Shown here in pieces: positions 1 to 51,269 of a DNA stretch of 51,269 bases. The number at the start of each line of letters is the position of its first letter. Position 1 is the first letter of the stretch. Source of the stretch: a phage. The position numbers were made by a program, and so were the translations under genes. The notes beneath the pieces were generated by a model, which saw nothing but the letters and a program-made list of their open reading frames with translations, had not been told where the DNA came from and did not search any database. The stretch is taken from the sequence record PZ445518.1, one strand, 5' to 3'.

Positions 1-1569
1 ATGATCATATGGGAAGATTTGACGGCGGCGCAAAAGCGAGCCATTAAAGAAATCAGTGAGCATTCATTCGAAAAGATGATCAGAATCTGGTTTCAGTTAT
101 TGCAGGGGCAAAAATTCCAGAGCAACTGGCATTTTAGCTTATTGTGCAGTGAGGTAGAGAAGATCATCAATGGAGAGTCGCAGAATGTGATTTTCAACAT
201 TACGCCAGGTAGCGGTAAGACTGAGATTTTCTCGATCCACATGTCACCCTACGCGTCATTGAAAAGTCGGAAGGTGAGAAACCTTAACCTTTCGTTTAGT
301 GATGGACTTGTCCAGCAAAACAGCAACAGGATAAAGGAGATTATCGGTTCTCCTGAGTGGCAAGAGCTATGGCCAGGAAAACTGGCAAAGGCGAGCGCAA
401 AAGATCTCATAGTTACGGATGGCGGCAAGGTTAAATTGCAAGTTAACTCACGTTCTATTGGCGGACAGGTAACAGGTTTGCGTGGCGGCTATATGGACGA
501 TGGTTTTACTGGTATGCTGGTTCTGGACGATCCAGACAAGCCGGATGATATGCTTTCTAAGGTCAAGCGTGAGGCGATCCACATGCGGTTAAAAAACACA
601 GTGCGATCGCGTCGAATGAAAGACACTACGCCGATTGTTATGGTGCAACAGCGACTACACGTTAATGATTCCACCTGGTTCATGCTTAATGGCGGTATGG
701 GCGGTATTGAGTTTAAAGTTGTGAGCATTCCTGCGCTGGTTACGAAAGAATACCGCGAAACGCTTCCTGATTGGTTGAAGCCTGAATTTGATCGTGATGT
801 GTTGTCAAGTAAGCCAGTGATGATAGATGGCGTTGCTCATTATTCATTTTGGCCTGCGAAGGAAAGCGCGGAGGAATTGCTTGCATTGCGCAATGCAGAT
901 CCTTATACGTTCGCCAGTCAGTACCAACAGCAACCCATCGCGCTTGGCGGCAACGTGTTTAAAACAGAGTGGTTCCAGTATTACGGCAGCGGCGAAAAAT
1001 GCGCACTTCCTAAACCGGATCGCTTTGAATACACATTTATTACTGGTGATACCGCGCAGAAGGCCGGAGAGCTTAACGACTATTCAGTTTTTTGTTATTG
1101 GGGGATGTATAAGAATCGCGTTTACTTCATTGATGGCATTCGCGGAAAGTGGGAAGCGCCGGATCTTGAATTAAATTTTATTGCCTTCGTTAATCAGTGC
1201 TGGAAGCGCAATAAGGAGTGTGGCAGCTTGCGACGTATCCACATTGAGGATAAGGCCAGCGGCACGGGTTTGATTCAGGGGGCCAAAAAGAAGATCCCGA
1301 TTGATATAAATCCCGTTCAGCGAAGCAATGACAAGGTAACGCGAGCAATGGACGCCGCGCCAGTAATGAGGGCCGGACGTGTGGCACTGCCAGAAAGTCA
1401 TCCCATGTTACCTGAGATACTGGCAGAGGTTGCAGCGTTCACTTTTGACGATTCTCATCCCCATGATGATATTGTCGATAATATAGTTGATGCTGTTAAC
1501 GTCGAAATGAACTTGGCTGATGATCCGGTAGCAAGGATGAAAAAGCTGGCTGGTCTACGCAATAAATAG
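1..1569 (+). CDS. terL: terminase large subunit
   Basis: 522-aa ORF from base 1; P-loop-like GSGKTE near N-terminus; immediately upstream of portal; ATG at 1 overlaps inferred terS stop across window ends. Confidence 0.8.
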   Translation: MIIWEDLTAAQKRAIKEISEHSFEKMIRIWFQLLQGQKFQSNWHFSLLCSEVEKIINGESQNVIFNITPGSGKTEIFSIHMSPYASLKSRKVRNLNLSFSDGLVQQNSNRIKEIIGSPEWQELWPGKLAKASAKDLIVTDGGKVKLQVNSRSIGGQVTGLRGGYMDDGFTGMLVLDDPDKPDDMLSKVKREAIHMRLKNTVRSRRMKDTTPIVMVQQRLHVNDSTWFMLNGGMGGIEFKVVSIPALVTKEYRETLPDWLKPEFDRDVLSSKPVMIDGVAHYSFWPAKESAEELLALRNADPYTFASQYQQQPIALGGNVFKTEWFQYYGSGEKCALPKPDRFEYTFITGDTAQKAGELNDYSVFCYWGMYKNRVYFIDGIRGKWEAPDLELNFIAFVNQCWKRNKECGSLRRIHIEDKASGTGLIQGAKKKIPIDINPVQRSNDKVTRAMDAAPVMRAGRVALPESHPMLPEILAEVAAFTFDDSHPHDDIVDNIVDAVNVEMNLADDPVARMKKLAGLRNK

Positions 1570-1589
1570 CACTAATTGCTAAAAAGTTA
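1567..1589 (+). repeat. conserved 22-bp element, variant copy (no promoter geometry)
   Basis: AAATAGCACTAATTGCTAAAAAG after terL stop; followed by terminator, not by spaced -10. Confidence 0.5.
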
Positions 1590-1596
1590 TATAATC

Positions 1597-1626
1597 AAGG
1601 CTGGATTTTTCCAGCCTTTTTTATTA
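1597..1626 (+). terminator. rho-independent terminator-like hairpin
   Basis: AAGGCTGGA ttttt TCCAGCCTT followed by T-tract. Confidence 0.6.
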
Positions 1627-1639
1627 TGGAGATTTGACG

Positions 1640-2932
1640 ATGAGCGAAAAAACAAGGCTAGTTAAGGCCGATGGATACAACGAGATTTTCAAGGGTAGTA
1701 AGGGCAATGGGCGTGTAGAGTTGCCTTTCTTTATGCAGGGGTTCGAATACACCACGCACGATGATTTTTACATTCGTGACGGCCTAGCAAAACGAATCAT
1801 CGACGTTGTTCCAGAAGAAATGGTGACGCCTGGATTTAATATTGATGGCGTGGAAGATGAGGAAAGTTTTAGATCTTTGTGGGATGAGAAGCGACTAAAC
1901 GATAAAATCATTGATGCGCTTTGCTGGTCGCGTCTTTTTGGTGGCGCTGCAATCGTGGCAATCGTCCAGGATGGCAGGGCTTTAAAGTCACCTGTAGCGC
2001 CTGGTGCAATCCTTGAAGATGTTCGCGTTTACGATCGCTTTCAGGTTCGCGTAGAAAAGCGCGAAACTAATCCACGCAAGGTAAGATATGGTGAGCCATT
2101 AATTTACACCATTTCACCTGGTGCCGACTTGCCAGAATACCAGGTTCACTATTCGCGAGTCTGTATTATCGACGGTGAGCGGCTACCAAATCAGCGGCGT
2201 CAATCAAATGATGGGTGGGGTGAGTCGATCCTGAATAAGAGACTTGTTGAGGCTATTTGTGATTATAACTACTGCGAAAACTTAGCAACTCAATTGTTGC
2301 GACGTAAGCAACAGGCGGTATGGAAAGTTAAAGGTCTTGCTGATCTTTGTGATGATGATGATGGTGTTAGTGCCGCACGTTTGCGACTTGCTCAAGTTGA
2401 TGATGAGGGTGGCGTAGGCCGTGCGATCGGCATTGATGCGGAAGATGAGGAATATGATGTTTTAAATTCTGATATTTCTGCCGTCGATTCATTCCTGGAA
2501 AAGAAGATGGATCGCATTGTATCTCTTTCCGGCATCCATGAAATCATCCTCAAAAACAAGAACGTTGGCGGTGTTAGCGCGAGCCAAAACACGGCGCTTG
2601 AAACCTTCTGCAAGCTGATCGACCGAAAGCGAAAGGAAGAATACAAACCAATCCTTGAATTTCTGATCCCGTTCCTTATTCAAGAGGAAGAATGGAGCAT
2701 TCAGTTTGCGCCGTTAAGCGTTCCCAGCGAAAAGGACCAGGCCGAGATCTTGAACAAGAATATTGATTCTTTGAGCAAGGCTATTGACGGTCAATTCATG
2801 GATGCAGAAGAGGCGCGCGACACATTGCGAGCCATTGCGCCTAACGTTAAACTAAAAGACGGCAATGACATTAAATTACCTGAGCAAGACGTAGAGCCGG
2901 AGCCAGGAACAACAGAGGGTAGCAATCAATGA
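1640..2932 (+). CDS. portal protein
   Basis: ATG at 1640 with GGAG about 9 nt upstream (ORF-track start 1634 is TTG); ~430 aa; follows terL; stop overlaps next start (ATGA). Confidence 0.75.
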   Translation: MSEKTRLVKADGYNEIFKGSKGNGRVELPFFMQGFEYTTHDDFYIRDGLAKRIIDVVPEEMVTPGFNIDGVEDEESFRSLWDEKRLNDKIIDALCWSRLFGGAAIVAIVQDGRALKSPVAPGAILEDVRVYDRFQVRVEKRETNPRKVRYGEPLIYTISPGADLPEYQVHYSRVCIIDGERLPNQRRQSNDGWGESILNKRLVEAICDYNYCENLATQLLRRKQQAVWKVKGLADLCDDDDGVSAARLRLAQVDDEGGVGRAIGIDAEDEEYDVLNSDISAVDSFLEKKMDRIVSLSGIHEIILKNKNVGGVSASQNTALETFCKLIDRKRKEEYKPILEFLIPFLIQEEEWSIQFAPLSVPSEKDQAEILNKNIDSLSKAIDGQFMDAEEARDTLRAIAPNVKLKDGNDIKLPEQDVEPEPGTTEGSNQ

Positions 2933-3684
2933 TAGTGAAAGGCGTCGTTAAACAATGGCGCTTTCCTGAAGCAAGCGAGCGGCAATTGCGCCGCTCAATT
3001 CAGGAGGCGATAAGGGATCTTGTTGTGCTGATGCGCAGCAAAACAAAGGAAATGAAATTTGACGCGGACACCGAAGAAATCAACGCCGCAGAGGATGAGA
3101 TTAGTAGCTTCGCGTTAAAGCTAATAGCTGGCATCGCCGCATCACTTCCGGCTATCGGTTTTGCTGTTTATAAATTCAACGCGAAGCAATTTATTAACGT
3201 AGCCAAATCAACTGGAGGCAAGTCAAATTCAGCCGTTATCATCCTTATGGCTATTGGGGCCAATGCGAATGAGAGTTGGTATAGGACGCTATACGGTCAA
3301 TGGCATGACATGACGATCGCATCTCTTCAAAAGCTATTTGGAAACATCGTGTCTGACTGGTCAACCAATATTAGATTGGCAAACTTTCGCGGAATGAGAG
3401 ATAGCCAGGTTAATGAATTGGCTGGTAAGAGGTTCGCAGTGTATAGCTCTTGGGGTAAGACAAGGGCGGAAAACATCATAGGCGCTTGGAATAGTAGACT
3501 CATGCGCCAGCGTCTTTATGATTCAAAAGTAACTCATTATTTTTGGCATGGTATGCTTGATGACAGAGAGCGATTGCAGCATGTACAATGGGAAGGTAAG
3601 CGCATTGCGCTAGATTCTGAACATGATTTTCCTGGTGAGCCTTTCGGTTGTCGTTGTTGGGCCATACCAGATTGGAACAGTTAA
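2929..3684 (+). CDS. head morphogenesis / minor head protein (putative)
   Basis: 251-aa ORF translationally coupled to portal; position typical of minor head protein; no motif confirmed. Confidence 0.5.
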   Translation: MIVKGVVKQWRFPEASERQLRRSIQEAIRDLVVLMRSKTKEMKFDADTEEINAAEDEISSFALKLIAGIAASLPAIGFAVYKFNAKQFINVAKSTGGKSNSAVIILMAIGANANESWYRTLYGQWHDMTIASLQKLFGNIVSDWSTNIRLANFRGMRDSQVNELAGKRFAVYSSWGKTRAENIIGAWNSRLMRQRLYDSKVTHYFWHGMLDDRERLQHVQWEGKRIALDSEHDFPGEPFGCRCWAIPDWNS

Positions 3685-3694
3685 GAGGTATTAA

Positions 3695-4810
3695 ATGAAG
3701 GCAAAACAAAGATTTGATAGCGCCAAAGTAAAGGCGCACTTTGATGATAACGGGTTTTTAGTTGATCGCCCTATCGTGGCGCGAATTGGTTTACAAGTCT
3801 ATCAGACTCCTTTCGGTGAGCGCCGAGAATTTCGCCCTGCGTCAGAAGTATTCAAGGCCGACTCGCTCGCCACCTTTGCAGGGAAGCCGGTCACGGTTGG
3901 TCACGTCACGGTAACGCCAGAAAACGCCGAAAAGGTTGTAGTTGGTTCTTGTGCTGGCGCTGGTGTGCCGAACGGGATCGGCGTAGAGGTTCCGTTAAGC
4001 ATTTACTCAAAACGAGCAATCGAAAGCGCAAAGAAGCGAGACACGGCGGAAATTTCAGTTGGTTATACATCGGTTGATATTGATAAACCAGGCTGGGGCA
4101 ATAATAAAACTGGTGAGTACGTTTTCGATGAGGACGTTAGCGAAGACTGGAAACCTGATTCTCCTGATTGGGTTAAGTTTGATGCAATCCAGACTGAAAT
4201 CAAGGTAAACCACATCGCGTTAGTTTTCCGAGGTCGAGCTGGCATTGCAAAATTAAACCTTGATAGCCAGCAAGATTTTCCGTATAGTGACGACGTTATT
4301 AACAACAAAGAGGATCAAATCATGACTGTAAAAATTAAACTGGATGGCGCTGTAGAGTTTGACGTGCCGAAAGCGGTTGCGGATCACATTGAATCACTGA
4401 AAGCTGATACCAAAGCGCAGAAAGAAAAGGCTGACAGCCTGGAAGCTGAGCGAGACGCACTGCAAACCAAAGTAGATGGCATTCAGGATCAGATTGATGC
4501 CGCAGTCAAGAAGGCCAAAGAAGATGCCGAGCAATATGCTCAATTAGTGGCAGACGCTAAAGAGTTAGGCATCAAGTGCGACGGCCTGGATGCGAAAGCA
4601 ATCAAGGTTGCATACATCAAGGAAGTTATGGGCAATGACGTTTCTGATAAAACTGATGCCTATATCGAAACAGCTTTCGACATCGCCAAAAACTCTGATA
4701 AAATGGCGGCGCAGCGTAAGAGCATTAAAGGTGACTCTTTCGCGAATGAAAAGCAGGATGACGCAGGTTCTAAGCTGAATCCTAACGCTCGTTTTGAGAA
4801 ACTGAAATAA
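3695..4810 (+). CDS. capsid scaffolding protein (putative)
   Basis: 371 aa; C-terminal half Ala/Lys/Glu/Asp-rich coiled-coil-like; lies between head morphogenesis gene and capsid genes. Confidence 0.5.
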   Translation: MKAKQRFDSAKVKAHFDDNGFLVDRPIVARIGLQVYQTPFGERREFRPASEVFKADSLATFAGKPVTVGHVTVTPENAEKVVVGSCAGAGVPNGIGVEVPLSIYSKRAIESAKKRDTAEISVGYTSVDIDKPGWGNNKTGEYVFDEDVSEDWKPDSPDWVKFDAIQTEIKVNHIALVFRGRAGIAKLNLDSQQDFPYSDDVINNKEDQIMTVKIKLDGAVEFDVPKAVADHIESLKADTKAQKEKADSLEAERDALQTKVDGIQDQIDAAVKKAKEDAEQYAQLVADAKELGIKCDGLDAKAIKVAYIKEVMGNDVSDKTDAYIETAFDIAKNSDKMAAQRKSIKGDSFANEKQDDAGSKLNPNARFEKLK

Positions 4811-4822
4811 GGAGTAATTAAA

Positions 4823-5332
4823 ATGGCTAAAATTGGAGCAAGTTATTTTGACACTATGGCGCGTGCGCTTCCTGGTCAGGTATCCGATACTTCGGCATAT
4901 AACATCGACGGCGCTTGTGTTCTTGACAAGGAAGATGGCATCCCAATCCTGGTTGGCGTGGCTGTTAAGCTAAAAGGCGTTGACTCAATGGGTAATAAGC
5001 TGATCGACTCCATTTCCGCTGGCGGTGACGTTCCTTATGGCGTTGGCATCCGTTCTCACTTTCAAACAACGGCTGATAATGGTCGAATGGTTTATGAGGT
5101 TGGCGGCGGAATCAACGTTATGACAGAGGGCCGCGTTTGGATGATTGGAGATGATTCAGATAAGGCCAAAAAGCCATCGTATCGTGAGCCTGTAAAAATT
5201 GATGAAAACACTGGCAAGGTAAAAAGTGGTGGCGCTATCAATACCAACTGGATTTACACGGGAGATAAAACCACATTTGGAACTGGCGAAGATGTGTTGA
5301 CTTTGTTTGAAGTTCAGGTCTTCCCAAGCTAA
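4823..5332 (+). CDS. virion structural protein (possible capsid decoration), paralog of 5383..6165
   Basis: MAK start with strong RBS; shares YNIDG and W-I-TGD blocks with next gene; followed by terminator. Confidence 0.45.
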   Translation: MAKIGASYFDTMARALPGQVSDTSAYNIDGACVLDKEDGIPILVGVAVKLKGVDSMGNKLIDSISAGGDVPYGVGIRSHFQTTADNGRMVYEVGGGINVMTEGRVWMIGDDSDKAKKPSYREPVKIDENTGKVKSGGAINTNWIYTGDKTTFGTGEDVLTLFEVQVFPS

Positions 5333-5337
5333 AATTA

Positions 5338-5368
5338 AGGCGCTCGCTTGAGCGCCTTTTTTATTATG
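5338..5368 (+). terminator. rho-independent terminator
   Basis: AAGGCGCTC gctt GAGCGCCTT followed by TTTTTTATT. Confidence 0.65.
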
Positions 5369-5382
5369 TAAGGAGAAATGAA

Positions 5383-6165
5383 ATGGCTAAAGATTATTCA
5401 TCTGTTATGGGTCTTTCTTGCCCTGGTTGTTTGGTTGACTCTACTCGCTACAATATTGATGGAACTGGCGTTTGTGGTTCTGAGTCGATTATTGCTGGTA
5501 AGGTTGTTTTCTTCAAAGAGAGAGTAGAAGGTTATAGCATATTTGTTGATCATAAAGAGCATGATGCGGTTGTTGCTGGCGTCGCGCTAAGGAGCAACAT
5601 AACAACGACAGTTAACGAGGAAGACGGGTATTCAGACTACAAGGAAGGAGACGCCATCAACATTTTGACAAGAGGTGTTGTATGGTGTGTAACTCAAACA
5701 ATTGAATCTCCTCCTGAACATGGCGATCTTGTTTATGTTAACAATGATGGCTTTGTAGCAAAGAGTGACGGGGATGAAATCGTCGATGGCTGGATTTTTA
5801 CTGGTGACTTCTACAAGTTTGATGAAACAATAAACATAGTAGGAGTAAGGATAACGCCGCTTCATCATAGAAAATACCTTCTTACTGGTGCGATAATTGA
5901 GGCTGAAAATGGCTACATAGAGGGAACAGAGACGATTAATAACGTTCAATTAAAGGTAACGGTTGTTCCTACTTGGGCTGATGACAAAACGGGTCAGTGG
6001 ACAATTACAAACGAGCAAGATCCAAAGGTTGCCAGCGTTAGCCGTACAGGTCTTGTTGTTCCTACTGGTGTAGGAGGCAGAGTTAACGTCAACTGGACTG
6101 CTAATGATGGTTCTGGAGTTGCTGACCAGTTTGATATTGTATTTAAGAAAACCGCTGGCGAATAA
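5383..6165 (+). CDS. virion structural protein with Ig-like C-terminal region (possible capsid decoration)
   Basis: N-terminal half paralogous to 4823..5332; C-terminal Thr/Val/Gly-rich beta-type segment. Confidence 0.45.
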   Translation: MAKDYSSVMGLSCPGCLVDSTRYNIDGTGVCGSESIIAGKVVFFKERVEGYSIFVDHKEHDAVVAGVALRSNITTTVNEEDGYSDYKEGDAINILTRGVVWCVTQTIESPPEHGDLVYVNNDGFVAKSDGDEIVDGWIFTGDFYKFDETINIVGVRITPLHHRKYLLTGAIIEAENGYIEGTETINNVQLKVTVVPTWADDKTGQWTITNEQDPKVASVSRTGLVVPTGVGGRVNVNWTANDGSGVADQFDIVFKKTAGE

Positions 6166-6190
6166 CTGATAGCATAAAAAAACATTGCAC

Positions 6191-6210
6191 GTTTAACAAA
6201 AAGTGCTATC
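6191..6210 (+). repeat. conserved 22-bp element, inverted copy in late region
   Basis: GTTTAACAAAAAGTGCTATC upstream of major capsid gene, opposite to gene direction. Confidence 0.5.
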
Positions 6211-6214
6211 ATCT

Positions 6215-6242
6215 AGGCCGTTACATTTAACGGCCTTTTTTA
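6215..6242 (+). terminator. terminator-like hairpin immediately upstream of major capsid RBS
   Basis: GGCCGTTA cattt TAACGGCC followed by TTTTTT, which abuts GGAGG. Confidence 0.55.
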
Positions 6243-6255
6243 TGGAGGAAGCAAA

Positions 6256-7227
6256 ATGGCTAAAAAATACGATGAATTAGATGCTACCATTGTAGCAAAT
6301 CATTTACAGGTTCAGGGCGTTAAGGGTGATGCTTCTGATATGGGTATTTGGACCGCTCAAGAGCTACACAAGATCCGTTCAACGGCATACGAGAAAGAGT
6401 ATCCGGCAGGTTCCGCACTTCGCGTATTCCCTGTAACAAACGAGCTTTCTGATACTGATAAGACTTTTGAGTATCAGACTTTTGATAAGGTTGGCTACGC
6501 GAAAATTATCGCCGACTACACCGACGATCTGCCGACCGTGGACGCGCTGATGACTTCTGAATTTGGCAAGGTGTTCCGCCTGGGTAACGCTTTTCTGATC
6601 TCCATTGATGAGATTAAAGCAGGTCAGCGAACTGGCAAGAGCCTGTCAACTCGCAAGGCTAACGCTGCGCAAAATGCGCATGATCAGTTGATTAACTTCC
6701 TGGTGTTCAAAGGTTCCAAGCCTCATAAGATCGTTTCCGTTTTCGATCACCCTAACCTTACGAAAATTGTTTCTAAAGGATGGATGAGCCAGGATGGAAA
6801 CACCAAGTTCCCTGATGTGGCAAGCGATGAACTGGAGGCTGCAATCGAGACTATCGAGGAAGTAACCAAAGGTCAGCACCGCGCGACTAACATCCTGATC
6901 CCGCCGTCCATGCGTAAAGTCTTGACGGTTCGAATGGAAAATACCACTGAAAGTTATCTTGAATACTTCCAGAAGCAAAACGGCGGCATCACTATCGACT
7001 CTATCGCAGAGCTTGAGGATATTGACGGCAAAGGTACGAAAGGTTGCTTGGTTTACGAAAAAGATCCAATGAACATGAGCATTGAGATTCCAGAAGCGTT
7101 TAACATGCTTCCGGCGCAGCCAAAAGACCTTCATTTCAAGGTTCCTTGCACTTCCAAGTGTACTGGCCTTACTATTTACCGTCCGTTTACGATGGTGCTT
7201 ATTACTGGCTTGAAAAAGTCAGCTTAA
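6256..7227 (+). CDS. major capsid protein
   Basis: 323 aa; strong RBS GGAGG; terminator hairpins on both sides; position after scaffold and decoration genes. Confidence 0.7.
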   Translation: MAKKYDELDATIVANHLQVQGVKGDASDMGIWTAQELHKIRSTAYEKEYPAGSALRVFPVTNELSDTDKTFEYQTFDKVGYAKIIADYTDDLPTVDALMTSEFGKVFRLGNAFLISIDEIKAGQRTGKSLSTRKANAAQNAHDQLINFLVFKGSKPHKIVSVFDHPNLTKIVSKGWMSQDGNTKFPDVASDELEAAIETIEEVTKGQHRATNILIPPSMRKVLTVRMENTTESYLEYFQKQNGGITIDSIAELEDIDGKGTKGCLVYEKDPMNMSIEIPEAFNMLPAQPKDLHFKVPCTSKCTGLTIYRPFTMVLITGLKKSA

Positions 7228-7238
7228 TTAGATAACAT

Positions 7239-7270
7239 GGGGAGCCTTAAGGGTTCCCCTTTTTTTATTT
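7239..7270 (+). terminator. rho-independent terminator after major capsid gene
   Basis: GGGGAGCC ttaa GGGTTCCCC followed by TTTTTTTATTT. Confidence 0.65.
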
Positions 7271-7285
7271 ACGGAGTACACAAAA

Positions 7286-7552
7286 ATGAGCAAAACTTTA
7301 AAACTTAAAGTAACTGGCGTTTGCATGATTATTATGGACGGTAAGCGTTATCACCCTGGTGATGAGATTGAAATTGAATCTGATCGCATTAATGATTCCG
7401 CAATTGAATACCTGATCGCTCGCGGCGATGTGGAAGTTAAAGACAATTCCGAAATTAACGAGCAAATCAAGGAGAAAGCGGAGAAGAAGCGCAAAAAAGA
7501 TCCTACCGAGGGCAAGAGCCGCAAAGAGCTAGAGGATGGCGGCGAATATTAA
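7286..7552 (+). CDS. hypothetical protein
   Basis: 88-aa ORF with GGAG RBS; Lys/Glu-rich C-terminus. Confidence 0.4.
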
Positions 7553-7598
7553 TAATTGGGGCGCTTATGCGCCCCTTGTCATATCTGGAGAAAGCAAA

Positions 7599-8018
7599 AT
7601 GGTAGATGAATTTTACACAGACGCTGAAATCGTTCAGCAAATCGTAAAGTTGGCCCCACCAATGCAGCAGGTTGATCCCGATTTAATTGTGGCATGGATT
7701 GAGCTTGCTAAAGAATTTGTTTGCAAAAAACGGTTTAAAAACTCATACCCGAAAGCGGTTGCGCTTTACACTCTTCACCTTATGACCTTAGACGGGGCAA
7801 TGAAACAGGAAGGTGAAAGCGTAGAAAGCTATTCCCGCCGCGTTGCATCGTTCACTCTGACTGGTGAGTTTAGTCAGACGTTTGATCGAATTTCTTCCGA
7901 TACAAGCGGAAAGCAGATCCGACAAACGCCGTGGGGCAAAATGTACGAAGTGTTAAACCGTAAGCACGGTGGCGGCTTTGGACTTGTAACTGGATTGCGC
8001 CGGAGATGTTGCCGATGA
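7599..8018 (+). CDS. head-tail connector/adaptor (putative)
   Basis: ATG at 7599 after GGAG; in-frame with ORF 7536..8018; synteny only. Confidence 0.4.
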
Positions 8019-8389
8019 ATTACAATGAGATTGCAAGAATGGCTACTGCTGGGATTAACTTTTTCAGCGACGCTAACGGTATGTTTAAGTGCATCACGCA
8101 GCAGGGAGGGGTTGAGATTATCGGCGGAGAGGAAGTTGCCAAGCCTGAGATTTCAGTGATGATAAAGGGGCTTGTTAGATCTCCGAGGACTAGAGAGGTT
8201 GACGGTGAAACGATCCGAGTAACCGACAAGTTGGGGGTATTCACCAATGAAACTGAGATCAAAAATGGTTATCAGATTGAAATTGATGGCGATCGTTATG
8301 TTGTCGTTGAAGCAAGACCAGTCAGACAGACTAACATCACGGCAGCTTATCGTCCGATATTAAGGAGGATTGCAGTGCATGGCGGATAA
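8015..8389 (+). CDS. head-tail joining protein (putative)
   Basis: ATG overlaps upstream stop (ATGA); synteny only. Confidence 0.4.
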
Positions 8390-8822
8390 TTATAAGATCA
8401 GGGAATTTCACGGTGATATAAGCAGGTGGATTGATTCAGTAAGCAGCGGCCTTGTTGATTGCGTTGAAATGTTCGCGACAAACGTCCACGAGGATCTTGT
8501 AAAGCGTTCGCCAGTTGATACGGGCCGATATAAAGCTAACTGGCAGGTAACAGCAAACAAGCCGCCGCTATATGCTCTCAATCAATACGATCGCGATGGT
8601 AGTAAAACCATTGCAGAAGGCAAGCGAGCAATATATGCAATCATGCGGGGCGGTGGAGCGGTGCGGTCAATCTATTTTTCAAACATGCTTATTTACGCCA
8701 ATGCGCTTGAATACGGGCATTCAAAACAAGCGCCGTCCGGCGTGCTGGGAATCGTGGCGGTAAAGCTGCGATCCTATATGACTAAGGCAATAAAGGATTC
8801 GAGGGCAAAAAATGCACTATGA
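8370..8822 (+). CDS. neck / tail component (putative)
   Basis: 150-aa ORF overlapping neighbours; synteny only. Confidence 0.4.
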   Translation: MQCMADNYKIREFHGDISRWIDSVSSGLVDCVEMFATNVHEDLVKRSPVDTGRYKANWQVTANKPPLYALNQYDRDGSKTIAEGKRAIYAIMRGGGAVRSIYFSNMLIYANALEYGHSKQAPSGVLGIVAVKLRSYMTKAIKDSRAKNAL

Positions 8823-9213
8823 TTTAATGTTAGCGGCAAGAAAGGCGCTGGCGGAGGAATATGAATCACGATTCAAGATCGCCTATGAAAACGTTGATTT
8901 TGTTCCGCCTGGTGATGGTTCGATGTGGTTAAAATTTGACTACATGGAAGCCGACACAGATCGCATATCTCTTGATAGAAAATGCGTTTCTTATATCGGA
9001 TTGGTTCAGGTTGGAATTGTTATGCCTCCTGGCGGCGGCACTGATAAAGCGCGTTTGCTGGCTAAAGAGATTGCGAGATTTTTCTATGATGGTAGAATGT
9101 TTGAAACTGGCTATATTAGCGAGGGGGCAAACGTCCACGCATTACTAAAAAGTGAAACAGGTTGGTTCTTACCGATCCGTTTCAGTGTTAGGCTTGACAC
9201 AAAGGAGGAATAA
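8812..9213 (+). CDS. tail completion protein (putative)
   Basis: 133-aa ORF directly upstream of major tail gene. Confidence 0.4.
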   Translation: MHYDLMLAARKALAEEYESRFKIAYENVDFVPPGDGSMWLKFDYMEADTDRISLDRKCVSYIGLVQVGIVMPPGGGTDKARLLAKEIARFFYDGRMFETGYISEGANVHALLKSETGWFLPIRFSVRLDTKEE

Positions 9214-9215
9214 TC

Positions 9216-9878
9216 ATGCACTTGCCTAATGGTTCTCAAATTTTCATCGGCGTTAATATGGGTGATCCGATTCAGGCTACGGCTATTTCAAATGCTAATG
9301 ATCCTGTTTTTACGACTGCAAACACTCAAAGCATCAAAAAAGGCGCTTATGTTCTTATTGAAACATCTTCTTGGGGCAAACTTGTTAGTCGAGTGCTTCG
9401 AGTTAAGGAAGTATCAGGTAATGTAAGTGTTACTCTTGAGGGCGTTAGCACCAAAGATACAAACGTATTTCCAGAAGGAAAGAACACAGCAACTTTCCGA
9501 GAAGTGAAATCTTGGGTAGAGGTTCCTTGCGTGCAGGATCTTGCGCAGGACGGCGGCGAGCAACAGTATTACACTTATCAGTGTTTGGCTGATGACCAGG
9601 AGCAGCAGTTACCGACCTACAAGAGCGCGGTTTCTCTTACCTACACTTTCGCTCATGAATATGATAACCCGATTTATCCGATCTTGCGCGAGGCTGAGGA
9701 ATCCGGCGACGTAACCGCTTTGCGTATGTACGTGCCGAAAGCTAAAGAGATGCGTTGCTGGGCTGGCGTATTGTCTTTTAATGACATTCCGCAAACAACT
9801 ATGAACGAAATGGAAACTGTTTCCCTTTCTGTATCTCTGAAAGGCCGATTCACGTTCTTACCTTCCGACGTTAAGTAA
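9216..9878 (+). CDS. major tail protein (putative)
   Basis: 220 aa; RBS AAGGAGG; followed by strong terminator; upstream of chaperone and tape measure. Confidence 0.55.
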   Translation: MHLPNGSQIFIGVNMGDPIQATAISNANDPVFTTANTQSIKKGAYVLIETSSWGKLVSRVLRVKEVSGNVSVTLEGVSTKDTNVFPEGKNTATFREVKSWVEVPCVQDLAQDGGEQQYYTYQCLADDQEQQLPTYKSAVSLTYTFAHEYDNPIYPILREAEESGDVTALRMYVPKAKEMRCWAGVLSFNDIPQTTMNEMETVSLSVSLKGRFTFLPSDVK

Positions 9879-9881
9879 AAC

Positions 9882-9906
9882 AAGGGGCGTTGCGCCCCTT
9901 TTTTCA
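9882..9906 (+). terminator. rho-independent terminator after major tail gene
   Basis: AAGGGGCG ttg CGCCCCTT followed by TTTTTCATT. Confidence 0.7.
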
Positions 9907-9943
9907 TTCCTGTAAAATCAATCTATCAAATAAATTAATTCCA

Positions 9944-9965
9944 CTTTTAACAAAAAGTGCTATAA
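9944..9965 (+). repeat. conserved 22-bp element, inverted copy in late region
   Basis: CTTTTAACAAAAAGTGCTATAA just upstream of chaperone RBS; on minus strand it is followed after 19 nt by TAGATT. Confidence 0.5.
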
Positions 9966-9977
9966 GGAGATCTTAAG

Positions 9978-10295
9978 ATGGCAAAGATGAAACTAACGTT
10001 AGGCCCACTGCCTGATTTTAAGCTGCCTGTTTCTTTCGTGCTTCCAAATGGTGATGAGCAAGTTATTATTTTTACCGTGCGCCACAAGAAGGCAAGCGAA
10101 ATTCACGAACGATACACGGCAGAAAAGCCGATGAGCGACGTAGAAATGATCACCTTCCTTGCTTCCGGTTGGGATCTGGAAGATGAATTTAACGAGGAAA
10201 ACGTTGCTAAATTGCTGGATTATTACCCGTCTGCGTCATTATCGCTGACTGGTCATTATATGAAAGCGCTTGCGGGGCAGCGGGTAAAAAACTAA
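9978..10295 (+). CDS. tail assembly chaperone (lambda G-like)
   Basis: 105 aa, acidic; between major tail and tape measure genes; ends at slippery A_AAA_AAC. Confidence 0.65.
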   Translation: MAKMKLTLGPLPDFKLPVSFVLPNGDEQVIIFTVRHKKASEIHERYTAEKPMSDVEMITFLASGWDLEDEFNEENVAKLLDYYPSASLSLTGHYMKALAGQRVKN

Positions 10296-10612
10296 AGCGG
10301 GCGGTTTACCTGTTTTACCTCAAGCCGCCAACTGACGCACAATTAGAGGCCGTCGGCCTATCCCGTTCAGACTACGAAGGGGAGGAGCCGCCGGAGGTAA
10401 TTTTTGATGAATCAATGTTTCAATCTTGGGATCTGTTTTGCGCTATGCAGACGCAATGGAGATCGACTAGCGGCAGTGTGTATGGGTTCGACTATAACGT
10501 TTTGCCTATGCTTTTTGACATTTACAAGATTGAGGATCGGGAGATGGCGCTAAATGATTTGCGCATCATGGAACAAAAGGCGCTAGAAATGATTCATTCA
10601 AACAAAACATAA
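9978..10612 (+). CDS. tail assembly chaperone -1 frameshift fusion product (GT-like)
   Basis: Slippery heptamer A_AAA_AAC at 10286-10292; the -1 frame is open from there to the stop at 10612 and joins ORF 10415..10612. Confidence 0.5.
10286..10292 (+). promoter_or_regulatory. programmed -1 ribosomal frameshift slippery heptamer
   Basis: A_AAA_AAC in zero frame, ending one codon before the chaperone stop; -1 frame open to 10612. Confidence 0.5.
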
Positions 10613-10632
10613 GCGCCGCGAGGCGCTTTTTT
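10611..10632 (+). terminator. rho-independent terminator after chaperone frameshift ORF
   Basis: AGCGCC gcga GGCGCT followed by TTTTTTAA. Confidence 0.6.
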
Positions 10633-10651
10633 AATATCTGGAGGTTTTAAA

Positions 10652-13333
10652 ATGGCTGAAAAATACGCTGGCCTAACGCTAGGCGTTGACGTGTCGCAGG
10701 TCAACAATGCTGTTAAATCATTGCAGCAATTCAAGAAGGCAAACGACGACGCAAAAAAAAGCGTTAATGAATTTGTTGATTCTGAGGTTGTGGCCCGACA
10801 GCAAGCAAAACAGCTTGCCGAAGAACTGGCGCGCCAGAAAGCAGAATTTAAGAAAATCCAGGAGTCAATTGATCCCACTGCATCAAAGATTGATAAGCTG
10901 CGAAAGGCAGCGACACAGCTTGATGCGCTATGGAAAAAGGGCGTTGTTCCTGATCAGACTTTTTTTGAGCTTGGGGCAATTCTTGAGACGCAGCAAAACA
11001 AGCTGATCGCAACCAAAAAAGCGATGACAGAGGAAGGCCGCGCGGCGCTTGAGGAATCAAAGAACAAGGCGCGTGCAGCGGAAGAGGCTAAAAAATTCGT
11101 CCAGGCTTTGCGTGAGCAGGAAGAAGCAGCAGGAAAAAGCAAGTCTGAATTGCTGGAAATGAAAGCGGCACAGCTTGGAGTTAGCCAGGAGGCAGCACCT
11201 TACATCGCAAGGCTGAAAGAGCAGGAAAAGCAGATCCAGAAACTTGGGATTTCTACAGGCCAATACAAACAAGCAATGGCGCAATTGCCAATGCAGATCA
11301 CAGACGTGGTGACTTCACTTGCTTCTGGTATGCCAGTTTGGTTGGTCGCAGTCCAGCAGGGTGGACAGATCAAGGATTCTTTTGGTGGTGCATCCAATGC
11401 TTTAAAAGCGTTGCTATCTTTCCTGAATCCGGTAAACGTGGCGTTTGGCTTGCTTTCCGGCACGCTGGCAATTGCTGCATATAATGCCTACAAAGCACAG
11501 ACAGAGCTTGAGGCAATTAAAAAAACCGTTCAGGAAACAACTGGCTTGAGTGGTGAGTTTGCCGAAAAGATTGCTATAGGAATCAAGGAGCTTTCCGACA
11601 AGACAGGCGAAAGCGCCGAAGATCTGGCAAATGCTTACATCACCACGAAAGACGGCGCGAGCGAGGCGATTAAAAAACTGGTTGACGTTGGCATGACTTA
11701 TGATGACGCAAAAAAGAAAGTCAACGAGTACAAGGGCGCGTCTAGCTTTGTCAGCTTGAATAACGAAATTGCAAACCACAAAAACAAAGTCCTTGAGTTG
11801 GGCGATTCGTGGTATGAGGTTTTGAAAGCGAAGCGTGATTACGCTTCCCCGTCCGGCGGCCTGTTAGGTAAGGAGCTTGGCTATGTTAACCCTATGCTTA
11901 AGTTTGCACTTAACACTTATGAAGACATTGGAAAGGTCGTAAAAGATGCGAATAAGGACATGGCGGAACGAGCGGAGCGAATCGACAAAGAAAACCTGGC
12001 CTTAAACAGAGTGCGCGCAGCACAGGAGGCTTTAAACAAAGCCATTGAGGATCAGAAAAATGTGGCGCGTTCGGCTGATGAAGAACTGAAAAAGCGCGCG
12101 GCTGAAAACGTGGAGTTTAGGCGCAAAGAGCTTGAGGAAATCAAGAAGCAGGAGCAGAAAAAGAAAGAGGCTAAAGGGGGAATAGTTCGCGGCCCTACTG
12201 AGCAGCTTGATAAAGAGTTGTACGTTTTAAAGGCGCAACTGGAAACTCTTAAAGAGCATCGCACTGTTAACGATGTTATTTCTCGCCAGCGTAAATCTTT
12301 ATGGAGCATCGAAAAGCAGATCGAGATCCTGGAGAATGCGCAGAGCAAGCGTAAATTGACCGGAGCGGAACAGGCGCTACTAAACGAGCAAAAGGCCGTT
12401 CTTGAAATGGCAAGACAAAAAGCTGAGCTAGGGGATCAGATTGTTTTGCAGGAGCGCAAAAACAAGCTGGAGCAAGATAGTCTTAAGTTTATCCGTGAAA
12501 CTGAGGCTGCTATTGATGCGATTGGCCTTAAGCAACTTGGCTACACTGAAAAGCAGATCGAGCGTGAGCTAGAGTTACGCAAGCTGCGCACCGACTACGA
12601 GGCGCAAGGCGGAAGCGTTAGCGACGAAGTTTTTCAGCAAATGGAGACGAAACTTAAGCTGTATTACCAGGCACAAGACGAGGCGCAAGGCAACTGGTTA
12701 GCCGGAGCAAAGAACGCATGGGAGCTATTCGCGGAAGATGCAAACAATGCCTATGGCAATGTTCAGCAGATCGCAAGCGAGGCGTTAAACGGCCTTACAA
12801 ACCAATTAGCGAATTTTATCGCTACTGGCAAGGCAAACTTTAAAGACTTCTCGACGGCTATCATCAAAATGATTATTCAGATGATCACGAAAATGGTCGT
12901 CTTTAATGCGTTATCTGGCCTGATGGGTGGTCAAACCTGGACGATGGGGAGCTTGCTTAAGAATATTGGCGGATTTGCTGGCGGTGGATACACTGGCGAC
13001 GGCGGGAAGTATGAGCCAGCCGGAATTGTCCATAAAGGTGAATTTGTCATGACGAAGGAGGCGACGCAGCGTATTGGGGTAGGAAACTTGTACCGCATGA
13101 TGCGAGGCTATGCTAACGGCGGCGTTGTTGGTAGTTCCGGCTATACTGGCGGTGGCGCTGTAACTGGTGGAGCACCTCAATTTAACATCGGCGGGATTGA
13201 TGTTAGCATCACTAACGGAAACGATCCGAAGGGCATCGAAACTGGTGTTAAGATGATCTTTACTGATATGATTAAACGTTCCTGTATGCAGGGCGGCGAG
13301 GTTTACGAATTTGTTATGAGCAAGCGAGGTTGA
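10652..13333 (+). CDS. tail tape measure protein
   Basis: 893 aa, long coiled-coil-type Ala/Lys/Glu/Gln-rich stretches, Gly-rich C-terminal part; canonical position. Confidence 0.85.
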   Translation: MAEKYAGLTLGVDVSQVNNAVKSLQQFKKANDDAKKSVNEFVDSEVVARQQAKQLAEELARQKAEFKKIQESIDPTASKIDKLRKAATQLDALWKKGVVPDQTFFELGAILETQQNKLIATKKAMTEEGRAALEESKNKARAAEEAKKFVQALREQEEAAGKSKSELLEMKAAQLGVSQEAAPYIARLKEQEKQIQKLGISTGQYKQAMAQLPMQITDVVTSLASGMPVWLVAVQQGGQIKDSFGGASNALKALLSFLNPVNVAFGLLSGTLAIAAYNAYKAQTELEAIKKTVQETTGLSGEFAEKIAIGIKELSDKTGESAEDLANAYITTKDGASEAIKKLVDVGMTYDDAKKKVNEYKGASSFVSLNNEIANHKNKVLELGDSWYEVLKAKRDYASPSGGLLGKELGYVNPMLKFALNTYEDIGKVVKDANKDMAERAERIDKENLALNRVRAAQEALNKAIEDQKNVARSADEELKKRAAENVEFRRKELEEIKKQEQKKKEAKGGIVRGPTEQLDKELYVLKAQLETLKEHRTVNDVISRQRKSLWSIEKQIEILENAQSKRKLTGAEQALLNEQKAVLEMARQKAELGDQIVLQERKNKLEQDSLKFIRETEAAIDAIGLKQLGYTEKQIERELELRKLRTDYEAQGGSVSDEVFQQMETKLKLYYQAQDEAQGNWLAGAKNAWELFAEDANNAYGNVQQIASEALNGLTNQLANFIATGKANFKDFSTAIIKMIIQMITKMVVFNALSGLMGGQTWTMGSLLKNIGGFAGGGYTGDGGKYEPAGIVHKGEFVMTKEATQRIGVGNLYRMMRGYANGGVVGSSGYTGGGAVTGGAPQFNIGGIDVSITNGNDPKGIETGVKMIFTDMIKRSCMQGGEVYEFVMSKRG

Positions 13334-13335
13334 TA

Positions 13336-13686
13336 ATGAAGTTGGATCAGTTTAAGTGGTGTACGCAGGTTCAGAACGGCGGCGGGTCCATGACGTCATC
13401 AAATAACGATCGAGAGATTGCATTCGGTAACGGATACACTCAGGTAGCATCTGGAGGTTTTAACACAATCCGGCGAGAGTTTAGCATTGTTTACGCTGGG
13501 CTTGATTACAGAGATGTTGTCAAGTTCCTGAATGAGCACAGGCTAAAACCTTTCTTGTGGATCATGCCAGATGGAAGCCCTGGATTGTTTAGGGTTAAAA
13601 GCGGTAGCGTCGGGCTTACCCCATTGTCGCCAACCGTTCAGGAAGTAAAAGCCACTTTTACGGAACAATTTACATCAATGCAGTAA
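13336..13686 (+). CDS. minor tail protein (lambda M-like)
   Basis: Small ORF immediately after tape measure; synteny with lambda-type tail tip module. Confidence 0.55.
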   Translation: MKLDQFKWCTQVQNGGGSMTSSNNDREIAFGNGYTQVASGGFNTIRREFSIVYAGLDYRDVVKFLNEHRLKPFLWIMPDGSPGLFRVKSGSVGLTPLSPTVQEVKATFTEQFTSMQ

Positions 13687-13691
13687 TTTTA

Positions 13692-13717
13692 AAGCCGCCT
13701 TTGTGCGGCTTTTTTCT
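13692..13717 (+). terminator. rho-independent terminator
   Basis: AGCCGC ctttgt GCGGCT followed by TTTTTTC. Confidence 0.6.
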
Positions 13718-13749
13718 TGATGTTACAATGAGCAAAAAGGAGGTAGAAA

Positions 13750-14511
13750 ATGGCTAATAAAGAATCAGGTAGAGTTGAATTTGAGAACTGCCTACAAAGT
13801 TTGTACCCAGGCGAAATTATAACGCTTGTAGAGATTGACGGGACGAAGTTCGGAGCAAATATTTACCGATTTCACAATGAGAACATCTCTTATACTGCCG
13901 AGGAATTAATGCAAGCGCAGCAAACCGGAATCTTGCCGCCGAAAGATATTATTTTTCAGGGTGATGTTTACGGAGCGCGGCCTTTCGGTGTGAGCGGGAT
14001 TAACTTCACAAGTAACGGCAGGGCAGATAAGCCTCAGCTTATAGTGTCAAACCTTGACAGCAGGGTGAGCGCCATGATCAGAAATTACAATGGCATGATG
14101 CAAGCAAAGGTGACTTTCTGGATAACGGCAAAGGAATTTATCGGAGAAGGCGGAGCAATCAAAGATGGCGCTTACAGAAAATTGGTTTATTACATTGAGC
14201 GCCCAAGCCAGTACAATAGAGAGATAGCGAAATTTGATCTAACATCGCCTTACGATATGGATGGATTAATGATCCCGCCGCGCATCACTCAAAGCGTCTG
14301 CTATTGGGCGCAAAGGGGGTGGTACAGGAGCGGAAAGGGTTGCTCTTATAACGGATCGGCAATGTTCGATAAAGACAATAAGCCAGTAACAGATCCATCA
14401 CAAGACTATTGCGCCGGAACTGTAACGGCTTGCAAATTGAGGTTCGGTCAGCAAAACGAGTTGGATTTCGGCGGTTGCGCGGTGGCGTCACTGCTACGGA
14501 GGAATCAATAA
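13750..14511 (+). CDS. minor tail protein (lambda L-like)
   Basis: 253 aa with C-terminal Cys cluster (C..C..C..C) as in L-type tail tip proteins. Confidence 0.65.
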   Translation: MANKESGRVEFENCLQSLYPGEIITLVEIDGTKFGANIYRFHNENISYTAEELMQAQQTGILPPKDIIFQGDVYGARPFGVSGINFTSNGRADKPQLIVSNLDSRVSAMIRNYNGMMQAKVTFWITAKEFIGEGGAIKDGAYRKLVYYIERPSQYNREIAKFDLTSPYDMDGLMIPPRITQSVCYWAQRGWYRSGKGCSYNGSAMFDKDNKPVTDPSQDYCAGTVTACKLRFGQQNELDFGGCAVASLLRRNQ

Positions 14512-15242
14512 TGATTAGTGCAAAAATTAAACTTGAAATAATGCAGCACGTTAAAGAGGAATACCCTAAAGAGGCTTGCGGCGTCATAACTCAAAAGTCA
14601 CGGGTACAGAAATATCACCGCATAACCAACGTGCATGACGATCCAGAAAATCACTTTGAAATGGACGCCGTAGAATACGCTGAATCGCTCGACAAAGGCG
14701 AATTAATCGCGGTGGTGCATTCCCATTGCGGGGATGGTGCTAGCACGATACCGAGCGCGCACGACTCATGTATGTGCGATGAAATGGGTGTATCGTGGAT
14801 TATAGTTTCATGGCCCGAAGGTGATATGAGAATTGTCGAGCCGCAGGAGAGGCCGCTTATCGGTCGCCCGTGGTCGCTGGGGTCGTTCGATTGCTGGGGT
14901 CTTATCATGGCATGGCATAAACAGCACGGAGTAGTATTGAATGACTTCCGAAAGCCTTACGAGTGGTGGAAGTCAGAATATGGTGAAAATCTTTACCAGG
15001 ATAATTATTTGAAAGAGGGATTTGTTGAAACTAACGAGCCTCCAAAACCTGGTGATATGGTGATTATGCAACTATCATCACCAGTCTGGAATCATGCGGG
15101 AATTTATTTGGGTAACAACCAGCTATTACATCATGCGTTTGGAAAGCTATCTCGCATCGACTTGTATTCTGGATGGTATCAGGAGCACACTGTAAAAATT
15201 TGCCGACATAAGGATCTGAAATATGACATTGAAAGTAATTAA
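14511..15242 (+). CDS. tail assembly protein (lambda K-like, JAB/MPN + NlpC/P60)
   Basis: ATG at 14511 after GGAGG; HSHCGDGAS...SAHD JAMM-like motif followed by Cys/His hydrolase region. Confidence 0.7.
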   Translation: MISAKIKLEIMQHVKEEYPKEACGVITQKSRVQKYHRITNVHDDPENHFEMDAVEYAESLDKGELIAVVHSHCGDGASTIPSAHDSCMCDEMGVSWIIVSWPEGDMRIVEPQERPLIGRPWSLGSFDCWGLIMAWHKQHGVVLNDFRKPYEWWKSEYGENLYQDNYLKEGFVETNEPPKPGDMVIMQLSSPVWNHAGIYLGNNQLLHHAFGKLSRIDLYSGWYQEHTVKICRHKDLKYDIESN

Positions 15243-15819
15243 ACTATCCGGTTCCCTGGGGCGTAGATTTGGCGTCTTTCACAAAATGGCGGTTGACTCA
15301 TACCCCGAAGCAATACGCGCGTTATCTTCCCAGGTTGAAGGGTTCAAGGACTACATGCAAAGCGAAGTAGGATCGCGAATGAAGTATGCTGTATTCGTTG
15401 ATGGAAAAAACGTTGGTCAGCATGATGAAAAATCATGGAAGTGCGCGCGAGAGGTTCGAATAGTTCCTGTTCCAACTGGTTCTAAGTCCGGCGGCCTGTT
15501 CAATGTTGTTTTTGGTGCTGTAATTATGGCTACTGCGTTCATTACTGGCGGTGCAAGCCTGGCGGCTATGGGCGCTTTTGCATCTTCCGCATTTATGATG
15601 GGTGGGGCTATCGCGTTGGGCGGTGTAATGCAAATGATCTCACCGCAGCAGGGAGGAATGAAACTGCAAAGCCAATCATCGGAAAACAAGCCTTCTTACG
15701 CTTTCGGCGGTGCTGTAAATACCACGGCGGCAGGTTATCCGGTTCCTTTGCCATATGGATATAGGACAGTAGGCGGCGCAATCTGGTCGGCTGGCAGCTA
15801 CGCAGAAGATAAAGCATAA
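15223..15819 (+). CDS. tail assembly protein (lambda I-like)
   Basis: 198 aa with Gly/Ala-rich hydrophobic C-terminal half; between K-like and J-like genes. Confidence 0.55.
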   Translation: MTLKVIKLSGSLGRRFGVFHKMAVDSYPEAIRALSSQVEGFKDYMQSEVGSRMKYAVFVDGKNVGQHDEKSWKCAREVRIVPVPTGSKSGGLFNVVFGAVIMATAFITGGASLAAMGAFASSAFMMGGAIALGGVMQMISPQQGGMKLQSQSSENKPSYAFGGAVNTTAAGYPVPLPYGYRTVGGAIWSAGSYAEDKA

Positions 15820-15825
15820 AAAAAT

Positions 15826-15848
15826 ACCCGCCTTGCGCGGGTTTTTTT
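15826..15848 (+). terminator. rho-independent terminator
   Basis: ACCCGC cttg CGCGGGT followed by TTTTTTTG. Confidence 0.65.
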
Positions 15849-15897
15849 GTGCATTTATAATGTGCAAACCAAGAAACAGCACAAAAGGTTAAAAGTC

Positions 15898-18800
15898 ATG
15901 GCTAAATATATGATAAGCGGCAGTAAGGGCGGAAGCAAAAAGCCATACGTGCCAAAAGAGATGGAAGATAACCTGATCTCGATAAACAAGATTAAAGTTT
16001 TGCTGGCTGTATCTGATGGCGAGTGCGATCCAGATTTCACGTTGCGCGATCTTTATCTTGATGATGTTCCGGTTATTGCCAGCGATGGCACTGTTAACTA
16101 CGAGGGAGTTACGGCTGAATATCGACCAGGTACGCAGACGCAAGATTACATCCAGGGTTTTACTGACACATCAAGTGAGGTGACAGTTGCAAGAGATATT
16201 ACCGGAGACAATCCTTATGTTATTTCTGTTACAAATAAAAATCTATCTGCGGTAAGAATAAAGATCCTGATGCCAGTAGGCATTAAAACAGAGGATAACG
16301 GCGATCTTGTTGGCGTAAGGGTTGAGTATGCCGTAGATATGGCTGTTGATGGCGGTTCTTATAGCGAGGTTATGAGAGATGTAATTGACGGCAAGACAAG
16401 ATCAGGATACGACCGCAGCAGAAGGATTGATCTTCCTAAGTTTGATGAGCGCGTTTTAATCCGAGTAAAGCGACTGACTCCAGACAGCACATCTTCAAAG
16501 GTGACTGATAAAATCAAGCTGCAAAGTTACGCTGAGGTTGTTGATGCAAAATTCCGCTATCCTCTGACTGGACTTGTATTCGTAGAATTTGACAGCGAAT
16601 TGTTTCCTACGCAAATCCCTAACATTTCTATAAAAAAGAAATGGAAGATTATTAATGTGCCAAGCAACTATGATCCAATATCAAGAGAATATCACGGGTC
16701 ATGGGATGGGACTTTTAAAAAAGCGTGGTCAAATAATCCTGCTTGGGTTCTTTATGATCTGGTGACAAATCAGCGTTATGGACTTGATCAGCGAGAGTTA
16801 GGAATACAGATCGACAAGTGGAGCTTATACGAAGCGGGCGTTTACTGCGATCAGAAAGTTCCAGACGGTAAAGGCGGCACTGAGCCTCGCTACCTATGCG
16901 ATGTGGTGATTCAGAATCAAGTTGAGGCTTATCAGCTAATCCGTGACATTTGCTCAATCTTTCGCGGAATGAGTTTTTGGAATGGTGAGAGCTTATCAAT
17001 CGTGATTGATAAGCCGCGCGATCCATCATACGTGTTTACTAATGAAAACGTCATCAACGGTGATTTTCAGTACACAAACGCAAGCGAAAAAAGCATGTAC
17101 ACGCAGTGTAACGTGACGTTTGACGACGAACAAAACATGTATCAGCAGGACGTAGAGGGGGTTTTTGATACTGAGGCTGCATTACGATTTGGATACAATC
17201 CAACAAGCATTACAGCGATCGGTTGTACACGCAGGAGCGAAGCGAATCGTCGCGGTCGGTGGGTTTTGAAAACAAACCTTAGAAGCACTACTGTAAACTT
17301 TGCTACCGGACTAGAGGGGATGATTCCATCAATAGGTGATGTGATTGCTATCGCTGATAATTTTCAGAGCAGCAACCTAACGTTAAACCTATCGGGCCGA
17401 GTGATGGAAGTTTCAGGATTGCAGGTTTTCGTTCCGTTTAAGGTTGATGCTCGTCCTGGTGATTTTATTATCATCAACAAGCCGGACGGAAAGCCAGTTA
17501 AGCGCACGATCTCAAAGGTTAGCGCAGACGGAAAAACCATTGAGTTAAATATTGGATTTGGTTTTGATGTTAAGCCTGATACTGTTTTTGCGATTGACCG
17601 TACTGACCTTGCGTTGCAGCAATACGTTGTGACAACTATCAGCAAGGGTGATGACGAAAACGAGTTTACCTATTCAATCACTGCTGTAGAGTACGATCCG
17701 AACAAATACGACGAGATTGATTATGGAGTAAACATTGATGACAGACCGACTTCAATTGTTCAGCCTGACGTGATGGCAGCGCCTGAGAACGTTAAGATCT
17801 CATCTTATTCTCGCGTCGTGCAGGGTGTTAGCGTTGAGACTATGGTTGTTTCATGGGATAAGGTTCCTTACGCATCGCTTTATGAAATGCAGTGGCGAAA
17901 AGGTGATGGTAACTGGCTGAATACGCCGCAGACCGCTAACAAAGAGATAGAGGTAGAAGGGATTTACTCTGGCAACTACCAAGTAAGGGTGAGATCCGTT
18001 TCTGCAAGCGGTAACGCTTCCCCGTGGTCAAAGATTGCAACCGCCACTCTGACAGGTAAAGTTGGAGAGCCAGGAGCGCCGATTAATCTTACGGCTTCTG
18101 ATAATGAAGTTTTTGGCATTCGTGTCAAATGGGGTATGCCGGAAGGATCAGGCGATACGGCTTACATTGAGCTTCACCAATCGCCAGACGGAACGGTTGA
18201 AAACTCAAGTCTGCTTACGCTGATTCCATATCCTCAATATGAGTATTGGCATAGCACGTTACCAGCGGGGCAAGTTGTATGGTATAGAATCCGCAGCGTT
18301 GACAGAATAGGCAACGTTTCAAGCTGGACTGACTTTGTTCGCGGCATGGCGTCAGATGACGTTGAATCTGTTTTGGGCGACATTCTGGACAAGATTTTTG
18401 ATACAGAAGCTGGTCAAGAAATCAAAGAGAACGCCATAGACAGTGCCAATAAAATCAAAGACCAGGCGCAATCAATCATACAGAACGCGTTGGCAAATGA
18501 TGCAGATGTGAAGTGGACGCGAGTGCAAAACGGAAAGCGCAAGGCTGAATATGGTCATGCTCTTGAGCTTATCGCCAATGAAACAGAAGCGCGCGTAACT
18601 CAAATCGAAGAATTAAGGGCATCAATTGATGGCGAGATAACATCAAGCATCAAGACAGTGCAGGAGGCAATTGCCACTGAATCAGAGACGCGAGCGACTC
18701 AAATTCAGCAGCTTGATTCTAAATTCACAAAAGAAATCGACGGCGTGCGCAAGGATACTTCTGCAAGCATTAGCGATGTAAGGCAGACAATCACTAACGA

Positions 18801-19476
18801 GTCAGAAGCGCGCGCTCAGGCCGTTCAGCAGCTTGACGCTAAGTTCACGAAAGAGATAAACGACCTTGACGGAGTTATCAAAACAGAAGTCGAGGCTAAC
18901 ATCTCAGAAGTGAAACAGGCGATCGCCAATGAGACAGAGGCAAGGGTTCAGGCTGACCAGGCATTAACAGCACGATTTGGCGACGTTGAATCTGCATTGG
19001 TTGAAAAGTTGGATTCTTGGGCGAGCGTTGATTCAGTTGGGGCTAAATACGCTATGAAACTTGGCCTTACTTACAAAGGCCAGCAATACAGCGCAGGAAT
19101 GGTGATGCAGCTTTCGCAGGGTTCATCCGGCCTTATCTCGCAAATTTTGTTTGATGCTAACAGGTTCGCCATTATGACTAGCTCTACTGGAGGGACTTTT
19201 ACTTTGCCTTTCGTGGTTGAGAATAATCAGGTTTTCATTAATAGTCTTTTGGTGAAGAACGGTTCAATCACTAATGCGATGATTGGTAATGTGATTCAGT
19301 CAAACAACTTTGTTCAAAACCAGCAAGGATGGAGGCTTGATAAAAACGGAATCTTTGAGAATTACGGATCAACGCCAGGAGAAGGAGCTACTAAATTCAC
19401 CAATGAGGGATTGAAGGTAAAAGATGCAAACGGAGTATTGAGGGTTGAAGTCGGAAGGATTACCGGAAGCTGGTAA
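15898..19476 (+). CDS. central tail fiber / host specificity protein (lambda J-like)
   Basis: About 1190 aa from ATG 15898; internal ETEAR...QL.AKF repeats near C-terminus; last gene of tail module before bidirectional terminator. Confidence 0.85.
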   Translation: MAKYMISGSKGGSKKPYVPKEMEDNLISINKIKVLLAVSDGECDPDFTLRDLYLDDVPVIASDGTVNYEGVTAEYRPGTQTQDYIQGFTDTSSEVTVARDITGDNPYVISVTNKNLSAVRIKILMPVGIKTEDNGDLVGVRVEYAVDMAVDGGSYSEVMRDVIDGKTRSGYDRSRRIDLPKFDERVLIRVKRLTPDSTSSKVTDKIKLQSYAEVVDAKFRYPLTGLVFVEFDSELFPTQIPNISIKKKWKIINVPSNYDPISREYHGSWDGTFKKAWSNNPAWVLYDLVTNQRYGLDQRELGIQIDKWSLYEAGVYCDQKVPDGKGGTEPRYLCDVVIQNQVEAYQLIRDICSIFRGMSFWNGESLSIVIDKPRDPSYVFTNENVINGDFQYTNASEKSMYTQCNVTFDDEQNMYQQDVEGVFDTEAALRFGYNPTSITAIGCTRRSEANRRGRWVLKTNLRSTTVNFATGLEGMIPSIGDVIAIADNFQSSNLTLNLSGRVMEVSGLQVFVPFKVDARPGDFIIINKPDGKPVKRTISKVSADGKTIELNIGFGFDVKPDTVFAIDRTDLALQQYVVTTISKGDDENEFTYSITAVEYDPNKYDEIDYGVNIDDRPTSIVQPDVMAAPENVKISSYSRVVQGVSVETMVVSWDKVPYASLYEMQWRKGDGNWLNTPQTANKEIEVEGIYSGNYQVRVRSVSASGNASPWSKIATATLTGKVGEPGAPINLTASDNEVFGIRVKWGMPEGSGDTAYIELHQSPDGTVENSSLLTLIPYPQYEYWHSTLPAGQVVWYRIRSVDRIGNVSSWTDFVRGMASDDVESVLGDILDKIFDTEAGQEIKENAIDSANKIKDQAQSIIQNALANDADVKWTRVQNGKRKAEYGHALELIANETEARVTQIEELRASIDGEITSSIKTVQEAIATESETRATQIQQLDSKFTKEIDGVRKDTSASISDVRQTITNESEARAQAVQQLDAKFTKEINDLDGVIKTEVEANISEVKQAIANETEARVQADQALTARFGDVESALVEKLDSWASVDSVGAKYAMKLGLTYKGQQYSAGMVMQLSQGSSGLISQILFDANRFAIMTSSTGGTFTLPFVVENNQVFINSLLVKNGSITNAMIGNVIQSNNFVQNQQGWRLDKNGIFENYGSTPGEGATKFTNEGLKVKDANGVLRVEVGRITGSW

Positions 19477-19504
19477 AAAAGGGGGCATAGCCCCCTTTAA
19501 TTTT
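19475..19504. terminator. bidirectional terminator between convergent J-like gene and Cor-like cassette
   Basis: A-tract, GGGGGC ata GCCCCC, T-tract. Confidence 0.7.
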
Positions 19505-20117
19505 AATCATAGTGTGATGCATTTATAACCAAAACAGATGAAGCGGTGTAAATACCAACAGGTCCAGGAGTTTGTGCAACCTGCCTAGAAAAAGAGTAGA
19601 TCCCGTTACCATACGCGGCAGCTTGAGACTCAAAAATCATGAATCCACCTAAAGCCGGATTAGGAACAGAGTTTAATGCTGTCAGTGATGGCATTATGGC
19701 GCAAGGATAGCCCATGTTAACATCAAATGCGATCCCGCTTACGCCTACTTGCTTTGCATCTAGCGGCCTCATTTTTCCATGATAAACCATTTCACCATGA
19801 GCATTATAAAACGCTATGCCGTGACTACCTGGGGGAGTCACCATATTACTAAAAGCATAAACAATAACCTCACCCTGATTATCAGATCTATCAAGTCTTA
19901 TTGCGTGCCTTCCACCATTGTTAAATTGCGTGAATGATATGTATGATTTAGCGGTCAATCTAACAAAGAAAAAACATACCCTATCAACAGGAATTGACGA
20001 AGTAAAAACGGTTCCGGTATTAGCAGATATTACGGCCCGATCAATTAGATTAACTGGAGTGAAATCTGGACTTAACCATAACGATCCGTCTGATTTTTTT
20101 ATACTCATCCCGTACAT
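19503..20117 (-). CDS. hypothetical protein (third gene of Cor-like cassette)
   Basis: ATG 2 nt after upstream stop; ends at bidirectional terminator. Confidence 0.45.
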   Translation of the reverse strand: MYGMSIKKSDGSLWLSPDFTPVNLIDRAVISANTGTVFTSSIPVDRVCFFFVRLTAKSYISFTQFNNGGRHAIRLDRSDNQGEVIVYAFSNMVTPPGSHGIAFYNAHGEMVYHGKMRPLDAKQVGVSGIAFDVNMGYPCAIMPSLTALNSVPNPALGGFMIFESQAAAYGNGIYSFSRQVAQTPGPVGIYTASSVLVINASHYD

Positions 20118-20119
20118 TA

Positions 20120-20398
20120 TCACCCCCAAAAAGTATATATATATCTTGAATCAGATCCAGAAAGCCCACTCCATGTAACGGTGTCGCCACTTACCCCTAA
20201 GTTTGGTGCGCCAGGGTCGCCACCACGCCAGGAATTCATGCCAACATATATTGCTTTCAATGATTTACCTGGCGGCCTGTTTTGGTAAGTCTTGCTACCT
20301 GATGGCTGAGTGAATTTATCAAGGAAGAAAACAGGCGTTAAAAGACCTGTAACTTCCCTTCCTCGATCGTCATATATTGCATAACCATATTGCGCCAT
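20120..20398 (-). CDS. hypothetical protein
   Basis: 92-aa ORF translationally coupled to the lipoprotein gene. Confidence 0.45.
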   Translation of the reverse strand: MAQYGYAIYDDRGREVTGLLTPVFFLDKFTQPSGSKTYQNRPPGKSLKAIYVGMNSWRGGDPGAPNLGVSGDTVTWSGLSGSDSRYIYTFWG

Positions 20399-20673
20399 TA
20401 ATTACACCTCAAATCAATAAATTTACTTTCATTTTGCCAACGGTTGATAAATTTAACTTCTTTATTGTCAACGCTCAACCTGTATTGCTTTTGGCTGAAT
20501 CTGTTTTCTCGGACTGCATTAATTTTGACTTCATGTAATCCGTTAACAGGGAATGTTTTAACGTTAAATTTTGCCGTGCAATCGATCTCCTTGAAGTTGC
20601 CAGTAGGCGACGCTGCGCATCCTGTCAGAGCGGCTACAGTGGCGATAACTGCGATTAACTTTTTCATCTTCAA
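20398..20673 (-). CDS. outer-membrane lipoprotein, Cor-like superinfection-exclusion candidate
   Basis: Signal peptide plus lipobox LTGC (MKMKKLIAVIATVAALTGC); small size; next to tail genes as for cor in T1/phi80-type phages. Confidence 0.6.
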   Translation of the reverse strand: MKMKKLIAVIATVAALTGCAASPTGNFKEIDCTAKFNVKTFPVNGLHEVKINAVRENRFSQKQYRLSVDNKEVKFINRWQNESKFIDLRCN

Positions 20674-20698
20674 TACTCCTTAGTTGTTGTTGGCTGCA

Positions 20699-20744
20699 AC
20701 TATACACGATCTTGGGCATCGCGTTTAGCAAAAAGTGCTATTTG
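20699..20744 (-). promoter_or_regulatory. conserved-element promoter cassette (-10 TATAGT) for Cor-like operon
   Basis: Reverse complement of GTTTAGCAAAAAGTGCTATTTG, about 20 nt spacer, TATAGT, leader CAACAACAACTAAGGAG. Confidence 0.5.
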
Positions 20745-21110
20745 TTATTTTTTGTTTTCCGGTGTTATCGAATTTAAGACGGCGTAAATTTAGCGCAAAA
20801 TTTAGACAACATAAGATCAATAAACAATCAATAAAATAGATATATACATATAAAATCAATAGTTTATTTATTTATGTATGTATATTTGTTTTTTCTTGTT
20901 ATCTGCGTTTCTTGTGGTTTTGGTTGTTTGTGGTGATTTTTCTTTCTGAGTATCTGTATGTGCCATCATTCATGTGTATGTATATAATCCGGCGTATCTG
21001 AGAGAACAGGGGAACAAGAAAAATAACACACATTAATCATTAACTTATGAGTCAAATCTGTTTTCTTGCCATCTGAGAACGTTTAGAAAACAGAAAAAAC
21101 AAAACAGCTA
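20745..21110. promoter_or_regulatory. AT-rich divergent control region A
   Basis: About 365 bp without ORFs; TATTTATTTATGTATGTATAT and GTATCTGTATGTG word repeats; GGGAACAAGAAAAA..ACACATTAA box shared with region B. Confidence 0.5.
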
Positions 21111-21138
21111 TTGACTAAATCAACCAAATGGCTACAAT
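21111..21138 (+). promoter_or_regulatory. sigma70-type promoter for recombination module
   Basis: TTGACT, 16-nt spacer, TACAAT; about 30 nt upstream of exonuclease ATG. Confidence 0.6.
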
Positions 21139-21168
21139 GCACGCATAAAGCAACAAGGAGCATTAAAG

Positions 21169-22224
21169 ATGAGTGATTTTAACGCCTACACTAGCGAAGA
21201 AATGAGCAACGAGCTTTATCATGATCCTAACGCGTGGACGGCTGAATATGTCAGCGGTTCCAGCCTAGCGGAGATTTACAGCACTTGCCCGGCGTACTGG
21301 AAGTACAAGCCGCGCCAGGAAACTAAAGCACTTGTTTTCGGTACGCAGTCGCATACCAACTTTGAAAGCAAGGAGCTATTCGAAAAAACATATCGCCGCG
21401 CACCGTCGCAGGATGATTTTAAAGACCTGATCACTAGTCAAACGGCGTTAGCATCAAAGCTGAAATCTTTTGGCCTGAAAGGTACGACGGGTAAACAATA
21501 CCCTGAATTACTGGAAATGCTGTACAAGTGCGGCGAGGATCTCAATGTGTGGTGGCTTATCGAAATGATGGCAGAATGCCAGGCCGCAGCGGACGGAGTG
21601 CAGTTAATAGACGCTAAAGATTATGATGCCTGTGTAGCGATGCGGCGCGTACTTGAGGCCATACCGGAGCATAACGCTTGCATGAACAGCCCAACCGCGC
21701 AGCGTGAAATGTCAATATTTGGGATCATCAACGGCGTAAAAGTAAAAGTGCGTCTTGATCACGTTGACGTAAACAAGGATGTAAAGGCAACAATCATTAA
21801 CGGTTACGACGAAAAAGGCAGGCCGATTTATGAAGAAGTCACCTATCCAGAAGCGGTGATTATCACTGACTACAAAACAACGGTTAGCGCAAATCCGGTT
21901 GACTTCCAGCGCCTGGCTTACAATCACGGCTATTATCTTAAAATGGCTTTGCAACATGACTTATTCAAAAAGGCTTATCCAGACGAGGAAAGGCCAGTAA
22001 TTGTAAGATTGCTTGCGCAGGAGAAGAAAGAGCCTTACTTGCCGCTTGCTTTCCGCATGAATATTGAGCAATTGAAGATCGGGCGCATCCAGTACATGAG
22101 CGTGATCAACAAGTTCAACGTTTGCCAGCAGTTAGACGAATGGCCTTCGTATGCAAACGGGCAACCGGAAATTGATCTTGATACTCCTGATTGGGTTCGT
22201 GCTCAATTCAGGCATTATCTTTGA
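21169..22224 (+). CDS. PD-(D/E)XK family recombination exonuclease
   Basis: 351 aa; D...D/E-x-K arrangement (VRLDHVDV ... IITDYKTT); first gene of recombination module. Confidence 0.65.
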   Translation: MSDFNAYTSEEMSNELYHDPNAWTAEYVSGSSLAEIYSTCPAYWKYKPRQETKALVFGTQSHTNFESKELFEKTYRRAPSQDDFKDLITSQTALASKLKSFGLKGTTGKQYPELLEMLYKCGEDLNVWWLIEMMAECQAAADGVQLIDAKDYDACVAMRRVLEAIPEHNACMNSPTAQREMSIFGIINGVKVKVRLDHVDVNKDVKATIINGYDEKGRPIYEEVTYPEAVIITDYKTTVSANPVDFQRLAYNHGYYLKMALQHDLFKKAYPDEERPVIVRLLAQEKKEPYLPLAFRMNIEQLKIGRIQYMSVINKFNVCQQLDEWPSYANGQPEIDLDTPDWVRAQFRHYL

Positions 22225-22299
22225 TAAACTAAACAAATAGCTAAACTTTTATAATGGTTGGTGATATAATTCGCCAACCAGATAACGGGAGAATGAGGA

Positions 22300-22557
22300 A
22301 TGACAGACAAAGACAATGCCACATTATTGCATTTAGAACGATTCATTGATCGAGTAACCATTGCAATGAAAGAATTTATTAAGCCGATGAACATTAAAGA
22401 GTCGGAAGAAATGAAGACTTACATCAAGGACGTGGTTGCATCCATTGACAACGTTATCCTTGTTGCAACGATGAGCAAGGGAAACAAAGAGCGCGAGAGG
22501 TTGGTTGCTGAATCAACAGAAGAATTTATTAAAATGCTTGAAAGCGAGAAGGAATAA
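22300..22557 (+). CDS. hypothetical protein
   Basis: 85-aa ORF between exonuclease and annealing protein. Confidence 0.45.
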   Translation: MTDKDNATLLHLERFIDRVTIAMKEFIKPMNIKESEEMKTYIKDVVASIDNVILVATMSKGNKERERLVAESTEEFIKMLESEKE

Positions 22558-23214
<657 letters not shown>

Positions 23215-23257
23215 TAAACGGGGCGCTTGCGCCCCTTTTGTCATAGGAGAAAACAAA

Positions 23258-23710
23258 ATGCACGTTATTACAGGTGAGATTCGAAAAGAGCCAAAAGTAA
23301 AGCAAATGCCTAACGGCAGCACGCTATATGTTATTGAGCTTTCCGAACGATACAAAGACCGAGAAGGAAATTGGCAGTATACAAACTATGTGTTTTTCTT
23401 TAACGCGAAAACAGACGGCCTGAATGGTTGGTATGCTGAGGCGTTCCAGGTGGGCAAGGTTATTTCTGTTTCCTGCGATACCTTGCGAGTTGAAACGCGA
23501 GAATACAACGGAAAGATTTACAGTACCGTGCAGCCTGGCGGATTTGCAAACTTGCTATTTAGCCAGAGAGGTGAAAGCCAGCAACAATATCAGCAGCGAA
23601 CGCAAGGAGGATGGGGGCAACCACAACAGCAACAGCAACAAAATACTCAACAGCAGCCGCAGCAAAGCAATCAGCCTCCGATTGACTTTGACGACGATAT
23701 ACCATTCTGA
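23258..23710 (+). CDS. ssb: single-stranded DNA-binding protein
   Basis: OB-fold-sized N-terminal domain, Gln/Gly-rich linker, canonical acidic tail DFDDDIPF; ATG 23258 after GGAG. Confidence 0.8.
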   Translation: MHVITGEIRKEPKVKQMPNGSTLYVIELSERYKDREGNWQYTNYVFFFNAKTDGLNGWYAEAFQVGKVISVSCDTLRVETREYNGKIYSTVQPGGFANLLFSQRGESQQQYQQRTQGGWGQPQQQQQQNTQQQPQQSNQPPIDFDDDIPF

Positions 23711-23714
23711 TAAC

Positions 23715-23746
23715 AAAAAGCCCCGCATATGCGGGGCATTTTTTAT
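23715..23746. terminator. bidirectional terminator between ssb and tail-fiber-like gene
   Basis: AAAAAG CCCCGCAT at GCGGGG CATTTTTT. Confidence 0.75.
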
Positions 23747-24417
23747 TCTAACGTGGTTGGTTTGTTTACCAGTGCCGCTACAACCGCTTTTAGCTCGTCA
23801 ATTTCTTTTCTCATCTCATCGTTTTCCGCTTTCAGTTTCTTAACGTGGTGAATCAGTGGAACAGTGAGGCGGTCATACATAACGCCTTTCGCCACCATGC
23901 CATTACTTGAAGCAATGGCAGGATCTTCTCCTTCTTGCAGCGGTCGCCAGTGAACGTACTCCGGCGCAATTTCTCCAACCTCTTCCGCGATTAGCCCGTA
24001 CCATCCCCAATCTTTACGGTCGCTTTCACAAGTTGACCGATACCAAACAGGACGCATTTCAAGCATCAGATCCGCATATTCATCAATAACCGATTCTACG
24101 CTGCTCTTATAACGAGAAGAGGAAGTGGATCGTAAAACTTGCGACACTCCAGCATTTGGATCAAGCCATAAGTTTGCTGATTGAGCGGTTGTGTTAAGAT
24201 TAAATAAATAAAATGCATCGTTACCAGTTAGGGGGTAAAAACTCCCACTATACCTTCCGCTATCCAACTCGGATGATAGATCAGTTTGTTTTAGATACAG
24301 CTTCAACTTATTGTCAACATCAGTAGTTGATGCTTTTCCTGCGACATCCTGTTTTAGTGTTGAAACTTCATTTTTCAGCTTCGTTATATCACTAGGTATA
24401 ACAGTTACTGTAGCCAT
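23743..24417 (-). CDS. tail-fiber-like protein with C-terminal intramolecular chaperone (peptidase S74-like) domain
   Basis: SSSRYK Ser-Lys motif and WGWYGLIAEEVGEIAPEYV block resemble endosialidase-type chaperone domain; N-terminal coiled-coil. Confidence 0.55.
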   Translation of the reverse strand: MATVTVIPSDITKLKNEVSTLKQDVAGKASTTDVDNKLKLYLKQTDLSSELDSGRYSGSFYPLTGNDAFYLFNLNTTAQSANLWLDPNAGVSQVLRSTSSSRYKSSVESVIDEYADLMLEMRPVWYRSTCESDRKDWGWYGLIAEEVGEIAPEYVHWRPLQEGEDPAIASSNGMVAKGVMYDRLTVPLIHHVKKLKAENDEMRKEIDELKAVVAALVNKPTTLE

Positions 24418-24429
24418 TTTCCTAACTCC

Positions 24430-24708
24430 TTAAGCCCATTCTCTAATAGGCTGATCTAACTCAACCACGTATCCATTAAAAATTACGGCATCAAACTTAT
24501 CATCAATGATTCGCACATTGACGAAATAGCCGTCGTTCTTTCGCGCAATCTCATCGCCATCGTCAGATCGTGCAATTACTGTGTAAGTATTGCCGATCAC
24601 ATCGAGCAGGATTGTATCCTGAATGGATTCGTTTTCGTTCCATTCAATTTCTTCCAGAAAGGCGGAAAACTCCGCCTTGTCTACAAATTTCAGTGTTAAA
24701 TCACGCAT
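24430..24708 (-). CDS. hypothetical protein
   Basis: ATG at 24708 overlaps tail fiber stop (TAATG). Confidence 0.45.
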   Translation of the reverse strand: MRDLTLKFVDKAEFSAFLEEIEWNENESIQDTILLDVIGNTYTVIARSDDGDEIARKNDGYFVNVRIIDDKFDAVIFNGYVVELDQPIREWA

Positions 24709-26663
24709 TATACAATTTCCCCCAATTGATGATCTGTTAGTGCCTTGTGCCATATACGGAAGTTTCTAACGTGCCCGAAAAGATGACGTTCGCCCGTAGT
24801 TGTTTGTCCGCCAATCCTTATAGTAGCCGTTGATACTATATATCTCCATTCCGTTTTTGTTTCGCTTGATATTCTGGCATTACTTACACAACAAGTATTG
24901 TAATCACTCTTTACTCTCATTCCTATGATCATCTTTTTTAGTTTCGCATTCTCGTTAACCCTTCTGTTTGATTTACCTATATCGCAATAAGGGAATCCAT
25001 CACTATCGCCCTTGGCAGATCCGAAAGCAAGAATAATTTCCGCACCAGATTGATGACCTCCAGAACCAAAAACACGAGGCGCAGCACTTGGCGTCATACT
25101 CCAGTTTTTATGAGCTTCCACAAGCACTGTAAACGGCAAATTGTAAAGGTTGTTTTTTATTGGCAATGTAACCATATCGCTTGCCCTTGTTGTCGGACTT
25201 TCATTAGTTATAATGAATGATGAAGCGCAAGATCCAACCTCTACTTGAGGAGTTGTTAAATCCATAAAGCTATTTTCATCAAAAACTTCTCCTTGTTTAT
25301 TAACGACCTGTATTACCCCCCTAATGGAAGTTGATTCATCAGTAACTTTGTAAACTATTTCTGCAAAAATCCATTCCCCGTCTATGGTAGCGTTCTTTAG
25401 CACTATGTTTTTTGCGTCAACTCCAGAAGTTGCCACCCCTAAGTTATCGCAATCAATAATAGCAGAAGCAACAGAAGATAAAGGATCTCCCTTGTCAAAT
25501 CTTGCTGCAAATCTTACATTTTTCCCCTTAGCCCTAAAAGATATTGTAACTCCATCACCCTTTACAACTGCAATATTATTTGTAGTAAGTCCAGCTATAA
25601 TAGTGTAAGAGCCTACGCCACCTAAATATTTCCCTGGTTTAAATGTTGCATACTTAAACCCCCTTTCATCAGTCTTAGTTTCACCTCTTTCTAATCCTGT
25701 ATTTGGATTCCATGATTCAGGCTTATTTGAATTTACAAAATAGTTTGTTCTCTGCCCTTCAATCAAAAGACCATCCTTTTCAAATCTAGGTTCATCAATA
25801 GCAGCATCAGTAAGCAACCCAGACTTATTAATGTAAGTAGCGGTTGATGCACGTTTAAACTTAACAATCTTGTCACCTGGCATCGTGATCTCATCATCAC
25901 CTATGACAATCTTTTTGTATGACGGCGAGAATCCGGTGATCATATCCAGGGAATCATTAAATGGTATCCACACGTCAGGTAGAGGCTGCAATAAATCTTT
26001 GTAAGGTTCTGCGGCCTGTTTTGCGTATTCCTCCGCTTGATCTCGCGCACTTTCAGCGCCTGCCTTTGCGGTGTTCGCAGCATCACGCGCAGTTTCAGCG
26101 CCTTTTCTTGCAGTTTCAGCGCCAGTCTTTGCAGTGTTTGCAGCGTCGCGCGCGGATTCAGCGGCAGCCTTTGCAGTGTCAGCACCTTTCTTGCTATTCT
26201 CTGCATTTGTTGCGCTTGTCTTTGCGTTATTCTCGCTAGTTTTAGCTGCCTTCTGGCTTGCTGCGGCTGCGTCAGCATTTGTCTTTACGTCTTCCTGGAT
26301 CTTCTGTAGCTTATCCCAATCAAAATCCTTGATGATCTCAATAAATCCAGCAAGCTCCGACTCCTTTCCCTGGTAATAACGCAACGTTTCCGCTACGTCT
26401 TGCGCAAGACCGTCAACCGTTAACGAGTCATGAAGCAAGATCAGGTAATTTGTCTTCTGTACTACCGCGCCGCCAGTAGTAATTGCGCGAATGCTTGTAT
26501 CGCTAATCACTTCTGTAATCACAGCAGCTTGCAAAGGTTGAGCAAGAAAGAAAATAGTTGCGCCTGGGCGAATCAAGGTTAATTGCTCACGCCATTTTGT
26601 ACCGTAACCAGTTACATAACCTTGCGCGTCCATAGACGCTTGGCCTTGTCTGTAAATCGCCAT
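24708..26663 (-). CDS. tail fiber protein
   Basis: ATG at 26663 after AGGAGG; Ala-rich repeats (SARDAANTAK); C-terminal lectin/LamG-like region. Confidence 0.7.
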   Translation of the reverse strand: MAIYRQGQASMDAQGYVTGYGTKWREQLTLIRPGATIFFLAQPLQAAVITEVISDTSIRAITTGGAVVQKTNYLILLHDSLTVDGLAQDVAETLRYYQGKESELAGFIEIIKDFDWDKLQKIQEDVKTNADAAAASQKAAKTSENNAKTSATNAENSKKGADTAKAAAESARDAANTAKTGAETARKGAETARDAANTAKAGAESARDQAEEYAKQAAEPYKDLLQPLPDVWIPFNDSLDMITGFSPSYKKIVIGDDEITMPGDKIVKFKRASTATYINKSGLLTDAAIDEPRFEKDGLLIEGQRTNYFVNSNKPESWNPNTGLERGETKTDERGFKYATFKPGKYLGGVGSYTIIAGLTTNNIAVVKGDGVTISFRAKGKNVRFAARFDKGDPLSSVASAIIDCDNLGVATSGVDAKNIVLKNATIDGEWIFAEIVYKVTDESTSIRGVIQVVNKQGEVFDENSFMDLTTPQVEVGSCASSFIITNESPTTRASDMVTLPIKNNLYNLPFTVLVEAHKNWSMTPSAAPRVFGSGGHQSGAEIILAFGSAKGDSDGFPYCDIGKSNRRVNENAKLKKMIIGMRVKSDYNTCCVSNARISSETKTEWRYIVSTATIRIGGQTTTGERHLFGHVRNFRIWHKALTDHQLGEIV

Positions 26664-26678
26664 TTGTAAAATCCTCCT

Positions 26679-26700
26679 AAATAGCACTTTTTGCTAATGA
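26679..26700 (+). repeat. conserved 22-bp element, copy opposite to flanking genes
   Basis: AAATAGCACTTTTTGCTAATGA between primase terminator and tail fiber start. Confidence 0.5.
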
Positions 26701-26728
26701 CAATGCAGATAATAGCATTTTCAAGTGC

Positions 26729-26754
26729 AAAAAAAAACCCCGCATAAGCGGGGC
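26729..26754 (-). terminator. rho-independent terminator after primase
   Basis: Minus strand: GCCCCGC ttat GCGGGG followed by TTTTTTTTT. Confidence 0.7.
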
Positions 26755-26769
26755 AATACTAGCGGAGTT

Positions 26770-27699
26770 TTATAGCAGTGATTCGGGCTTGTAGAGTTTT
26801 CTTTCTACTCCCTGTTTAAAATTATCGTTAACAGGCATCATTATGTCAAGTCCTCTTTCCTCTGCCGCGATTATCACATCACGATCATCTTTCCGGCAGA
26901 CTACGCGCATTCTTCTTTCTCCTTTATATCTATGCGCAACCATTTCAAGATTTGAAGGAGTAAAACAGGCCCACACCTCTTGACCAGTTGATAAATGAAC
27001 ATGCTGAGAATCAACCCAATCAAGGCACAAATAGATCGTCTTATCTGTACTACCTGTTTTAACAACAGATCCGCGCGTGTAGTCGCGAGCTAAAAACCAA
27101 TCCTTTCCATCCTCATCAATGAAAAGCACGTTACACATTTCATCATCCAGCCCGTCATCATGCACCAGGTGACAAGGTAGCGCGTGAATGTATCGACCAT
27201 CCTTGACGCCGCAATCATAATGACAATCTTCCGGCGGATATATCCCCTCATAAACGCTTAAAGGTGTGCGATCGAATTTTAATGTTTTTGCCATCACTTT
27301 TTCGCAACATTCATGACTTGCCTGTTTCCCGAACGAGTAACCAGAAGAACGCGAAGCGCGTTTGTTTGCTCTGATCCTGTAATCTTGTGGCACTTTTCCG
27401 AGGAAGCGGCCCAAAATGTTGATGGCCTCGCTGTAAGGTTCGCCAGTTAATTTCATTAACCAACCGATCCCCGTGTCGTTGCCGCACACGTTGCAGATCG
27501 CGCCGCCGTCGCCCTCTTCATTTAGCTTATCAGTCCATCTAAAACGATCCTTACCGCCGCAGTGTGGGCAAGGTTGATGCTTTTTGTTGAAAACATCGCT
27601 ATGCAGTCCGCAAATGCTTTGTAGTGCTTCACGCCATAACCCCTTCATATATGGCAAAACATCTTCTTTCTGATAGGTCATAAAGTTTTCAGTATTCAT
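26770..27699 (-). CDS. DNA primase (zinc-ribbon type)
   Basis: CPHCGG...CNVCG zinc ribbon near N-terminus; ATG at 27699 just downstream of terminator hairpin. Confidence 0.65.
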   Translation of the reverse strand: MNTENFMTYQKEDVLPYMKGLWREALQSICGLHSDVFNKKHQPCPHCGGKDRFRWTDKLNEEGDGGAICNVCGNDTGIGWLMKLTGEPYSEAINILGRFLGKVPQDYRIRANKRASRSSGYSFGKQASHECCEKVMAKTLKFDRTPLSVYEGIYPPEDCHYDCGVKDGRYIHALPCHLVHDDGLDDEMCNVLFIDEDGKDWFLARDYTRGSVVKTGSTDKTIYLCLDWVDSQHVHLSTGQEVWACFTPSNLEMVAHRYKGERRMRVVCRKDDRDVIIAAEERGLDIMMPVNDNFKQGVERKLYKPESLL

Positions 27700-27709
27700 G
27701 GCAAACCTC

Positions 27710-27747
27710 AATAAAAAAGCCCAGCAAATATTATCATTTCGCTGGGC
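27710..27747 (-). terminator. terminator/attenuator hairpin between HTH gene and primase
   Basis: Minus strand: GCCCAGC..GCTGGGC followed by TTTTTTATT, immediately upstream of primase RBS. Confidence 0.55.
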
Positions 27748-27754
27748 CTTATCA

Positions 27755-28231
27755 TTAGCTATTCGTGCTGTTATCACCTTTGTAGAATCGTCCGCCTGGT
27801 TCGTAGTCTGAATTTTTGACTACGCGCAACATATCGTATTTGTCGCAACGGGTAGTAAGAGGCTTACCGTTAGAATCAAACCGCAGATCTGGACGACAAA
27901 ATGATGCGCGGTATCCTTTGCATCCATTATATTTGTAGTCGTTATGCACCTTTTGTGCTCCAGCGGCTGAAATCATACCACGCTTTCGCCACTGGTTAAC
28001 GACTTGCTGAGATACGCGCAGACGTCGAGCCATAGCAGGAACGCCGCCGTAATACTCGATCAGAATGTCAAGGCGAGATTTCAGGCTTGCTTTTACCTCA
28101 TCTCGCAGGATAAGAAATCCGGTTCGGTGTTTTCGTGGTTTTTTGTCTTTACCTCGTCGCGTTCCGTTGTTACCGTTAATAGTGCGCTTGTCGATCTCAC
28201 CCGTAGATACTGCAATTCGTGCATCTTTCAT
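27755..28231 (-). CDS. HTH DNA-binding protein (putative transcriptional regulator)
   Basis: Helix-turn-helix-like segment GGVPAMARRLRVSQQVVNQWRKRG; first gene of leftward operon from divergent region. Confidence 0.5.
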   Translation of the reverse strand: MKDARIAVSTGEIDKRTINGNNGTRRGKDKKPRKHRTGFLILRDEVKASLKSRLDILIEYYGGVPAMARRLRVSQQVVNQWRKRGMISAAGAQKVHNDYKYNGCKGYRASFCRPDLRFDSNGKPLTTRCDKYDMLRVVKNSDYEPGGRFYKGDNSTNS

Positions 28232-28241
28232 CTAGTCACCT

Positions 28242-28286
28242 CATAGCATTTTTTGTTAAAACAGTTTATTGTAATGAGTCTATTAT
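28242..28286 (+). promoter_or_regulatory. conserved-element promoter cassette (-10 TATTAT) upstream of helicase
   Basis: CATAGCATTTTTTGTTAAAAC, 19 nt, TATTAT. Confidence 0.5.
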
Positions 28287-28318
28287 ATACTCCAAATGGC
28301 ATTTTTTAAAGGTTTAAG

Positions 28319-30316
28319 ATGATTCCAAATATCGAAAAACAAATATCAGCATTAGGCGAGGCAGTAATAAAAAGCATCCAAGAGCGATTCACGGTTGGCA
28401 ATATAGTGCCTTATCCTTATCAGTGCGTTGCGTATGCAGAGATCGCAAAGCGCATGAAAAACTATGAGCATCCTTTCTTTGTTAAGGCTTCTGTATCGGC
28501 TGGCAAAACATTGATGTTTGCGATGGTTGCGGCGCAATGCCGCAAAATGGGATTGAAAATGATGGTCCTTGCTCGCCAGGCTGAAATTGTTGATCAGGAT
28601 TCGGAAGAGATCAGCAATCTTGGCGTGCCAAACTCAATCTATTGCGCCGGACTGAAAACAAAAAGCGCATACTTTCCGATCGTAGTCGGTTCTGAGGGCA
28701 CTGTAGTAAACGGATTGTTTAAGTCGTTAGGTGATTATGTTCCGCACGTTATCGGTATTGATGAATGTCACCAGGTGGATTGGGAGGATCTCGCGGACGC
28801 GATAGAAAATAATGAATCTTACCAGCAGATGACCACTAAGAAGGATTTGCCAGTACTGATTGGAGAAGAACAGCAATTTGATTCCAATGGCGATCCAATG
28901 TTCGGAACAGGGCGCACACAGTACACCGTAATAATCATGGAAATGATGCGCAGGTGTCGCGAGGCATACGGGCACGAATTGCGAATATTCGGCATGACTG
29001 GATCTGAGTTTCGCGGCGTGGTTCCAATACTGGTTGAAGATAAGAACAAAAAGGGATTCTGGCGTGAGCAAGTAACTAACATAGACACAAACTACTTAAT
29101 CAAATTCGGTTCGGTAGTGCCAACAAATTTCGGCGACGTCGGCGACCTGGGGTATGACCTTTCAGAGTTCGAGGCCAGTAGCGAGGACGGCGTTTCAGAC
29201 TTTGACGCTAAAACATTGCGCAAGATGGAAGAAAAGATCCATCAAGACGCAACAATGACACAGAAAATCATGGCTAAAGTCCATGAGATATGCAAAGACA
29301 GGAACGGAGTTTTAGTTACATGCGCAGGGGAAAGGCACTGCAAGGAGGCCGCCGCCGCACTGCCGCCAGGCGTTGAATACAGGATCATAACTGGCAAGAC
29401 TGGAGATAATCAGCGTAAAGAGTGGCTGAGGGAGGCATACGAGGGAAAAGTAAAATACATCTTCCAGGTACAGGCGCTTACCACTGGCGTTAACGTTCCG
29501 TTTTGGGATACTTCGGTAATACTGAGAAAGATAGGATCTCTAACATTGCTTATCCAGCTTTTGGGGCGCGGCATGCGACTGCTTAAGCAATGGCACATTG
29601 AACAGGGATTCAAGAAAAAAGATCATCTTGTATTGGATTTTGCAGGTACTATGGATGAGTTAGGTGATTTGTATTTCGATCCAATCCTTGAGCAAGCGCA
29701 ATTCCAAAAGAGATTTACAAACGGGAAAGAGCCTAAGACTTGTCCGATATGTGGAACGCTAAACAGCTTTTACGCTCGCCGATGTATGCACGTAGACGAT
29801 AACGGGAAGCGATGTGAGCATTTTTGGACTTACAGAATTTGCGAGGACCAGGTAGATCCGAGAACGAAAAAGATAATCAAGCGCGGTTGTGGAACAAAAA
29901 ACGACGTAGTGGCGAGAGTATGCCGTTGTTGCGATATTTCTCTTGTCGATCCTAACGAGAAGTTAAGCGGTAAGCACTACACCAAAAACGATTGGTGCAA
30001 CGTTAAATCTTTCCGCGTTGATATGACGAAAAACCAGAAAGGAATTATTTTTTGCTATGAGCTTGAGGCCAACGGCGATACGTTCAAGGCATACGAAAGA
30101 TTTTTCCCTGAGTCAGAAAGCAACATTTGCCGGACGATATGGAGAAAAATAGCATTGCAGCACATACCGGATCGCAAGATTGCTGGTATGGTGGCGAGCT
30201 ATAGAAATGCTCGTAAAATAATGTCATACGCTCATCACATCATGCCGCCTGTACGCGTAACGCATCGCAAAAACGGCAAAGGTGAGGATAACATTGCAAA
30301 ACGGGAGTTTGTTTAA
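28319..30316 (+). CDS. superfamily 2 DNA helicase with C-terminal zinc-finger region
   Basis: Walker A SVSAGKT, DExH box IDECH, C-terminal CxxC clusters. Confidence 0.8.
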   Translation: MIPNIEKQISALGEAVIKSIQERFTVGNIVPYPYQCVAYAEIAKRMKNYEHPFFVKASVSAGKTLMFAMVAAQCRKMGLKMMVLARQAEIVDQDSEEISNLGVPNSIYCAGLKTKSAYFPIVVGSEGTVVNGLFKSLGDYVPHVIGIDECHQVDWEDLADAIENNESYQQMTTKKDLPVLIGEEQQFDSNGDPMFGTGRTQYTVIIMEMMRRCREAYGHELRIFGMTGSEFRGVVPILVEDKNKKGFWREQVTNIDTNYLIKFGSVVPTNFGDVGDLGYDLSEFEASSEDGVSDFDAKTLRKMEEKIHQDATMTQKIMAKVHEICKDRNGVLVTCAGERHCKEAAAALPPGVEYRIITGKTGDNQRKEWLREAYEGKVKYIFQVQALTTGVNVPFWDTSVILRKIGSLTLLIQLLGRGMRLLKQWHIEQGFKKKDHLVLDFAGTMDELGDLYFDPILEQAQFQKRFTNGKEPKTCPICGTLNSFYARRCMHVDDNGKRCEHFWTYRICEDQVDPRTKKIIKRGCGTKNDVVARVCRCCDISLVDPNEKLSGKHYTKNDWCNVKSFRVDMTKNQKGIIFCYELEANGDTFKAYERFFPESESNICRTIWRKIALQHIPDRKIAGMVASYRNARKIMSYAHHIMPPVRVTHRKNGKGEDNIAKREFV

Positions 30317-30735
30317 TGGCTATAACTGATAAAGGAGATTATCTTGAGTTTTACGAAAGAGATCCAACCGACACGAGAAAGGAAGTTAATCACCAGATAG
30401 ATAGCTTTCAGTGGTTGACTTATGCTCATCCTTATTTGCTAGCTTGGCATACGGTAAACGAGAATGAGAAGTCGAAAGTAACGGCGATGATTGATCAGCA
30501 GTCCGGCTTGGTTAAGGGGGTAAGCGATTTCATCATCCTGATTGGTTCAAACGGAAAATACCCCTTTGCAGCGATTGAGATCAAACGAGTGAATAAATCA
30601 GGCAAGGGGAAAGCATCACCAGTCAGCGATGAACAAAAGGCTTTTTTGCGTCGCGTTCGCAGCTTAGGAGGATTCGCTGCGGTCGCCTACGGATTTAATC
30701 AGTTTAAGTTAGCTATTGAATACATGCTTAAATAG
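30316..30735 (+). CDS. VRR-NUC domain nuclease
   Basis: 139 aa with D-x(n)-E-x-K type block (DFIILIG...AIEIK); coupled to helicase. Confidence 0.6.
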   Translation: MAITDKGDYLEFYERDPTDTRKEVNHQIDSFQWLTYAHPYLLAWHTVNENEKSKVTAMIDQQSGLVKGVSDFIILIGSNGKYPFAAIEIKRVNKSGKGKASPVSDEQKAFLRRVRSLGGFAAVAYGFNQFKLAIEYMLK

Positions 30736-30775
30736 CACTTTTTGTTAAAACTGGCGCGATGGATTGCGCCATAAT
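30730..30775 (+). promoter_or_regulatory. conserved-element promoter cassette (-10 CATAAT) upstream of dam
   Basis: AAATAGCACTTTTTGTTAAAAC (contains stop TAG of VRR-NUC gene), 19 nt hairpin TGGCGCG..GCGCCA, CATAAT. Confidence 0.55.
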
Positions 30776-30812
30776 TCAATAACACGAGATGGCTTTTAAT
30801 AGCGGAGAAATG

Positions 30813-31541
30813 AAAATGGCTAAAGATATTTTAGATAAAGACACCCATGACGCATTTGTTAGCTTTGAGCAGTTGGAGAGAGAAACGTTTATAGGAAATG
30901 CTCTTGCAACTGGAGGCCATTACCAGGCAGTAAAGCCAAATCAATATTATAAGGTAAGCGGCAACCGATACGCTGGAAGCACTACGCCGGACGTTGTGCG
31001 CGATATGTGGAGCACACCTCAAGAGATCGTGGAGTGGATGGAATCAGAATTTGGCGAATACGATCTCGACGCGGCAGCAAGCCAGGAAAACGCAGTTTGC
31101 GAGAAGTTCTATAGCAAGGAAACAAACTGCTTAAAGCGTTGGTGGGGTAGCAACAAGCACGTATGGCTTAACCCGCCGTACAGCAACCCAACTCCATTTA
31201 TCAAGAAAGCAATTGAGCAAATGGAGCACAACAACCAAATTGATGTTTTGTTGCCATCCGACAACTCTACAGCATGGTTTTATGAGGCGCAGAAAAACGC
31301 GGCTGAAATCATCTGGATCACTGGCGAGGTTTACGAAGAGGGGGGAGTGGAATATTCCCGCACCGGAAGAATCGCCTTTGTGTCTGGATTGACTGGCGAG
31401 CCTGTACAGGGCAACAATAAGGGAAGCGTGATTTTTGTCATGCGCAAACTTAAAGAAGGCGAGGAGCAGAAAACGCGATACGTTAAGATCAGCGATATTT
31501 GCCCCTCTGTAACCGAACGCCGCGCGCGCAAACGGAGCTAA
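30813..31541 (+). CDS. dam: DNA N6-adenine methyltransferase
   Basis: NPPY catalytic motif (WLNPPYS) preceded by DLDAAAS SAM-binding-like block; start 30813 or 30819. Confidence 0.75.
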   Translation, partial: KMAKDILDKDTHDAFVSFEQLERETFIGNALATGGHYQAVKPNQYYKVSGNRYAGSTTPDVVRDMWSTPQEIVEWMESEFGEYDLDAAASQENAVCEKFYSKETNCLKRWWGSNKHVWLNPPYSNPTPFIKKAIEQMEHNNQIDVLLPSDNSTAWFYEAQKNAAEIIWITGEVYEEGGVEYSRTGRIAFVSGLTGEPVQGNNKGSVIFVMRKLKEGEEQKTRYVKISDICPSVTERRARKRS

Positions 31542-31545
31542 CACG

Positions 31546-31803
31546 ATGAAAAAAGAGAGAAGCGTTTATTTAAATGAAACTGGCGAGTGGTTGTTATTTC
31601 GCGCTATGGTGTGCGATGCACTTGATAAAAACCCTAACGTGAAAAAGATGATTGATTGCGATCCGTGGGAATTTTCAAGCGCATTAGATATGAGCTTTGA
31701 TGAGACAAGAAAACTCCCTCTTGAAAAATGGCACGAACAAATCAGAAATGATATGCAAGAGTTTGTAGATTCGTGGAATTTTCAGAACGGAATGATCCAC
31801 TAA
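31546..31803 (+). CDS. hypothetical protein
   Basis: 85-aa ORF; stop TAA followed by TAG of conserved element. Confidence 0.45.
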   Translation: MKKERSVYLNETGEWLLFRAMVCDALDKNPNVKKMIDCDPWEFSSALDMSFDETRKLPLEKWHEQIRNDMQEFVDSWNFQNGMIH

Positions 31804-31846
31804 TAGCACTTTTTGTTAAAACGCCCGGCATTTTGTCGGGCATAAT
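31801..31846 (+). promoter_or_regulatory. conserved-element promoter cassette (-10 CATAAT)
   Basis: TAATAGCACTTTTTGTTAAAAC, 19 nt hairpin GCCCGGC..GTCGGGC, CATAAT, then leader box CATCGAAACGAAC. Confidence 0.55.
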
Positions 31847-31872
31847 TATTTCATCGAAACGAACGTGAGGAA

Positions 31873-32058
31873 ATGAAAATGGTAGTATATAGCAAGAAAG
31901 CATTTGACAAGGCGCAACAAGCCGCACGCGAGGCGGTAAAAGGTGGAACGAAAAACAATATGCAGCTTGATTGGGGCGCTGCAATGATTCTACTTCGCGT
32001 TGCATATGGTCACTACCCATTAGAATTTGCGGAGGCATATTATAAGCATGAAGATTGA
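31873..32058 (+). CDS. hypothetical protein
   Basis: 61-aa ORF downstream of promoter cassette 31801-31846. Confidence 0.4.
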   Translation: MKMVVYSKKAFDKAQQAAREAVKGGTKNNMQLDWGAAMILLRVAYGHYPLEFAEAYYKHED

Positions 32059-32290
32059 ACAAGGTAGAGAGGCGGTATGGAATCACGCTAAAGAATGCGG
32101 AATAGCCGACGATATAAAGAAGATCGCGCAATACTTTGATATTGCAGATGTGAGCATAATTAGCGGCGATAAGATGACTTTCCTCAAGGAAAGGCCGCGA
32201 AAAATGGTAAGAGTTCCAGCAGTTCCAACAAAAATTGATTTCAAAGAGGCAATGGCTAAAATCCGAGAGCCTCGCAAATATTATAAATGA
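32048..32290 (+). CDS. hypothetical protein
   Basis: ORF 32027..32290 with internal ATG at 32048. Confidence 0.35.
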   Translation: MKIEQGREAVWNHAKECGIADDIKKIAQYFDIADVSIISGDKMTFLKERPRKMVRVPAVPTKIDFKEAMAKIREPRKYYK

Positions 32291-32384
32291 GGATAGTTAT
32301 CATGTGGCGCTTGTTTGTTCTACCGTTACCCGTTATCATCGCTGTTACAGTTATGTACCATATAGTGATGAGATAGGTGGCAGA

Positions 32385-33500
32385 ATGAAAAATGTAAAAA
32401 TTACAGATGAGCAATTCAAGATCGAACGGGCGGCGGGTAAGACATATAAACAGATCGCTCAAGAGTACGGAATGAATGTGAGAAGCGTCGAGCGTCGCGC
32501 GGCGCGACTTGCAAAGCAAGGCCAGGTATCCACCATTGGAGCGCCTTGTTTTGGCGTTCATGGTGAGTCAGTAATGACTGACAAAGAAGGCAACATAATC
32601 CTAAAGTGGACTAAAACCAGCAAGGATAAAGAGCAATTAGAAGCATTAATGCGCGCAGCAATGGAGGCATTTAGCGAGGAAGTGCCGCGATTAGATCCGG
32701 TTCCATTACAGGAGCGTGACTATAACGAAACGCTTTCCTTGTATCCGATCTTTGACATGCACTTAGGAGCTATGGCCCATAAGCACGAATGCGGCGAAAA
32801 TTGGGATACTGCCACGGCAGAGCGCGTTATGAATAACTTTATCGACTATGCTTTAATGTGCGCACCGGATAGCGAAAAGGCTGTCATCCTGATTGGTGGC
32901 GATATGCTGCATAGCGACGGCCTGGAGGCGGTTACACCTGCAAGCGGTCACGTACTGGATCAAGATAGTCGATATGCAAAATTGGTTTACGTTGCCATCC
33001 GTGCAATGCGACGCGCAATCAATAAAATGTTGTTAAAGCATAAACATGTTGAAGTCCAGATCGTAGAGGGCAATCATGACCAATCAGGAATGATTTGGCT
33101 ACGCGCAGCAATGGCGGCAGCATATGAAAACGAGCCGCGCGTTTACGTTGATGTTTCCCCTCGCGTTGTGCACCACACGCAATACGGAAAAACTTTCCTT
33201 GCGTACCATCACGGGCACACAGTGCGTAAACCGGAGGCTTTGCTAATGATGTGCGCGTCAGATTGGCGGGAGGACTTCGGAAACTCAAAAACGATGTATG
33301 CGCACGTAGGGCACTGGCATCACCAGACCGTGACAGAAACGTCGCTTGGCATCGTTGAGGTGCATAGCACCCTGGCGGCAAAAGACGCATACGCCGCGCG
33401 AGGTGGCTGGAGATCTCGACGCCGTGCGGCGGTTATCATTTACGACAAAGAGCATGGAGAGGTGGGGCGATTTGTTCACTATCCAGAAATGATGAATTGA
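32385..33500 (+). CDS. HTH + calcineurin-like metallophosphoesterase
   Basis: Phosphoesterase motifs D-x-H (FDMHLG), GD (GGDMLHSDG), GNHD, GH-x-H (HVGHWHH); N-terminal HTH-like segment; ATG 32385. Confidence 0.6.
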   Translation: MKNVKITDEQFKIERAAGKTYKQIAQEYGMNVRSVERRAARLAKQGQVSTIGAPCFGVHGESVMTDKEGNIILKWTKTSKDKEQLEALMRAAMEAFSEEVPRLDPVPLQERDYNETLSLYPIFDMHLGAMAHKHECGENWDTATAERVMNNFIDYALMCAPDSEKAVILIGGDMLHSDGLEAVTPASGHVLDQDSRYAKLVYVAIRAMRRAINKMLLKHKHVEVQIVEGNHDQSGMIWLRAAMAAAYENEPRVYVDVSPRVVHHTQYGKTFLAYHHGHTVRKPEALLMMCASDWREDFGNSKTMYAHVGHWHHQTVTETSLGIVEVHSTLAAKDAYAARGGWRSRRRAAVIIYDKEHGEVGRFVHYPEMMN

Positions 33501-33547
33501 TGAATTTTTATTTAAATCAATGACAAATTAAATCAAAAACTTGCAAG

Positions 33548-33580
33548 GGGGCGGCGTTTGTCGCCTCTTTTTTTTGTTTA
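33548..33580 (+). terminator. terminator-like hairpin followed by T8
   Basis: GGGGGCGGCG tttgt CGCCTC (imperfect stem) followed by TTTTTTTT. Confidence 0.45.
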
Positions 33581-33645
33581 ATTTTTTACCATGTACGTTT
33601 ATCATGCGGTCAATATATTGACTTTAATTAATATGGAGAATAAAA

Positions 33646-33861
33646 ATGAAAGATTTTATTAACGCAGCTACCGCCGGATCTGGCGGTTCATCTATCGCAA
33701 GCGCCGCTACAGGGCAGTTAACCATTGCTATTGCCAGCTTTGTTTTAATGGCTGCATTCGGTGCATGGGGCGCTTACCTTCGCTGGCGTGATAGTAAAAA
33801 ATTCCACGAGGCGATCGAAAAAGGTGATATTCAAAAAGCTATTGAAATCAGGGGCAAGTAA
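33646..33861 (+). CDS. holin (putative)
   Basis: 71 aa, hydrophobic transmembrane core, charged C-terminus; directly upstream of endolysin. Confidence 0.6.
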
Positions 33862-34352
33862 TGAGCATAAAGAACAAGGTAGCGGCTGCGGCCTTTGGCG
33901 TTGCGGTTGCCTTGACTTCTCCACTTCTTGAAGAGATCGAAGGGGTAAGATACAAGCCATACAAAGATATTGCTGGAGTATGGACGGTTTGCGCAGGAAT
34001 CACCGGACCAGATGTTATCCTGGGGAAAACGTACACTAAAAAAGAGTGTGATGCTTTGTTGGCTAAGCATATCCAGGTTGCTAAAAAGGAAGTTGACAAG
34101 CAAGTTAAGGTTGACATTCCTGATAGTATGCGTGCAGCAATGTACTCATTCACTTACAATGCAGGTGTGGGAGCTTTCAGAAATTCAACAATGCTGAAAC
34201 TCATAAACCAGGGGAAATTAAACGAGGCTTGCGATCAGCTTTATCGTTGGACTTATTACCATAACCAAAAAACAGGAAAGCGCGAGAAGTCTAAAGGCTT
34301 ACTTAACAGGCGCAAGGTCGAATACAAATATTGCACAATGGATCTGAAATGA
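33861..34352 (+). CDS. SAR endolysin (phage lysozyme, T4 lysozyme-like fold)
   Basis: N-terminal signal-anchor-release-type hydrophobic stretch; catalytic E-x8-D-x5-T ([16 protein letters not shown]). Confidence 0.8.
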
Positions 34353-34744
34353 TGAAGAATTTTTTACTTACACCAATCGCAATGGCGGTGATCTTGTCTG
34401 GATGTTCAAGCGTTACGCCACTGACCGGATTAATCGGCAGTAAGCCGGAAATCACAGCACAGGCTGGAGCGGAGAACGTGAAGCAGACAGTTGGCATTAC
34501 AGCAAAGCAGGACGCCAGCACAAAACAGGAAACCACAATAAAGGAATCTGCGGTTGACAAGGTGGACACGTCCAGCAAGAAGGATTTCACAACATCAACC
34601 ATTCAGGCCAATACCATCAAGGCAGACAAAATTCAGGTCGTGCAGGGTAATAACGGCAGATGGTACGATCCGGTAATCATATGCGTGGTTGTGTTAATTG
34701 TGCTGATTTGTCTTTACTGGAGAGAAAAGAAAAAGGAGGCTTAA
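34349..34744 (+). CDS. unimolecular spanin (u-spanin)
   Basis: N-terminal lipoprotein signal with lipobox LSGC plus single C-terminal TM helix ([16 protein letters not shown]); follows endolysin as in phage T1. Confidence 0.65.
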
Positions 34745-34760
34745 TGCCTCCTTTATTTTT
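34731..34760. terminator. bidirectional terminator between lysis cassette and convergent early genes
   Basis: AGGAGGC ttaat GCCTCCT flanked by A-tract and T-tract; overlaps u-spanin stop. Confidence 0.7.
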
Positions 34761-34984
34761 ATGCGTCGGGCCACATATGAGTTTCGTTTGTTGGCTTGTT
34801 CGATTCGTCGTACTGCCTTACTTCAATGCTGCAAGTGTCGCCGTACATTTCTGCAATCTTGCGCTCATTTTCAAACGCCGATTGCTCACTCCAGCCTGAA
34901 TCCTTATCGTAAACTGTCGGGATTTCAGAAGAAGATCCATTTGCATGATTGTATACGCGAACTACTAAAAACTTGCTGGACATG
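34759..34984 (-). CDS. hypothetical protein
   Basis: ATG at 34984 after AAAAGGA RBS; downstream of promoter cassette. Confidence 0.45.
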
Positions 34985-35020
34985 ATTTTTCCTTTTTGGT
35001 TGGTTCGTTTCGATGAAACA

Positions 35021-35066
35021 AATATACCCGACACAATGTCGGGAGTTTTAACAAAAAATGCTATTC
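35021..35066 (-). promoter_or_regulatory. conserved-element promoter cassette (-10 TATATT)
   Basis: Minus strand: GAATAGCATTTTTTGTTAAAAC, hairpin CCCGAC..GTCGGG, TATATT, leader CATCGAAACGAAC. Confidence 0.5.
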
Positions 35067-35255
35067 CATACGCTTTACTGTAACCAATAACACACCATCA
35101 TCATTGCATAAAACGTGTTCATTGGTGCTAAAAGCGCGCATATCTGAATAAAGCAGCGTAAGTAACGCATGAATAAGATCCTCATGTGATATTGAATTTA
35201 CGGCGCAGTGCTTCAAGATCTTGTCTATTAGCTTTTGCCTGGAACAATTCATCAT
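35061..35255 (-). CDS. hypothetical protein
   Basis: Stop TAG lies inside conserved element; overlaps 35182..35577 in another frame, so start uncertain. Confidence 0.3.
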   Translation of the reverse strand: MMNCSRQKLIDKILKHCAVNSISHEDLIHALLTLLYSDMRAFSTNEHVLCNDDGVLLVTVKRME

Positions 35256-35577
35256 CGCCCATCTCCCCTATTCTAGCCATATCCCTGATCCAGTCGTTGC
35301 GCATACCATCCAGGCTATACAATTCGAATCCGAAAGGCCGCTTTGACGATCCTTTGGACCAGTATTTTCCGCAGACTCCATCTATATAACCAGCCGTCAT
35401 CATTCTTGCGCAAAATTCCTTAGATGCAAGGCTGGCGAACATTCGCGGCGTAAGTCCGGCGGCCCGTGCGAGCCGCTCACATTCTCTATGCTGATAGATA
35501 AATTTGGCTATGTGCTGCCTGTTAAACCAATCGTATGACTCACACCATTTATACAGATCAAGCAAAAACATAATCAT
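35182..35577 (-). CDS. hypothetical protein
   Basis: 131-aa ORF; start overlaps upstream gene stop. Confidence 0.45.
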   Translation of the reverse strand: MIMFLLDLYKWCESYDWFNRQHIAKFIYQHRECERLARAAGLTPRMFASLASKEFCARMMTAGYIDGVCGKYWSKGSSKRPFGFELYSLDGMRNDWIRDMARIGEMGDDELFQAKANRQDLEALRRKFNIT

Positions 35578-37154
35578 CCCAGCAGTATTGGATTGACAAA
35601 AATAACACCATTAATCACACAAACATAATTTCTTTCTTCCAGCATTGGCAGTAAGTGCCCTTCTATCCTTTTCATTACGCCAGCCTGACCAACGAAAGGT
35701 TTTACCTTTCTCGCTGATTCGTACAGGGCGCGGATATTCAGAATACCTTTATTAGCCTTGCCGTGCCTCGTGATCAATTCAATCAATTTACCCATTTCAG
35801 CATCATCACCAGCATAACCAGAAGCATTGGCGGCGCTAATGTATGTTTTGCTCAATTCCTGAAACATGATCAACGCCTCTTGCATTGTTTCCACGTCGAT
35901 CTCTTTCGACTTCTGCGGGTATCCGGCAGGATTAAACCAGTTACGGATAACATGCAGGACGGAAGCAAGCCTGATCACCTGTTTATCCATTTTACCCAGC
36001 GCACCGCGTAACATTGTATGAGAATACTTTCCTCCGTCTGCAAGATGCGGTTCCATATCCTGGCGAGCAATGTTGAGCACTCGCATAGCTGAACGGCTTA
36101 TTTTCAGCGATATATTTGATTCGCTCATGATGTTATGCACCAATTGATAATATTGGGCTTTCAATTCAGAATCCACCGCCTCATAGGTAGAATCACCATT
36201 TTCATCAATGAATGAGCGACGGCCTAAGAATGATTCCTCTCGGACCAACAAAAAACGCTCACTAACACCGATGCCTCGCGATCCAGCGTCCATGATTCCG
36301 CTTATCGTTTCATCCTGGGCTATGACGCTCATACATCCAAGCGCGCGAAAACTCATATTATTGTCAGCATTAGCACGGGCAATTGATACGTGACCATTAT
36401 CCCACGCCTTAAGCACTAACTCACTGTTAGTCTTCCTTTCGCTATTTGCATAGGTCAAGCCTAACAGACTGTTAATACTTGTTGCTTCATCAGATATTAC
36501 GGCAAAGTTACCTTGCTTGTTGTTGATTTTCGCCAAGCCTTCTGGAGTTGTATCTGAAACAGGAAAAGTTATATCACACATTTTTTCCAGCTTTTCCTCC
36601 AGATCCTCTTTTTCCTGGTATAGAGATTCCATATCAGCGCCGGATCTTTCGCTTTTCATCTCCTTTGCAAGACCTGCCAGCTTTGCCTGTATTTTCTTTC
36701 TTTCCTTGCGGCGTTGCTCGTTGATCTTCTCAACTTCCGCAATCATCGGAGCAATAGCCATGCTGTTGATCGCAGATTTACCAGTTGACGGCGGCTGGCT
36801 TGTAACGACGTAAAGCGCAGTCGGCTGATCGGTTCCGTGATAGTCAACCGTAAAGCGTCCAAGCATAGCGGCAGAAATGCAGCCGATAAAGTGCATGTAA
36901 GCCGATGATTCAGGGAATTGAACGGATCGCGCAATGCTGCGTGATAACTTGCCGACAACATCAATATCATTACCAAGAGAAATAACGGGGTAGCGATCGT
37001 GACCGCTATTCACATCCTTTACGTCGCCCCAAAAGCTGGACGACTGGCGATAGCCGTTAGCCTGAATTGATACGCGAACTGGCGAAAGGTTCTGGCTTTC
37101 AGCCATAGCGATTATTTGTTGTGGAGTTAATTTGTTCGTTTCTAATGAAAACAT
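35574..37154 (-). CDS. P-loop NTPase, DUF3987 / primase-C-terminal-like replication protein (putative)
   Basis: 526 aa; Walker A-like PPSTGKS; size and placement among replication genes. Confidence 0.5.
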   Translation of the reverse strand: MFSLETNKLTPQQIIAMAESQNLSPVRVSIQANGYRQSSSFWGDVKDVNSGHDRYPVISLGNDIDVVGKLSRSIARSVQFPESSAYMHFIGCISAAMLGRFTVDYHGTDQPTALYVVTSQPPSTGKSAINSMAIAPMIAEVEKINEQRRKERKKIQAKLAGLAKEMKSERSGADMESLYQEKEDLEEKLEKMCDITFPVSDTTPEGLAKINNKQGNFAVISDEATSINSLLGLTYANSERKTNSELVLKAWDNGHVSIARANADNNMSFRALGCMSVIAQDETISGIMDAGSRGIGVSERFLLVREESFLGRRSFIDENGDSTYEAVDSELKAQYYQLVHNIMSESNISLKISRSAMRVLNIARQDMEPHLADGGKYSHTMLRGALGKMDKQVIRLASVLHVIRNWFNPAGYPQKSKEIDVETMQEALIMFQELSKTYISAANASGYAGDDAEMGKLIELITRHGKANKGILNIRALYESARKVKPFVGQAGVMKRIEGHLLPMLEERNYVCVINGVIFVNPILLG

Positions 37155-37182
37155 TCGTTAGCTTCTCCTTTGTGGGCCGTAA

Positions 37183-37230
37183 ATTTTAACGGCCCAATAC
37201 TACCCCGTTTTGTCAAAAAGTGCTATTTGA
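37183..37230 (-). promoter_or_regulatory. conserved-element promoter cassette (-10 TAAAAT)
   Basis: Minus strand: AAATAGCACTTTTTGACAAAA, 19 nt, TAAAAT inside hairpin GGGCCGT..ACGGCCC. Confidence 0.45.
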
Positions 37231-37498
37231 TCCGCTCTATTGCAACCAGAAGTCGATCAGGCTGGCGGTCGCTGTAGCATTCTCCTGTAATCCCATCCTT
37301 AAACGTAAAGTAAAGCGCCTTATGATATGAAAAACCAATCAGCCAACCTACCGCCGTTTTTTTGATGGGCCTGACTATATCGCCAGGCTTGAAGGTTTTT
37401 GTTGCTGAATGAGTCACCTTATAGCGATATTCAGCCTTGATCATAAGGCTTCTCGCTTCCGTGGTTTTTGTGGAATCCGTACTTTTTCCAAATGGCAT
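37223..37498 (-). CDS. hypothetical protein
   Basis: Stop TAG embedded in conserved element; start uncertain (overlaps HNH gene end). Confidence 0.35.
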   Translation of the reverse strand: MPFGKSTDSTKTTEARSLMIKAEYRYKVTHSATKTFKPGDIVRPIKKTAVGWLIGFSYHKALYFTFKDGITGECYSDRQPDRLLVAIERIK

Positions 37499-37952
37499 CT
37501 CTTGATGCTACAGCGCTATCAATTGATGCATGATAACCACCAGAAATACACCTGCCATCAACAGTTACTTGTACGCACCATTTAGACACCCTCTTATTCC
37601 ACATCACGCCAGTATAACCAGATTTATTTGTCGATCTCCTTGTGTGGTTTTGTGAGTTTTGTTTTCTTGTGACAAGCCGGAGGTTTTCGATTCTATTGTC
37701 ATCTCTTATGTGATTCACGTGATCTATCTCCATTCCTTTTGGTATTGTTTTTCCATGCATCCACCAAACAATCCAATGCGCCGGATACTCTCTGCCACCA
37801 ATACCTATACGTCTATATCCGTTTTTAGTTATATAACCTGCCTCATCGCCAATTTTTGCCCGTCTTCCTGATGGGCTTTTCCATAATAGACGACCATTTT
37901 CATATATAAATAAATTTAGAAGTACTTGCCTTGAAATTCCGCTATTGCACAT
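37431..37952 (-). CDS. HNH homing endonuclease with AP2 DNA-binding domain
   Basis: HNH motif EIDHVNHIRDDNRIENL...N; AP2-like SGYTGVMWNKRVSKWCVQV...GGYHAS; start overlaps upstream gene end. Confidence 0.75.
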   Translation of the reverse strand: MCNSGISRQVLLNLFIYENGRLLWKSPSGRRAKIGDEAGYITKNGYRRIGIGGREYPAHWIVWWMHGKTIPKGMEIDHVNHIRDDNRIENLRLVTRKQNSQNHTRRSTNKSGYTGVMWNKRVSKWCVQVTVDGRCISGGYHASIDSAVASRDAIWKKYGFHKNHGSEKPYDQG

Positions 37953-38143
37953 TTAAATCCCACCTCGCATCTTTCAAGAGTCCATTGCTCACCTTGAGCA
38001 TCAACAACGTAACCAGCTACAGCGCCTAAAACCCTTCCCATAATTATCTCATAGCGTTTCCCTTCCTTAAAATGCTGACCTGGCTTTACGCTGTTCATGT
38101 GGTGGTAAACTTTTGAGCATTTTATTGTTCTCTTCTTTGCCAT
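37916..38143 (-). CDS. hypothetical protein
   Basis: 75-aa ORF with AAGGAG RBS downstream of promoter cassette. Confidence 0.45.
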   Translation of the reverse strand: MAKKRTIKCSKVYHHMNSVKPGQHFKEGKRYEIIMGRVLGAVAGYVVDAQGEQWTLERCEVGFKCAIAEFQGKYF

Positions 38144-38174
38144 CGTTTATTTCTCCTTTCGTTTCGGTGAAGTG

Positions 38175-38220
38175 ATTATGCCAGGTTTTTACACCTGGCT
38201 TTTAACAAAAAGTGCTATTT
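38175..38220 (-). promoter_or_regulatory. conserved-element promoter cassette (-10 CATAAT)
   Basis: Minus strand: AAATAGCACTTTTTGTTAAAA, 19 nt hairpin GCCAGGT..ACCTGGC, CATAAT, leader CACCGAAACGAAAGGAG. Confidence 0.55.
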
Positions 38221-38925
38221 TGAGTTTGACTCAAATACGGCGCGAGCAAATCCGCGCGGAGTGAGGGAGCGGATCATCTTTGTGCGTGATGAATTGCCGC
38301 CAGTTTTGGCCCAGCCTGGATTATCTTTGTCTTTCTCTTTCGGCAGGATTAAAGCGCGTGGAGGAATAACAAAGCCGTTGCCAGTCCAGAGGCATGTTTT
38401 CTTAAAGTAGCGATCCCGCGCCGGAATAATATCAGGGAAGTCGGGATGTTTATCATCTTCCGGCAGATAGCCAGCGTAATCGCACGGATGGAACGTATAA
38501 TCAGGCTTACGCCATAACGTTGACAACTTGCCAACCGGATTTTCGATCATGTAAGGAACACCGAAATAATCAGCTATATCAGCCGCGATTCTGCAAGTGT
38601 CGGCGGCCTCATCCTGGAACGATGGATTCTCAAGGCGTTTTTTGGCCCAATGGCGAGATCCGCTATTTGCAAGGTCGGTGCAAGGAGGGAACGCCATAAT
38701 AAAATCAGGATTGCCCCACTCATTATTGATTGCCTTAACATAAAAAGCATCATCAATCCAGACGTTAACGTATTCGATATTCTCATGCTGTATGCGCACT
38801 GACTGGTAATCACCGTGATCGCCGCCGTCAGCATTAAAGCAAATGCACTTATATCCATTATCAGCCCAATCTTTAACGGCTTTACCAGATCCATCAAATA
38901 GGGAGAATATTAAACCTTTATACAT
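38215..38925 (-). CDS. SAM-dependent DNA methyltransferase-like protein (C5-cytosine methyltransferase-type motifs)
   Basis: Ordered motifs FDGSG (motif I-like), FPPC (PC motif), IENPVG (ENV motif); only ~236 aa; stop TAG inside conserved element. Confidence 0.45.
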   Translation of the reverse strand: MYKGLIFSLFDGSGKAVKDWADNGYKCICFNADGGDHGDYQSVRIQHENIEYVNVWIDDAFYVKAINNEWGNPDFIMAFPPCTDLANSGSRHWAKKRLENPSFQDEAADTCRIAADIADYFGVPYMIENPVGKLSTLWRKPDYTFHPCDYAGYLPEDDKHPDFPDIIPARDRYFKKTCLWTGNGFVIPPRALILPKEKDKDNPGWAKTGGNSSRTKMIRSLTPRGFARAVFESNSK

Positions 38926-38935
38926 CGTCATTACC

Positions 38936-39160
38936 TCAAAACGGAAAACAGCGCGGACAACCAGGATCGAAATCGCATCCACAATCATTAACAATCATAG
39001 TGGGATCTGCAAATATTGCGCTTGATTCAAGATCCATATCCATATCACCTAAAGCCTCATCAAGACTCTTAATTTTATATGCCACTTCAAGCGCCGCCTC
39101 TTTATTTAGTCCGGCATCTTCTGCCATTTGAAGGCGCTCAAAAAATCCTTCTTGACTCAT
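38936..39160 (-). CDS. hypothetical protein (acidic, Cys-rich C-terminus)
   Basis: 74-aa ORF; C-terminal CGCDFDPGCPRC. Confidence 0.45.
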   Translation of the reverse strand: MSQEGFFERLQMAEDAGLNKEAALEVAYKIKSLDEALGDMDMDLESSAIFADPTMIVNDCGCDFDPGCPRCFPF

Positions 39161-39273
39161 CGCATAATCCCCTTAATAACAGCCAAGATAATAGCCAGGC
39201 CAGCAGCAGTAACCAAAAAGCCAACCGCGCCAATAATCGAATAAAAAAAGAAATCAATAGCCTTATCTATCAT
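39157..39273 (-). CDS. small membrane protein (38 aa)
   Basis: ATG after GAGGTGGAA; single hydrophobic helix; stop TGA overlaps next ATG; below ORF-track size cutoff. Confidence 0.3.
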   Translation of the reverse strand: MIDKAIDFFFYSIIGAVGFLVTAAGLAIILAVIKGIMR

Positions 39274-39314
39274 TTCCACCTCATTTAAAAGGCGGCAAAA
39301 CGCCGCCATATTAA

Positions 39315-39542
39315 TTAAAGAGCACGCCAGCTTTGAATATAGAAAGCGTTTTCTTCCAGTAATTCTTTTACCTGATCTTTATTGTATTTGCGCACCTTAC
39401 CGCCTGGATGGATACCAATAAGATAGCCGCCTTTGCCCTCGGTGATAGTGATTTGGCTAATTCCGCAAGACTTATCAAGTTTTACAGCCACGCGGTGATG
39501 AGCGTCAATAGTTGCCATAATGTTTAAAACTTTTACTTTCAT
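39315..39542 (-). CDS. hypothetical protein
   Basis: 75-aa ORF in leftward early operon. Confidence 0.45.
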   Translation of the reverse strand: MKVKVLNIMATIDAHHRVAVKLDKSCGISQITITEGKGGYLIGIHPGGKVRKYNKDQVKELLEENAFYIQSWRAL

Positions 39543-39650
39543 TTAAATATCCTCAATTGAAATATGAATGGCGTCGTGCTCTTTTTCCGTCGCCGCCGTA
39601 ATGGTCATTTGCAGCCGATACCATCCAGGCATTTTTGAAAATAAATAGCC

Positions 39651-39863
39651 TCATTTCTTATTTTTCATCTTAAATTTATGGCCCGGAACACCAGCGCCAA
39701 TATAGCCATCGCTGTATTCCATTAAATAAAGGTGAAGACCATTATCTGAAATTACATGAGGATCTTCTTTGAGATTTCCCATTAGTGGATATTCTTTTTC
39801 GCGCGTGAATTTCCAAATTGAGTTATAAGTTTCTACGCATTTAAGTTTTAATTGCTTTGCCAT
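39651..39863 (-). CDS. hypothetical protein
   Basis: 70-aa ORF, coupled to upstream gene. Confidence 0.45.
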   Translation of the reverse strand: MAKQLKLKCVETYNSIWKFTREKEYPLMGNLKEDPHVISDNGLHLYLMEYSDGYIGAGVPGHKFKMKNKK

Positions 39864-40060
39864 TAGATGATCTCCATGTATGTTTCAAAGCCATTTAACT
39901 TGAACAGGCCGTTTTCACATTTGCGAACGTTCCAAGTTAGCCCTGAGTGGTACGCCTCCATATCATCAAGGTCAATGGTGATTTCAGCACCTTTCTTAAA
40001 CAAACATTTTTCGTGAGACTTGTCGCGCTTAACAACTTTAACATCAACCTGATTTTCCAT
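39863..40060 (-). CDS. hypothetical protein
   Basis: 65-aa ORF with GAGGA RBS downstream of promoter cassette. Confidence 0.45.
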   Translation of the reverse strand: MENQVDVKVVKRDKSHEKCLFKKGAEITIDLDDMEAYHSGLTWNVRKCENGLFKLNGFETYMEII

Positions 40061-40091
40061 CTTTAAATCCTCGTTTGTTGTCGATGCGCTT

Positions 40092-40139
40092 ACTATACCA
40101 ATCAGCAGCGCATCGTTTTTAACAAAAAGTGCTATTTAG
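40092..40139 (-). promoter_or_regulatory. conserved-element promoter cassette (-10 TATAGT in hairpin loop)
   Basis: Minus strand: AAATAGCACTTTTTGTTAAAAA, then 8-bp stem GATGCGCT..AGCGCATC enclosing TATAGT. Confidence 0.5.
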
Positions 40140-40399
40140 TCCAGAAATTCGATTTCACGCTCTCCAGTTAACGGATCTACAAGCCAGAATCCGAGCGGTT
40201 CGCCGTGAGCACCGCCATAGAATCCAAGCGCCGTCAGATCTTCACCTTTAACGAATACAAGGTTTCCGCTAAGGCTTACGTGAGACACGTTAACGATAAC
40301 CGGAAATGTGCGATCCTTAAATGCAGGCCGCAGGGCGTAACATCCGTTATTGAGCAATCGTGCTTTGCGCTTAACTGGAATAGGTGCATTAATTTTCAT
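40136..40399 (-). CDS. hypothetical protein
   Basis: 87-aa ORF with AAGGAG RBS; stop adjacent to conserved element. Confidence 0.45.
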   Translation of the reverse strand: MKINAPIPVKRKARLLNNGCYALRPAFKDRTFPVIVNVSHVSLSGNLVFVKGEDLTALGFYGGAHGEPLGFWLVDPLTGEREIEFLD

Positions 40400-40625
40400 G
40401 GTTATTACTCCTTATCGTAAAGATTTAAAGACGTATAGTTTATTGCGGTAACTATATATCCGCATTGTTATTTCTCGCAACGCAATATATTCCTTCCTGT
40501 TTTCCGGAATCCTGGCGAGCAATAACAGGCAGTATTTATAAGCGCGGTCAAGATTCCTTTCCGTGCCCCTGCAATATCCCTTGTTGCGCCTGGAGCGGCA
40601 CAGCCATAACAATTTCTTGAACATT

Positions 40626-40859
40626 TCAGATACGCCCATACAGATCGCAAACTTCATTGATAAAACAGCGTTGAGACTCTTTATCCTGCTTCTCAAACAT
40701 CGCACGGCACTCATAGCGGTGATTATGCACGATGACAACAACCATATTTTCAGGTGCTGACGGGTGACGCGCTGACGCGTCGCAGATTGAAACATCCATA
40801 CCCATCTCATGTGCTTTCTTGATCACATCCAACATTTTTTCTTCTCCTGCAATAAGCAA
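40626..40859 (-). CDS. hypothetical protein
   Basis: 77-aa ORF with protein-like composition; competing overlapping ORFs make this region ambiguous. Confidence 0.3.
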   Translation of the reverse strand: MLIAGEEKMLDVIKKAHEMGMDVSICDASARHPSAPENMVVVIVHNHRYECRAMFEKQDKESQRCFINEVCDLYGRI

Positions 40860-41089
40860 ACATCATTGATAAAATCAGCACGGCCCTTAATGTTGCTGAT
40901 GTGGAACGTCTTTTCAGCGTACAGGCCATCACCTTCAATCACGATCATTACGCGAGTCGGTTTATTCACGGGCGCACACGAAAAGAGTGGTCGCGCCGGA
41001 AGAAATTTAGTAGCCACATCCAGGTTAGCCCTGGCGGCCCTGCAAAACGCCTCCGCCAGATCCAAATCATTTTCGGTAATCACCGCCAT
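40823..41089 (-). CDS. hypothetical protein
   Basis: 88-aa ORF, coupled to upstream gene. Confidence 0.4.
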   Translation of the reverse strand: MAVITENDLDLAEAFCRAARANLDVATKFLPARPLFSCAPVNKPTRVMIVIEGDGLYAEKTFHISNIKGRADFINDVCLLQEKKKCWM

Positions 41090-41361
41090 TACTTCTTGAT
41101 CTCCTTACTGATAAATTTCAGCACCTGGCGCAAGAAAACTTCGTTGTTGATAGTCGCTGGCAATTCTTCTTTCACTTCTTGCGGCAGATAGATATTGCCG
41201 TGCCAGGTCAAGCAATCGTAGTTGATACGATAAGAGCAAAGCCACTCGCAATCGTTATCTGCTTCCCAAATGCAGAGTTGCAGAACATCGCCAAAATCTT
41301 CAACAGTCAGATCCAGACCGTGACGCTTAGCGAAATTGAAAGTGGTTTTGCTGATGTTCAT
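41089..41361 (-). CDS. hypothetical protein (first leftward early gene)
   Basis: ATG at 41361 after AGGAG; directly downstream of promoter cassette in divergent control region. Confidence 0.5.
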   Translation of the reverse strand: MNISKTTFNFAKRHGLDLTVEDFGDVLQLCIWEADNDCEWLCSYRINYDCLTWHGNIYLPQEVKEELPATINNEVFLRQVLKFISKEIKK

Positions 41362-41396
41362 TTACTATCTCCTGAGCGGTTCGTTTCGATGTGTGT

Positions 41397-41444
41397 AATG
41401 TACCCGATCAGGCGGCCTGAGTTTTAACAAAAAGTGCTATTTGA
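41397..41444 (-). promoter_or_regulatory. conserved-element promoter cassette (-10 TACATT) for leftward early operon
   Basis: Minus strand: AAATAGCACTTTTTGTTAAAAC, 19 nt, TACATT, leader CATCGAAACGAAC. Confidence 0.5.
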
Positions 41445-41979
41445 CGGTTAGCACCAGGATTGTGATCGAAATAATCAAAAGTAATCATTCGTAATCAAAT
41501 CACGTCAAAATGATGATTGCATTTGCAAATTTGATGAGAAAAGTAATCACGTTTAATCATTGGTTGCAGGGGAGATAGTGAAACCTTCCCCTCTTGCCTC
41601 ACTTTCCCGCCTGGCTGTCAGTGGTTGTTATGTTCCGTTCCCGCCTGTTCTTTTGTTGACCTTCCGCAAAATACGATAACAAAAAATAACAAACAATACC
41701 TATATAATACATTGAAAAATAAGGATTATTTATTTATATGTATCTATATATTATCTTTTGTTATCTTGGTTATTGTGGTATTTGGTGGGGGTATATAGTT
41801 TTTGTGTATCTATATGTGTGTATGGGTATGTAGGGGCATATATATCTATATGGCACTTTCCGCGAGAAAACTTCGATAACAGCCAATGATAACATTGATT
41901 TATAAGGAAAAATAACGCCAATATTGTTATTGTGCCACCATATAAAATTGATAAAACACGCGGGAACAAGAAAAAACAG
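41445..41979. promoter_or_regulatory. AT-rich divergent control region B (candidate operator/origin region)
   Basis: About 535 bp without ORFs; GTAATCA x3, palindrome ATTTGCAAAT, TTCCCGCCTG x2, TATGT/GTATCTATAT word repeats, GGGAACAAGAAAAA box. Confidence 0.5.
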
Positions 41980-42008
41980 TTGACACATTAAATAGCATTA
42001 TTGATAAT
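41980..42008 (+). promoter_or_regulatory. sigma70-type promoter for rightward early operon
   Basis: TTGACA, 17-nt spacer, GATAAT; about 30 nt upstream of ATG 42038. Confidence 0.6.
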
Positions 42009-42037
42009 GCCGACACCTAACAACCAGGAGGTAGAAA

Positions 42038-42502
42038 ATGAGCGAGCAATCATTAACTGACACGCTGCGCCGTGCAGCTATTATGCTGGCTAATGGCGAG
42101 GAAGAGGCGATCAAGATTCCTGACGCGTATTTGCAGGTCCACATGTTCGGCAAGAAGTCGGCAAGCAATCCGGCGGCCTACATTCGCCAGATCATGAGTC
42201 GAGTTCCAGAAGTCGCCGAGCGGGGGCGCGTATCCGTTACCCGTGGAGTTTACGGGCCGGAAGATGAAAACTTCGGTAGCACTTTCTACGAGGTGCGCAT
42301 TGTTGAAGGACGTCGCAAGGTTTACAACAAAGAGGCACTGGAAAGGGCAGTACGCCAGGCTAAGCGCAAGGTTGCAGAGGCGATCATTGATATGTCACCA
42401 AACCTAGCAAACTATGCGCCGGAAGAGTATGAAACATTATCAAAGGCCGTCGCTGACTTTCACGCGATGATCAAAAAAACTTTCCTGGAGGATGAGCAAT
42501 GA
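42038..42502 (+). CDS. hypothetical protein (first rightward early gene)
   Basis: AGGAGG RBS; downstream of TTGACA-N17-GATAAT promoter. Confidence 0.5.
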   Translation: MSEQSLTDTLRRAAIMLANGEEEAIKIPDAYLQVHMFGKKSASNPAAYIRQIMSRVPEVAERGRVSVTRGVYGPEDENFGSTFYEVRIVEGRRKVYNKEALERAVRQAKRKVAEAIIDMSPNLANYAPEEYETLSKAVADFHAMIKKTFLEDEQ

Positions 42503-42771
42503 AAAAGGCGTTAATCGGTGTTTTGGTGGCAATGGCATTCCTGACCGGATGTAAAGAAGATGGCGCGCATGTTGGCAATGTGCAGATGGCTAACCCTGGC
42601 GATGACTACAACGTAAGGGAGCTATTCACCGCTGACGGATGCACTGTTTACCGATTCTATGACGATCGCACTGTTTACTTCACCAACTGCAAGGGAACTA
42701 CTAGCTGGGAAGTGTCGAAAAGCAATGGCAAAGGCACGAAGACAGAACATATGACCGTCGAGACAAAATAG
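42499..42771 (+). CDS. lipoprotein (second putative exclusion-type lipoprotein)
   Basis: Signal peptide with lipobox LTGC (MKKALIGVLVAMAFLTGC); stop TAG inside conserved element. Confidence 0.6.
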   Translation: MKKALIGVLVAMAFLTGCKEDGAHVGNVQMANPGDDYNVRELFTADGCTVYRFYDDRTVYFTNCKGTTSWEVSKSNGKGTKTEHMTVETK

Positions 42772-42811
42772 CACTTTTTGTTAAAACTCAAAAACGATAA
42801 CCAGGCATAAT
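42766..42811 (+). promoter_or_regulatory. conserved-element promoter cassette (-10 CATAAT) driving structured leader
   Basis: AAATAGCACTTTTTGTTAAAAC (contains stop TAG of lipoprotein gene), 19 nt, CATAAT. Confidence 0.55.
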
Positions 42812-43013
42812 ACACACATAGACGGGCGGCAAGGATTGCTGCGGGAGAGGAGCGACGCAGGGGCTTGATCGAAGTGTCAGGATTCCCAACCGTGAGGCCA
42901 GAACTATCACACTCGCCACCAGGCAGAACGCTAGATAGGTCACTGAACTGAGGCTACCGACGAAGTGAAGCCCGTCACCAAAGATTAAACGGTTATTTAT
43001 GTGAAAGGGGTTA
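42812..43013 (+). ncRNA. GC-rich structured leader / candidate small RNA
   Basis: About 200 nt without convincing ORF; downstream of promoter cassette; 7-bp closing stem GACGGGC (42821-42827) with GCCCGTC (42970-42976). Confidence 0.3.
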
Positions 43014-43196
43014 ATGATGGATAAGATCATCAAAATGAGCGAAGTCAAGCCGGGAATGATGGTTAAATTTGCTGGCAAATATCGCCTAGTGCTGGATAAC
43101 TGCCGCAAAGAGAACATTCTTACAATTCGTGTAAATGGCAAGGCGCAGCTATTCGCCCCTAACGCAGATATTGACGTTGAAGTTAGAATTAAGTAA
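43014..43196 (+). CDS. hypothetical protein
   Basis: 60-aa ORF after long structured leader; RBS AAAGGGG. Confidence 0.45.
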   Translation: MMDKIIKMSEVKPGMMVKFAGKYRLVLDNCRKENILTIRVNGKAQLFAPNADIDVEVRIK

Positions 43197-43211
43197 TTAG
43201 GAGAAATCACC

Positions 43212-44336
43212 ATGTTAAAACTTGCTGACATTAAATTCCCGATCACCTTCGAATCTCGCGGCATTGGTCATTACATTTTTACTGATGAAAAAACATGCCA
43301 TAAGGTTAATATGAATAGCGACAAACTAAGCCCATCAACAATGGAGATTGAACACTTTATTGATGCGCACAATACGCAGTACAACGCACTTAAAGACTAT
43401 GGCTATGCAATGCCAGGCTACACATGTTTGCACTACAAGCCATATAAAGGCCAGGTGTTGCCAGTAAAAGAGAACAAGCAATTCCTGCTGGATAGCGAGG
43501 AGATTGTATACCCGATCACCTTTGAAACGGCAGGAAATAGCGTTGTGACTTTCACATCTCGCGACAACGGCACATATGGAAACGGCTTGAGAACAAGTTA
43601 TAATGTTGATTACTTCGTCGCCTGTCATAACATGGCTAATCCTAACAACGATAAGAACAAGGTGTACTACGTGCGCGATATTGAAAGGCAGTGGCCTAAG
43701 AAAGACTCCCAGGCAGAGATTCCGATGGTTCATATGAAAACCTGCGACTACAAAAAGCTGTGGTGCTTAAGTCTGGACAATATCAAGTATCCGATCACGT
43801 TCCGCACGACTGGTAAGTCAACGATTCGCTACACATCGCGCGAAAATGGCGTTTATAGCGATGGTACGAAATCAGGGTTGAAAGTTGATTTCTTTGTCAA
43901 CGGTCACAATAGATACAATCCGCACAACGAAGAGGATAAAGTGTACTACGTGGAAGACATTACAAAACACTTATTTGGAGAAACTCCATTCGGCGGCGGT
44001 AAGACGTCAATTCAAAAAATCATTGGCGATGAGATCCACAAAGCGGCTGCCGAAATGAAAGCTCCTGGAGGCTGGCGTATTGACAAGAGCGCATTTGCAA
44101 ATCAAGAAATCGTAACGCAGGGCGCAATTGAAGATATGCCAGTTGCAGCCACTCTAAAAGGAGTCCGGCTTGATGACGGCACCTGGTATGAAGTAACGGC
44201 TACACCAAAGACGATCGAGATTCATGATGACGTTGTTATCCTTCTGCTTCACTACGGCGGCTATAAAAACCGGACGATTGCAGGTGAGATCAGCATTAAG
44301 CGCGGAACGATGATTAAGTGGAAGGTGAAGATTTGA
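43212..44336 (+). CDS. protein with three tandem ~95-aa repeats (unknown function)
   Basis: Repeat units begin IKFPITFESRG / IVYPITFETAG / IKYPITFRTTG and each ends with a ..DKVYYV(R/E)DI-type block. Confidence 0.6.
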   Translation: MLKLADIKFPITFESRGIGHYIFTDEKTCHKVNMNSDKLSPSTMEIEHFIDAHNTQYNALKDYGYAMPGYTCLHYKPYKGQVLPVKENKQFLLDSEEIVYPITFETAGNSVVTFTSRDNGTYGNGLRTSYNVDYFVACHNMANPNNDKNKVYYVRDIERQWPKKDSQAEIPMVHMKTCDYKKLWCLSLDNIKYPITFRTTGKSTIRYTSRENGVYSDGTKSGLKVDFFVNGHNRYNPHNEEDKVYYVEDITKHLFGETPFGGGKTSIQKIIGDEIHKAAAEMKAPGGWRIDKSAFANQEIVTQGAIEDMPVAATLKGVRLDDGTWYEVTATPKTIEIHDDVVILLLHYGGYKNRTIAGEISIKRGTMIKWKVKI

Positions 44337-44412
44337 GTTTGCTCACTGCGGCGCACGTCGCCGCATGGATCGGATTGTTTTCCTACCTGTTTAGCTTTTA
44401 TTGAGGTGAGAG

Positions 44413-44565
44413 ATGGCTACCTGGATTTTGCTGATTCTTATGATTGATGGCGGCGTTGACCATATCGAAATGAATAGCCAGCAATCTTGCATTGAGGCAC
44501 GAGAGCAGATCAAGAACAACAACAGTTTTTATGCGTACACTCACACGCTATGTATTAAGAAATAG
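44413..44565 (+). CDS. small hydrophobic Cys-containing protein (50 aa)
   Basis: RBS GAGGTGAGAG; stop TAG inside conserved element; paralog of 45854..46015; below ORF-track cutoff. Confidence 0.35.
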   Translation: MATWILLILMIDGGVDHIEMNSQQSCIEAREQIKNNNSFYAYTHTLCIKK

Positions 44566-44604
44566 CACTTTTTGTTAAAACTCAAATGTGGGGCCAGGTA
44601 TAAT
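44560..44604 (+). promoter_or_regulatory. conserved-element promoter cassette (-10 TATAAT)
   Basis: AAATAGCACTTTTTGTTAAAAC, 18 nt, TATAAT flanked by GGCC..GGCC. Confidence 0.6.
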
Positions 44605-44634
44605 GGCCTCACTTTCAACGAAGGAGATAAAACG

Positions 44635-44856
44635 ATGTACATTAAAAATAAGATGAAATGCGTTTCCGTTAACTATGCTTGCTCTGGCATGTTCAAGCCT
44701 GGCGAAATCTATACGGCGCAAAAACTGAAAACATCAACCGGATCTTTTTACGTGAGCAATAGTAAGGGGTATCGCATGTTCCTGAACGGCGGCGAAGGCA
44801 CTAAGGTTATGGCACACGCTATGGTAATGGCTGAATTTGAGGAAGTGAAACAATGA
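44635..44856 (+). CDS. hypothetical protein (tandem paralog of next gene)
   Basis: ATG after AAGGAGA; shares PGE-IY / YxxFLNGxxGT / AEFEEV blocks with 44853..45098. Confidence 0.5.
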   Translation: MYIKNKMKCVSVNYACSGMFKPGEIYTAQKLKTSTGSFYVSNSKGYRMFLNGGEGTKVMAHAMVMAEFEEVKQ

Positions 44857-45098
44857 TCATTGAAAACAATTTTCTTTGCGTTAAGAGCAATAGACCATTC
44901 TTCACACCTGGCAAGGTGTACCAGGGCAAGAAGGACACAAGAGATGGTCACTCTTATCATGTTCACTGCAACAACGGATACAAGTTTTACCTTAACGGCG
45001 AGAATGGAACTGAGATTGTTGCGTTTGAAAACGTAGTTGCCGAGTTCGAGCAGATTACAGACGCGGAATTTGAGGAAGTGAAAGATGAAAACAAATAA
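44853..45098 (+). CDS. hypothetical protein (tandem paralog)
   Basis: ATG overlaps upstream stop (ATGA); paralogous blocks as above. Confidence 0.5.
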   Translation: MIIENNFLCVKSNRPFFTPGKVYQGKKDTRDGHSYHVHCNNGYKFYLNGENGTEIVAFENVVAEFEQITDAEFEEVKDENK

Positions 45099-45306
45099 GC
45101 GCGTCAAGCACAGGTTTACTGATAACCACGGCGACGCGATTGATGTATACAAGTTCGGCGATCGCGTGTTTATTGATGGCACGTTTGAAGGTGGTCGTAG
45201 GCCGGATTTTAGGTCGATACTTACCGTTGACCAAGTGCGCAAGCTGGCAGATAAGTTAAATGATCTGGCAGATGAAATAGAATACAAGCAAATCCATTTT
45301 AATTGA
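45085..45306 (+). CDS. hypothetical protein
   Basis: 73-aa ORF overlapping upstream gene by 14 nt. Confidence 0.45.
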   Translation: MKTNKRVKHRFTDNHGDAIDVYKFGDRVFIDGTFEGGRRPDFRSILTVDQVRKLADKLNDLADEIEYKQIHFN

Positions 45307-45317
45307 TAGGTTTTATA

Positions 45318-45857
45318 ATGAAAAAATACACTTTCGAACTATGGGGCAAGAAGTACGAATTAATCACCAGCAAGCCGATTGTTATCGTTGACCTGGACGG
45401 CACACTATCGGACGGATCGCATCGTTTGCATTTGCTGCCAACTGAAAGCTTGCACCTTACGGAATCGTGGCGCGAGTTTAACAGGGCCGCAGCAGGAGAT
45501 TCACCGATTAAAAGCACGATCGCGATTGTTAACGGTTTGTGGGTGTCGGGATTTGCCATCGTCATCTTGACCGGACGCAGCGACGAGGTGCGCTATGAAA
45601 CCTGCAAATGGTTGAATGAGAGCGGCGTGAAGTTTGACGAAATCATCATGCGCCGCCAGGAGGACAACCGAAAGGATACGGTTATTAAAGAAGAAGCCTT
45701 GCGCGCTATTGGCCTGGACAATATTGTTTGCGCCTTTGACGATTCGCCGAACGTTGTTAAGCACTTCCGCAGCCTGGGAATCACAACCTATCAGGTCACG
45801 GAATACGACAAGCCACACGCTCACCTGCAATCTCACGGCGTGGAGTGTTTAAAATGA
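45318..45857 (+). CDS. HAD-superfamily phosphatase / nucleotidase
   Basis: HAD motif I DLDGT (IVIVDLDGTLSD), motif II ILTGRS, downstream K and DD residues. Confidence 0.65.
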   Translation: MKKYTFELWGKKYELITSKPIVIVDLDGTLSDGSHRLHLLPTESLHLTESWREFNRAAAGDSPIKSTIAIVNGLWVSGFAIVILTGRSDEVRYETCKWLNESGVKFDEIIMRRQEDNRKDTVIKEEALRAIGLDNIVCAFDDSPNVVKHFRSLGITTYQVTEYDKPHAHLQSHGVECLK

Positions 45858-46015
45858 CTTGGTTGCTTTTAATCTTTGTCACAAGTTACAACTCCGCAGC
45901 TATTGAGTCGCAGGAGTTCCACGGCGAATCAAGATGCCAGGAAGCGCGAAAGCAAGTTATTCTCCACATGTCAGATAGTGGGAAGGATGTAACAGCGTTA
46001 TGCGTTCGTAAATAG
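45854..46015 (+). CDS. small hydrophobic Cys-containing protein (53 aa)
   Basis: ATG overlaps upstream stop (ATGA); stop TAG inside conserved element; paralog of 44413..44565. Confidence 0.35.
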   Translation: MTWLLLIFVTSYNSAAIESQEFHGESRCQEARKQVILHMSDSGKDVTALCVRK

Positions 46016-46056
46016 CACTTTTTGCAAAAAACAGATCATCGGGCTTGCTGTATAGT
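46010..46056 (+). promoter_or_regulatory. conserved-element promoter cassette (-10 TATAGT in hairpin loop)
   Basis: AAATAGCACTTTTTGCAAAAAAC, stem GGGCTT..AAGCCC enclosing TATAGT, leader CATCAACAACAAACGAGGA. Confidence 0.5.
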
Positions 46057-46087
46057 AAGCCCATCAACAACAAACGAGGATTAAATC

Positions 46088-46351
46088 ATGGCTAACAAGA
46101 TCGAGTTTTTTAAAGCTGTAGACATTATCGACGGCGCGCCTAGCTTCTTTGCTATCCATTCTATTGACGGCAAGGATATTGGGTACAACGTTATCCGTCG
46201 AGATGGAATCTCAAAAATTAGTGACCTGGTAGGCCATATTGTGTCAAACGGGAAATGCGCATGGCCCGATTCGCCACGAGAGCCACGCCGCCGCGACATG
46301 GTAGAGCCTGTTCTGCTTTACACTCTGGTAGTAGAGGGAGAAAATAAATGA
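46088..46351 (+). CDS. hypothetical protein
   Basis: ATG after GAGGA, downstream of promoter cassette. Confidence 0.5.
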   Translation: MANKIEFFKAVDIIDGAPSFFAIHSIDGKDIGYNVIRRDGISKISDLVGHIVSNGKCAWPDSPREPRRRDMVEPVLLYTLVVEGENK

Positions 46352-46533
46352 TTTGGTTACTTGCTTTTTTGGTTGCTTTTCTCTACATTTCAGGCTTATT
46401 TACGTTCCGCGCTTTTGTGAAATATTCTGGCACGACAGACAAGGACGATAAAATCGTTCTCGCTTTCTGGTTTGTTTGGGTGTGGTTAGCAATTTACGAG
46501 ATCATTAGAGACAAACAGAAATTTGAGTGGTGA
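46348..46533 (+). CDS. small membrane protein (two predicted TM helices)
   Basis: Two hydrophobic stretches; start overlaps upstream stop. Confidence 0.45.
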   Translation: MIWLLAFLVAFLYISGLFTFRAFVKYSGTTDKDDKIVLAFWFVWVWLAIYEIIRDKQKFEW

Positions 46534-46592
46534 TTCTTGCTATGGCGCATTCATGCAGTGCGCCATGTTGAGAAAACCTAAAGGGGGAGACG

Positions 46593-46742
46593 ATGCGTAA
46601 CTTTGAAAAAATCATTACCAAAAAGAAGCGTCGCGGGTACGATGAGCATGTGGAGCTTGTGAAAAAGCAACGCAAGAAGCGCAACGAAGACAAGAAGCGC
46701 GGGAAAAAAATTAATGCGATTTTTCGCTATGGAGATCATTAA
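46593..46742 (+). CDS. small highly basic protein (49 aa)
   Basis: ATG after AAAGGGGGAGA; Lys/Arg-rich; stop 2 nt before kinase ATG; below ORF-track cutoff. Confidence 0.3.
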   Translation: MRNFEKIITKKKRRGYDEHVELVKKQRKKRNEDKKRGKKINAIFRYGDH

Positions 46743-46744
46743 TC

Positions 46745-47335
46745 ATGAAACGAGACATTATCATCCTTAATGGGCCGCCAGGTTGCGGGAAGGACACTAT
46801 TGCAGCTTACCTAACGGGCCATCGTTACCCAGCGGTTAATGCGTCATTCAAACAGCCGATGTTCGATATTGCGTTTTCCATGCTTGGCACGACTCGATAT
46901 GATGAGTTTATTGACCTGTACAACGACCGAGAGCAAAAAGAAAAGCCTCAAGTTATCTTAGGCGGCAAGTCACCTCGACAATTCATGATCTGGATTAGCG
47001 AGGATGTAATGAAGCCAGTCTTTGGGGAGCAGTATTTCGGGCGTCGAATGGTTGAAGAGATTAACGAGATGTACCGAGATTTGGCGGTTGTGATCAGTGA
47101 TGGCGGATTCCACGAAGAAATCAAGCCGCTTGTTAAGGCAGGGCATGAAGTGCATATTTGCCGATTGCATCGCGACGGCTTCACGTTTGCTGGCGATTCG
47201 AGAGACTACATTGACCTGAGCGGTTATCACTATCGAATCCATCACTATGACTTCCACTTGCAGGACGGCAAGCCGGAACTGGCTGTAAACGAGATCGTCA
47301 ATGCTGTCAAATGGAAGCACACACAGATTAAATAG
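46745..47335 (+). CDS. deoxynucleoside monophosphate kinase-like P-loop kinase
   Basis: P-loop GPPGCGKDT and several collinear blocks resembling T4 gp1 dNMP kinase (recalled, not searched); stop TAG inside conserved element. Confidence 0.6.
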   Translation: MKRDIIILNGPPGCGKDTIAAYLTGHRYPAVNASFKQPMFDIAFSMLGTTRYDEFIDLYNDREQKEKPQVILGGKSPRQFMIWISEDVMKPVFGEQYFGRRMVEEINEMYRDLAVVISDGGFHEEIKPLVKAGHEVHICRLHRDGFTFAGDSRDYIDLSGYHYRIHHYDFHLQDGKPELAVNEIVNAVKWKHTQIK

Positions 47336-47375
47336 CACGAATTGCTAAACGCGGGGCGCAATGCCTCGCTATAAT
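47330..47375 (+). promoter_or_regulatory. conserved-element promoter cassette (variant element; -10 TATAAT)
   Basis: AAATAGCACGAATTGCTAAAC, 19 nt, TATAAT. Confidence 0.55.
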
Positions 47376-47405
47376 GCAAACACCAATCAACGAGAGGAAA
47401 CAATC

Positions 47406-47807
47406 ATGGTGGAGTTAAACGACATTCGCGTTGGAACAAAATTTCGCGTAACCTGGGCAGATAAATATTGTGGCGTTAGCAAGGGCCAGGTTGTTGCGGT
47501 GGATAGTATTTATCGTGGTGTTAGTGGTGACTTTCGCCGTCCGCGCATCAATAATGGCTATATCATTACTCGCCGTATTGGCTTTGATAATTATTGCGTA
47601 GTGGCGACTCAAGGAGTTTTGATTGAGCTTAAGAGAATCAGCGATCATCGCGGTCGTCATGTTAAGGCAATGAAAACACCATTTCAGCGAGCGAGATACG
47701 ATGCGCGACGTATGCGCCGACTTGCGCGAAATGCGATCAAGTTCAAAAAGCCTGGCGATGATTTTTACGGCATGTATAAGGGGATTGCGCGCAATGCTGG
47801 GAAATAA
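47406..47807 (+). CDS. hypothetical protein (basic)
   Basis: ATG 47406 after GAGAGGAAA, downstream of TATAAT of promoter cassette. Confidence 0.5.
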   Translation: MVELNDIRVGTKFRVTWADKYCGVSKGQVVAVDSIYRGVSGDFRRPRINNGYIITRRIGFDNYCVVATQGVLIELKRISDHRGRHVKAMKTPFQRARYDARRMRRLARNAIKFKKPGDDFYGMYKGIARNAGK

Positions 47808-47906
47808 CAATAACGCAACGAATCCTAAGACACCTTTTGATTTTCATTCCGCAATGATTGCGGTATTATCAATGCTACTTTTTCTTTATAGCATGAGGGC
47901 GCTACT

Positions 47907-48155
47907 ATGGTTTTTAACGCATTGAAACGACTGTTTAAGCCGGAATACCGGATCGTATTTTGCCGCGACTGTTCTACTTATCATGTGCAGCGACGCAGCT
48001 TAGGCGGCAATTGGCACTATGTTACAGACGACTTTTTCGGCATCATTGCCACTGAATTTAAGTATTACAGCGATGCTTATATGTACGTCAAGAAGCGCCA
48101 CCGCTTACGCAAGTGTCGTTTTTCCGTGCTGATTCACGTTAATGATTGTTACTGA
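47907..48155 (+). CDS. hypothetical protein (Cys-containing)
   Basis: 82-aa ORF. Confidence 0.4.
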   Translation: MVFNALKRLFKPEYRIVFCRDCSTYHVQRRSLGGNWHYVTDDFFGIIATEFKYYSDAYMYVKKRHRLRKCRFSVLIHVNDCY

Positions 48156-48162
48156 GGTGAAA

Positions 48163-48345
48163 ATGAAAACTGGTATTATTATTCTTTTCCTGATTCTTTT
48201 CGGCAGTCATTTAACCATTAACTATGAGGGCATTATGGCCTTTTGGGGCAACTTGATGATGTTTGCCGCTGGTTCAATTGCTGGCTACTCTGACGGGAAA
48301 AAGGATGGTGTGCGCAAGATGCTGATGGGGCTTAAACAAAAATAA
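48163..48345 (+). CDS. small membrane protein
   Basis: ATG 48163 after GAGGTGA; two hydrophobic segments. Confidence 0.4.
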   Translation: MKTGIIILFLILFGSHLTINYEGIMAFWGNLMMFAAGSIAGYSDGKKDGVRKMLMGLKQK

Positions 48346-48356
48346 GGGGATATGAA

Positions 48357-48647
48357 ATGGCAAACAAAACTTACCGCAAACTACTGGTTAACGCTTTTGA
48401 AAACATCGCGCAGTGTAACAAGTGGAACGACTCTAAACACTCGCCAATCACAATGAAGCGCGCCGGATTCAAAAATACTCGTTCATGGGCGCGAGCTTTC
48501 GCAGCTTGCTATATGCCGGATGGCGGACTAGGGGTGATGAACGATTTTTTGATCAACATGATAGAGGAAGCGGCGCGAGAGGATCGACCGCTGACACAGC
48601 GAGATTTTGACGGCTTCGCGCGCGATGAGCTTTACTATCTGAGTTAA
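48357..48647 (+). CDS. hypothetical protein
   Basis: 96-aa ORF; stop TAA immediately followed by TAG of conserved element. Confidence 0.5.
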   Translation: MANKTYRKLLVNAFENIAQCNKWNDSKHSPITMKRAGFKNTRSWARAFAACYMPDGGLGVMNDFLINMIEEAAREDRPLTQRDFDGFARDELYYLS

Positions 48648-48690
48648 TAGCACTTTTTGTTAAAACTTCCGCAAGGGCATTTGGTAAAGT
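48645..48690 (+). promoter_or_regulatory. conserved-element promoter cassette (-10 TAAAGT in hairpin loop)
   Basis: TAATAGCACTTTTTGTTAAAAC, stem AAGGGCA..TGCCCTT enclosing TAAAGT. Confidence 0.45.
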
Positions 48691-48722
48691 GCCCTTATTG
48701 AAGCGAAACAGAGGAAAGCGCA

Positions 48723-48935
48723 ATGAAAATCAAAATCACCAAAATCGACACTATCAACGGCGACGGATCAATCACTCTTGAGCAATGTGGCTTGGTTGTT
48801 GGTGATGTGCTGGAAGTTGACGGACATTTCAGCGACGGATCTTATTGTGTTATTGCGCCGCGCAACAGCGAGTTTATCAAGGCTGGCGACAATATTAGTG
48901 TTAACCATGACGAATGCGAGGTAGTAGAAGAATGA
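48723..48935 (+). CDS. hypothetical protein
   Basis: 70-aa ORF downstream of promoter cassette. Confidence 0.45.
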   Translation: MKIKITKIDTINGDGSITLEQCGLVVGDVLEVDGHFSDGSYCVIAPRNSEFIKAGDNISVNHDECEVVEE

Positions 48936-49165
48936 TCACGATTAACCTTTCAGAGAAGCAAGCATATCAAGTGATGCGCTACATTTCTGGCTTTGGTATG
49001 GAAGGCGCTATGGGTGAAGTTGCGGATCAGATTTGCCGTCAACTTACACCAGCACCAACGCGAGCGGCAGAAACTGCCGCATGGCGCAACGAGGCTGGAT
49101 ACATCCAGAAAGCTATTGAAGACTGGAAGCGCATAAACGAGACTATGGAGGAATCAGGTTTATGA
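48932..49165 (+). CDS. hypothetical protein
   Basis: ATG overlaps upstream stop (ATGA). Confidence 0.45.
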   Translation: MITINLSEKQAYQVMRYISGFGMEGAMGEVADQICRQLTPAPTRAAETAAWRNEAGYIQKAIEDWKRINETMEESGL

Positions 49166-49476
49166 TTTATATTCACTACTACCAAATCGGAACTAACGAG
49201 AACAAGAAAGAGCATCGTTTCATCCATGATGATTTGGACAAGGCAAAGGCACAGCAACAGGTTTTAGGCGGTGTCATTCAGGCTTTTGAGCCTGTAGAAG
49301 ATATTGAGTACCGCGAGCATTTAAAAGATGTTGTTATTGATGAGATCTCTTGCTTGATTGATGATATGACAAATCACGGCCCTGGTTCACCGTGGGAAGA
49401 TGCAGGATCTGTAACGTGGGATAAGGCCAAAGTTAAGACGCTAAACAACTTTCGAGAGATTCTCGACGGTTTTTAA
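49162..49476 (+). CDS. hypothetical protein
   Basis: 104-aa ORF, start overlaps upstream stop. Confidence 0.5.
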   Translation: MIYIHYYQIGTNENKKEHRFIHDDLDKAKAQQQVLGGVIQAFEPVEDIEYREHLKDVVIDEISCLIDDMTNHGPGSPWEDAGSVTWDKAKVKTLNNFREILDGF

Positions 49477-49537
49477 TTAAAAACGCATAGCCGTTAGAGC
49501 GCCTAAATCGCATTCTAACGAGCTATTTTTCTGGTAA

Positions 49538-49675
49538 GGTGATTTAATGGATGAGTACAAACAACCCTCGCAATGGTGCAAAGAGAAGCAGGAGGAAGCA
49601 CTTGAGCGCGGAGATGTAGAAGAAGCTATGAACTATTTCAAACTTGCGGAAGAATGGAAGGGGAGAGGATACTGA
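49538..49675 (+). CDS. small acidic protein (45 aa)
   Basis: ATG 49538; stop TGA overlaps ATG of next ORF; below ORF-track cutoff. Confidence 0.3.
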   Translation, partial: GDLMDEYKQPSQWCKEKQEEALERGDVEEAMNYFKLAEEWKGRGY

Positions 49676-49905
49676 TGTTCGGCATGAACGAGGCGCAATT
49701 CAACGCAGCTAAACGCCAGGCTAAAAAGTGCGGCGAGGCAATGAAAGCGGATGTGGAAAAGCGCGGGAAGTATGTTGATGAAGTAATGAAGGGAATCATT
49801 GCAGAACACTACCAGCCAATCGCGCCAATGTTGACGATCACTCAATTCATTTGGCTATGTGGTTACTTGCGCGGACGTTGGGGGAACGCTTTCGACAGGG
49901 AATGA
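49675..49905 (+). CDS. hypothetical protein
   Basis: Internal ATG of ORF 49654..49905 coupled to upstream stop. Confidence 0.45.
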   Translation: MFGMNEAQFNAAKRQAKKCGEAMKADVEKRGKYVDEVMKGIIAEHYQPIAPMLTITQFIWLCGYLRGRWGNAFDRE

Positions 49906-49934
49906 TTGACAACTCTTTCCTGATTGGTTAGCAT
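49906..49934 (+). promoter_or_regulatory. sigma70-type promoter
   Basis: TTGACA, 17-nt spacer, TAGCAT, directly after stop of 49675..49905. Confidence 0.45.
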
Positions 49935-50067
49935 GGCGTCGTTTACATAAGAGCGGCTTTGTCCGAACGCGTGACGCGATAGTCACACAACAACGGCGAT
50001 ATGCAGGAGGTTTTTGCAATGCAAAATAATCCGTAAGACGTATCGCCTTTTTTAATGGAGATCCAAA

Positions 50068-50301
50068 ATGATTAAATACAAATTAACCGTTTCTTTCCGT
50101 GATACCGTTATTCATCCTTTCTACAATAGCTTTGTTAACAGCTTTACAGTAGAAGCGACAAGTGATCAGCTTGACGGTGACGAAACTTGCATTTCTATCG
50201 GCAATGTTGCTTATCCGATTCACAACATTACCAGCATTAAGCGTGAGGTTGTCGCTGATGAATTACAAAGTGAAGATGACGATCCGGCGAATGGGGCGTA
50301 A
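50068..50301 (+). CDS. hypothetical protein (acidic C-terminus)
   Basis: 77-aa ORF after GGAG, downstream of promoter 49906-49934. Confidence 0.45.
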   Translation: MIKYKLTVSFRDTVIHPFYNSFVNSFTVEATSDQLDGDETCISIGNVAYPIHNITSIKREVVADELQSEDDDPANGA

Positions 50302-50439
50302 CTGCCAATCATGCAAACAGGAATATGAATGCGTAGTCGATGCTCTTGATGAACTGGAAGCAGTAGCAAAAGCAAAAGAGCAATCGGGCGCTAATCCTGA
50401 AACACATCAATTTTCAATTAATCTTGTGAGGGCTTTACA

Positions 50440-50664
50440 ATGATCGCATTATCTTTCTGCATTGGTTTTATCATGGCTATCATTATCTTTTCCGTTGTCA
50501 TGCGCTTTGCTTATAAGTTCGTGATTAATAAAGGTTGGTACGCTTCTGCCATCTGGAGCGAAAAACAAAAGAAATGGCTTGTACGTGGTCAATACCTGAT
50601 GATCGGCAGCAAGATCCTAAATTCCATTCGAGCCAAAGATGGAAAAGTAAAATATACAGCTTAA
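50440..50664 (+). CDS. small membrane protein
   Basis: N-terminal hydrophobic helix; followed by strong terminator. Confidence 0.45.
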   Translation: MIALSFCIGFIMAIIIFSVVMRFAYKFVINKGWYASAIWSEKQKKWLVRGQYLMIGSKILNSIRAKDGKVKYTA

Positions 50665-50692
50665 AAATTACCCGCCGCACGGCGGGTTTTTT
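50663..50692 (+). terminator. rho-independent terminator before terS
   Basis: ACCCGCCG cac GGCGGGT followed by TTTTTTATT. Confidence 0.7.
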
Positions 50693-50705
50693 ATTGCCAG
50701 TTGTT

Positions 50706-50714
50706 TGGTATAAT
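50706..50714 (+). promoter_or_regulatory. extended -10 promoter for terS-terL
   Basis: TGgTATAAT between terminator 50663-50692 and terS RBS. Confidence 0.45.
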
Positions 50715-50742
50715 CAGGCATCTAACCAAAGGAGGATTAACA

Positions 50743-51269
50743 ATGGCTAAAAACGTTGAGCCTGCTGTAAAGGCATTAAATTTCAAAGAGTTATATAATA
50801 AAACTTATGGCGATATTGTCACGCTAAACAACCGCCACAAGTACACGCCGGAACAGGTTTTTGATATGGCGATCCGCTATTTCACTTGGGCAGAAGAGAA
50901 TCACATCCAGGCGGCTGAAACTGCTTCCTTTCAGGGTGACGTGTACGAGAGCAGAGTTTACAAGCCTCGCGTTTTCACGGTTAACGGATTCAGCTTGTAT
51001 CTCGGCGTGACTGAGGCTGCCGTAAGCAAATGGCGTAAAGAGCCTGGATTCTGCGATGTGATGGAGTTTGTTGATAAAGTAATTTACGAGCAAAAATTCC
51101 AGCTTGCGGCAAATAACATGATTAATGCTGGATTTATCGGTAAAGAGATCGGCGTAGAGAAGCCAGCAACAGTGAGCGTTGAAGCTAGCGCGGCAGCTAA
51201 TGCAAGCATTGACGCAGTAACTGCCGATGAGGTGAAAGAGGCTGTTATTGATATTCTGGAGCAACTTTA
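50743..51269 (+). CDS. terS: terminase small subunit (runs to window edge; stop completed by base 1)
   Basis: RBS AAAGGAGG; HTH-like TVNGFSLYLGVTEAAVSKWRK; directly upstream of terL across the window junction. Confidence 0.7.
   Translation, partial: MAKNVEPAVKALNFKELYNKTYGDIVTLNNRHKYTPEQVFDMAIRYFTWAEENHIQAAETASFQGDVYESRVYKPRVFTVNGFSLYLGVTEAAVSKWRKEPGFCDVMEFVDKVIYEQKFQLAANNMINAGFIGKEIGVEKPATVSVEASAAANASIDAVTADEVKEAVIDILEQL

What the first reader, a model, noticed from the sequence alone, without database searches (positions are those of the whole stretch)
23743..24417. Separate small gene encoding a tail-fiber-type intramolecular chaperone domain
The 224-aa product has an N-terminal coiled-coil-like segment and a C-terminal region with a Ser-Lys dyad-like motif (SSSRYK) and a GLIAEEVGEIAPEYV block, resembling the self-cleaving chaperone domain of endosialidase-type tail fibers. 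Here it is a stand-alone gene next to, but not fused with, the main tail fiber gene (24708..26663), and both are encoded on the minus strand far from the tail module.
Basis: partly seen in the sequence, partly recalled or inferred. Interest (0 to 1): 0.4.

Follow-up and report, generated by a model that had tools for sequence, protein, structure and literature searches.

The report
Short self-cleaving distal tail fibre gene
The small gene is real and does carry a self-cleaving "intramolecular chaperone" domain, but comparison with related phages indicates that it encodes a very short outer tail-fibre subunit that folds itself and docks on the main side fibre, rather than a helper that folds that fibre; this is an ordinary, already annotated kind of phage gene.

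Summary

The "stand-alone chaperone" reading is not the best one. The gene is the third member of a conserved cassette: proximal lateral fibre, a 92-aa protein, then a distal fibre. This cassette occurs in T1-like, lambdoid, Queuovirinae and T5-like phages. Third-slot proteins share only a 16-aa N-terminal block (M-x-T-x-T-x-IP-x-DI-x-x-LK) and otherwise range from 224 to 583 aa. Variants without the chaperone domain are followed by a Tfa chaperone gene. Many loci have the proximal fibre and the 92-aa gene with no third gene at all.

So this is a minimal distal fibre subunit whose chaperone acts in cis. Attachment to the virion and self-cleavage are inferred, not shown. Low novelty.

The parts
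23743..24417 (-). Complete gene for the 224-aa distal lateral tail fibre subunit carrying a C-terminal intramolecular chaperone domain
   Evidence: ORF. 100% identical to the Shigella phage JK16 gene annotated 'chaperone of endosialidase'. dN/dS 0.16-0.23.
24367..24417 (-). Residues 1-17, conserved N-terminal block MATVTVIPSDITKLKNE; inferred docking peptide and first heptads of the coiled coil
   Evidence: 13/16 identical to IrisVonRoten Gp24. 8-15/16 identical among slot occupants whose remainder is 19-35% identical. Matches the N-terminus of phrog_4563 and phrog_19752.
24256..24366 (-). Residues 18-54, heptad coiled-coil / alpha-beta coiled-coil stalk whose length varies among orthologues
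   Evidence: a/d spacing. Indels of 21 and 63 bp in orthologues. AF2 helices 11-25 and 31-41. Weak match to the GCN4-fusion coiled-coil structure 7o9v.
24124..24255 (-). Residues 55-98, short beta-rich fibre tip immediately before the predicted cleavage site; includes invariant T76, T77, R96, T98
   Evidence: Conserved columns. Four predicted strands, at low confidence. Aligns to the last ~195 positions of the 1385-position phrog_3299 profile, which carries no annotation, and to the C-terminal ends of annotated tail-fibre PHROGs.
24106..24123 (-). Residues 99-104, SSSRYK: predicted nucleophile S99 and general base K104; predicted cleavage between T98 and S99
   Evidence: Pfam S74 profile positions 1-6. 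K104 invariant and S99 at least 90% conserved. Same 5-residue spacing as MYRF S578/K583 (PMC3742443).
23746..24123 (-). Residues 99-224, Peptidase_S74 / intramolecular chaperone domain with C-terminal leucine zipper (helix 181-217)
24231..24235 (-). C5 homopolymer in codons 61-63, the site of a +1 frameshift in phages orkinos, JLBYU19 and AV105
24426..24431 (-). Shine-Dalgarno sequence AAGGAG for the gene, overlapping the stop codon of the 92-aa gene
23720..23737 (.). Bidirectional intrinsic terminator-like hairpin shared with the convergent SSB gene
24430..24708 (-). 92-aa gene (phrog_1361), second gene of the cassette, function unknown
24708..26663 (-). Proximal lateral tail fibre gene (651 aa): Drexlerviridae N-terminal anchor, Ala-rich repeat stalk, phrog_1419 distal part with a lectin-like C-terminus
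26737..26754 (-). Terminator-like hairpin between the primase gene and the fibre cassette

Best explanation
The gene encodes the smallest known version of the distal subunit of a three-gene lateral tail fibre cassette (proximal fibre, 92-aa protein, distal fibre).

Proposed mechanism: three chains are brought into register from the C-terminus by the S74 intramolecular chaperone domain and its leucine zipper. This folds the short beta tip (residues 55-98) and the heptad coiled coil (7-50). Once the trimer is correct, S99/K104 cut between T98 and S99 and the chaperone trimer leaves. The mature 98-residue trimer attaches through its conserved N-terminal block (residues 1-17) to the distal end of the proximal fibre (24708..26663), possibly with the 92-aa protein.

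The chaperone therefore works in cis on its own polypeptide, not on the neighbouring fibre.

Shown here: gene integrity and selection, domain identity, the conserved catalytic residues, cassette homology, the shared N-terminal block, and the pattern of a cis chaperone or a separate Tfa gene.

Inferred: trimerisation, cleavage, attachment to the proximal fibre, presence in virions, and any receptor binding by the tip.
For: (1) Cassette homology. The window fibre is 52-54% identical over ~540 aa to IrisVonRoten Gp22 and VogelGryff gp22, and 44-46% identical to the Stf of the lambdoid phages IdasGreatGrand and PhiR49_1. The 92-aa protein is 46-53% identical to their middle gene. Gene order is the same in all.

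(2) The N-terminal 16-aa block is 13/16 identical to IrisVonRoten Gp24. It is 8-15/16 identical among slot occupants of 224-583 aa whose remainders are only 19-35% identical. PMC11990801 models Gp24 as a distal T-shaped fibre attached to proximal fibre Gp22.

(3) Slot occupants with PF13884 (346, 384 and 574 aa; 36-52 bits) have no separate chaperone gene. The two without it (330 and 340 aa) are each followed 1-2 nt later by a Caudo_TAP (Tfa) gene, E 1e-27 and 5e-37.

(4) 45 of 76 usable IMG/VR loci carry the proximal fibre and the 92-aa gene with no third gene, so the proximal fibre type does not need it.

(5) The mature part and the chaperone part are both constrained: dN/dS 0.16 and 0.16 against PeterMerian, 0.23 and 0.23 for Idas against PhiR49.

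(6) S99 and K104 are conserved and the fold matches solved IMC/ICA structures.

(7) Precedent for this logic: the N-terminal 45 aa of DT57C LtfB are shared with phiEco32 gp15, which was used to infer docking on LtfA (PMC4728585).
Against: The mature product would be only 98 residues with a ~45-residue tip, which is very small for a receptor-binding fibre. It lacks the Gp12-like and most of the T5-like binding domains of Gp24.

The tip is conserved rather than hypervariable, which is unusual for a receptor-binding tip.

The conserved N-terminal block coincides with the first heptads of the coiled coil, so part of its conservation could be structural rather than due to docking.

No multimer model, virion proteomics or cleavage data were available. 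The AF2 monomer is poor for residues 1-102 (pLDDT below 50).

The window sequence itself scores 0.1 bit below the Pfam cut-off.
Confidence: 0.62

Rival explanations
1. Docked stub or cap. The protein assembles and docks as in the best explanation, but the 98-residue mature trimer has no receptor-binding role. It would be a reduced derivative of a larger distal fibre, kept to cap or stabilise the docking site on the proximal fibre.
For: The mature part is very short and lacks recognisable binding domains. The tip is conserved between T1-like and lambdoid phages instead of varying. At least four independent frame-disrupting mutations occur in isolates, most of them listed with K-12 hosts.
Against: Purifying selection on the tip is as strong as on the chaperone domain, across lineages that are saturated at synonymous sites. 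The same tip plus chaperone module terminates long Stf-type fibres in E. coli prophages (P0037-P0040; phrog_3299), where it sits at the business end. Many loci do without any third gene, so an empty docking site is tolerated.
Confidence: 0.2
2. Trans-acting chaperone (the first reader's implication, and the GenBank label 'putative lateral tail fiber chaperone'). The S74 domain protein helps the neighbouring 651-aa fibre to trimerise and is not itself a virion component.
For: The gene is co-transcribed with the fibre and always lies downstream of it. The annotation is used in the BASEL genomes. The product is small.
Against: The same fibre type occurs without the gene in 45 of 76 loci. What is conserved across slot occupants is the N-terminus, not the chaperone domain, and some occupants have no S74 domain and bring a Tfa gene instead. 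The residues just before the cleavage site, which are the chaperone's own client, are invariant. From published work on the family (PMC3742443 and papers cited there), the domain acts on sequence N-terminal to it in the same chain. I found no report of action in trans.
Confidence: 0.1
3. Relic. The ORF is a leftover 3' end of an older, longer fibre gene, cut off when a new fibre module was inserted, and has no function.
For: Residues 19-210 align to the last ~195 positions of the 1385-position phrog_3299 profile. JakobBernoulli has the chaperone domain fused to its fibre. Several isolates carry frameshifts.
Against: The gene is intact with its own strong ribosome-binding site. dN/dS is 0.16-0.23. 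The three-gene order is kept between lytic T1-like and temperate lambdoid phages at 55% protein identity. A dedicated N-terminus is shared with other stand-alone slot occupants.
Confidence: 0.03

Closest known systems
IrisVonRoten (Bas32, T5-like) lateral tail fibre cassette Gp22-Gp23-Gp24 (PMC11990801)
   Same: Same gene order. The proximal fibre is 52% identical over 540 aa, the 92-aa middle protein 47% identical, and the distal protein shares the N-terminal block (13/16) and a C-terminal S74 chaperone domain.
   Different: Gp24 is 574 aa with a Gp12-like and a T5-like receptor-binding domain (a T-shaped fibre). The window protein is 224 aa, with only a coiled coil and a ~45-residue tip before the cleavage site.
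DT57C LtfA/LtfB branched L-shaped fibres (PMC4728585, PMC10713586)
   Same: A second fibre protein with its own S74 domain attaches to the virion through the first fibre rather than the tail. Docking was inferred from a short conserved N-terminus.
   Different: No sequence homology was tested here. DT57C gp108 (LtfA) and gp107 (LtfB) are numbered consecutively, so no intervening gene is apparent. LtfB is a full-size O-antigen-binding fibre.
Peptidase S74 intramolecular chaperone domains of K1F endosialidase, GA-1 neck appendage, T5 pb1 and MyRF (3gw6, 3gud, 4uw8, 7dc3)
   Same: Ser/Lys dyad with 5-residue spacing, a C-terminal leucine zipper, position at the C-terminal end of a trimeric fibre segment, and fold matches.
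   Different: The client part is exceptionally short (98 residues). Sequence identity is low, with the Pfam score at the threshold.
JakobBernoulli (Bas07) type Drexlerviridae lateral fibre with a fused chaperone domain
   Same: Same genomic position and the same N-terminal fibre anchor. Its C-terminal chaperone helix region is 37% identical to window residues 141-224.
   Different: It is a single 741-aa polypeptide with no 92-aa gene and no separate distal subunit.
Tfa / Caudo_TAP tail fibre assembly proteins
   Same: They supply the chaperone function for the slot occupants that lack an S74 domain.
   Different: They are an unrelated family encoded by a separate gene that acts in trans. The window has no such gene in the cassette.

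Membership tests
Peptidase S74 / intramolecular chaperone (ICA) domain | Match to the family profile (PF13884) at or above the gathering score | tested here: inconclusive
   The window protein scores 21.9 bits against a cut-off of 22.0, E 2.2e-4, covering profile positions 1-57 of 58. 27 of 29 aligned homologues match at E<=0.01, best 8e-09.
Peptidase S74 / intramolecular chaperone (ICA) domain | Catalytic Ser and Lys five residues apart at the start of the domain | tested here: met
   S99 and K104 align to profile positions 1 and 6. K104 is invariant and S99 at least 90% conserved in 29 sequences. The spacing matches MYRF S578/K583 (PMC3742443).
Peptidase S74 / intramolecular chaperone (ICA) domain | Fold like the solved chaperone domains | tested here: met
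   [not shown]
Peptidase S74 / intramolecular chaperone (ICA) domain | C-terminal trimerising leucine zipper helix | tested here: met
   Helix 181-217 at pLDDT 80-94. Heptad hydrophobics V192, L195, M202, I206, L209, V213, L216.
Peptidase S74 / intramolecular chaperone (ICA) domain | Trimerisation-dependent autoproteolytic release | not testable with these tools
   Needs expression and N-terminal sequencing or mass spectrometry of the fragments.
Distal subunit of the three-gene lateral tail fibre cassette (IrisVonRoten Gp24 type) | Third position after a homologous proximal fibre and a homologous ~92-aa gene | tested here: met
Distal subunit of the three-gene lateral tail fibre cassette (IrisVonRoten Gp24 type) | Shared N-terminal block M-x-T-x-T-x-IP-x-DI-x-x-LK | tested here: met
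   Present in all 31 third-slot genes found among 76 usable loci. 13/16 identical to Gp24.
Distal subunit of the three-gene lateral tail fibre cassette (IrisVonRoten Gp24 type) | A recognisable receptor-binding domain between the anchor and the chaperone | tested here: not met
   No domain hit in residues 1-98. Only ~45 residues remain, corresponding to the end of the tip.
Distal subunit of the three-gene lateral tail fibre cassette (IrisVonRoten Gp24 type) | Physical attachment to the proximal fibre in the virion | not testable with these tools
   No multimer prediction or proteomics was available. Attachment of Gp24 itself is a published prediction, not a solved structure (PMC11990801).
Trans-acting tail fibre chaperone (Tfa / Caudo_TAP-like role) | Homology to a known assembly-protein family | tested here: not met
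   No Caudo_TAP or other chaperone family hit.
Trans-acting tail fibre chaperone (Tfa / Caudo_TAP-like role) | Obligate co-occurrence with its client fibre | tested here: not met
   45 of 76 loci with the homologous fibre and 92-aa gene lack it. 178 phage records hold the 92-aa gene against 57 for this protein, although the second search would miss divergent slot occupants.

The most novel reading that the evidence does not exclude
The stand-alone S74 protein could be a true trans-acting assembly factor. Its conserved N-terminal coiled coil would dock on the proximal fibre or the 92-aa protein, and its chaperone trimer would template or proofread trimerisation of that fibre before cleaving itself off. 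That would make it the first S74 chaperone known to act on another polypeptide. A milder novel reading is that the C5 tract makes the distal tip a slippage-controlled on/off accessory.
Probability: 0.08. Interest if true: 0.6.

Novelty: new member of a known kind. Interest (0 to 1): 0.3.

Why it matters
The value is mainly in annotation and engineering. GenBank records label this gene variously as "chaperone of endosialidase", "putative lateral tail fiber chaperone", "tail fiber domain-containing protein" or "hypothetical protein". Relatives are very common in E. coli prophages: one 90%-identity cluster holds 2,928 sequences and another 650.

Recognising it as the exchangeable third component of a portable fibre cassette, with a 16-residue N-terminal adaptor, tells phage engineers where a new receptor-binding module could be plugged into T1-like, lambdoid, Queuovirinae and T5-like phages. 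It also warns host-range predictors not to discard the gene as a chaperone.

It also provides a very small natural S74 substrate (98 + 126 residues) that could be handy for studying chaperone-assisted trimer folding. It does not change any general concept.

Tried and rejected
- Direct sequence search of PDB chains with the protein found only coiled-coil noise. A profile search gave only a weak hit to the chaperone helix of S16 gp37, 6f45, E 0.26. Fold comparison was needed instead.
- The AF2 monomer is unreliable for residues 1-102 (pLDDT below 50), so I draw no structural conclusion about the tip or the dock.
- A protein search of IMG/VR with the 224-aa query gave only 2 loci. Searching with the 92-aa alignment gave 80.
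- My first automatic call of the downstream ORF picked spurious in-frame or overlapping ORFs and was redone.
- Literature searches for a trans-acting S74 chaperone, for lambdoid Stf with this domain, and for the PhiR49 phages gave nothing relevant.
- Tandem-repeat search found no array inside the gene itself. The heptad length variation is seen only between genomes.
- The relic hypothesis was rejected on selection and synteny.

Full report
**Observation**

It has a strong AAGGAG ribosome-binding site 8 nt upstream of the ATG. A GC-rich hairpin with T-runs on both strands lies at 23720..23737, shared with the convergent SSB gene.

The window is a T1-like phage of the Drexlerviridae (Tempevirinae). 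This locus matches Shigella phage JK16 at 100% nucleotide identity over 93% of the query, up to the end of that record, and the 224-aa protein is identical to the JK16 gene annotated "chaperone of endosialidase". Orthologues in the BASEL phages PeterMerian and KarlJaspers are labelled "putative lateral tail fiber chaperone".

**Is the chaperone domain real?**

Yes.
- Pfam Peptidase_S74 aligns residues 99-155 to profile positions 1-57. The score is 21.9 bits, 0.1 bit under the gathering score. 27 of 29 aligned homologues hit the same family at E<=0.01.
- K104 is invariant and S99 at least 90% conserved. Other invariant residues include R96, T98, Y103, E108, R122, P123, R127, S128, D133, W137 and the GLIAEE block.
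- An AF2 model is confident only for the domain (pLDDT 70-94 from about residue 110). Its best Foldseek hit is the MyRF ICA domain, 7dc3 (E 1.3e-3, probability 1.00, 26-27% identity).
- The last helix (181-217) has a clean heptad pattern. This corresponds to the leucine zipper that MYRF needs for processing (PMC3742443).

**Is the gene functional?**

Yes. Nei-Gojobori dN/dS is 0.16 against PeterMerian, 0.23 between the two lambdoid copies and 0.18-0.21 among prophage copies. The values are similar for the part before the cleavage site and the chaperone part.

Length differences among orthologues (224, 231 and 245 aa) are 21-bp and 63-bp in-frame indels in the N-terminal coiled coil.

**Context changes the interpretation**

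The gene is the last of three in a unit bounded by terminator-like hairpins at 26754..26737 and 23737..23720:
- the 651-aa lateral tail fibre (24708..26663);
- a 92-aa gene (24430..24708) whose ATG overlaps the fibre stop codon as TAATG;
- this gene.

The same three-gene order, with all three proteins homologous, is found in four phage groups:
- the lambdoid temperate phages IdasGreatGrand and PhiR49_1, downstream of J and lom (fibre 44-46%, middle protein 46-51%, third protein 55-56% identical);
- the Queuovirinae phage VogelGryff;
- the T5-like phage IrisVonRoten (fibre 52% over 540 aa, middle protein 47%).

In IrisVonRoten the third gene is Gp24. This 574-aa protein is described in PMC11990801 as a T-shaped distal fibre with two receptor-binding domains and a C-terminal intramolecular chaperone, predicted to attach to the proximal fibre Gp22.

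The window protein and Gp24 are unrelated over most of their length. They share the first 17 residues (MATVTVIPSDITKLKNE against MVTKTVIPTDITKLKNE) and the S74 domain.

**Systematic test**

I used an alignment of the 92-aa proteins to fetch 80 IMG/VR loci and examined what follows the 92-aa gene. Of 76 usable loci:
- 45 go straight to a ~97-aa predicted membrane protein, with no third fibre gene;
- 31 have a third gene, and every one begins with M-x-T-x-T-x-IP-x-DI-x-x-LK.

These third genes fall into size classes of about 224-241, 330-340, 346-351 and 576-583 aa. Between classes the N-terminal 16-residue block is 8-15/16 identical, while the remainder is 19-35% identical.

The 346-, 384- and 574-aa forms carry PF13884 (36-52 bits). 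The 330- and 340-aa forms carry Gp34_trimer, gp37_trimer and Gp53-like_C domains instead, and each is followed 1-2 nt later by a Caudo_TAP (Tfa) gene, E 1e-27 and 5e-37.

So the slot holds an exchangeable fibre module. It brings its chaperone either in cis (S74) or as a separate gene (Tfa), and its only constant feature is the N-terminal block. That is the signature of an adaptor peptide, the same reasoning used for DT57C LtfB and phiEco32 gp15 (PMC4728585). It is the opposite of what a chaperone for the proximal fibre would show. The frequent absence of any third gene next to the same fibre type points the same way.

**Mechanism proposed**

- The S74 domain and its zipper trimerise the chains from the C-terminus. 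This folds the short beta tip (55-98, homologous to the terminal ~80 residues before the chaperone in long Stf-type fibres) and the coiled coil.
- S99/K104 then cleave at T98/S99.
- The 98-residue trimer docks by residues 1-17 on the proximal fibre, possibly with the 92-aa protein.

All steps after "the residues are conserved" are inference. The main weakness is the size of the mature product. It has no recognisable receptor-binding domain and its tip is conserved rather than variable. It may therefore be a reduced cap rather than an adhesin (rival explanation, probability 0.2).

The trans-chaperone reading is kept at 0.1 and the relic reading at 0.03.

**Dispensability**

Six deposited genomes have the gene split. 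There are at least four independent lesions:
- +1 C in the C5 tract (window 24231..24235) in orkinos, JLBYU19 and AV105;
- -1 G in ityhuna;
- -1 A in an A4 run in brachmannus (an unverified record);
- +2 nt in JLBYU10.

In orkinos, ityhuna, JLBYU19 and JLBYU10 the fibre and the 92-aa gene are annotated as intact. Four of the six list a K-12 host; AV105 lists strain ESBL128 and brachmannus gives no strain. On rough K-12 strains lateral fibres are not needed (PMC8594841). The losses fit an accessory host-range function but do not discriminate between the hypotheses.

**Novelty**

The domain, the gene and the multi-protein fibre architecture are all known, and the gene is already annotated, although under a label that is probably misleading. 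The contribution here is to place it as the minimal member of the exchangeable distal-subunit family and to define the shared N-terminal block. The finding is of low to moderate interest.

Noticed in passing
[not shown]
   Followed up: partly
[quoted passage not shown]: In the motif WHK[AE]L(T/N)D.Q at the end of the proximal fibre, the residue is T in all 28 scored loci that have a third (distal fibre) gene (12 distinct C-terminal variants). It is N in all 43 scored loci that lack one (4 variants). This could mark the docking site or could simply reflect linkage of the 3' block.
   Followed up: partly
window 24231..24235 (-): A C5 run in codons 61-63 is C6 in phages orkinos, JLBYU19 and AV105, splitting the gene. 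These three also share a 63-bp duplication, so they may be one lineage. It could be a slippage-prone on/off site or a sequencing artefact.
   Followed up: partly
window 26047..26183 (-): A 63-bp (21-aa) imperfect tandem repeat of 2.2 copies lies in the Ala/Lys-rich stalk of the main fibre gene (AKTSA.NAE.S...). It is annotated as repeat_region in related phages, and the region differs in length between genomes.
   Followed up: no
L009 6716-7003, L010 6716-7009, and 45 IMG/VR loci (e.g. L015): In lambdoid prophages the cassette is followed by a conserved ~97-aa hydrophobic protein (MDI[ST]P.LHALCAVAAQ...), whether or not the third fibre gene is present. It is absent from the window. Its function is unknown; a superinfection-exclusion or lysogenic-conversion membrane protein is one possibility.
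   Followed up: no
window 24709..24753 (-) and 26664..26687 (-): The mechanical ORF list extends two genes upstream of their likely starts. The 107-aa ORF most likely starts at M16 (ATG 24708, 92 aa). The 659-aa ORF most likely starts at ATG 26663 (651 aa). Both match the annotated orthologues and the PHROG alignments.
   Followed up: yes
window 21169..23710 (+): A recombination module converges on the fibre cassette: an exonuclease VIII-like gene (21169..22224), an Erf-like recombination protein (22561..23214) and SSB (23207..23710, with a Q-rich tail and a CAACAG microrepeat at 23624..23640). Names are taken from the annotated orthologues.
   Followed up: no

What the first reader, a model, noticed from the sequence alone, without database searches (positions are those of the whole stretch)
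31822..31866. Hairpins that sequester the -10 hexamer, plus a conserved leader box (CATCGAAACGAAC / CATCAACAACAAACGAGGA) downstream of the cassettes
In several cassettes the -10 hexamer lies in the loop or 3' arm of a stable hairpin (40092-40139, 46010-46056, 48645-48690, 37183-37230, 44590-44610). A second conserved block follows between -10 and RBS: CATCGAAACGAAC at 31852-31864, and on the minus strand at 35008-35020 and 41378-41390 (variant 38160-38172); CATC(A/G)ACAACAAACGAGGA at 46057-46078, 40065-40090 and 20676-20698. The stems may be 5' mRNA stability determinants, processing sites, or DNA structures affecting promoter opening.
Basis: seen in the sequence. Interest (0 to 1): 0.5.

Follow-up and report, generated by a model that had tools for sequence, protein, structure and literature searches.

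The report
Promoter cassettes with embedded RNA hairpins
In this T1-like phage almost every early gene block is preceded by a compact cassette (21-base box, variable hairpin, -10 element, short A/C-rich leader); the hairpins are real and evolutionarily maintained, but they lie upstream of the predicted transcription start, so they most likely act on RNA reading through from the gene before, much like the promoter/stem-loop cassettes already known in T4-like phages.

Summary
The window is a T1-like phage (100% identical to Shigella phage JK16 over 8 kb). Fifteen copies of the known 21-nt Drexlerviridae repeat are present. Thirteen are followed at a fixed 17-19 nt (18 in most) by a -10 hexamer (G-14, TATAAT-like). 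A C(-1)A(+1)TCGAAACGAA leader, SD and ATG follow, with a 5'UTR of about 25 nt. Stable hairpins occupy the variable spacer (class A) or enclose the -10 in their loop (class B). They are far more stable than shuffles and keep pairing through compensatory changes in orthologs. Interior mismatches are G·T rather than A·C, which points to folding of the sense strand, i.e. RNA. The 5' arm always lies upstream of the predicted start. The hairpin therefore cannot be a 5' stabiliser of the cassette's own mRNA. It exists only in read-through RNA from upstream. Best reading: composite promoter/stem-loop cassettes like T4-type PeSLs. The stem-loop terminates, attenuates or caps upstream transcripts. The focal hairpin is terminator-like, and its T1 and TLS orthologs are annotated terminators. 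Most hairpins lack a U-tract, so canonical termination is not general. The "leader box" is the start site plus an unstructured, U-poor 5'UTR that is consensus across the family. Interest is moderate.

The parts
31802..31822 (+). 21-nt box AATAGCACTTTTTGTTAAAAC of the focal cassette (positions -51..-31). Its TAG/TAA overlap the stop codon of the upstream gene.
   Evidence: There are 15 copies at <=3 mismatches against 0 expected. It is the same repeat as the TLS/T1/Rtp 21-nt direct repeat (PMC11447400). The upstream stop codon is the box's own TAG in 29 of 61 cassettes.
31823..31841 (+). Focal class A hairpin: GCCCGGCA / TTT / TGTCGGGC, 8 bp with one G·U, dG -14.1. It is followed by AUAAUUAUUU.
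   Evidence: The terminator scan flags it as terminator-like. Ortholog covariation: 100% paired, 3 of 6 pairs changed on both sides, 0/500 shuffles. The T1 ortholog is annotated as a terminator at 39998-40024. The TLS ortholog is T62, directly after DR12.
31841..31846 (+). -10 hexamer CATAAT, 18 nt after the box. Its first base is the last base of the hairpin's 3' arm.
   Evidence: A [TC]ANNNT hexamer sits at this exact offset in 168 of 245 unique box instances. G-14 is 86% and T-10 is 80%, and neither was used as a filter.
31852..31864 (+). Leader box CATCGAAACGAAC: C(-1), predicted start A31853, then the initial transcribed sequence.
31853..31881 (+). Predicted 26-nt 5'UTR with SD GAGG (31867-31870) and the likely start codon ATG 31879-31881.
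   Evidence: The family's median 5'UTR is 25 nt, with A 48% and T 11% over +1..+14.
30752..30771 (+). Class A hairpin of cassette 30731 (upstream of dam), dG -12.1.
   Evidence: The T1 ortholog is annotated as a terminator at 38973-39001.
35027..35043 (-). Class A hairpin of cassette 35065 (CCCGACA/TGTCGGG), followed by UAUAUUUGUU. It is a near-copy of the focal cassette.
38180..38199 (-). Class A hairpin of cassette 38219 (GCCAGGT/ACCTGGC), dG -14.2.
37173..37196 (-). Class B hairpin of cassette 37227, with the -10 TAAAAT in the loop, dG -15.6.
40082..40115 (-). Class B hairpin of cassette 40136 (core GATGCGCT/AGCGCATC), with the -10 TATAGT between the core arms; the 3' arm reaches +1..+4.
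44588..44612 (+). Class B hairpin of cassette 44561 (GTGGGGCCA/TGGCCTCAC), with the -10 TATAAT in the loop.
46041..46062 (+). Class B hairpin of cassette 46011 (core GGGCTT/AAGCCC), with the -10 TATAGT between the core arms; the 3' arm ends at -1.
48673..48696 (+). Class B hairpin of cassette 48646 (AAGGGCA/TGCCCTT), with the -10 TAAAGT in the loop.
   Evidence: Covariation: 95.9% paired, 6 of 7 pairs changed on both sides, 0/500 shuffles.
35003..35015 (-). Leader box CATCGAAACGAAC; predicted start at 35014.
41379..41391 (-). Leader box CATCGAAACGAAC; predicted start at 41390. This cassette is first in its operon and has only a weak hairpin.
38157..38169 (-). Leader box variant CACCGAAACGAAA; predicted start at 38168.
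40068..40086 (-). Leader CATCGACAACAAACGAGGA; predicted start at 40085.
46062..46080 (+). Leader CATCAACAACAAACGAGGA; predicted start at 46063.

Best explanation
Each cassette is a compact composite of a gene end and a gene start. The stop codon of the upstream gene lies in or next to the 21-nt box. The box sits at -51..-31 of a promoter. That promoter has a good -10 (often with G-14 or TG) but no -35 at normal spacing. Transcription is inferred to start at the A of 'CAT(C)', 7 nt after the -10. This gives a roughly 25-nt, U-poor, A/C-rich, essentially unstructured leader that runs straight into the SD. That start plus leader is the 'leader box'.

The hairpin uses the only sequence-free positions of this promoter. 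These are the 18-nt spacer (class A), or part of the spacer plus the C-rich discriminator (class B, with the -10 in the loop). It folds in sense-strand RNA. Its 5' arm lies upstream of the start site. Only transcripts that began at an upstream promoter and read through the preceding gene therefore contain the full hairpin. The cassette's own transcripts begin after or inside the 3' arm and escape it.

On read-through RNA the hairpin defines or protects the 3' end of the upstream message and reduces spill-over into the next unit. Where the -10 and discriminator give a U-rich tail, it acts as a real intrinsic terminator. This applies to the focal 31823-31841 and to 35027-35043. Elsewhere it would act as an attenuator or a 3'-exonuclease block.

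Shown: the architecture, the fixed spacing, hairpin excess, covariation and strand asymmetry. Inferred: the start site, and what the hairpin does to read-through RNA.
For: Fixed architecture over 168 unique cassettes. The window's hairpins total -158 kcal/mol against -78 +/- 7.7 for shuffles. Of 101 non-redundant cassettes, 71% fold at <= -8 kcal/mol, with a median z of -2.8. They fall into two positional classes: 25 class A, 49 class B and 27 with no hairpin or another placement.

Compensatory evolution is seen in both classes. Interior stem mismatches are G·T 22 against A·C 6; shuffles give 39:84; p=4.6e-7.

The tool's terminator scan flags 31823-41 and 35043-27. The T1 GenBank record annotates three cassette hairpins as rho-independent terminators, including the ortholog of the focal one. 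The TLS supplementary table lists T62 directly after DR12 and T57 directly after DR10. T57 is a class B hairpin with a U-tract.

Cassettes with no co-directional upstream gene tend to have weak hairpins or none: 41441 and its orthologs at -5.3 to -5.8, 28242 at -1.9, and Rtp 45919 at -1.2. Internal cassettes have a median of -13.3.

The experimentally tested analogue is the T4-type PeSL. Its stem-loops sit between -35 and -10 or overlap the -10, contain G-T pairs, and one terminated as well as rrnB T1 in a lacZ assay (PMC2839356).
Against: Most hairpins lack a U-tract. Class A has a mean of 3.3 T in the 8 nt after the stem, and only 20% have >=5. Class B has a mean of 1.1 T. The discriminator is no more T-rich in class A than in hairpin-less cassettes (p=0.81). 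Canonical intrinsic termination therefore cannot be the general function, and the alternative roles (attenuation, 3'-end protection) are untested.

No 5' or 3' end mapping of any T1-like phage was found. The start site is inferred from consensus geometry alone.

The operon-first versus internal contrast rests on about three independent loci. T1's helicase cassette is operon-first and still carries a 9-bp inverted repeat around its -10 (group 4). Cassette 42767 has an upstream co-directional gene but no hairpin.
Confidence: 0.55

Rival explanations
1. 5'-end stabiliser or processing element of the cassette's own mRNA. Transcription would start upstream of the hairpin, for example from a promoter inside the box, so that each mRNA begins with a protective stem-loop.
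For: The hairpins fold in the sense strand and lie close to the 5' side of each gene. TGTTAAAAC in the box resembles an extended -10 (sequence).
Against: The last position of that putative hexamer (the base after TAAAA) is C in 72% and T in only 3% of 168 cassettes. The essential T-7 is therefore missing. A far better -10 sits at a fixed 18 nt downstream, followed by C(-1)A(+1) at the canonical distance. The constant 25-nt distance from that start to the ATG fits a short leader.
Confidence: 0.07
2. DNA-level structure. The inverted repeat extrudes as a cruciform or non-template-strand hairpin in supercoiled or melted DNA. It would either present the -10 single-stranded to sigma70 (class B) or alter the geometry between box and -10 (class A), and so tune promoter opening.
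For: In 49 of 101 cassettes the -10 lies in the loop, and many stems end exactly at -1. Hairpin-form promoters exist elsewhere, for example for the phage N4 virion RNA polymerase (own knowledge). One operon-first promoter (T1 36444) keeps an inverted repeat.
Against: G·T mismatches outnumber A·C 22:6, so the opposite strand would carry A·C mismatches and a two-strand cruciform is disfavoured. Stems of 5-9 bp with loops of up to 17 nt (median 8 in class B) are energetically implausible for extrusion (own knowledge). Hairpin position varies while the box-to-(-10) spacing is rigid. Class A does not expose the -10.
Confidence: 0.08
3. Target of a factor rather than an autonomous RNA element. The conserved box (as RNA) plus the variable hairpin would form a boxA/boxB-like (nut-like) site, or a site for a phage or host endoribonuclease, on read-through transcripts. 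This would modify RNA polymerase or cleave the polycistronic RNA into gene-sized units.
For: A conserved linear motif is followed by a structure-only hairpin. Class A loops are often GNRA-like, e.g. GAAA, GAGA and GCAA. The box contains AU-rich single-stranded stretches that fit loose RNase E preferences (own knowledge).
Against: The distance from box to hairpin is not fixed: 0-3 nt in class A and 6-12 nt in class B. The box is rigidly spaced to the -10, which points to a DNA-level promoter role. There is no Rfam match. No antiterminator homolog was looked for.
Confidence: 0.12
4. Historical by-product. Ancestral terminators, or recombination scars of mobile promoter cassettes, persist without present function. 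The leader box is conserved only because cassettes copy each other.
For: Cassettes 31802 and 35065 are near-identical from box to leader. Homology blocks against a relative about 78% identical begin exactly at cassette edges: 42766, 44560, 46010, 35004, 38141 and 40057.
Against: Pairing is kept through both-side changes and through wholesale stem replacement in orthologs, which requires selection on structure. The leader consensus recurs in non-orthologous cassettes of Webervirus, Rtpvirus and Tunavirus.
Confidence: 0.08

Closest known systems
PeSLs (promoter-early stem-loops) of T4-like phages phi1/RB49, PST and nt-1 (Arbiol et al. 2010, PMC2839356; Comeau et al. 2014, PMC4122927)
   Same: Both are repeated intergenic cassettes in the order upstream stop codon, promoter, stem-loop, SD, ATG. 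In both, the stem-loop most often lies between the upstream promoter element and the -10, or overlaps the -10. Stems are frequently G-run/C-run and contain G-T pairs. Both sit at junctions of mosaic gene blocks. The proposed role is termination or attenuation of transcription coming from upstream.
   Different: This is a different phage family (Drexlerviridae siphoviruses). The promoter is not a canonical sigma70 -35/-10 pair. Instead a 21-nt box with TTGNTA lies 22 nt from the -10, where about 17 is normal. Most stem-loops lack a U-tract. No reporter data exist here. Sequence homology to PeSLs was neither tested nor expected.
21-nt intergenic direct repeats of phage TLS, also seen in T1, Rtp and Rogue1 (German et al. 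2024, PMC11447400)
   Same: It is the same element (aaATAGCACnnnTTGnTAAAA), in the same orientation, at the same ~76 nt upstream of start codons.
   Different: That paper treats the repeat alone and lists its function as an open question. It called only three sigma70-like promoters. It listed terminators T62 and T57 next to DR12 and DR10 without linking them. The fixed -10, the hairpin classes and the leader consensus described here are not in that text.
Rho-independent terminators annotated in the phage T1 genome record (NC_005833)
   Same: Three annotated terminators (38973-39001, 39998-40024, 41980-42007) are class A cassette hairpins. The second is the ortholog of the focal hairpin.
   Different: Class B hairpins (the majority) are not annotated and lack U-tracts. 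The record does not annotate the overlapping promoter.
5' stem-loop mRNA stabilisers (ompA-type) and RNase III sites between T7 early genes
   Same: All are intergenic RNA structures that shape mRNA fate in a polycistronic phage or bacterial transcript.
   Different: These hairpins lie upstream of the predicted start, so they are not at the 5' end of the cassette's own mRNA. Stems of 5-9 bp are too short for RNase III (own knowledge).
Activator-dependent phage promoters that lack a -35, e.g. T4 MotA/AsiA middle promoters
   Same: Both have a good -10 plus a conserved phage-specific upstream box in place of a -35. The box core TTTGCTAAA resembles the MotA box TTTGCTTTA (own knowledge; a lead only).
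   Different: The box is centred near -41, not -30. No MotA or AsiA homolog was looked for. This concerns the box, not the hairpins.

Membership tests
PeSL-type composite promoter/stem-loop cassette | Repeated intergenic motif containing a sigma70-type early promoter | tested here: inconclusive
   The -10 is strong and at a fixed position. No -35 lies at 16-18 nt; TTGNTA is 22 nt away, and the simple promoter scan finds only 1 of 13 cassettes. Promoter activity is not testable here.
PeSL-type composite promoter/stem-loop cassette | Stable stem-loop placed within the promoter (between the upstream element and the -10, or overlapping the -10) | tested here: met
   Of 101 non-redundant cassettes, 25 are class A and 49 class B; 71% fold at <= -8 kcal/mol.
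PeSL-type composite promoter/stem-loop cassette | Flanked by the upstream stop codon and the downstream SD and start codon | tested here: met
   In 52 of 61 cassettes with a co-directional upstream ORF, the stop codon lies in or within 3 nt of the box. The ATG is about 25 nt after the predicted start.
PeSL-type composite promoter/stem-loop cassette | Stem-loop terminates or attenuates upstream transcription | not testable with these tools
   There is only indirect support: terminator-like tails at 2 window cassettes and the T1/TLS annotations. A U-tract is absent in most.
PeSL-type composite promoter/stem-loop cassette | Located at boundaries of shuffled gene modules | tested here: met
   7 of 14 homology blocks against PP532814 start at a cassette edge, while cassettes cover about 4% of the region. 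There was no control for ordinary intergenic boundaries.
Canonical intrinsic (rho-independent) terminator | G+C-rich stem with a short loop, followed immediately by a U-rich tract | tested here: not met
   The feature is met for the focal hairpin (6 T of 10) and for 35027-43. It is not met as a class: >=5 T of 8 in 20% of class A and 8% of class B. Class B loops have a median of 8 nt and reach 17.
5'-UTR stabilising stem-loop | Hairpin lies within a few nt of the 5' end of the transcript it protects | tested here: not met
   The 5' arm lies at -31..-17, upstream of the -10 and of the predicted +1. The start site itself is inferred, not measured.
Drexlerviridae 21-nt direct repeat (TLS DR family) | aaATAGCACnnnTTGnTAAAA, intergenic, in the direction of transcription, ~76 nt upstream of the start codon | tested here: met
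   The box-to-ATG distance is 72-84 nt in the window cassettes with a called start.
Hairpin-form (single-stranded) promoter, N4 vRNAP or Frpo type | Promoter recognised as an extruded DNA hairpin with conserved stem and loop features | tested here: not met
   Stem sequences, loop sizes (3-17 nt) and positions all vary. The G·T/A·C asymmetry disfavours extrusion of both strands. Extrusion itself is not testable here.

The most novel reading that the evidence does not exclude
The cassettes form a genome-wide 'origin-of-transcript discriminator'. Each promoter starts inside or just after its own hairpin. Locally initiated mRNAs are therefore hairpin-free, while read-through RNAs carry the box RNA plus the hairpin. 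A phage or host factor then reads this difference (termination, cleavage, antitermination or decay). Such a factor might be the Cro/YdaS-like HTH protein encoded at 27755-28231, or a nut-like RNA-binding partner. This would set the early-to-middle timing of 10-18 units per genome. It would also explain both the 21-nt repeat, whose function the TLS authors list as open, and the hairpins as one system.
Probability: 0.15. Interest if true: 0.6.

Novelty: new variant of a known kind. Interest (0 to 1): 0.38.

Why it matters
T1-like phages (Drexlerviridae) are common laboratory contaminants and phage-therapy candidates. Their transcription programme is essentially unmapped. The most recent genome paper on the group found only three sigma70-like promoters and asked what the 21-base repeats do. 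The anchored architecture described here gives a testable answer. It predicts exact start sites and 3' ends for about a dozen units per genome. It also suggests that, as in T4-like phages, repeated promoter/stem-loop cassettes both insulate neighbouring transcription units and serve as joints for swapping genes. If confirmed, the cassettes would be ready-made compact terminator-plus-promoter-plus-leader parts. The finding does not overturn any concept.

Tried and rejected
1. Column-wise covariation across 101 paralogous cassettes showed no fixed register (best z 2.7). The hairpins are positioned individually, so this test is uninformative.
2. A naive ungapped substitution test over whole ortholog groups was confounded by register shifts and stem replacement.
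3. Restricting to close pairs gave only modest signal. Of 4 double changes 3 were compensatory, 30 of 54 single changes kept pairing, and the partner co-change rate was 12.9% against 5.4%.
4. RNAalifold on the MAFFT alignment of the focal group gave no structure, because of a 1-nt loop indel. This was solved by trimming and re-aligning (A2) and counting pairs on that alignment.
5. U-tract enrichment after the stems was not found. 'All are intrinsic terminators' is therefore rejected.
6. The 'insulator' idea held that the hairpin keeps the SD accessible in read-through RNA. SD/AUG unpaired probability was 0.506 native against 0.490 with the spacer shuffled (p=0.26), so it is not supported.
7. 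TGTTAAAAC in the box as an extended -10 is rejected, because T at the last position occurs in only 3%.
8. Rfam gave no hits, over the whole window at gathering threshold and over 42700-43250 at E<=1.
9. No tRNAs were found.
10. The literature searches found no TSS or transcriptome data for Drexlerviridae. Either may contain relevant remarks.
11. The search for related loci with the 61-aa downstream protein gave only 4 loci.
12. The long leader after cassette 42767 is not unusually structured (z +1.1).

Full report
Identity and context. Window 28000-36000 is 100% identical to Shigella phage JK16 (Drexlerviridae) and 96-99% identical to many E. coli T1-like phages. The 'cassettes' of the finding are copies of a 21-nt box, AATAGCACTTTTTGTTAAAAC. 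There are 15 copies at <=3 mismatches against 0 expected. This is the intergenic 21-base direct repeat that German et al. 2024 described for TLS, T1, Rtp and Rogue1. They list its function among the open questions for T1-like phages (PMC11447400).

Checking the observation. The leader strings exist. CATCGAAACGAAC is exact at 31852-31864(+), 35003-35015(-) and 41379-41391(-). A 2-mismatch variant lies at 38157-38169(-). No shuffle reached 5 matches. CATC(G/A)ACAACAAACGAGGA is exact at 40068-40086(-) and 46062-46080(+). The third copy claimed at 20676-20698 is only a loose relative.

The hairpins are also real. Folding the 40 nt after each box gives a summed MFE of -158 kcal/mol. Dinucleotide shuffles give -78 +/- 7.7, and 11 of 15 cassettes have z < -2. 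Exact arms are listed.

Anatomy. I anchored 245 unique box instances on the box. They came from the window, T1 and 120 IMG/VR loci. A [TC]ANNNT hexamer sits at exactly one offset in 168 of them, 18 nt after the 21-mer. In the resulting profile, several positions that were not used as filters are strongly conserved:
- G-14 at 86%.
- T-10 at 80%.
- C-1 at 74%.
- A+1 at 88%.
- The positions after +1, with consensus T-C-G-A-A-A-C-g-A-A.

The cassette therefore reads, in order:
- the box at -51..-31;
- an 18-nt variable spacer;
- an extended-(-10)-like element;
- a C-rich discriminator;
- the CAT start.

The ATG follows at a median 25 nt from the predicted start. Positions +1..+14 are 48% A and 11% T, and the first 45 nt of the predicted transcripts are essentially unstructured, with a mean MFE of -3.0. 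Among 101 non-redundant cassettes (<80% identity), CATCGAAACGAA[ACG] occurs 15 times. It is present in non-orthologous cassettes of Klebsiella Webervirus phages and of Rtp. The 'leader box' is therefore the family consensus for the start site, the initial transcribed sequence and the 5'UTR. Within the window it is reinforced by near-identical paralogous cassettes such as 31802 and 35065.

The TTGNTA inside the box lies 22 nt from the -10, which is too far for a normal -35. The alternative that TGTTAAAAC is itself an extended -10 fails, because the base at its last position is T in only 3% of cassettes.

The hairpins are selected structures. Of 101 non-redundant cassettes, 71% fold at <= -8 kcal/mol, with a median z of -2.8. 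They fall into two positional classes. In 25 cassettes (class A) the stem fills the spacer and its 3' arm ends at -13..-9. In 49 cassettes (class B) the -10 lies in the loop and the 3' arm is the discriminator, often ending exactly at -1 or extending a few nt into the leader. The other 27 have no stable hairpin or an atypical one.

Orthologous cassettes keep the hairpin while the stem sequence changes. For the focal hairpin, 9 distinct orthologs pair in 54 of 54 cells. Three of 6 pairs changed on both sides (G:C to A:U, C:G to A:U, G:C to C:G). No shuffle of 500 reached the observed values, and slid registers reach at most 48%. More distant orthologs replace the stem outright: AATCCA/TGGATT in Rtp and CCCGC/GCGGG in TLS.

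For the 48646-type class B hairpin, 14 sequences pair in 95.9% of cells. Six of 7 pairs changed on both sides, with 0/500 shuffles. Five of those 14 were added because their loop and leader sequences are similar, not because they share a downstream gene.

Which strand and which molecule. I called stems with Watson-Crick seeds only and tabulated interior mismatches. This gave 22 G·T against 6 A·C. Shuffles give 39:84, and the binomial p is 4.6e-7. The structure is therefore selected in the sense strand as a single strand. This fits RNA and argues against a two-strand cruciform or an antisense RNA.

Consequence for mechanism. Every 5' arm lies upstream of the -10 and of the predicted +1. The cassette's own transcript therefore cannot contain the hairpin. 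Only RNA that started further upstream and read through the preceding gene can contain it. That gene's stop codon is usually the TAG or TAA of the box itself, in 52 of 61 cases within 3 nt. It leaves a role at the 3' side of the upstream message.

For the focal cassette the terminator reading is well supported. The stem is 8 bp at -14.1 kcal/mol, followed by AUAAUUAUUU, and the scan flags it. The T1 ortholog is annotated as a rho-independent terminator at 39998-40024. The TLS ortholog is terminator T62, immediately after DR12. TLS T57, directly after DR10, is a class B hairpin with the -10 in its loop and a true U-tract. The cassette's own transcripts would start inside its 3' arm and so bypass it.

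As a class, however, the hairpins are not canonical terminators. Only 20% of class A and 8% of class B have >=5 T in the 8 nt after the stem. Class A discriminators are no more T-rich than those of hairpin-less cassettes (p=0.81). By contrast, the late-region intergenic hairpins and the operon-end terminators at 33545-70, 34732-54 and 39291-307 carry long T-runs, except the convergent-junction hairpin at 19476-19503. For most cassettes the likely roles are attenuation of read-through, protection of the 3' end, or both. These are inferences.

One trend supports a read-through role. Cassettes with no co-directional upstream gene mostly have weak hairpins or none. These include 41441 and its orthologs, 28242, and Rtp 45919. 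The contrast rests on about three independent loci and has exceptions.

Comparison with known systems. The closest described system is the PeSL of T4-like phages. PeSLs are repeated intergenic cassettes ordered stop codon, AT-rich region, sigma70 promoter, stem-loop, SD and ATG. [quoted passage not shown] One stem-loop terminated as efficiently as rrnB T1 in a reporter assay. The cassettes mediate modular gene shuffling (PMC2839356, PMC4122927).

The T1-like cassettes match this layout. They also sit at mosaic junctions. Against a relative about 78% identical (PP532814), 7 of 14 homology blocks begin exactly at a cassette edge: 42766, 44560, 46010, 35004, 38141, 40057 and one more. They differ in phage family, in promoter type (a 21-nt box instead of a -35 at 17 nt) and in the general lack of U-tracts. 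I therefore file them as working like PeSLs, a new variant of that kind, not as homologous members.

Some pieces are already in databases or papers. The repeat is described in the TLS paper. A few of the hairpins are annotated as terminators in the T1 and TLS records. I did not find the combined architecture, the two hairpin classes, their covariation or the leader consensus in the texts I could read. I could not read the T1 and Rtp genome papers.

Rivals. A DNA-level role, with the -10 presented in a loop, is disfavoured. The strand asymmetry, the short stems with large loops, and the variable hairpin position against the rigid box-to-(-10) spacing all argue against it. A factor-dependent RNA site (nut-like, or a cleavage site) is not excluded, but the box-to-hairpin distance is not fixed. 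A neutral by-product is contradicted by the compensatory changes. A modelled 'SD insulator' effect was not found.

Verdict. The feature is a conserved regulatory architecture of moderate interest. It gives concrete, cheap experimental predictions for a phage family whose transcription map is missing.

Noticed in passing
window 9912-9964 (- strand); T1 (L121) 18850 (-): A box in reverse orientation lies inside the late (structural) region, between the major tail protein gene and the next gene. It has a -10 (TAGATT, 9920-9925) at the normal 18-nt spacing and a predicted start at A9913. The transcript would be only about 40 nt (ACAGGAAUGAAAAAAGGGGCGCAACGCCCCUUGUUUUAC). It would end at the reverse face of the terminator that follows the tail gene. 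The arrangement is conserved in T1, PP532814 and an IMG/VR contig (group 9). It may be a small antisense or regulatory RNA.
   Followed up: partly
window 6166-6210 (- strand): A second reverse-oriented box lies in the late region. The hexamer at the -10 position is TATCAG, with no T at -7, and there is no hairpin. It is probably not an active promoter. The box pairs with an upstream GATAGCAT to form a long-range stem next to the terminator at 6220-6245.
   Followed up: no
window 1567-1587 (+); T1 (L121) ~8360-8385: Box variants (AATAGCACTAATTGCTAAAAA in the window; AATAGCACTAAATGTTAAAC in T1) occur in the late region without a -10 at the canonical spacing. The window copy follows the terminase large subunit stop codon and precedes a classical terminator. 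The T1 copy sits directly in front of the RBS of the small terminase gene. The box is therefore not always part of the promoter layout described here.
   Followed up: no
all cassettes, e.g. window 31801-31806, 42769-42771: The upstream gene's stop codon is usually supplied by the box. It is the TAG of ATAGCAC in 29 of 61 cassettes, a TAA 2-3 nt before it in 16, and the TAA of TTGNTAAAA in 6. The box thus closes two of the three reading frames.
   Followed up: yes
window 35004, 38141, 40057, 42766, 44560, 46010 versus PP532814 (L128): Homology blocks with a relative about 78% identical begin exactly at cassette edges, with unrelated DNA on the other side. This suggests that genes are swapped by recombination between cassettes, as proposed for PeSLs. 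There was no control for ordinary intergenic boundaries.
   Followed up: partly
window 41980-42008 (+) and 28282-28310 (-): Near-consensus sigma70 promoters are present. TTGACA-17-GATAAT (11 of 12) lies ahead of the first rightward early genes at 42038-42771. TTTAAA-17-TATAAT lies ahead of the Cro/YdaS-like HTH gene at 27755-28231. They correspond in position to TLS P01 and P57. They may be the immediate-early promoters that come before box-dependent transcription.
   Followed up: partly
window 42767-43013 (+): Cassette 42767 has no hairpin. About 200 nt of G+C-rich sequence follow before the next annotated gene in the JK16 record (window 43014-43196). The stretch is not unusually structured (z +1.1) and has no Rfam match. 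A 158-aa ORF on the opposite strand overlaps it.
   Followed up: partly
window 31873-31881: The gene after the focal cassette is listed from ATG 31873. The SD (GAGG, 31867-31870) is only 2 nt from that codon and 8 nt from ATG 31879. The family-typical 25-26-nt leader also points to 31879 as the real start.
   Followed up: partly
window versus MK962751 (JK16): The coordinate offset between the window and the JK16 record is 26769 at window 28000 and 26184 at window 42038. The record (51854 bp) therefore lacks 585 bp, relative to the window, somewhere between window 36000 and 42038. It is nevertheless 585 bp longer than the window overall (51269 bp), so it must also hold DNA that the window does not include, such as a terminal repeat.
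   Followed up: no

What the first reader, a model, noticed from the sequence alone, without database searches (positions are those of the whole stretch)
37431..37952. HNH-AP2 homing endonuclease wedged between early genes with overlaps at both ends
The ORF has an unambiguous HNH motif and an AP2-type DNA-binding domain. Its start overlaps the 3' end of 37916..38143 and its 3' end overlaps the 5' region of 37223..37498. This is typical of a free-standing homing endonuclease that has invaded an intergenic site, and it marks a likely hotspot of mosaicism between related phages.
Basis: partly seen in the sequence, partly recalled or inferred. Interest (0 to 1): 0.35.

Follow-up and report, generated by a model that had tools for sequence, protein, structure and literature searches.

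The report
Free-standing HNH-AP2 homing endonuclease gene
This is an ordinary, already annotated selfish nuclease gene (an HNH-AP2 homing endonuclease) in a T1-like coliphage; it is absent from most close relatives and has clearly moved between phage genera, taking short pieces of its two neighbour genes with it.

Summary
The window is Shigella phage JK16 (Drexlerviridae, Warwickvirus). ORF 37431..37952(-), 173 aa, is real and is annotated in public records as HNH/homing endonuclease ("EndY").

- **HNH domain:** unambiguous (Pfam HNH_3 E=7e-18; I-HmuI-like).
- **AP2 domain:** misses Pfam's threshold on this sequence alone, but a family profile and a predicted fold both support it.
- **Overlaps:** 37 nt with the upstream gene. 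The downstream overlap is 14 nt, because that gene starts at 37444, not 37498.

Comparative data support homing:
- 51 phage records carry the empty junction, with the two neighbours abutting by a 4-nt overlap. Nine close relatives' records carry the cassette.
- The same HNH (95% aa) sits in Hanrivervirus backbones whose flanks are only 50-80% identical.
- JK16 is 100% identical to HNH-less tunzivis for 1.65 kb, then diverges abruptly at 37394.
- One phage carries a deletion remnant, and a different HNH has invaded the same junction independently.
- dN/dS of 0.07-0.09 indicates a functional protein.

One correction: the site is not intergenic. Every HNH of this type comes with a recoded 17-residue (18-codon with stop) 3' tail of the upstream gene, and that tail holds the HNH ribosome-binding site, start codon and first 12 codons.

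Known kind, low interest.

The parts
37431..37952 (-). HNH-AP2 endonuclease ORF, 173 aa (JK16 gp17, 'EndY')
   Evidence: 100% identical to NC_049814 10662..11183
37653..37787 (-). HNH_3 (His-Me finger) nuclease domain, residues 56-100; D77/H78, N86, N99
   Evidence: Pfam E=7e-18; invariant columns; I-HmuI 1u3e by profile E=6.8e-10 and by fold E=9e-4
37473..37625 (-). AP2/ERF-like DNA-binding domain, about residues 110-160
   Evidence: profile hits to WRI1 and TEM1 AP2 domains; three strands plus helix; Foldseek AP2 matches; Pfam AP2 alone not significant
37960..37966 (-). Shine-Dalgarno GAGGTGG of the HNH gene, inside the upstream gene's coding sequence
   Evidence: sequence read; GAGG conserved in all alt-tail loci
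37916..38143 (-). Upstream gene, 75-aa short allele of PHROG 2684. It matches only the C-terminal ~70 residues of the 128-aa allele in HNH-less relatives, at 50% aa identity
37916..37969 (-). Recoded 3' tail of the upstream gene (CEVGFKCAIAEFQGKYF*). In another frame it carries the HNH ribosome-binding site, ATG and first 12 codons. Found only together with this type of HNH
37223..37444 (-). Downstream gene, 73 aa (PHROG 12725); true start at 37444, overlapping the HNH stop by 14 nt
37394..37444 (-). First 17 codons of the downstream gene. They are Hanrivervirus-type, matching the empty loci L013/L017 and the A123 and BEK7 loci except for isolated bases. The rest of the gene is 100% tunzivis-type. 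Read as a co-conversion tract
37394..38171 (.). JK16-specific mosaic segment relative to HNH-less Warwickvirus tunzivis (778 nt replacing 460 nt)
   Evidence: From 37393 down to 35746 there are no mismatches with tunzivis
38206..38217 (-). Copy of the repeated motif TAGCACTTTTTG upstream of the three-gene unit (probable promoter element)
37214..37225 (-). Next copy of the same motif, at the end of the downstream gene. The HNH has no copy of its own

Best explanation
This is a free-standing homing endonuclease gene of the HNH (I-HmuI-like His-Me finger) plus AP2 class.

Expression (inferred). The gene has no copy of the phage's repeated promoter-like motif. It is probably co-transcribed with its two small neighbours and translated from a ribosome-binding site and ATG buried in the last 37 nt of the upstream gene.

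Mobility (inferred from comparative patterns). In a mixed infection with a related phage that lacks the gene, the enzyme is expected to nick or cut the HNH-less allele near the junction of the PHROG-2684 and PHROG-12725 genes. The break is then repaired from the HNH-carrying genome. Repair copies in the HNH gene together with a recoded 17-residue tail of the upstream gene and a short tract of the downstream gene.

Shown here: domain composition, intact catalytic residues, purifying selection, presence/absence polymorphism at a fixed slot, sharp mosaic boundaries, transfer across genus backbones, a deletion remnant, and strict linkage of the recoded tail with the HNH.

Inferred, not shown: cleavage itself, where the target lies (most likely in the standard tail sequence that the recoded tail replaces), and that the recoded tail makes the carrier immune.
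For: Domains.

Polymorphism: the cassette is in 9 records of close relatives. The empty junction is in 51 records and in 22 of the 24 IMG/VR loci that have both neighbour genes.

Horizontal transfer: JK16 and A143 share 95% aa identity in the HNH. Nucleotide identity is 77-100% (mostly 85% or more) per 40-nt window from about 38145 to 37345. It falls to 47-80% just outside, and the helicase is 88% aa identical. A123 and A143 have HNH bodies with 0 synonymous and 2 non-synonymous differences, but carry different upstream alleles, long versus short.

Sharp boundary: there are no mismatches with tunzivis for 1.65 kb (35746-37393), then 16 differences in the next 51 nt. JK16's first 17 downstream codons match Hanrivervirus alleles.

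Selection: dN/dS = 0.07-0.09.

Decay: A134 has a 466-nt deletion between AAGCCTGG(A/C)GAT repeats that removes the HNH body.

Site specificity: the three closest database homologs whose context was looked up (78%, 77% and 51% identity) lie in the same slot with the same 37-nt overlap. An independent insertion of another HNH sits at the same junction in L027.

Recoded tail: it is present in all 13 intact HNH loci of this type plus the remnant. It is absent from every HNH-less locus that has a PHROG-2684 homolog.

The mechanism is the established intronless-homing pathway (PMC2988022).
Against: No cleavage, nicking or target site has been demonstrated for this protein or any close relative, and none can be tested here.

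HNH alleles occupying the slot differ by up to 57% in amino-acid sequence. Part of the distribution could therefore reflect long residence with losses rather than ongoing homing.

I-HmuI, the closest solved relative, is a strand-specific nickase, so a double-strand-break model is an assumption.

In JK16 the exchanged segment also includes the whole upstream gene. Ordinary homologous recombination between co-infecting phages could produce that without nuclease help.
Confidence: 0.8

Rival explanations
1. The HNH gene is an old, vertically inherited resident of this slot in Tempevirinae. It is simply being lost repeatedly by deletion, and the mosaic pattern comes from ordinary recombination, not from nuclease-driven homing.
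For: HNH alleles in the slot are deeply diverged (42-59% aa between subgroups) yet keep the same 37-nt overlap architecture. A134 shows loss by deletion.
Against: The HNH body is far better conserved than its flanks between genera. JK16 is identical to an HNH-less relative right up to a sharp boundary 37 nt beyond the HNH stop. JK16's downstream-gene 5' end comes from a different genus type. HNH-less genomes all carry the standard tail with no scar, which argues that empty is the ancestral state rather than repeated precise loss.
Confidence: 0.1
2. The protein is a nuclease or DNA-binding protein kept because it benefits the phage, for example by degrading or excluding co-infecting competitor genomes or by regulating early genes through its AP2 domain. 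In this view its own mobility is incidental.
For: Strong purifying selection. Free-standing endonucleases cause marker exclusion in T-even crosses (PMC2988022). Nuclease genes mark exchange boundaries in other phages (PMC10448857).
Against: The gene is absent from most close relatives, which propagate on the same laboratory hosts, so it is dispensable. PADLOC matches only generic homing-endonuclease models. This reading overlaps with homing rather than excluding it.
Confidence: 0.08
3. It is a packaging-associated HNH that assists the terminase, as in HK97-like phages.
For: Some homologs (50% identity) lie next to head-maturation protease genes in other phages.
Against: Here it lies between a methyltransferase and a DUF3987 helicase gene, far from packaging genes. 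It is missing in 51 related phage records. It carries an AP2 domain typical of homing enzymes.
Confidence: 0.02

Closest known systems
I-HmuI (Bacillus phage SPO1 intron-encoded HNH homing endonuclease, PDB 1U3E)
   Same: Best solved relative by profile (E=6.8e-10) and by fold (E=9e-4, probability 0.99). It has the same N-terminal sheet plus His-Me finger with DH...N...N catalytic residues and a similar size (174 aa).
   Different: I-HmuI is intron-encoded and ends in a helix-turn-helix module. This protein is free-standing and ends in an AP2 domain. Sequence identity is only about 22%.
HNN/HNH-AP2 endonucleases of phages (Xanthomonas phages Xp10/OP1/Xop411; also noted in T1, Rtp, T5, RB16/RB43)
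   Same: Same two-domain architecture, free-standing genes, variable presence between related phages, and degenerate copies (PMC2248197; PMC2993671 Table 5).
   Different: In the Xanthomonas phages the authors found scattered positions and no conserved flanks. Here the lineage is tied to one gene junction and to one conserved recoded flank.
T4 SegF/SegG/MobE 'intronless homing' free-standing endonucleases
   Same: A free-standing gene between conserved genes, presence/absence among relatives, and co-conversion of flanking markers producing local mosaicism (PMC2988022).
   Different: Seg enzymes are GIY-YIG. MobE is HNH but has a different C-terminal region. For those enzymes cleavage and homing have been shown experimentally; here they have not.
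Plant and apicomplexan AP2/ERF DNA-binding domains (AtERF1 1GCC, TEM1 7ET4, WRI1 7WQ5, PfAP2 3IGM)
   Same: Same three-stranded sheet packed on a helix, and profile-level sequence similarity.
   Different: Those are transcription-factor domains. Here the domain is fused to a nuclease, and this sequence alone does not reach the Pfam AP2 threshold.

Membership tests
HNH / His-Me finger endonucleases (Pfam HNH_3, PF13392) | Significant match to the family model above the curated cut-off | tested here: met
   64.4 bits against a cut-off of 24.8, E=7.2e-18, residues 56-100
HNH / His-Me finger endonucleases (Pfam HNH_3, PF13392) | Catalytic Asp-His pair and the two downstream Asn residues are intact | tested here: met
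   D77, H78, N86, N90 and N99 are invariant in 51 homologs. They align with the I-HmuI DH...N...N residues
AP2 DNA-binding domain (Pfam PF00847) | Match to the Pfam model above the gathering score | tested here: not met
   E=0.42, 11.4 bits against a cut-off of 33.3 on the isolated C-terminal region; no hit at E<=0.1 on the whole protein
AP2 DNA-binding domain (Pfam PF00847) | Homology by family profile, and the three-strand-plus-helix fold | tested here: met
   21 of the 120 listed homologs carry PF00847. The profile hits WRI1 at E=1.8e-5 and TEM1 at E=4.4e-5. The model has strands 116-119, 124-131, 134-141 and helix 144-158. Foldseek matches AP2 domains at probability 0.99-1.0, with 1gcc at TM 0.68
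Free-standing homing endonuclease gene | Present or absent at one fixed locus among otherwise near-identical genomes | tested here: met
   9 records with the cassette against 51 with the contiguous empty junction; IMG/VR census
Free-standing homing endonuclease gene | Evidence of lateral movement: the gene is more conserved than its flanks, with sharp boundaries and co-converted flanking tracts | tested here: met
Free-standing homing endonuclease gene | Site-specific cleavage or nicking of the endonuclease-less allele | not testable with these tools
   Requires purified protein and tunzivis-type junction DNA
Free-standing homing endonuclease gene | The carrier genome's own allele resists cleavage | not testable with these tools
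   Only the correlate is seen: every carrier has a recoded upstream-gene tail in place of the standard tail
Free-standing homing endonuclease gene | Super-Mendelian inheritance in mixed infection | not testable with these tools
   Requires phage crosses

The most novel reading that the evidence does not exclude
The recoded 17-residue tail of the upstream gene (RCE.GF.CA.A.FQ.KYF*) may be a portable landing pad that belongs to the mobile element. In this reading it does three things at once. It keeps the neighbour gene intact, it supplies the endonuclease's ribosome-binding site, start codon and first 12 codons in a second reading frame, and it destroys the enzyme's own target so the carrier is immune. 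It has stayed conserved while HNH bodies as different as 42-59% aa identity were exchanged behind it. The Pocis76 HNH is closest to the independently inserted L027 HNH, yet it carries the tail-encoded N-terminus.
Probability: 0.4. Interest if true: 0.35.

Novelty: already known. Interest (0 to 1): 0.17.

Why it matters
It matters little beyond phage genomics. The gene is already annotated as an HNH or homing endonuclease in the public records of JK16, mar001J1 and BEK12A. HNH-AP2 homing endonucleases and their mosaic-generating effect in phages are also well described.

The useful outcomes are practical:
- The locus is a documented recombination boundary that should be masked in phylogenies of Tempevirinae.
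- The downstream gene start should be read as 37444.
- The strict linkage between the endonuclease and a dual-coding recoded tail of its neighbour offers a simple natural system for testing how a free-standing homing gene secures both its expression and its self-immunity.

Tried and rejected
- **Pfam AP2 on the single sequence:** not significant, so the AP2 call had to rest on a family profile and a predicted fold.
- **NCBIfam:** nothing meaningful for any of the three proteins.
- **PADLOC:** only generic homing-endonuclease models, with no link to a defence system.
- **Weak Pfam DUF620 hit on the AP2 region:** E=8e-4, below the cut-off. Treated as noise or distant AP2-like similarity.
- **Sigma-70 promoter and terminator scan of 36900-39200:** no more sites than in shuffled sequence, so no HNH-specific promoter is claimed.
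- **'Clean insertion into an intergenic site':** rejected after alignment. Empty genomes have a 4-nt gene overlap there, and JK16 differs from them by a replacement.
- **The longer ORF 37223..37498:** rejected as the downstream gene, because homologs in HNH-less phages start at the position equivalent to 37444.
- **Alt-tail pattern scans of IMG/VR and JGI metagenomes:** only four hits. The strict tail-HNH association therefore rests on about 14 distinct loci.
- **Paper searches:** no study of this particular enzyme was found.

Full report
**Identity of the window.** The 2.5 kb around the finding is 100% identical to Shigella phage JK16 (NC_049814/MK962751; Drexlerviridae, Tempevirinae, Warwickvirus). 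In that record the ORF is gp17, 'HNH endonuclease' or 'EndY'. The same gene is called 'homing endonuclease' in phage BEK12A. The feature is therefore already annotated.

**The observation.** The ORF listing gives a 173-aa ORF at 37431..37952 on the minus strand.
- It starts with ATG. A GAGGTGG Shine-Dalgarno sequence sits at 37960-37966, and there is no alternative in-frame start before residue 65 (sequence).
- Pfam HNH_3 matches residues 56-100 at E=7e-18, and PHROG 99 (HNH endonuclease) matches at E=1e-62.
- In an alignment of 51 homologs, D77, H78, N86, N90 and N99 are invariant.
- The upstream gene 37916..38143 (75 aa, PHROG 2684, function unknown) overlaps the HNH start by 37 nt.
The annotated gene is 37223..37444 (73 aa, PHROG 12725), and its homologs in HNH-less phages start at the aligned position. 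The true overlap is 14 nt.

**The AP2 claim.** Pfam AP2 does not reach significance on this sequence (E=0.42, 11.4 bits against a cut-off of 33.3). Three indirect tests support it.
- 21 of the 120 listed full-length homologs have a precomputed PF00847 hit.
- A profile of the 51-sequence alignment hits the solved AP2 domains of WRI1 (E=1.8e-5) and TEM1 (E=4.4e-5) with profile positions 90-154. It hits I-HmuI (E=6.8e-10) with positions 35-118.
- An AlphaFold model (mean pLDDT 86.4) shows strands 116-119, 124-131 and 134-141 followed by helix 144-158.
- Foldseek ranks I-HmuI first (E=9e-4). AP2 domains follow: TEM1 at probability 1.0, AtERF1 1gcc at TM 0.68 and rmsd 1.8 A, and WRI1.

**Presence and absence.** In the phage collection, 60 records match the surrounding 2.5 kb at 95% identity or more.
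- Only JK16, mar001J1 (two strains), BEK12A, BEK26 and EC167 (9 records) carry the cassette.
- A 331-nt probe spanning the junction of HNH-less phage tunzivis is contiguous in 51 records.
- Among 27 IMG/VR loci retrieved through the neighbouring helicase, 24 carry both neighbour genes. In 22 of these the two genes abut with a 4-nt overlap. Two have an HNH between them.

**Anatomy of the polymorphism.** JK16 and tunzivis are colinear and nearly identical up to 38172.
- They then differ completely through 38171..37394. From 37393 down to 35746 there is not a single mismatch.
- The differing segment is 778 nt in JK16 and 460 nt in tunzivis.
- In tunzivis it holds one 128-aa PHROG-2684 gene, whose C-terminal 70 residues are 50% identical to JK16's 75-aa protein.
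- The first 17 codons of the downstream gene differ at 16 of 51 nt between the two phages.
- Over those codons JK16 is identical to HNH-less Hanrivervirus locus L013, differs at one base from L017, and differs at one or two bases from the HNH-carrying A123 and BEK7 loci.

JK16's cassette therefore came from a Hanrivervirus-like donor, and the conversion tract ended 37 nt past the HNH stop.

**Evidence of lateral movement.**
- The JK16-type HNH is 95% identical in A143 and 91% in A123. Both have Hanrivervirus backbones, in which the helicase is 88% and the downstream protein 73-77% identical to JK16.
- Sliding-window identity between JK16 and A143 is 77-100% (mostly 85% or more) across the upstream gene, the HNH and the first 100 nt of the downstream gene. 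It is 47-80% just outside.
- A123 and A143 have HNH bodies with 0 synonymous and 2 non-synonymous differences in 156 codons. Yet they carry a long (127 aa) and a short (75 aa) upstream allele respectively.
- dN/dS between the JK16 and A143/A123 HNH genes is 0.07-0.09, so the protein is under purifying selection.
- Phage A134, otherwise like A143, has a 466-nt deletion between two AAGCCTGG(A/C)GAT repeats. It fuses HNH codons 1-32 in frame to codon 19 of the downstream gene. This is a decaying copy.
- Locus L027 has a different HNH (64% identical to the Pocis76 enzyme, 43% to JK16) at the same junction, with ATGA overlaps on both sides. This is an independent invasion.
- The three closest database homologs whose context was looked up (78%, 77% and 51% identity) all lie in the same slot with the same 37-nt overlap.
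- One metagenome (IMG 3300045988) holds both HNH-carrying and HNH-less contigs.

**The recoded tail.** The C-terminus of the upstream protein comes in two forms.
- All HNH-less loci that have a PHROG-2684 homolog, and L027, end in the standard tail: REEVGFSA(A)GG.YLFE..Y.* in most, with slightly diverged forms in L031-L036.
- Every locus with a 37-nt-overlap HNH ends in RCE[VED]GF[KE]CA[IT]A[EK]FQ[GA]KYF*. These loci are JK16, mar001J1, BEK12A, BEK7, Pocis76, SP-126, A123, A143, L038, L039, L041, L044 and L045, plus the A134 remnant.
- This holds whether the rest of the upstream gene is the 75-aa, 120-aa, 127-aa or 158-aa allele.
- In a second frame this tail encodes the HNH ribosome-binding site, ATG and first 12 residues.
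- It is conserved although the HNH bodies behind it fall into three subgroups only 42-59% identical to each other.

The mobile unit is therefore 'recoded tail plus HNH', not an ORF dropped into a spacer. No spacer exists in the empty allele.

**Mechanism.** The data fit intronless homing as established for T4 free-standing endonucleases: cleavage of the endonuclease-less allele, resection, and repair from the carrier with co-conversion of flanks (PMC2988022). Nuclease genes at exchange boundaries are a general pattern in phages (PMC10448857). HNH/HNN-AP2 genes with gain, spread and decay were described in Xanthomonas phages, and multiple HNH genes were noted for T1 and Rtp (PMC2248197).

Three steps are inference only. 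The first is that the target lies in the standard tail that the recoded tail replaces. The second is that this replacement confers self-immunity. The third is that the enzyme makes a double-strand break rather than a nick. From my own knowledge, I-HmuI is a nickase.

The gene has no copy of the phage's repeated TAGCACTTTTTG motif. Copies at 38206-38217 and 37214-37225 bracket the three-gene unit, so co-transcription with the neighbours is likely. A generic sigma-70 scan found nothing above background.

**Rivals.** Pure vertical descent with repeated loss does not explain the higher conservation of the HNH relative to its flanks, the abrupt boundary after 1.65 kb of identity, or the scar-free standard tail of empty genomes. 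A beneficial role in competition or regulation is not excluded and is compatible with homing. A packaging role is excluded by the gene's position and dispensability.

**Verdict.** This is a known kind of element and an already annotated gene, so interest is low. The only mildly new point is the obligate, dual-coding recoded tail that travels with the endonuclease.

Noticed in passing
window, 16 sites: 6197, 9951, 20729, 26682, 28244, 30733, 31804, 35052, 37214, 38206, 40123, 41428, 42769, 44563, 46013, 48648: The 12-mer TAGCACTTTTTG (at most 1 mismatch) occurs 16 times against 0.5 expected. It mostly lies just upstream of genes on the strand it is written on. It is followed by TTAAAAC, a variable and often palindromic spacer, and then (C/T)ATAAT. 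It is probably the phage's repeated promoter or regulatory element.
   Followed up: partly
L005, L009, L010 (MG065663, MG065669, MG065649) and about 17 more MG0656xx records: Records labelled 'UNVERIFIED: Campylobacter phage' have a Drexlerviridae/Tempevirinae taxonomy line. They share 88-92% nucleotide identity with this coliphage locus, so the Campylobacter host label looks doubtful.
   Followed up: no
L005 (Campylobacter phage A134), oriented 2710-2973: An 87-aa fusion ORF is made of HNH codons 1-32 joined to downstream-gene codons 19-73. It arose by a 466-nt deletion between AAGCCTGG(A/C)GAT direct repeats. This is a decaying endonuclease copy.
   Followed up: yes
L027 (IMGVR_UViG_2974570219_000001), oriented 2691-3188: A different HNH-AP2 gene (43% identical to JK16's, 64% to that of Hafnia phage Pocis76) sits at the same gene junction. 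It has the standard upstream tail and ATGA overlaps on both sides, so it is an independent invasion of the same slot.
   Followed up: partly
L003 (phage BEK12A), oriented 1574-2777; window 38215-38925 for the JK16 dcm gene: BEK12A has a second HNH gene (36% identical to the JK16 enzyme) directly upstream of its cytosine methyltransferase. That methyltransferase is a different allele, only 45% identical to JK16's. The methyltransferase gene exists in two allelic types across these phages.
   Followed up: no
window 37916-38143 versus L002 2442-2828: The PHROG-2684 gene varies from 75 aa to 177 aa among relatives (158 aa is the longest annotated allele). The 75-aa form lacks the N-terminal ~55 residues of the 128-aa form, and in this sample it is found only with the recoded tail.
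   Followed up: partly
window 37473-37664 (residues 96-169 of the HNH protein): There is a weak, sub-threshold Pfam hit to plant DUF620 (E=8e-4, 19.3 bits against a cut-off of 22.5) over the AP2-like region. It may be chance or distant AP2-like similarity.
   Followed up: no

What the first reader, a model, noticed from the sequence alone, without database searches (positions are those of the whole stretch)
38215..38925. Short C5-cytosine-methyltransferase-like protein in addition to Dam
This ~236-aa product carries, in canonical order, an FxGxG-like SAM motif (FDGSG), a Pro-Cys dipeptide (FPPC) and an ENV motif (IENPVG), as in DNA C5-cytosine methyltransferases. It is much shorter than typical enzymes of that family and lacks an obvious target recognition domain. 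Together with the NPPY Dam enzyme (30813..31541) this suggests the genome may carry two DNA modifications as anti-restriction measures, or that the protein has a non-canonical role.
Basis: partly seen in the sequence, partly recalled or inferred. Interest (0 to 1): 0.5.

Follow-up and report, generated by a model that had tools for sequence, protein, structure and literature searches.

The report
Short phage cytosine methyltransferase, already known
This gene of the T1-like phage JK16 encodes a compact DNA cytosine-5 methyltransferase that is already annotated, and an 89%-identical counterpart in phage KarlJaspers has been reported to make 5-methylcytosine and to trigger the bacterial retron Ec86 defence, so the finding is real but not new.

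Summary
On the minus strand, 38215..38925 is a 236-aa ORF with FDGSG (aa 10-14), FPPC (79-82) and IENPVG (127-132) in canonical C5-methyltransferase order. That ordered pattern occurs once in the window and never in 200 shuffles.

The window is Shigella phage JK16 (Drexlerviridae). The gene is already annotated there as Dcm / DNA methyltransferase.

Pfam and NCBIfam do not match it. Three results still place it among C5-MTases:
- PHROG 757 matches at E 1e-84.
- A confident AlphaFold model (pLDDT 90.5) has C5-MTases, DNMT3B first, as its best fold matches.
- The catalytic Cys82 and Glu128 are invariant in 75 diverged relatives.

There is no separate target-recognition domain. Only a variable 23-residue loop sits where one would be.

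Two relatives have experimental support:
- KarlJaspers Dcm-like protein (89% identical, no gaps): a strain of that phage supplied the 711-bp dcm reported to put 5mC on retron Ec86 msDNA and activate that defence. The same residues, C82/E128/K175/K176, were mutated there.
- Pantoea phage AAS23 gp52 (60% identical): the virion DNA resists EcoRII.

Verdict: an orphan phage C5-MTase that accompanies the phage Dam, and it is already known. The exact recognition site, and how the enzyme reads DNA without a recognition domain, remain open.

The parts
38215..38925 (-). Dcm-like orphan DNA cytosine-5 methyltransferase gene (236 aa plus TAG stop). It is JK16 H1N78_gp19 / YP_009900904.1.
   Evidence: ORF and translation. 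100% match to the JK16 records, annotated Dcm / DNA methyltransferase. PHROG 757 at E 1.4e-84. AF2 pLDDT 90.5 with C5-MTase fold matches. 89% identical to KarlJaspers bas06_0055.
38934..38937 (-). Shine-Dalgarno GAGG, 9-12 nt upstream of the ATG.
   Evidence: Sequence. Conserved in KarlJaspers and, as AAGG, in AAS23. Two retron-escape mutants of phage K42 carry a C-to-A change 9 bp upstream of the dcm start codon. In KarlJaspers (a relative of K42; the K42 sequence itself was not available) and in JK16 that position falls in this GAGG on the coding strand (inference).
38884..38898 (-). Motif I, FDGSG (aa 10-14), the SAM-binding loop after strand beta-1.
   Evidence: DGSG is invariant in 35 close relatives. 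It aligns with motif I of DNMT3B.
38680..38691 (-). Motif IV, FPPC (aa 79-82), with the catalytic nucleophile Cys82.
   Evidence: C82 is invariant in 75 diverged relatives. It aligns with the PC of DNMT3B and of E. coli Dcm. C82 is one of the residues mutated in the inactive K42 Dcm.
38530..38547 (-). Motif VI, IENPVG (aa 127-132). It is an ENP variant of the ENV motif, with Glu128.
   Evidence: E128 is invariant, and N129 and P130 are conserved at 90% or more. It lies at the end of strand 125-130 in the model. E128 was mutated in the inactive K42 Dcm.
38398..38481 (-). DYAGY element (aa 149-153), a family-specific conserved segment of about 21 residues (aa 154-174), and Lys175-Lys176 at the position of motif VIII (QxRxR).
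   Evidence: P147, D171, Y173 and K175 are invariant or conserved at 90% or more. K175 and K176 were mutated in the inactive K42 Dcm. The correspondence to canonical motifs VII/VIII is my reading of the sequence and of the model's secondary structure, so it is inference.
38293..38361 (-). Variable 23-residue loop (aa 189-211) at the place where canonical C5-MTases carry the target recognition domain.
   Evidence: Lowest conservation of any segment: top-residue frequency 0.35 in A2. Lowest model confidence: the 10-residue block aa 201-210 has pLDDT 60.
38224..38280 (-). Motif IX/X region, KMIRSLTPRGFARAVFESN (aa 216-234).
   Evidence: R219, S220, P223 and G225 are conserved at 90% or more. BLASTP lines RSLTPRGFARAV up with RRLTPRECARLM of E. 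coli Dcm. Helices 213-219 and 224-234 in the model.
30816..31541 (+). Companion phage Dam (N6-adenine methyltransferase, NPPY at aa 119). It is a functional partner, not physically linked to the dcm-like gene.
   Evidence: Pfam PF05869 at E 1.5e-61. Translation. Annotated as H1N78_gp05.

Best explanation
The ORF encodes an active, orphan (no partner nuclease), SAM-dependent DNA cytosine-5 methyltransferase. It belongs to a large, phage-borne, minimal-size family.

Mechanism (inferred from the C5-MTase paradigm):
- Motif I and the Rossmann core bind SAM.
- Cys82 of the FPPC loop attacks C6 of a flipped-out cytosine.
- Glu128 of ENP contacts N3/N4 of that cytosine.
- Lys175 and Lys176 replace the motif VIII arginines.
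- The methyl group is transferred to C5.

It is made from the leftward (minus-strand) gene block. It methylates replicating phage DNA, most likely at Dcm-type CCWGG sites. Together with the phage Dam (GATC), this gives progeny DNA full methylation at the two short palindromes that the genome does not avoid, protecting it from methylation-sensitive restriction such as EcoRII.

The same activity is a liability. In hosts that carry retron Ec86 (Eco1), methylation of the msDNA stem-loop activates the retron effector and aborts infection.

What is shown and what is inferred:
- Shown here: the ORF, the motifs, their conservation, the fold, the synteny and the identity to the studied proteins.
- Shown in the literature for relatives: 5mC formation, the dead mutant, retron triggering and EcoRII resistance.
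- Inferred: that the JK16 protein behaves the same way, the CCWGG site, and the anti-restriction benefit.
For: Identity and annotation:
- The window is 100% identical to Shigella phage JK16. The gene is annotated Dcm / DNA methyltransferase.
- The exact protein is YP_009900904.1. It sits in the same 90%-identity cluster as KarlJaspers 'Dcm-like C5 cytosine methyltransferase' QXV82308.1.

Enzyme class:
- PHROG 757 at E 1.4e-84.
- AF2 model with pLDDT 90.5 and pTM 0.89.
- Foldseek against PDB: the first 50 matches listed are all DNMT3A/3B/3C methyltransferase entries, best E 2.9e-8.
- C82 and E128 are invariant across 75 relatives of 33-57% identity.
- A natural fusion of this domain to a D12-class adenine DNA methyltransferase exists, P0246.

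Orthology to the studied protein:
- 89% identity over 236 aa with 0 gaps to KarlJaspers bas06_0055, which is also 711 bp and in a similar position, a few small ORFs from the DUF3987-type helicase gene.
- Residues 121-191 are identical between the two.
- C82, E128, K175 and K176 are all present.

Experiments on relatives:
- Phage K42, a KarlJaspers strain: mutants escaping retron Ec86 all hit the 711-bp dcm. Dcm expression is toxic only when the retron is present. LC-MS shows raised 5mC on msDNA with wild-type Dcm but not with the C82A/E128A/K175A/K176A mutant. Changing the msDNA CCTGG abolishes defence. 34 of 35 retron-sensitive phages encode Dcm (bioRxiv 10.1101/2023.08.16.553469; cited as published in Cell Rep 2024;43:114857).
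- Pantoea phage AAS23: gp52 is 60% identical, and virion DNA resists EcoRII and MboI (PMC8004638).

Orphan status:
- No nuclease partner is annotated beside the gene in JK16, KarlJaspers, AAS23 or a lambdoid-like prophage region on a 213-kb E. coli assembly contig.

Genome signature:
- CCWGG is 133 observed against 126 expected, and GATC is 306 against 306. Many 6-bp palindromes are nearly absent, for example GAATTC 1 against 12, GATATC 0 against 14 and CTGCAG 0 against 12.
Against: - No curated profile recognises the protein. Pfam and NCBIfam give 0 hits even at E up to 10. Only 5 of 75 relatives touch PF00145, best E 0.004.
- Sequence matches to PDB C5-MTases are not significant, E 0.1-0.6.
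- There is no TRD, and there is no detectable similarity to E. coli Dcm outside motifs IV and IX (BLASTP E 0.68, hhalign probability 1.3%). CCWGG specificity therefore cannot be inferred by homology.
- The retron work assumed that site from E. coli Dcm and was done in dcm+ MG1655, where the host enzyme does not trigger the retron.
- The msDNA 'site' is CCTGG opposite CAAGG, with an unpaired G.
- AAS23's host could have contributed to the EcoRII resistance.
- The BASEL study found no simple link between methyltransferase genes and restriction resistance in Drexlerviridae (PMC8594841).
- Nothing was measured on JK16 itself.
Confidence: 0.85

Rival explanations
1. It is an active C5 DNA methyltransferase, but its specificity is not that of E. 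coli Dcm. Possibilities include a shorter or relaxed site, the outer cytosine of CCWGG, or tolerance of mismatched, hairpin or single-stranded DNA. Recognition would come from the catalytic loop, the conserved aa 147-176 segment and possibly dimerisation as in DNMT3, not from a TRD.
For: - No TRD, only a 23-residue variable loop.
- No similarity to the recognition part of E. coli Dcm.
- The best fold match is DNMT3B/3A. From general knowledge, those enzymes read a 2-bp site with a very small recognition loop and act as dimers.
- Host Dcm in MG1655 does not activate retron Ec86, whereas the phage enzyme does.
- The msDNA target is a mismatched half-site, not duplex CCWGG.
- The authors mention toxicity of Dcm itself.
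Against: - AAS23 virion DNA is EcoRII-resistant while other enzymes cut as expected, according to the authors.
- Mutating either C of the msDNA CCTGG abolishes retron defence.
- CCWGG is not avoided in the three carrier genomes examined (O/E 1.02-1.06), against 0.82 in T1, which lacks the gene. This is weak evidence, with n = 4.
- Over-expression from pBAD, compared with single-copy host dcm, could explain the host paradox without any difference in specificity.
Confidence: 0.3
2. The protein has the C5-MTase fold but a different primary substrate or chemistry. It could be an RNA/tRNA m5C methyltransferase like DNMT2, it could transfer a group other than methyl, or it could act as a catalytically silent DNA-binding protein.
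For: - Curated DNA-methylase profiles do not match.
Against: - LC-MS detected 5mC on DNA after expression of the 89%-identical protein, and the active-site mutant abolished it.
- Virion DNA of a carrier phage resists EcoRII.
- The catalytic Cys and Glu are invariant, which argues against a silent protein.
- A natural fusion to a DNA adenine methyltransferase exists.
Confidence: 0.04
3. The motif order is a coincidence in an unrelated small phage protein.
For: - Each motif is only 2-5 residues long.
- Pfam and NCBIfam find nothing.
Against: - The pattern is unique in the window and absent from 200 shuffles.
- The motif residues are the invariant columns of a family with 2105 cluster representatives.
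- They sit at the expected places of a confident Rossmann methyltransferase model.
Confidence: 0.01

Closest known systems
Phage K42 / KarlJaspers (Bas06) 'Dcm', the trigger of retron Ec86 (Eco1). Wang et al., bioRxiv 10.1101/2023.08.16.553469; cited as Cell Rep 2024;43:114857.
   Same: - Same gene length (711 bp).
- A similar position, a few small ORFs from the DUF3987-type helicase gene.
- 89% identity without gaps to KarlJaspers bas06_0055.
- Identical C82, E128, K175 and K176.
- Conserved GAGG ribosome-binding site.
- Both proteins are in one 90%-identity cluster.
   Different: - A different phage genus: JK16 is a Warwickvirus and KarlJaspers is a Hanrivervirus.
- 25 substitutions, mostly in aa 23-118.
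- I compared with KarlJaspers Bas06, not with the K42 sequence itself. The authors report 95.4% genome identity between the two.
- Nothing was measured on JK16.
Pantoea phage vB_PagS_AAS23 gp52 'DNA cytosine methyltransferase' (PMC8004638).
   Same: - 60% identical over the full length.
- 235 aa.
- The same gene neighbourhood.
- Also paired with a PF05869-type Dam.
- The authors report HHpred 99.7% to a C5-MTase structure, and EcoRII- and MboI-resistant virion DNA.
   Different: - A different host and genus.
- No mutant or heterologous expression was done, so a host contribution is not excluded.
E. coli Dcm (EcoDcm, b1961; CCWGG, 472 aa).
   Same: - The same reaction class.
- Motif IV (PC) and motif IX (R-LTPR-ARL) line up.
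- Possibly the same target site, according to the literature.
   Different: - Half the size.
- No TRD.
- No significant sequence similarity (BLASTP E 0.68, hhalign probability 1.3%).
- No adjacent vsr gene.
- 'Dcm' is a functional label here, not orthology.
Catalytic domains of eukaryotic DNMT3A/DNMT3B.
   Same: - The only PDB sequences that align through motifs I-IV.
- From general knowledge, they too have only a small recognition loop.
   Different: - Sequence similarity is not significant (E 0.1-0.6).
- TM-score is only about 0.5.
- There are no regulatory domains or partners.
- Oligomeric state is unknown.
Canonical bacterial type II C5-MTases (M.HhaI, M.HaeIII; Pfam PF00145).
   Same: - Motif order I, IV, VI, IX/X.
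- Rossmann core.
   Different: - Below the Pfam threshold.
- ENP instead of ENV.
- KK instead of QxRxR.
- A family-specific conserved segment at aa 154-174.
- A 23-residue loop instead of a TRD, which in canonical enzymes is roughly 80 or more residues (that size is from general knowledge).
- No cognate restriction enzyme.

Membership tests
DNA cytosine-5 methyltransferases (C5-MTase superfamily) | Motif I (FxGxG) SAM-binding loop after the first beta-strand. | tested here: met
   FDGSG at aa 10-14, following strand 5-9 of the model. DGSG is invariant in 35 close relatives. It aligns with DNMT3B motif I.
DNA cytosine-5 methyltransferases (C5-MTase superfamily) | Motif IV Pro-Cys with the catalytic cysteine. 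| tested here: met
   FPPC at aa 79-82. C82 is invariant in 75 diverged relatives. It aligns with the PC of DNMT3B and of E. coli Dcm.
DNA cytosine-5 methyltransferases (C5-MTase superfamily) | Motif VI Glu-Asn-Val. | tested here: met
   Present as the variant E128-N129-P130-V131. E128 is invariant, and N129 and P130 are conserved at 90% or more.
DNA cytosine-5 methyltransferases (C5-MTase superfamily) | Motif VIII QxRxR. | tested here: not met
   No QxRxR is present. The corresponding strand starts with K175-K176 (KKTCLW), and K175 is conserved at 90% or more. The functional equivalence is inferred, and it was assumed by Wang et al..
DNA cytosine-5 methyltransferases (C5-MTase superfamily) | A target recognition domain between motifs VIII and IX. 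| tested here: not met
   Only aa 189-211 (23 residues) lie there. They are variable and of low confidence.
DNA cytosine-5 methyltransferases (C5-MTase superfamily) | Class I methyltransferase fold that is closest to solved C5-MTases. | tested here: met
   [not shown]
DNA cytosine-5 methyltransferases (C5-MTase superfamily) | Formation of 5-methylcytosine in DNA. | not testable with these tools
   Reported for the 89%-identical K42 enzyme by LC-MS, with a dead mutant as control. Not measured for JK16.
Pfam PF00145 DNA_methylase | A score above the curated gathering threshold. | tested here: not met
   0 hits at E up to 10 for the window protein. Only 5 of 75 relatives hit weakly, best E 0.0039.
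Orthologue of E. coli Dcm (EcoDcm, CCWGG, linked to vsr) | Significant full-length sequence similarity, including the recognition domain. | tested here: not met
   BLASTP E 0.68 and hhalign probability 1.3%. Only fragments of motifs IV and IX align.
Orthologue of E. coli Dcm (EcoDcm, CCWGG, linked to vsr) | Methylation of the inner cytosine of CCWGG. | not testable with these tools
   All the evidence is indirect: EcoRII resistance of AAS23 DNA, the need for the CCTGG in msDNA, and CCWGG not being avoided in carrier genomes. The host-Dcm paradox is unresolved.
Phage Dcm-like minimal C5-MTase family (PHROG 757; retron Ec86 trigger) | Full-length match to the family profile and a size of about 230 aa. 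| tested here: met
   PHROG 757 at E 1.4e-84 over aa 2-235. 3030 homologues, the listed ones mostly 227-260 aa. 2105 cluster representatives. tblastn matches in 1499 of 50,697 phage records.
Phage Dcm-like minimal C5-MTase family (PHROG 757; retron Ec86 trigger) | The residues shown to be needed in K42 Dcm (C82, E128, K175, K176). | tested here: met
   All four are present at the same numbering. Alignment with KarlJaspers has 89% identity and no gaps.
Phage Dcm-like minimal C5-MTase family (PHROG 757; retron Ec86 trigger) | Activation of retron Ec86 during infection. | not testable with these tools
   Shown for phage K42 and inferred for 34 Dcm-encoding phages. JK16 has not been tested.
Orphan (solitary) methyltransferase | No cognate restriction endonuclease next to the gene. 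| tested here: met
   The neighbours are small hypothetical genes, an HNH homing-type endonuclease (PF13392) and a DUF3987 helicase. The same holds in KarlJaspers, AAS23 and a prophage.

The most novel reading that the evidence does not exclude
The family may be a naturally minimal C5-MTase that reads DNA without any TRD. It would use its conserved aa 147-176 segment, and perhaps DNMT3-like dimerisation, instead. Its true specificity may then differ from host Dcm, for example a relaxed site, or tolerance of mismatches or hairpins. That would explain why it, and not host Dcm, fires retron Ec86 on a mismatched CCTGG/CAAGG half-site.
Probability: 0.25. Interest if true: 0.45.

Novelty: already known. 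Interest (0 to 1): 0.15.

Why it matters
For this window it matters little. The gene is annotated, the family is abundant (tblastn matches in about 3% of deposited phage genomes), and a near-identical protein has a published function.

It is useful for annotation in three ways:
- Pfam and NCBIfam miss the family entirely.
- 'Dcm' is a functional nickname, not orthology with E. coli Dcm.
- Many gene calls use a wrong upstream TTG start.

Biologically, the gene marks JK16 as a phage that methylates its own DNA at both adenine and cytosine. It also predicts sensitivity to retron Ec86 (E. coli B and BL21 backgrounds), which is relevant when choosing propagation hosts.

The open point is how a 236-aa enzyme without a recognition domain selects its site, and whether that site is really CCWGG. 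That is a tractable biochemical question of moderate interest.

Tried and rejected
- Pfam and NCBIfam scans of the protein gave nothing, even at E up to 10. Scanning 75 relatives gave only 5 weak PF00145 hits.
- Sequence searches of the PDB, with the single protein and with a profile, gave only non-significant DNMT3B matches over motifs I-IV.
- Profile-versus-sequence comparison with E. coli Dcm gave probability 1.3%. I therefore rejected orthology with host Dcm.
- The afdb50 fold library was not available.
- The published Cell Reports version is not held, so I relied on the preprint. One paper search failed on syntax and one returned nothing. A search for Drexlerviridae plus 5mC gave no methylome data for these phages.
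- I tried to infer specificity from site avoidance. CCWGG has O/E 1.02-1.06 in three carrier phages and 0.82 in T1, which lacks the gene. With four genomes, shared ancestry and a dcm+ host, this is suggestive at most.
- The striking CCSGG depletion in JK16 and KarlJaspers is absent in AAS23, so I rejected it as a signature of the enzyme.
- I considered RNA methylation, another transferred group, or an inactive protein, and rejected these on the published LC-MS and mutant data and on the invariant catalytic residues.
Full report
**1. What is at the coordinates**

The finding corresponds to a minus-strand ORF. It runs from ATG at 38925 to a TAG stop at 38215-38217, which is 711 bp and 236 aa.

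- FDGSG at aa 10-14
- FPPC at aa 79-82
- IENPVG at aa 127-132

A regular expression for that ordered pattern hits only this ORF among all six-frame ORFs of at least 100 aa in the window. It hits nothing in 200 trinucleotide-block shuffles.

A longer version of the ORF starting at TTG 38994 also exists, and many public gene calls use it (257-259 aa). Three things favour the ATG instead:
- Homologues start at the ATG.
- The longer form overlaps the upstream gene.
- A GAGG Shine-Dalgarno lies 9-12 nt upstream of the ATG (38934..38937) and is conserved in related phages.

**2. Where the window comes from**

The region is 100% identical to Shigella phage JK16 (MK962751 / NC_049814; Drexlerviridae, Tempevirinae, Warwickvirus). 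The ORF is annotated there as 'Dcm' in GenBank and as 'DNA methyltransferase' (H1N78_gp19, YP_009900904.1) in RefSeq.

The gene lies in a minus-strand block of small genes, a few ORFs from a DUF3987-type helicase gene.

**3. Is it a C5 methyltransferase?**

Curated profile libraries do not say so. Pfam and NCBIfam return nothing even at E up to 10. Of 75 diverged relatives, only 5 touch PF00145, with a best E of 0.004. Sequence searches of the PDB give only non-significant DNMT3B alignments through motifs I-IV.

Other evidence is consistent and stronger:
- **Family profile.** PHROG 757 'DNA methyltransferase' matches at E 1.4e-84 over the whole protein.
- **Fold.** An AlphaFold2 model built on 35 homologues is confident (pLDDT 90.5, pTM 0.89). 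In Foldseek against the PDB, the first 50 matches listed are all DNMT3A/3B/3C methyltransferase entries, best E 2.9e-8.
- **Catalytic residues.** In an alignment of 75 relatives that are 33-57% identical to the window protein, Cys82 and Glu128 are invariant. F79, P80, N129, P130, K175, R219, S220 and P223 are conserved at 90% or more.
- **Natural fusion.** One relative, P0246, joins this domain to a D12-class adenine DNA methyltransferase.
- **Published profile comparison.** For the 60%-identical AAS23 protein, the authors report HHpred 99.7% probability to a Shigella C5-MTase structure (PMC8004638; identity).

**4. Anatomy**

Mapping the motifs on the model's secondary structure gives this layout:
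- beta-1 plus motif I (aa 5-14)
- beta-4 plus the PC loop (aa 75-90)
- a long helix (aa 103-121)
- beta-5 plus ENP (aa 125-130)
- a short strand (aa 143-145)
- a DYAGY element (aa 149-153)
- a family-specific, well-conserved segment of about 21 residues (aa 154-174)
- K175-K176 leading into strand TCLWTG (aa 177-182), at the place of motif VIII
- a 23-residue loop (aa 189-211)
- the motif IX/X helices (RSLTPRGFARAVF)

The loop at aa 189-211 occupies the TRD position. It is the most variable segment (top-residue frequency 0.35) and the least confident part of the model.

Family members are almost all 210-260 aa. The motif VII/VIII correspondence is my inference from sequence and model, not a superposition.

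**5. What is already known about this protein family**

*Retron Ec86 work.* Wang et al. (bioRxiv 10.1101/2023.08.16.553469; cited by later papers as Cell Rep 2024;43:114857) selected mutants of phage 'KarlJaspers strain Hzau42' (K42) that escape retron Ec86. Their results:
- All four escapers disrupt a 711-bp dcm gene or its ribosome-binding site. [quoted passage not shown]
- Expressing Dcm is toxic only in the presence of the retron.
- msDNA purified after Dcm expression has high 5mC by LC-MS. With the C82A/E128A/K175A/K176A mutant or with empty vector it has low 5mC.
- Changing the CCTGG in the msDNA stem-loop abolishes defence.
- 34 of 35 retron-sensitive phages encode Dcm.

*Link to the window protein.* I fetched KarlJaspers Bas06 (MZ501090). 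Its bas06_0055, annotated 'Dcm-like C5 cytosine methyltransferase', is also 711 bp and sits a few small ORFs from the DUF3987-type helicase gene. It is 89% identical to the window protein with no gaps, and residues 121-191 are identical. C82, E128, K175 and K176 are all present in the window protein. Both proteins fall in one 90%-identity cluster. BASEL phage FritzSarasin carries a 99.2% identical copy.

*Independent evidence.* Pantoea phage AAS23 gp52 is 60% identical, and its virion DNA resists EcoRII and MboI.

*Anti-restriction role.* The BASEL paper notes that Dam and C5 methyltransferases are abundant in Drexlerviridae and were proposed to counter restriction. It found no simple correlation with restriction resistance (PMC8594841).

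**6. Distribution**

- tblastn finds the family in 1499 of 50,697 deposited phage genomes (Escherichia, Klebsiella, Salmonella, Shigella, Vibrio and others). These include Dhillonvirus, Kagunavirus and rV5-like phages.
- A profile search finds 2105 representatives of 50%-identity clusters.
- Phage T1 itself has no homologue (tblastn best E 0.44).
- A 60%-identical copy sits in a lambdoid-like prophage region on a 213-kb E. coli assembly contig, again close to a PF05869 Dam.
- No restriction endonuclease partner is annotated in any of these contexts, so the enzyme is an orphan.

**7. Most likely mechanism**

This is an orphan, SAM-dependent DNA C5-methyltransferase. It methylates replicating phage DNA, most likely at Dcm-type CCWGG sites, alongside the phage Dam at GATC.

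The window's own composition fits this. GATC (306 observed, 306 expected) and CCWGG (133 observed, 126 expected) are not avoided. In contrast, 21 of the 64 six-base palindromes are absent, and the class as a whole stands at 0.64 of expectation.

The known cost is that methylation of the msDNA stem-loop activates retron Ec86. I put 0.85 on 'active orphan DNA C5-MTase', and roughly 0.6 on 'CCWGG inner cytosine' as the site.

**8. What remains unsettled**

'Dcm' is a functional label, not orthology. E. coli Dcm (472 aa) shows no significant similarity, with BLASTP E 0.68 and hhalign probability 1.3%. Only motif IV and IX fragments align. The site therefore cannot be inferred by homology.

The retron experiments were done in dcm+ MG1655, yet the retron is quiet there and msDNA 5mC is low without the phage enzyme.

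The Ec86 msDNA sequence matches 48 E. coli genomes exactly, including BLR(DE3), where it lies between the retron RT and effector genes. It folds with CCTGG opposite CAAGG, so that G22 is unpaired. The target is thus a mismatched half-site and not duplex CCWGG.

Two explanations are possible. Over-expression may explain the difference from host Dcm, or the phage enzyme may have a relaxed or different specificity. This is the only part of the finding with residual novelty, and it needs experiments.

**9. Verdict**

- Novelty: already known (annotated, with a published function for an 89%-identical relative).
- Interest is low.

Noticed in passing
window 37431..37952 (-), with 37916..38143 (-): An HNH endonuclease gene (PF13392, E 7e-18) lies two genes from the dcm-like gene, with only the 75-aa gp18 between them. 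Most close relatives cover only about 82% of this 4-kb region, in two pieces, which is consistent with the HNH gene being an insertion. The adjacent 75-aa gp18 matches only the C-terminal half of KarlJaspers bas06_0054 (128 aa). Elsewhere, HNH genes sit next to or inside the dcm-like gene: in JohannBuxtorf Bas84 the gene is in two pieces, and relative P0259 carries an HNH_2 domain. The locus looks like a homing-endonuclease hot spot.
   Followed up: partly
whole window: Six-base palindromes are strongly avoided. 21 of 64 are absent and the total observed/expected is 0.64, for example GAATTC 1 against 12, GATATC 0 against 14, CTGCAG 0 against 12 and RCCGGY 1 against 23.5. GATC (1.00) and CCWGG (1.06) are not avoided. 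CCSGG is depleted five-fold (4 against 22) in JK16 and in KarlJaspers, but not in AAS23 or T1.
   Followed up: partly
L006 (phage T1, NC_005833), whole genome: The type phage T1 has the Dam gene but no homologue of this Dcm-like gene (tblastn best E 0.44). The gene is therefore accessory within Drexlerviridae. CCWGG observed/expected is 0.82 in T1, against 1.02-1.06 in three carrier phages.
   Followed up: partly
Ec86 msDNA, L009:3001-3086 (E. coli BLR(DE3)): The CCTGG said to be the methylation site in retron Ec86 msDNA pairs with CAAGG, leaving one G unpaired in the predicted hairpin. Host Dcm in MG1655 evidently does not trigger the retron. The exact substrate rule of the phage enzyme is therefore unexplained.
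   Followed up: partly
P0246; BFVD entries A0A6J5SE15 and A0A6J5NPY6: The minimal C5-MTase domain also occurs fused to other domains. P0246 (563 aa) joins it to a D12-class adenine methyltransferase. It also occurs inside uncultured-phage proteins of 1100-1400 aa, one of them annotated with a helicase N-terminal domain.
   Followed up: no
L008:6494-8747 (E. coli assembly GCA_053566455.1): A 60%-identical copy lies in a lambdoid-like prophage region whose neighbours are ERF, SSB, NinG, RusA, an antiterminator, holin and lysozyme. It is two genes downstream of a PF05869 Dam. The Dam plus Dcm-like pairing is therefore not limited to virulent T1-like phages.
   Followed up: no
window 38926..38994 (-): Many public gene calls for this protein cluster are 257-259 aa because they start at an upstream TTG that overlaps the preceding gene. 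The 236-aa ATG start has the conserved GAGG ribosome-binding site.
   Followed up: yes
window 39291..39307 (both strands): A GC-rich hairpin, GGCGGCGTTTTGCCGCC, followed by a T-run on the minus strand, lies about 370 nt upstream of the dcm-like gene. It looks like a terminator. It may subdivide the leftward gene block.
   Followed up: no
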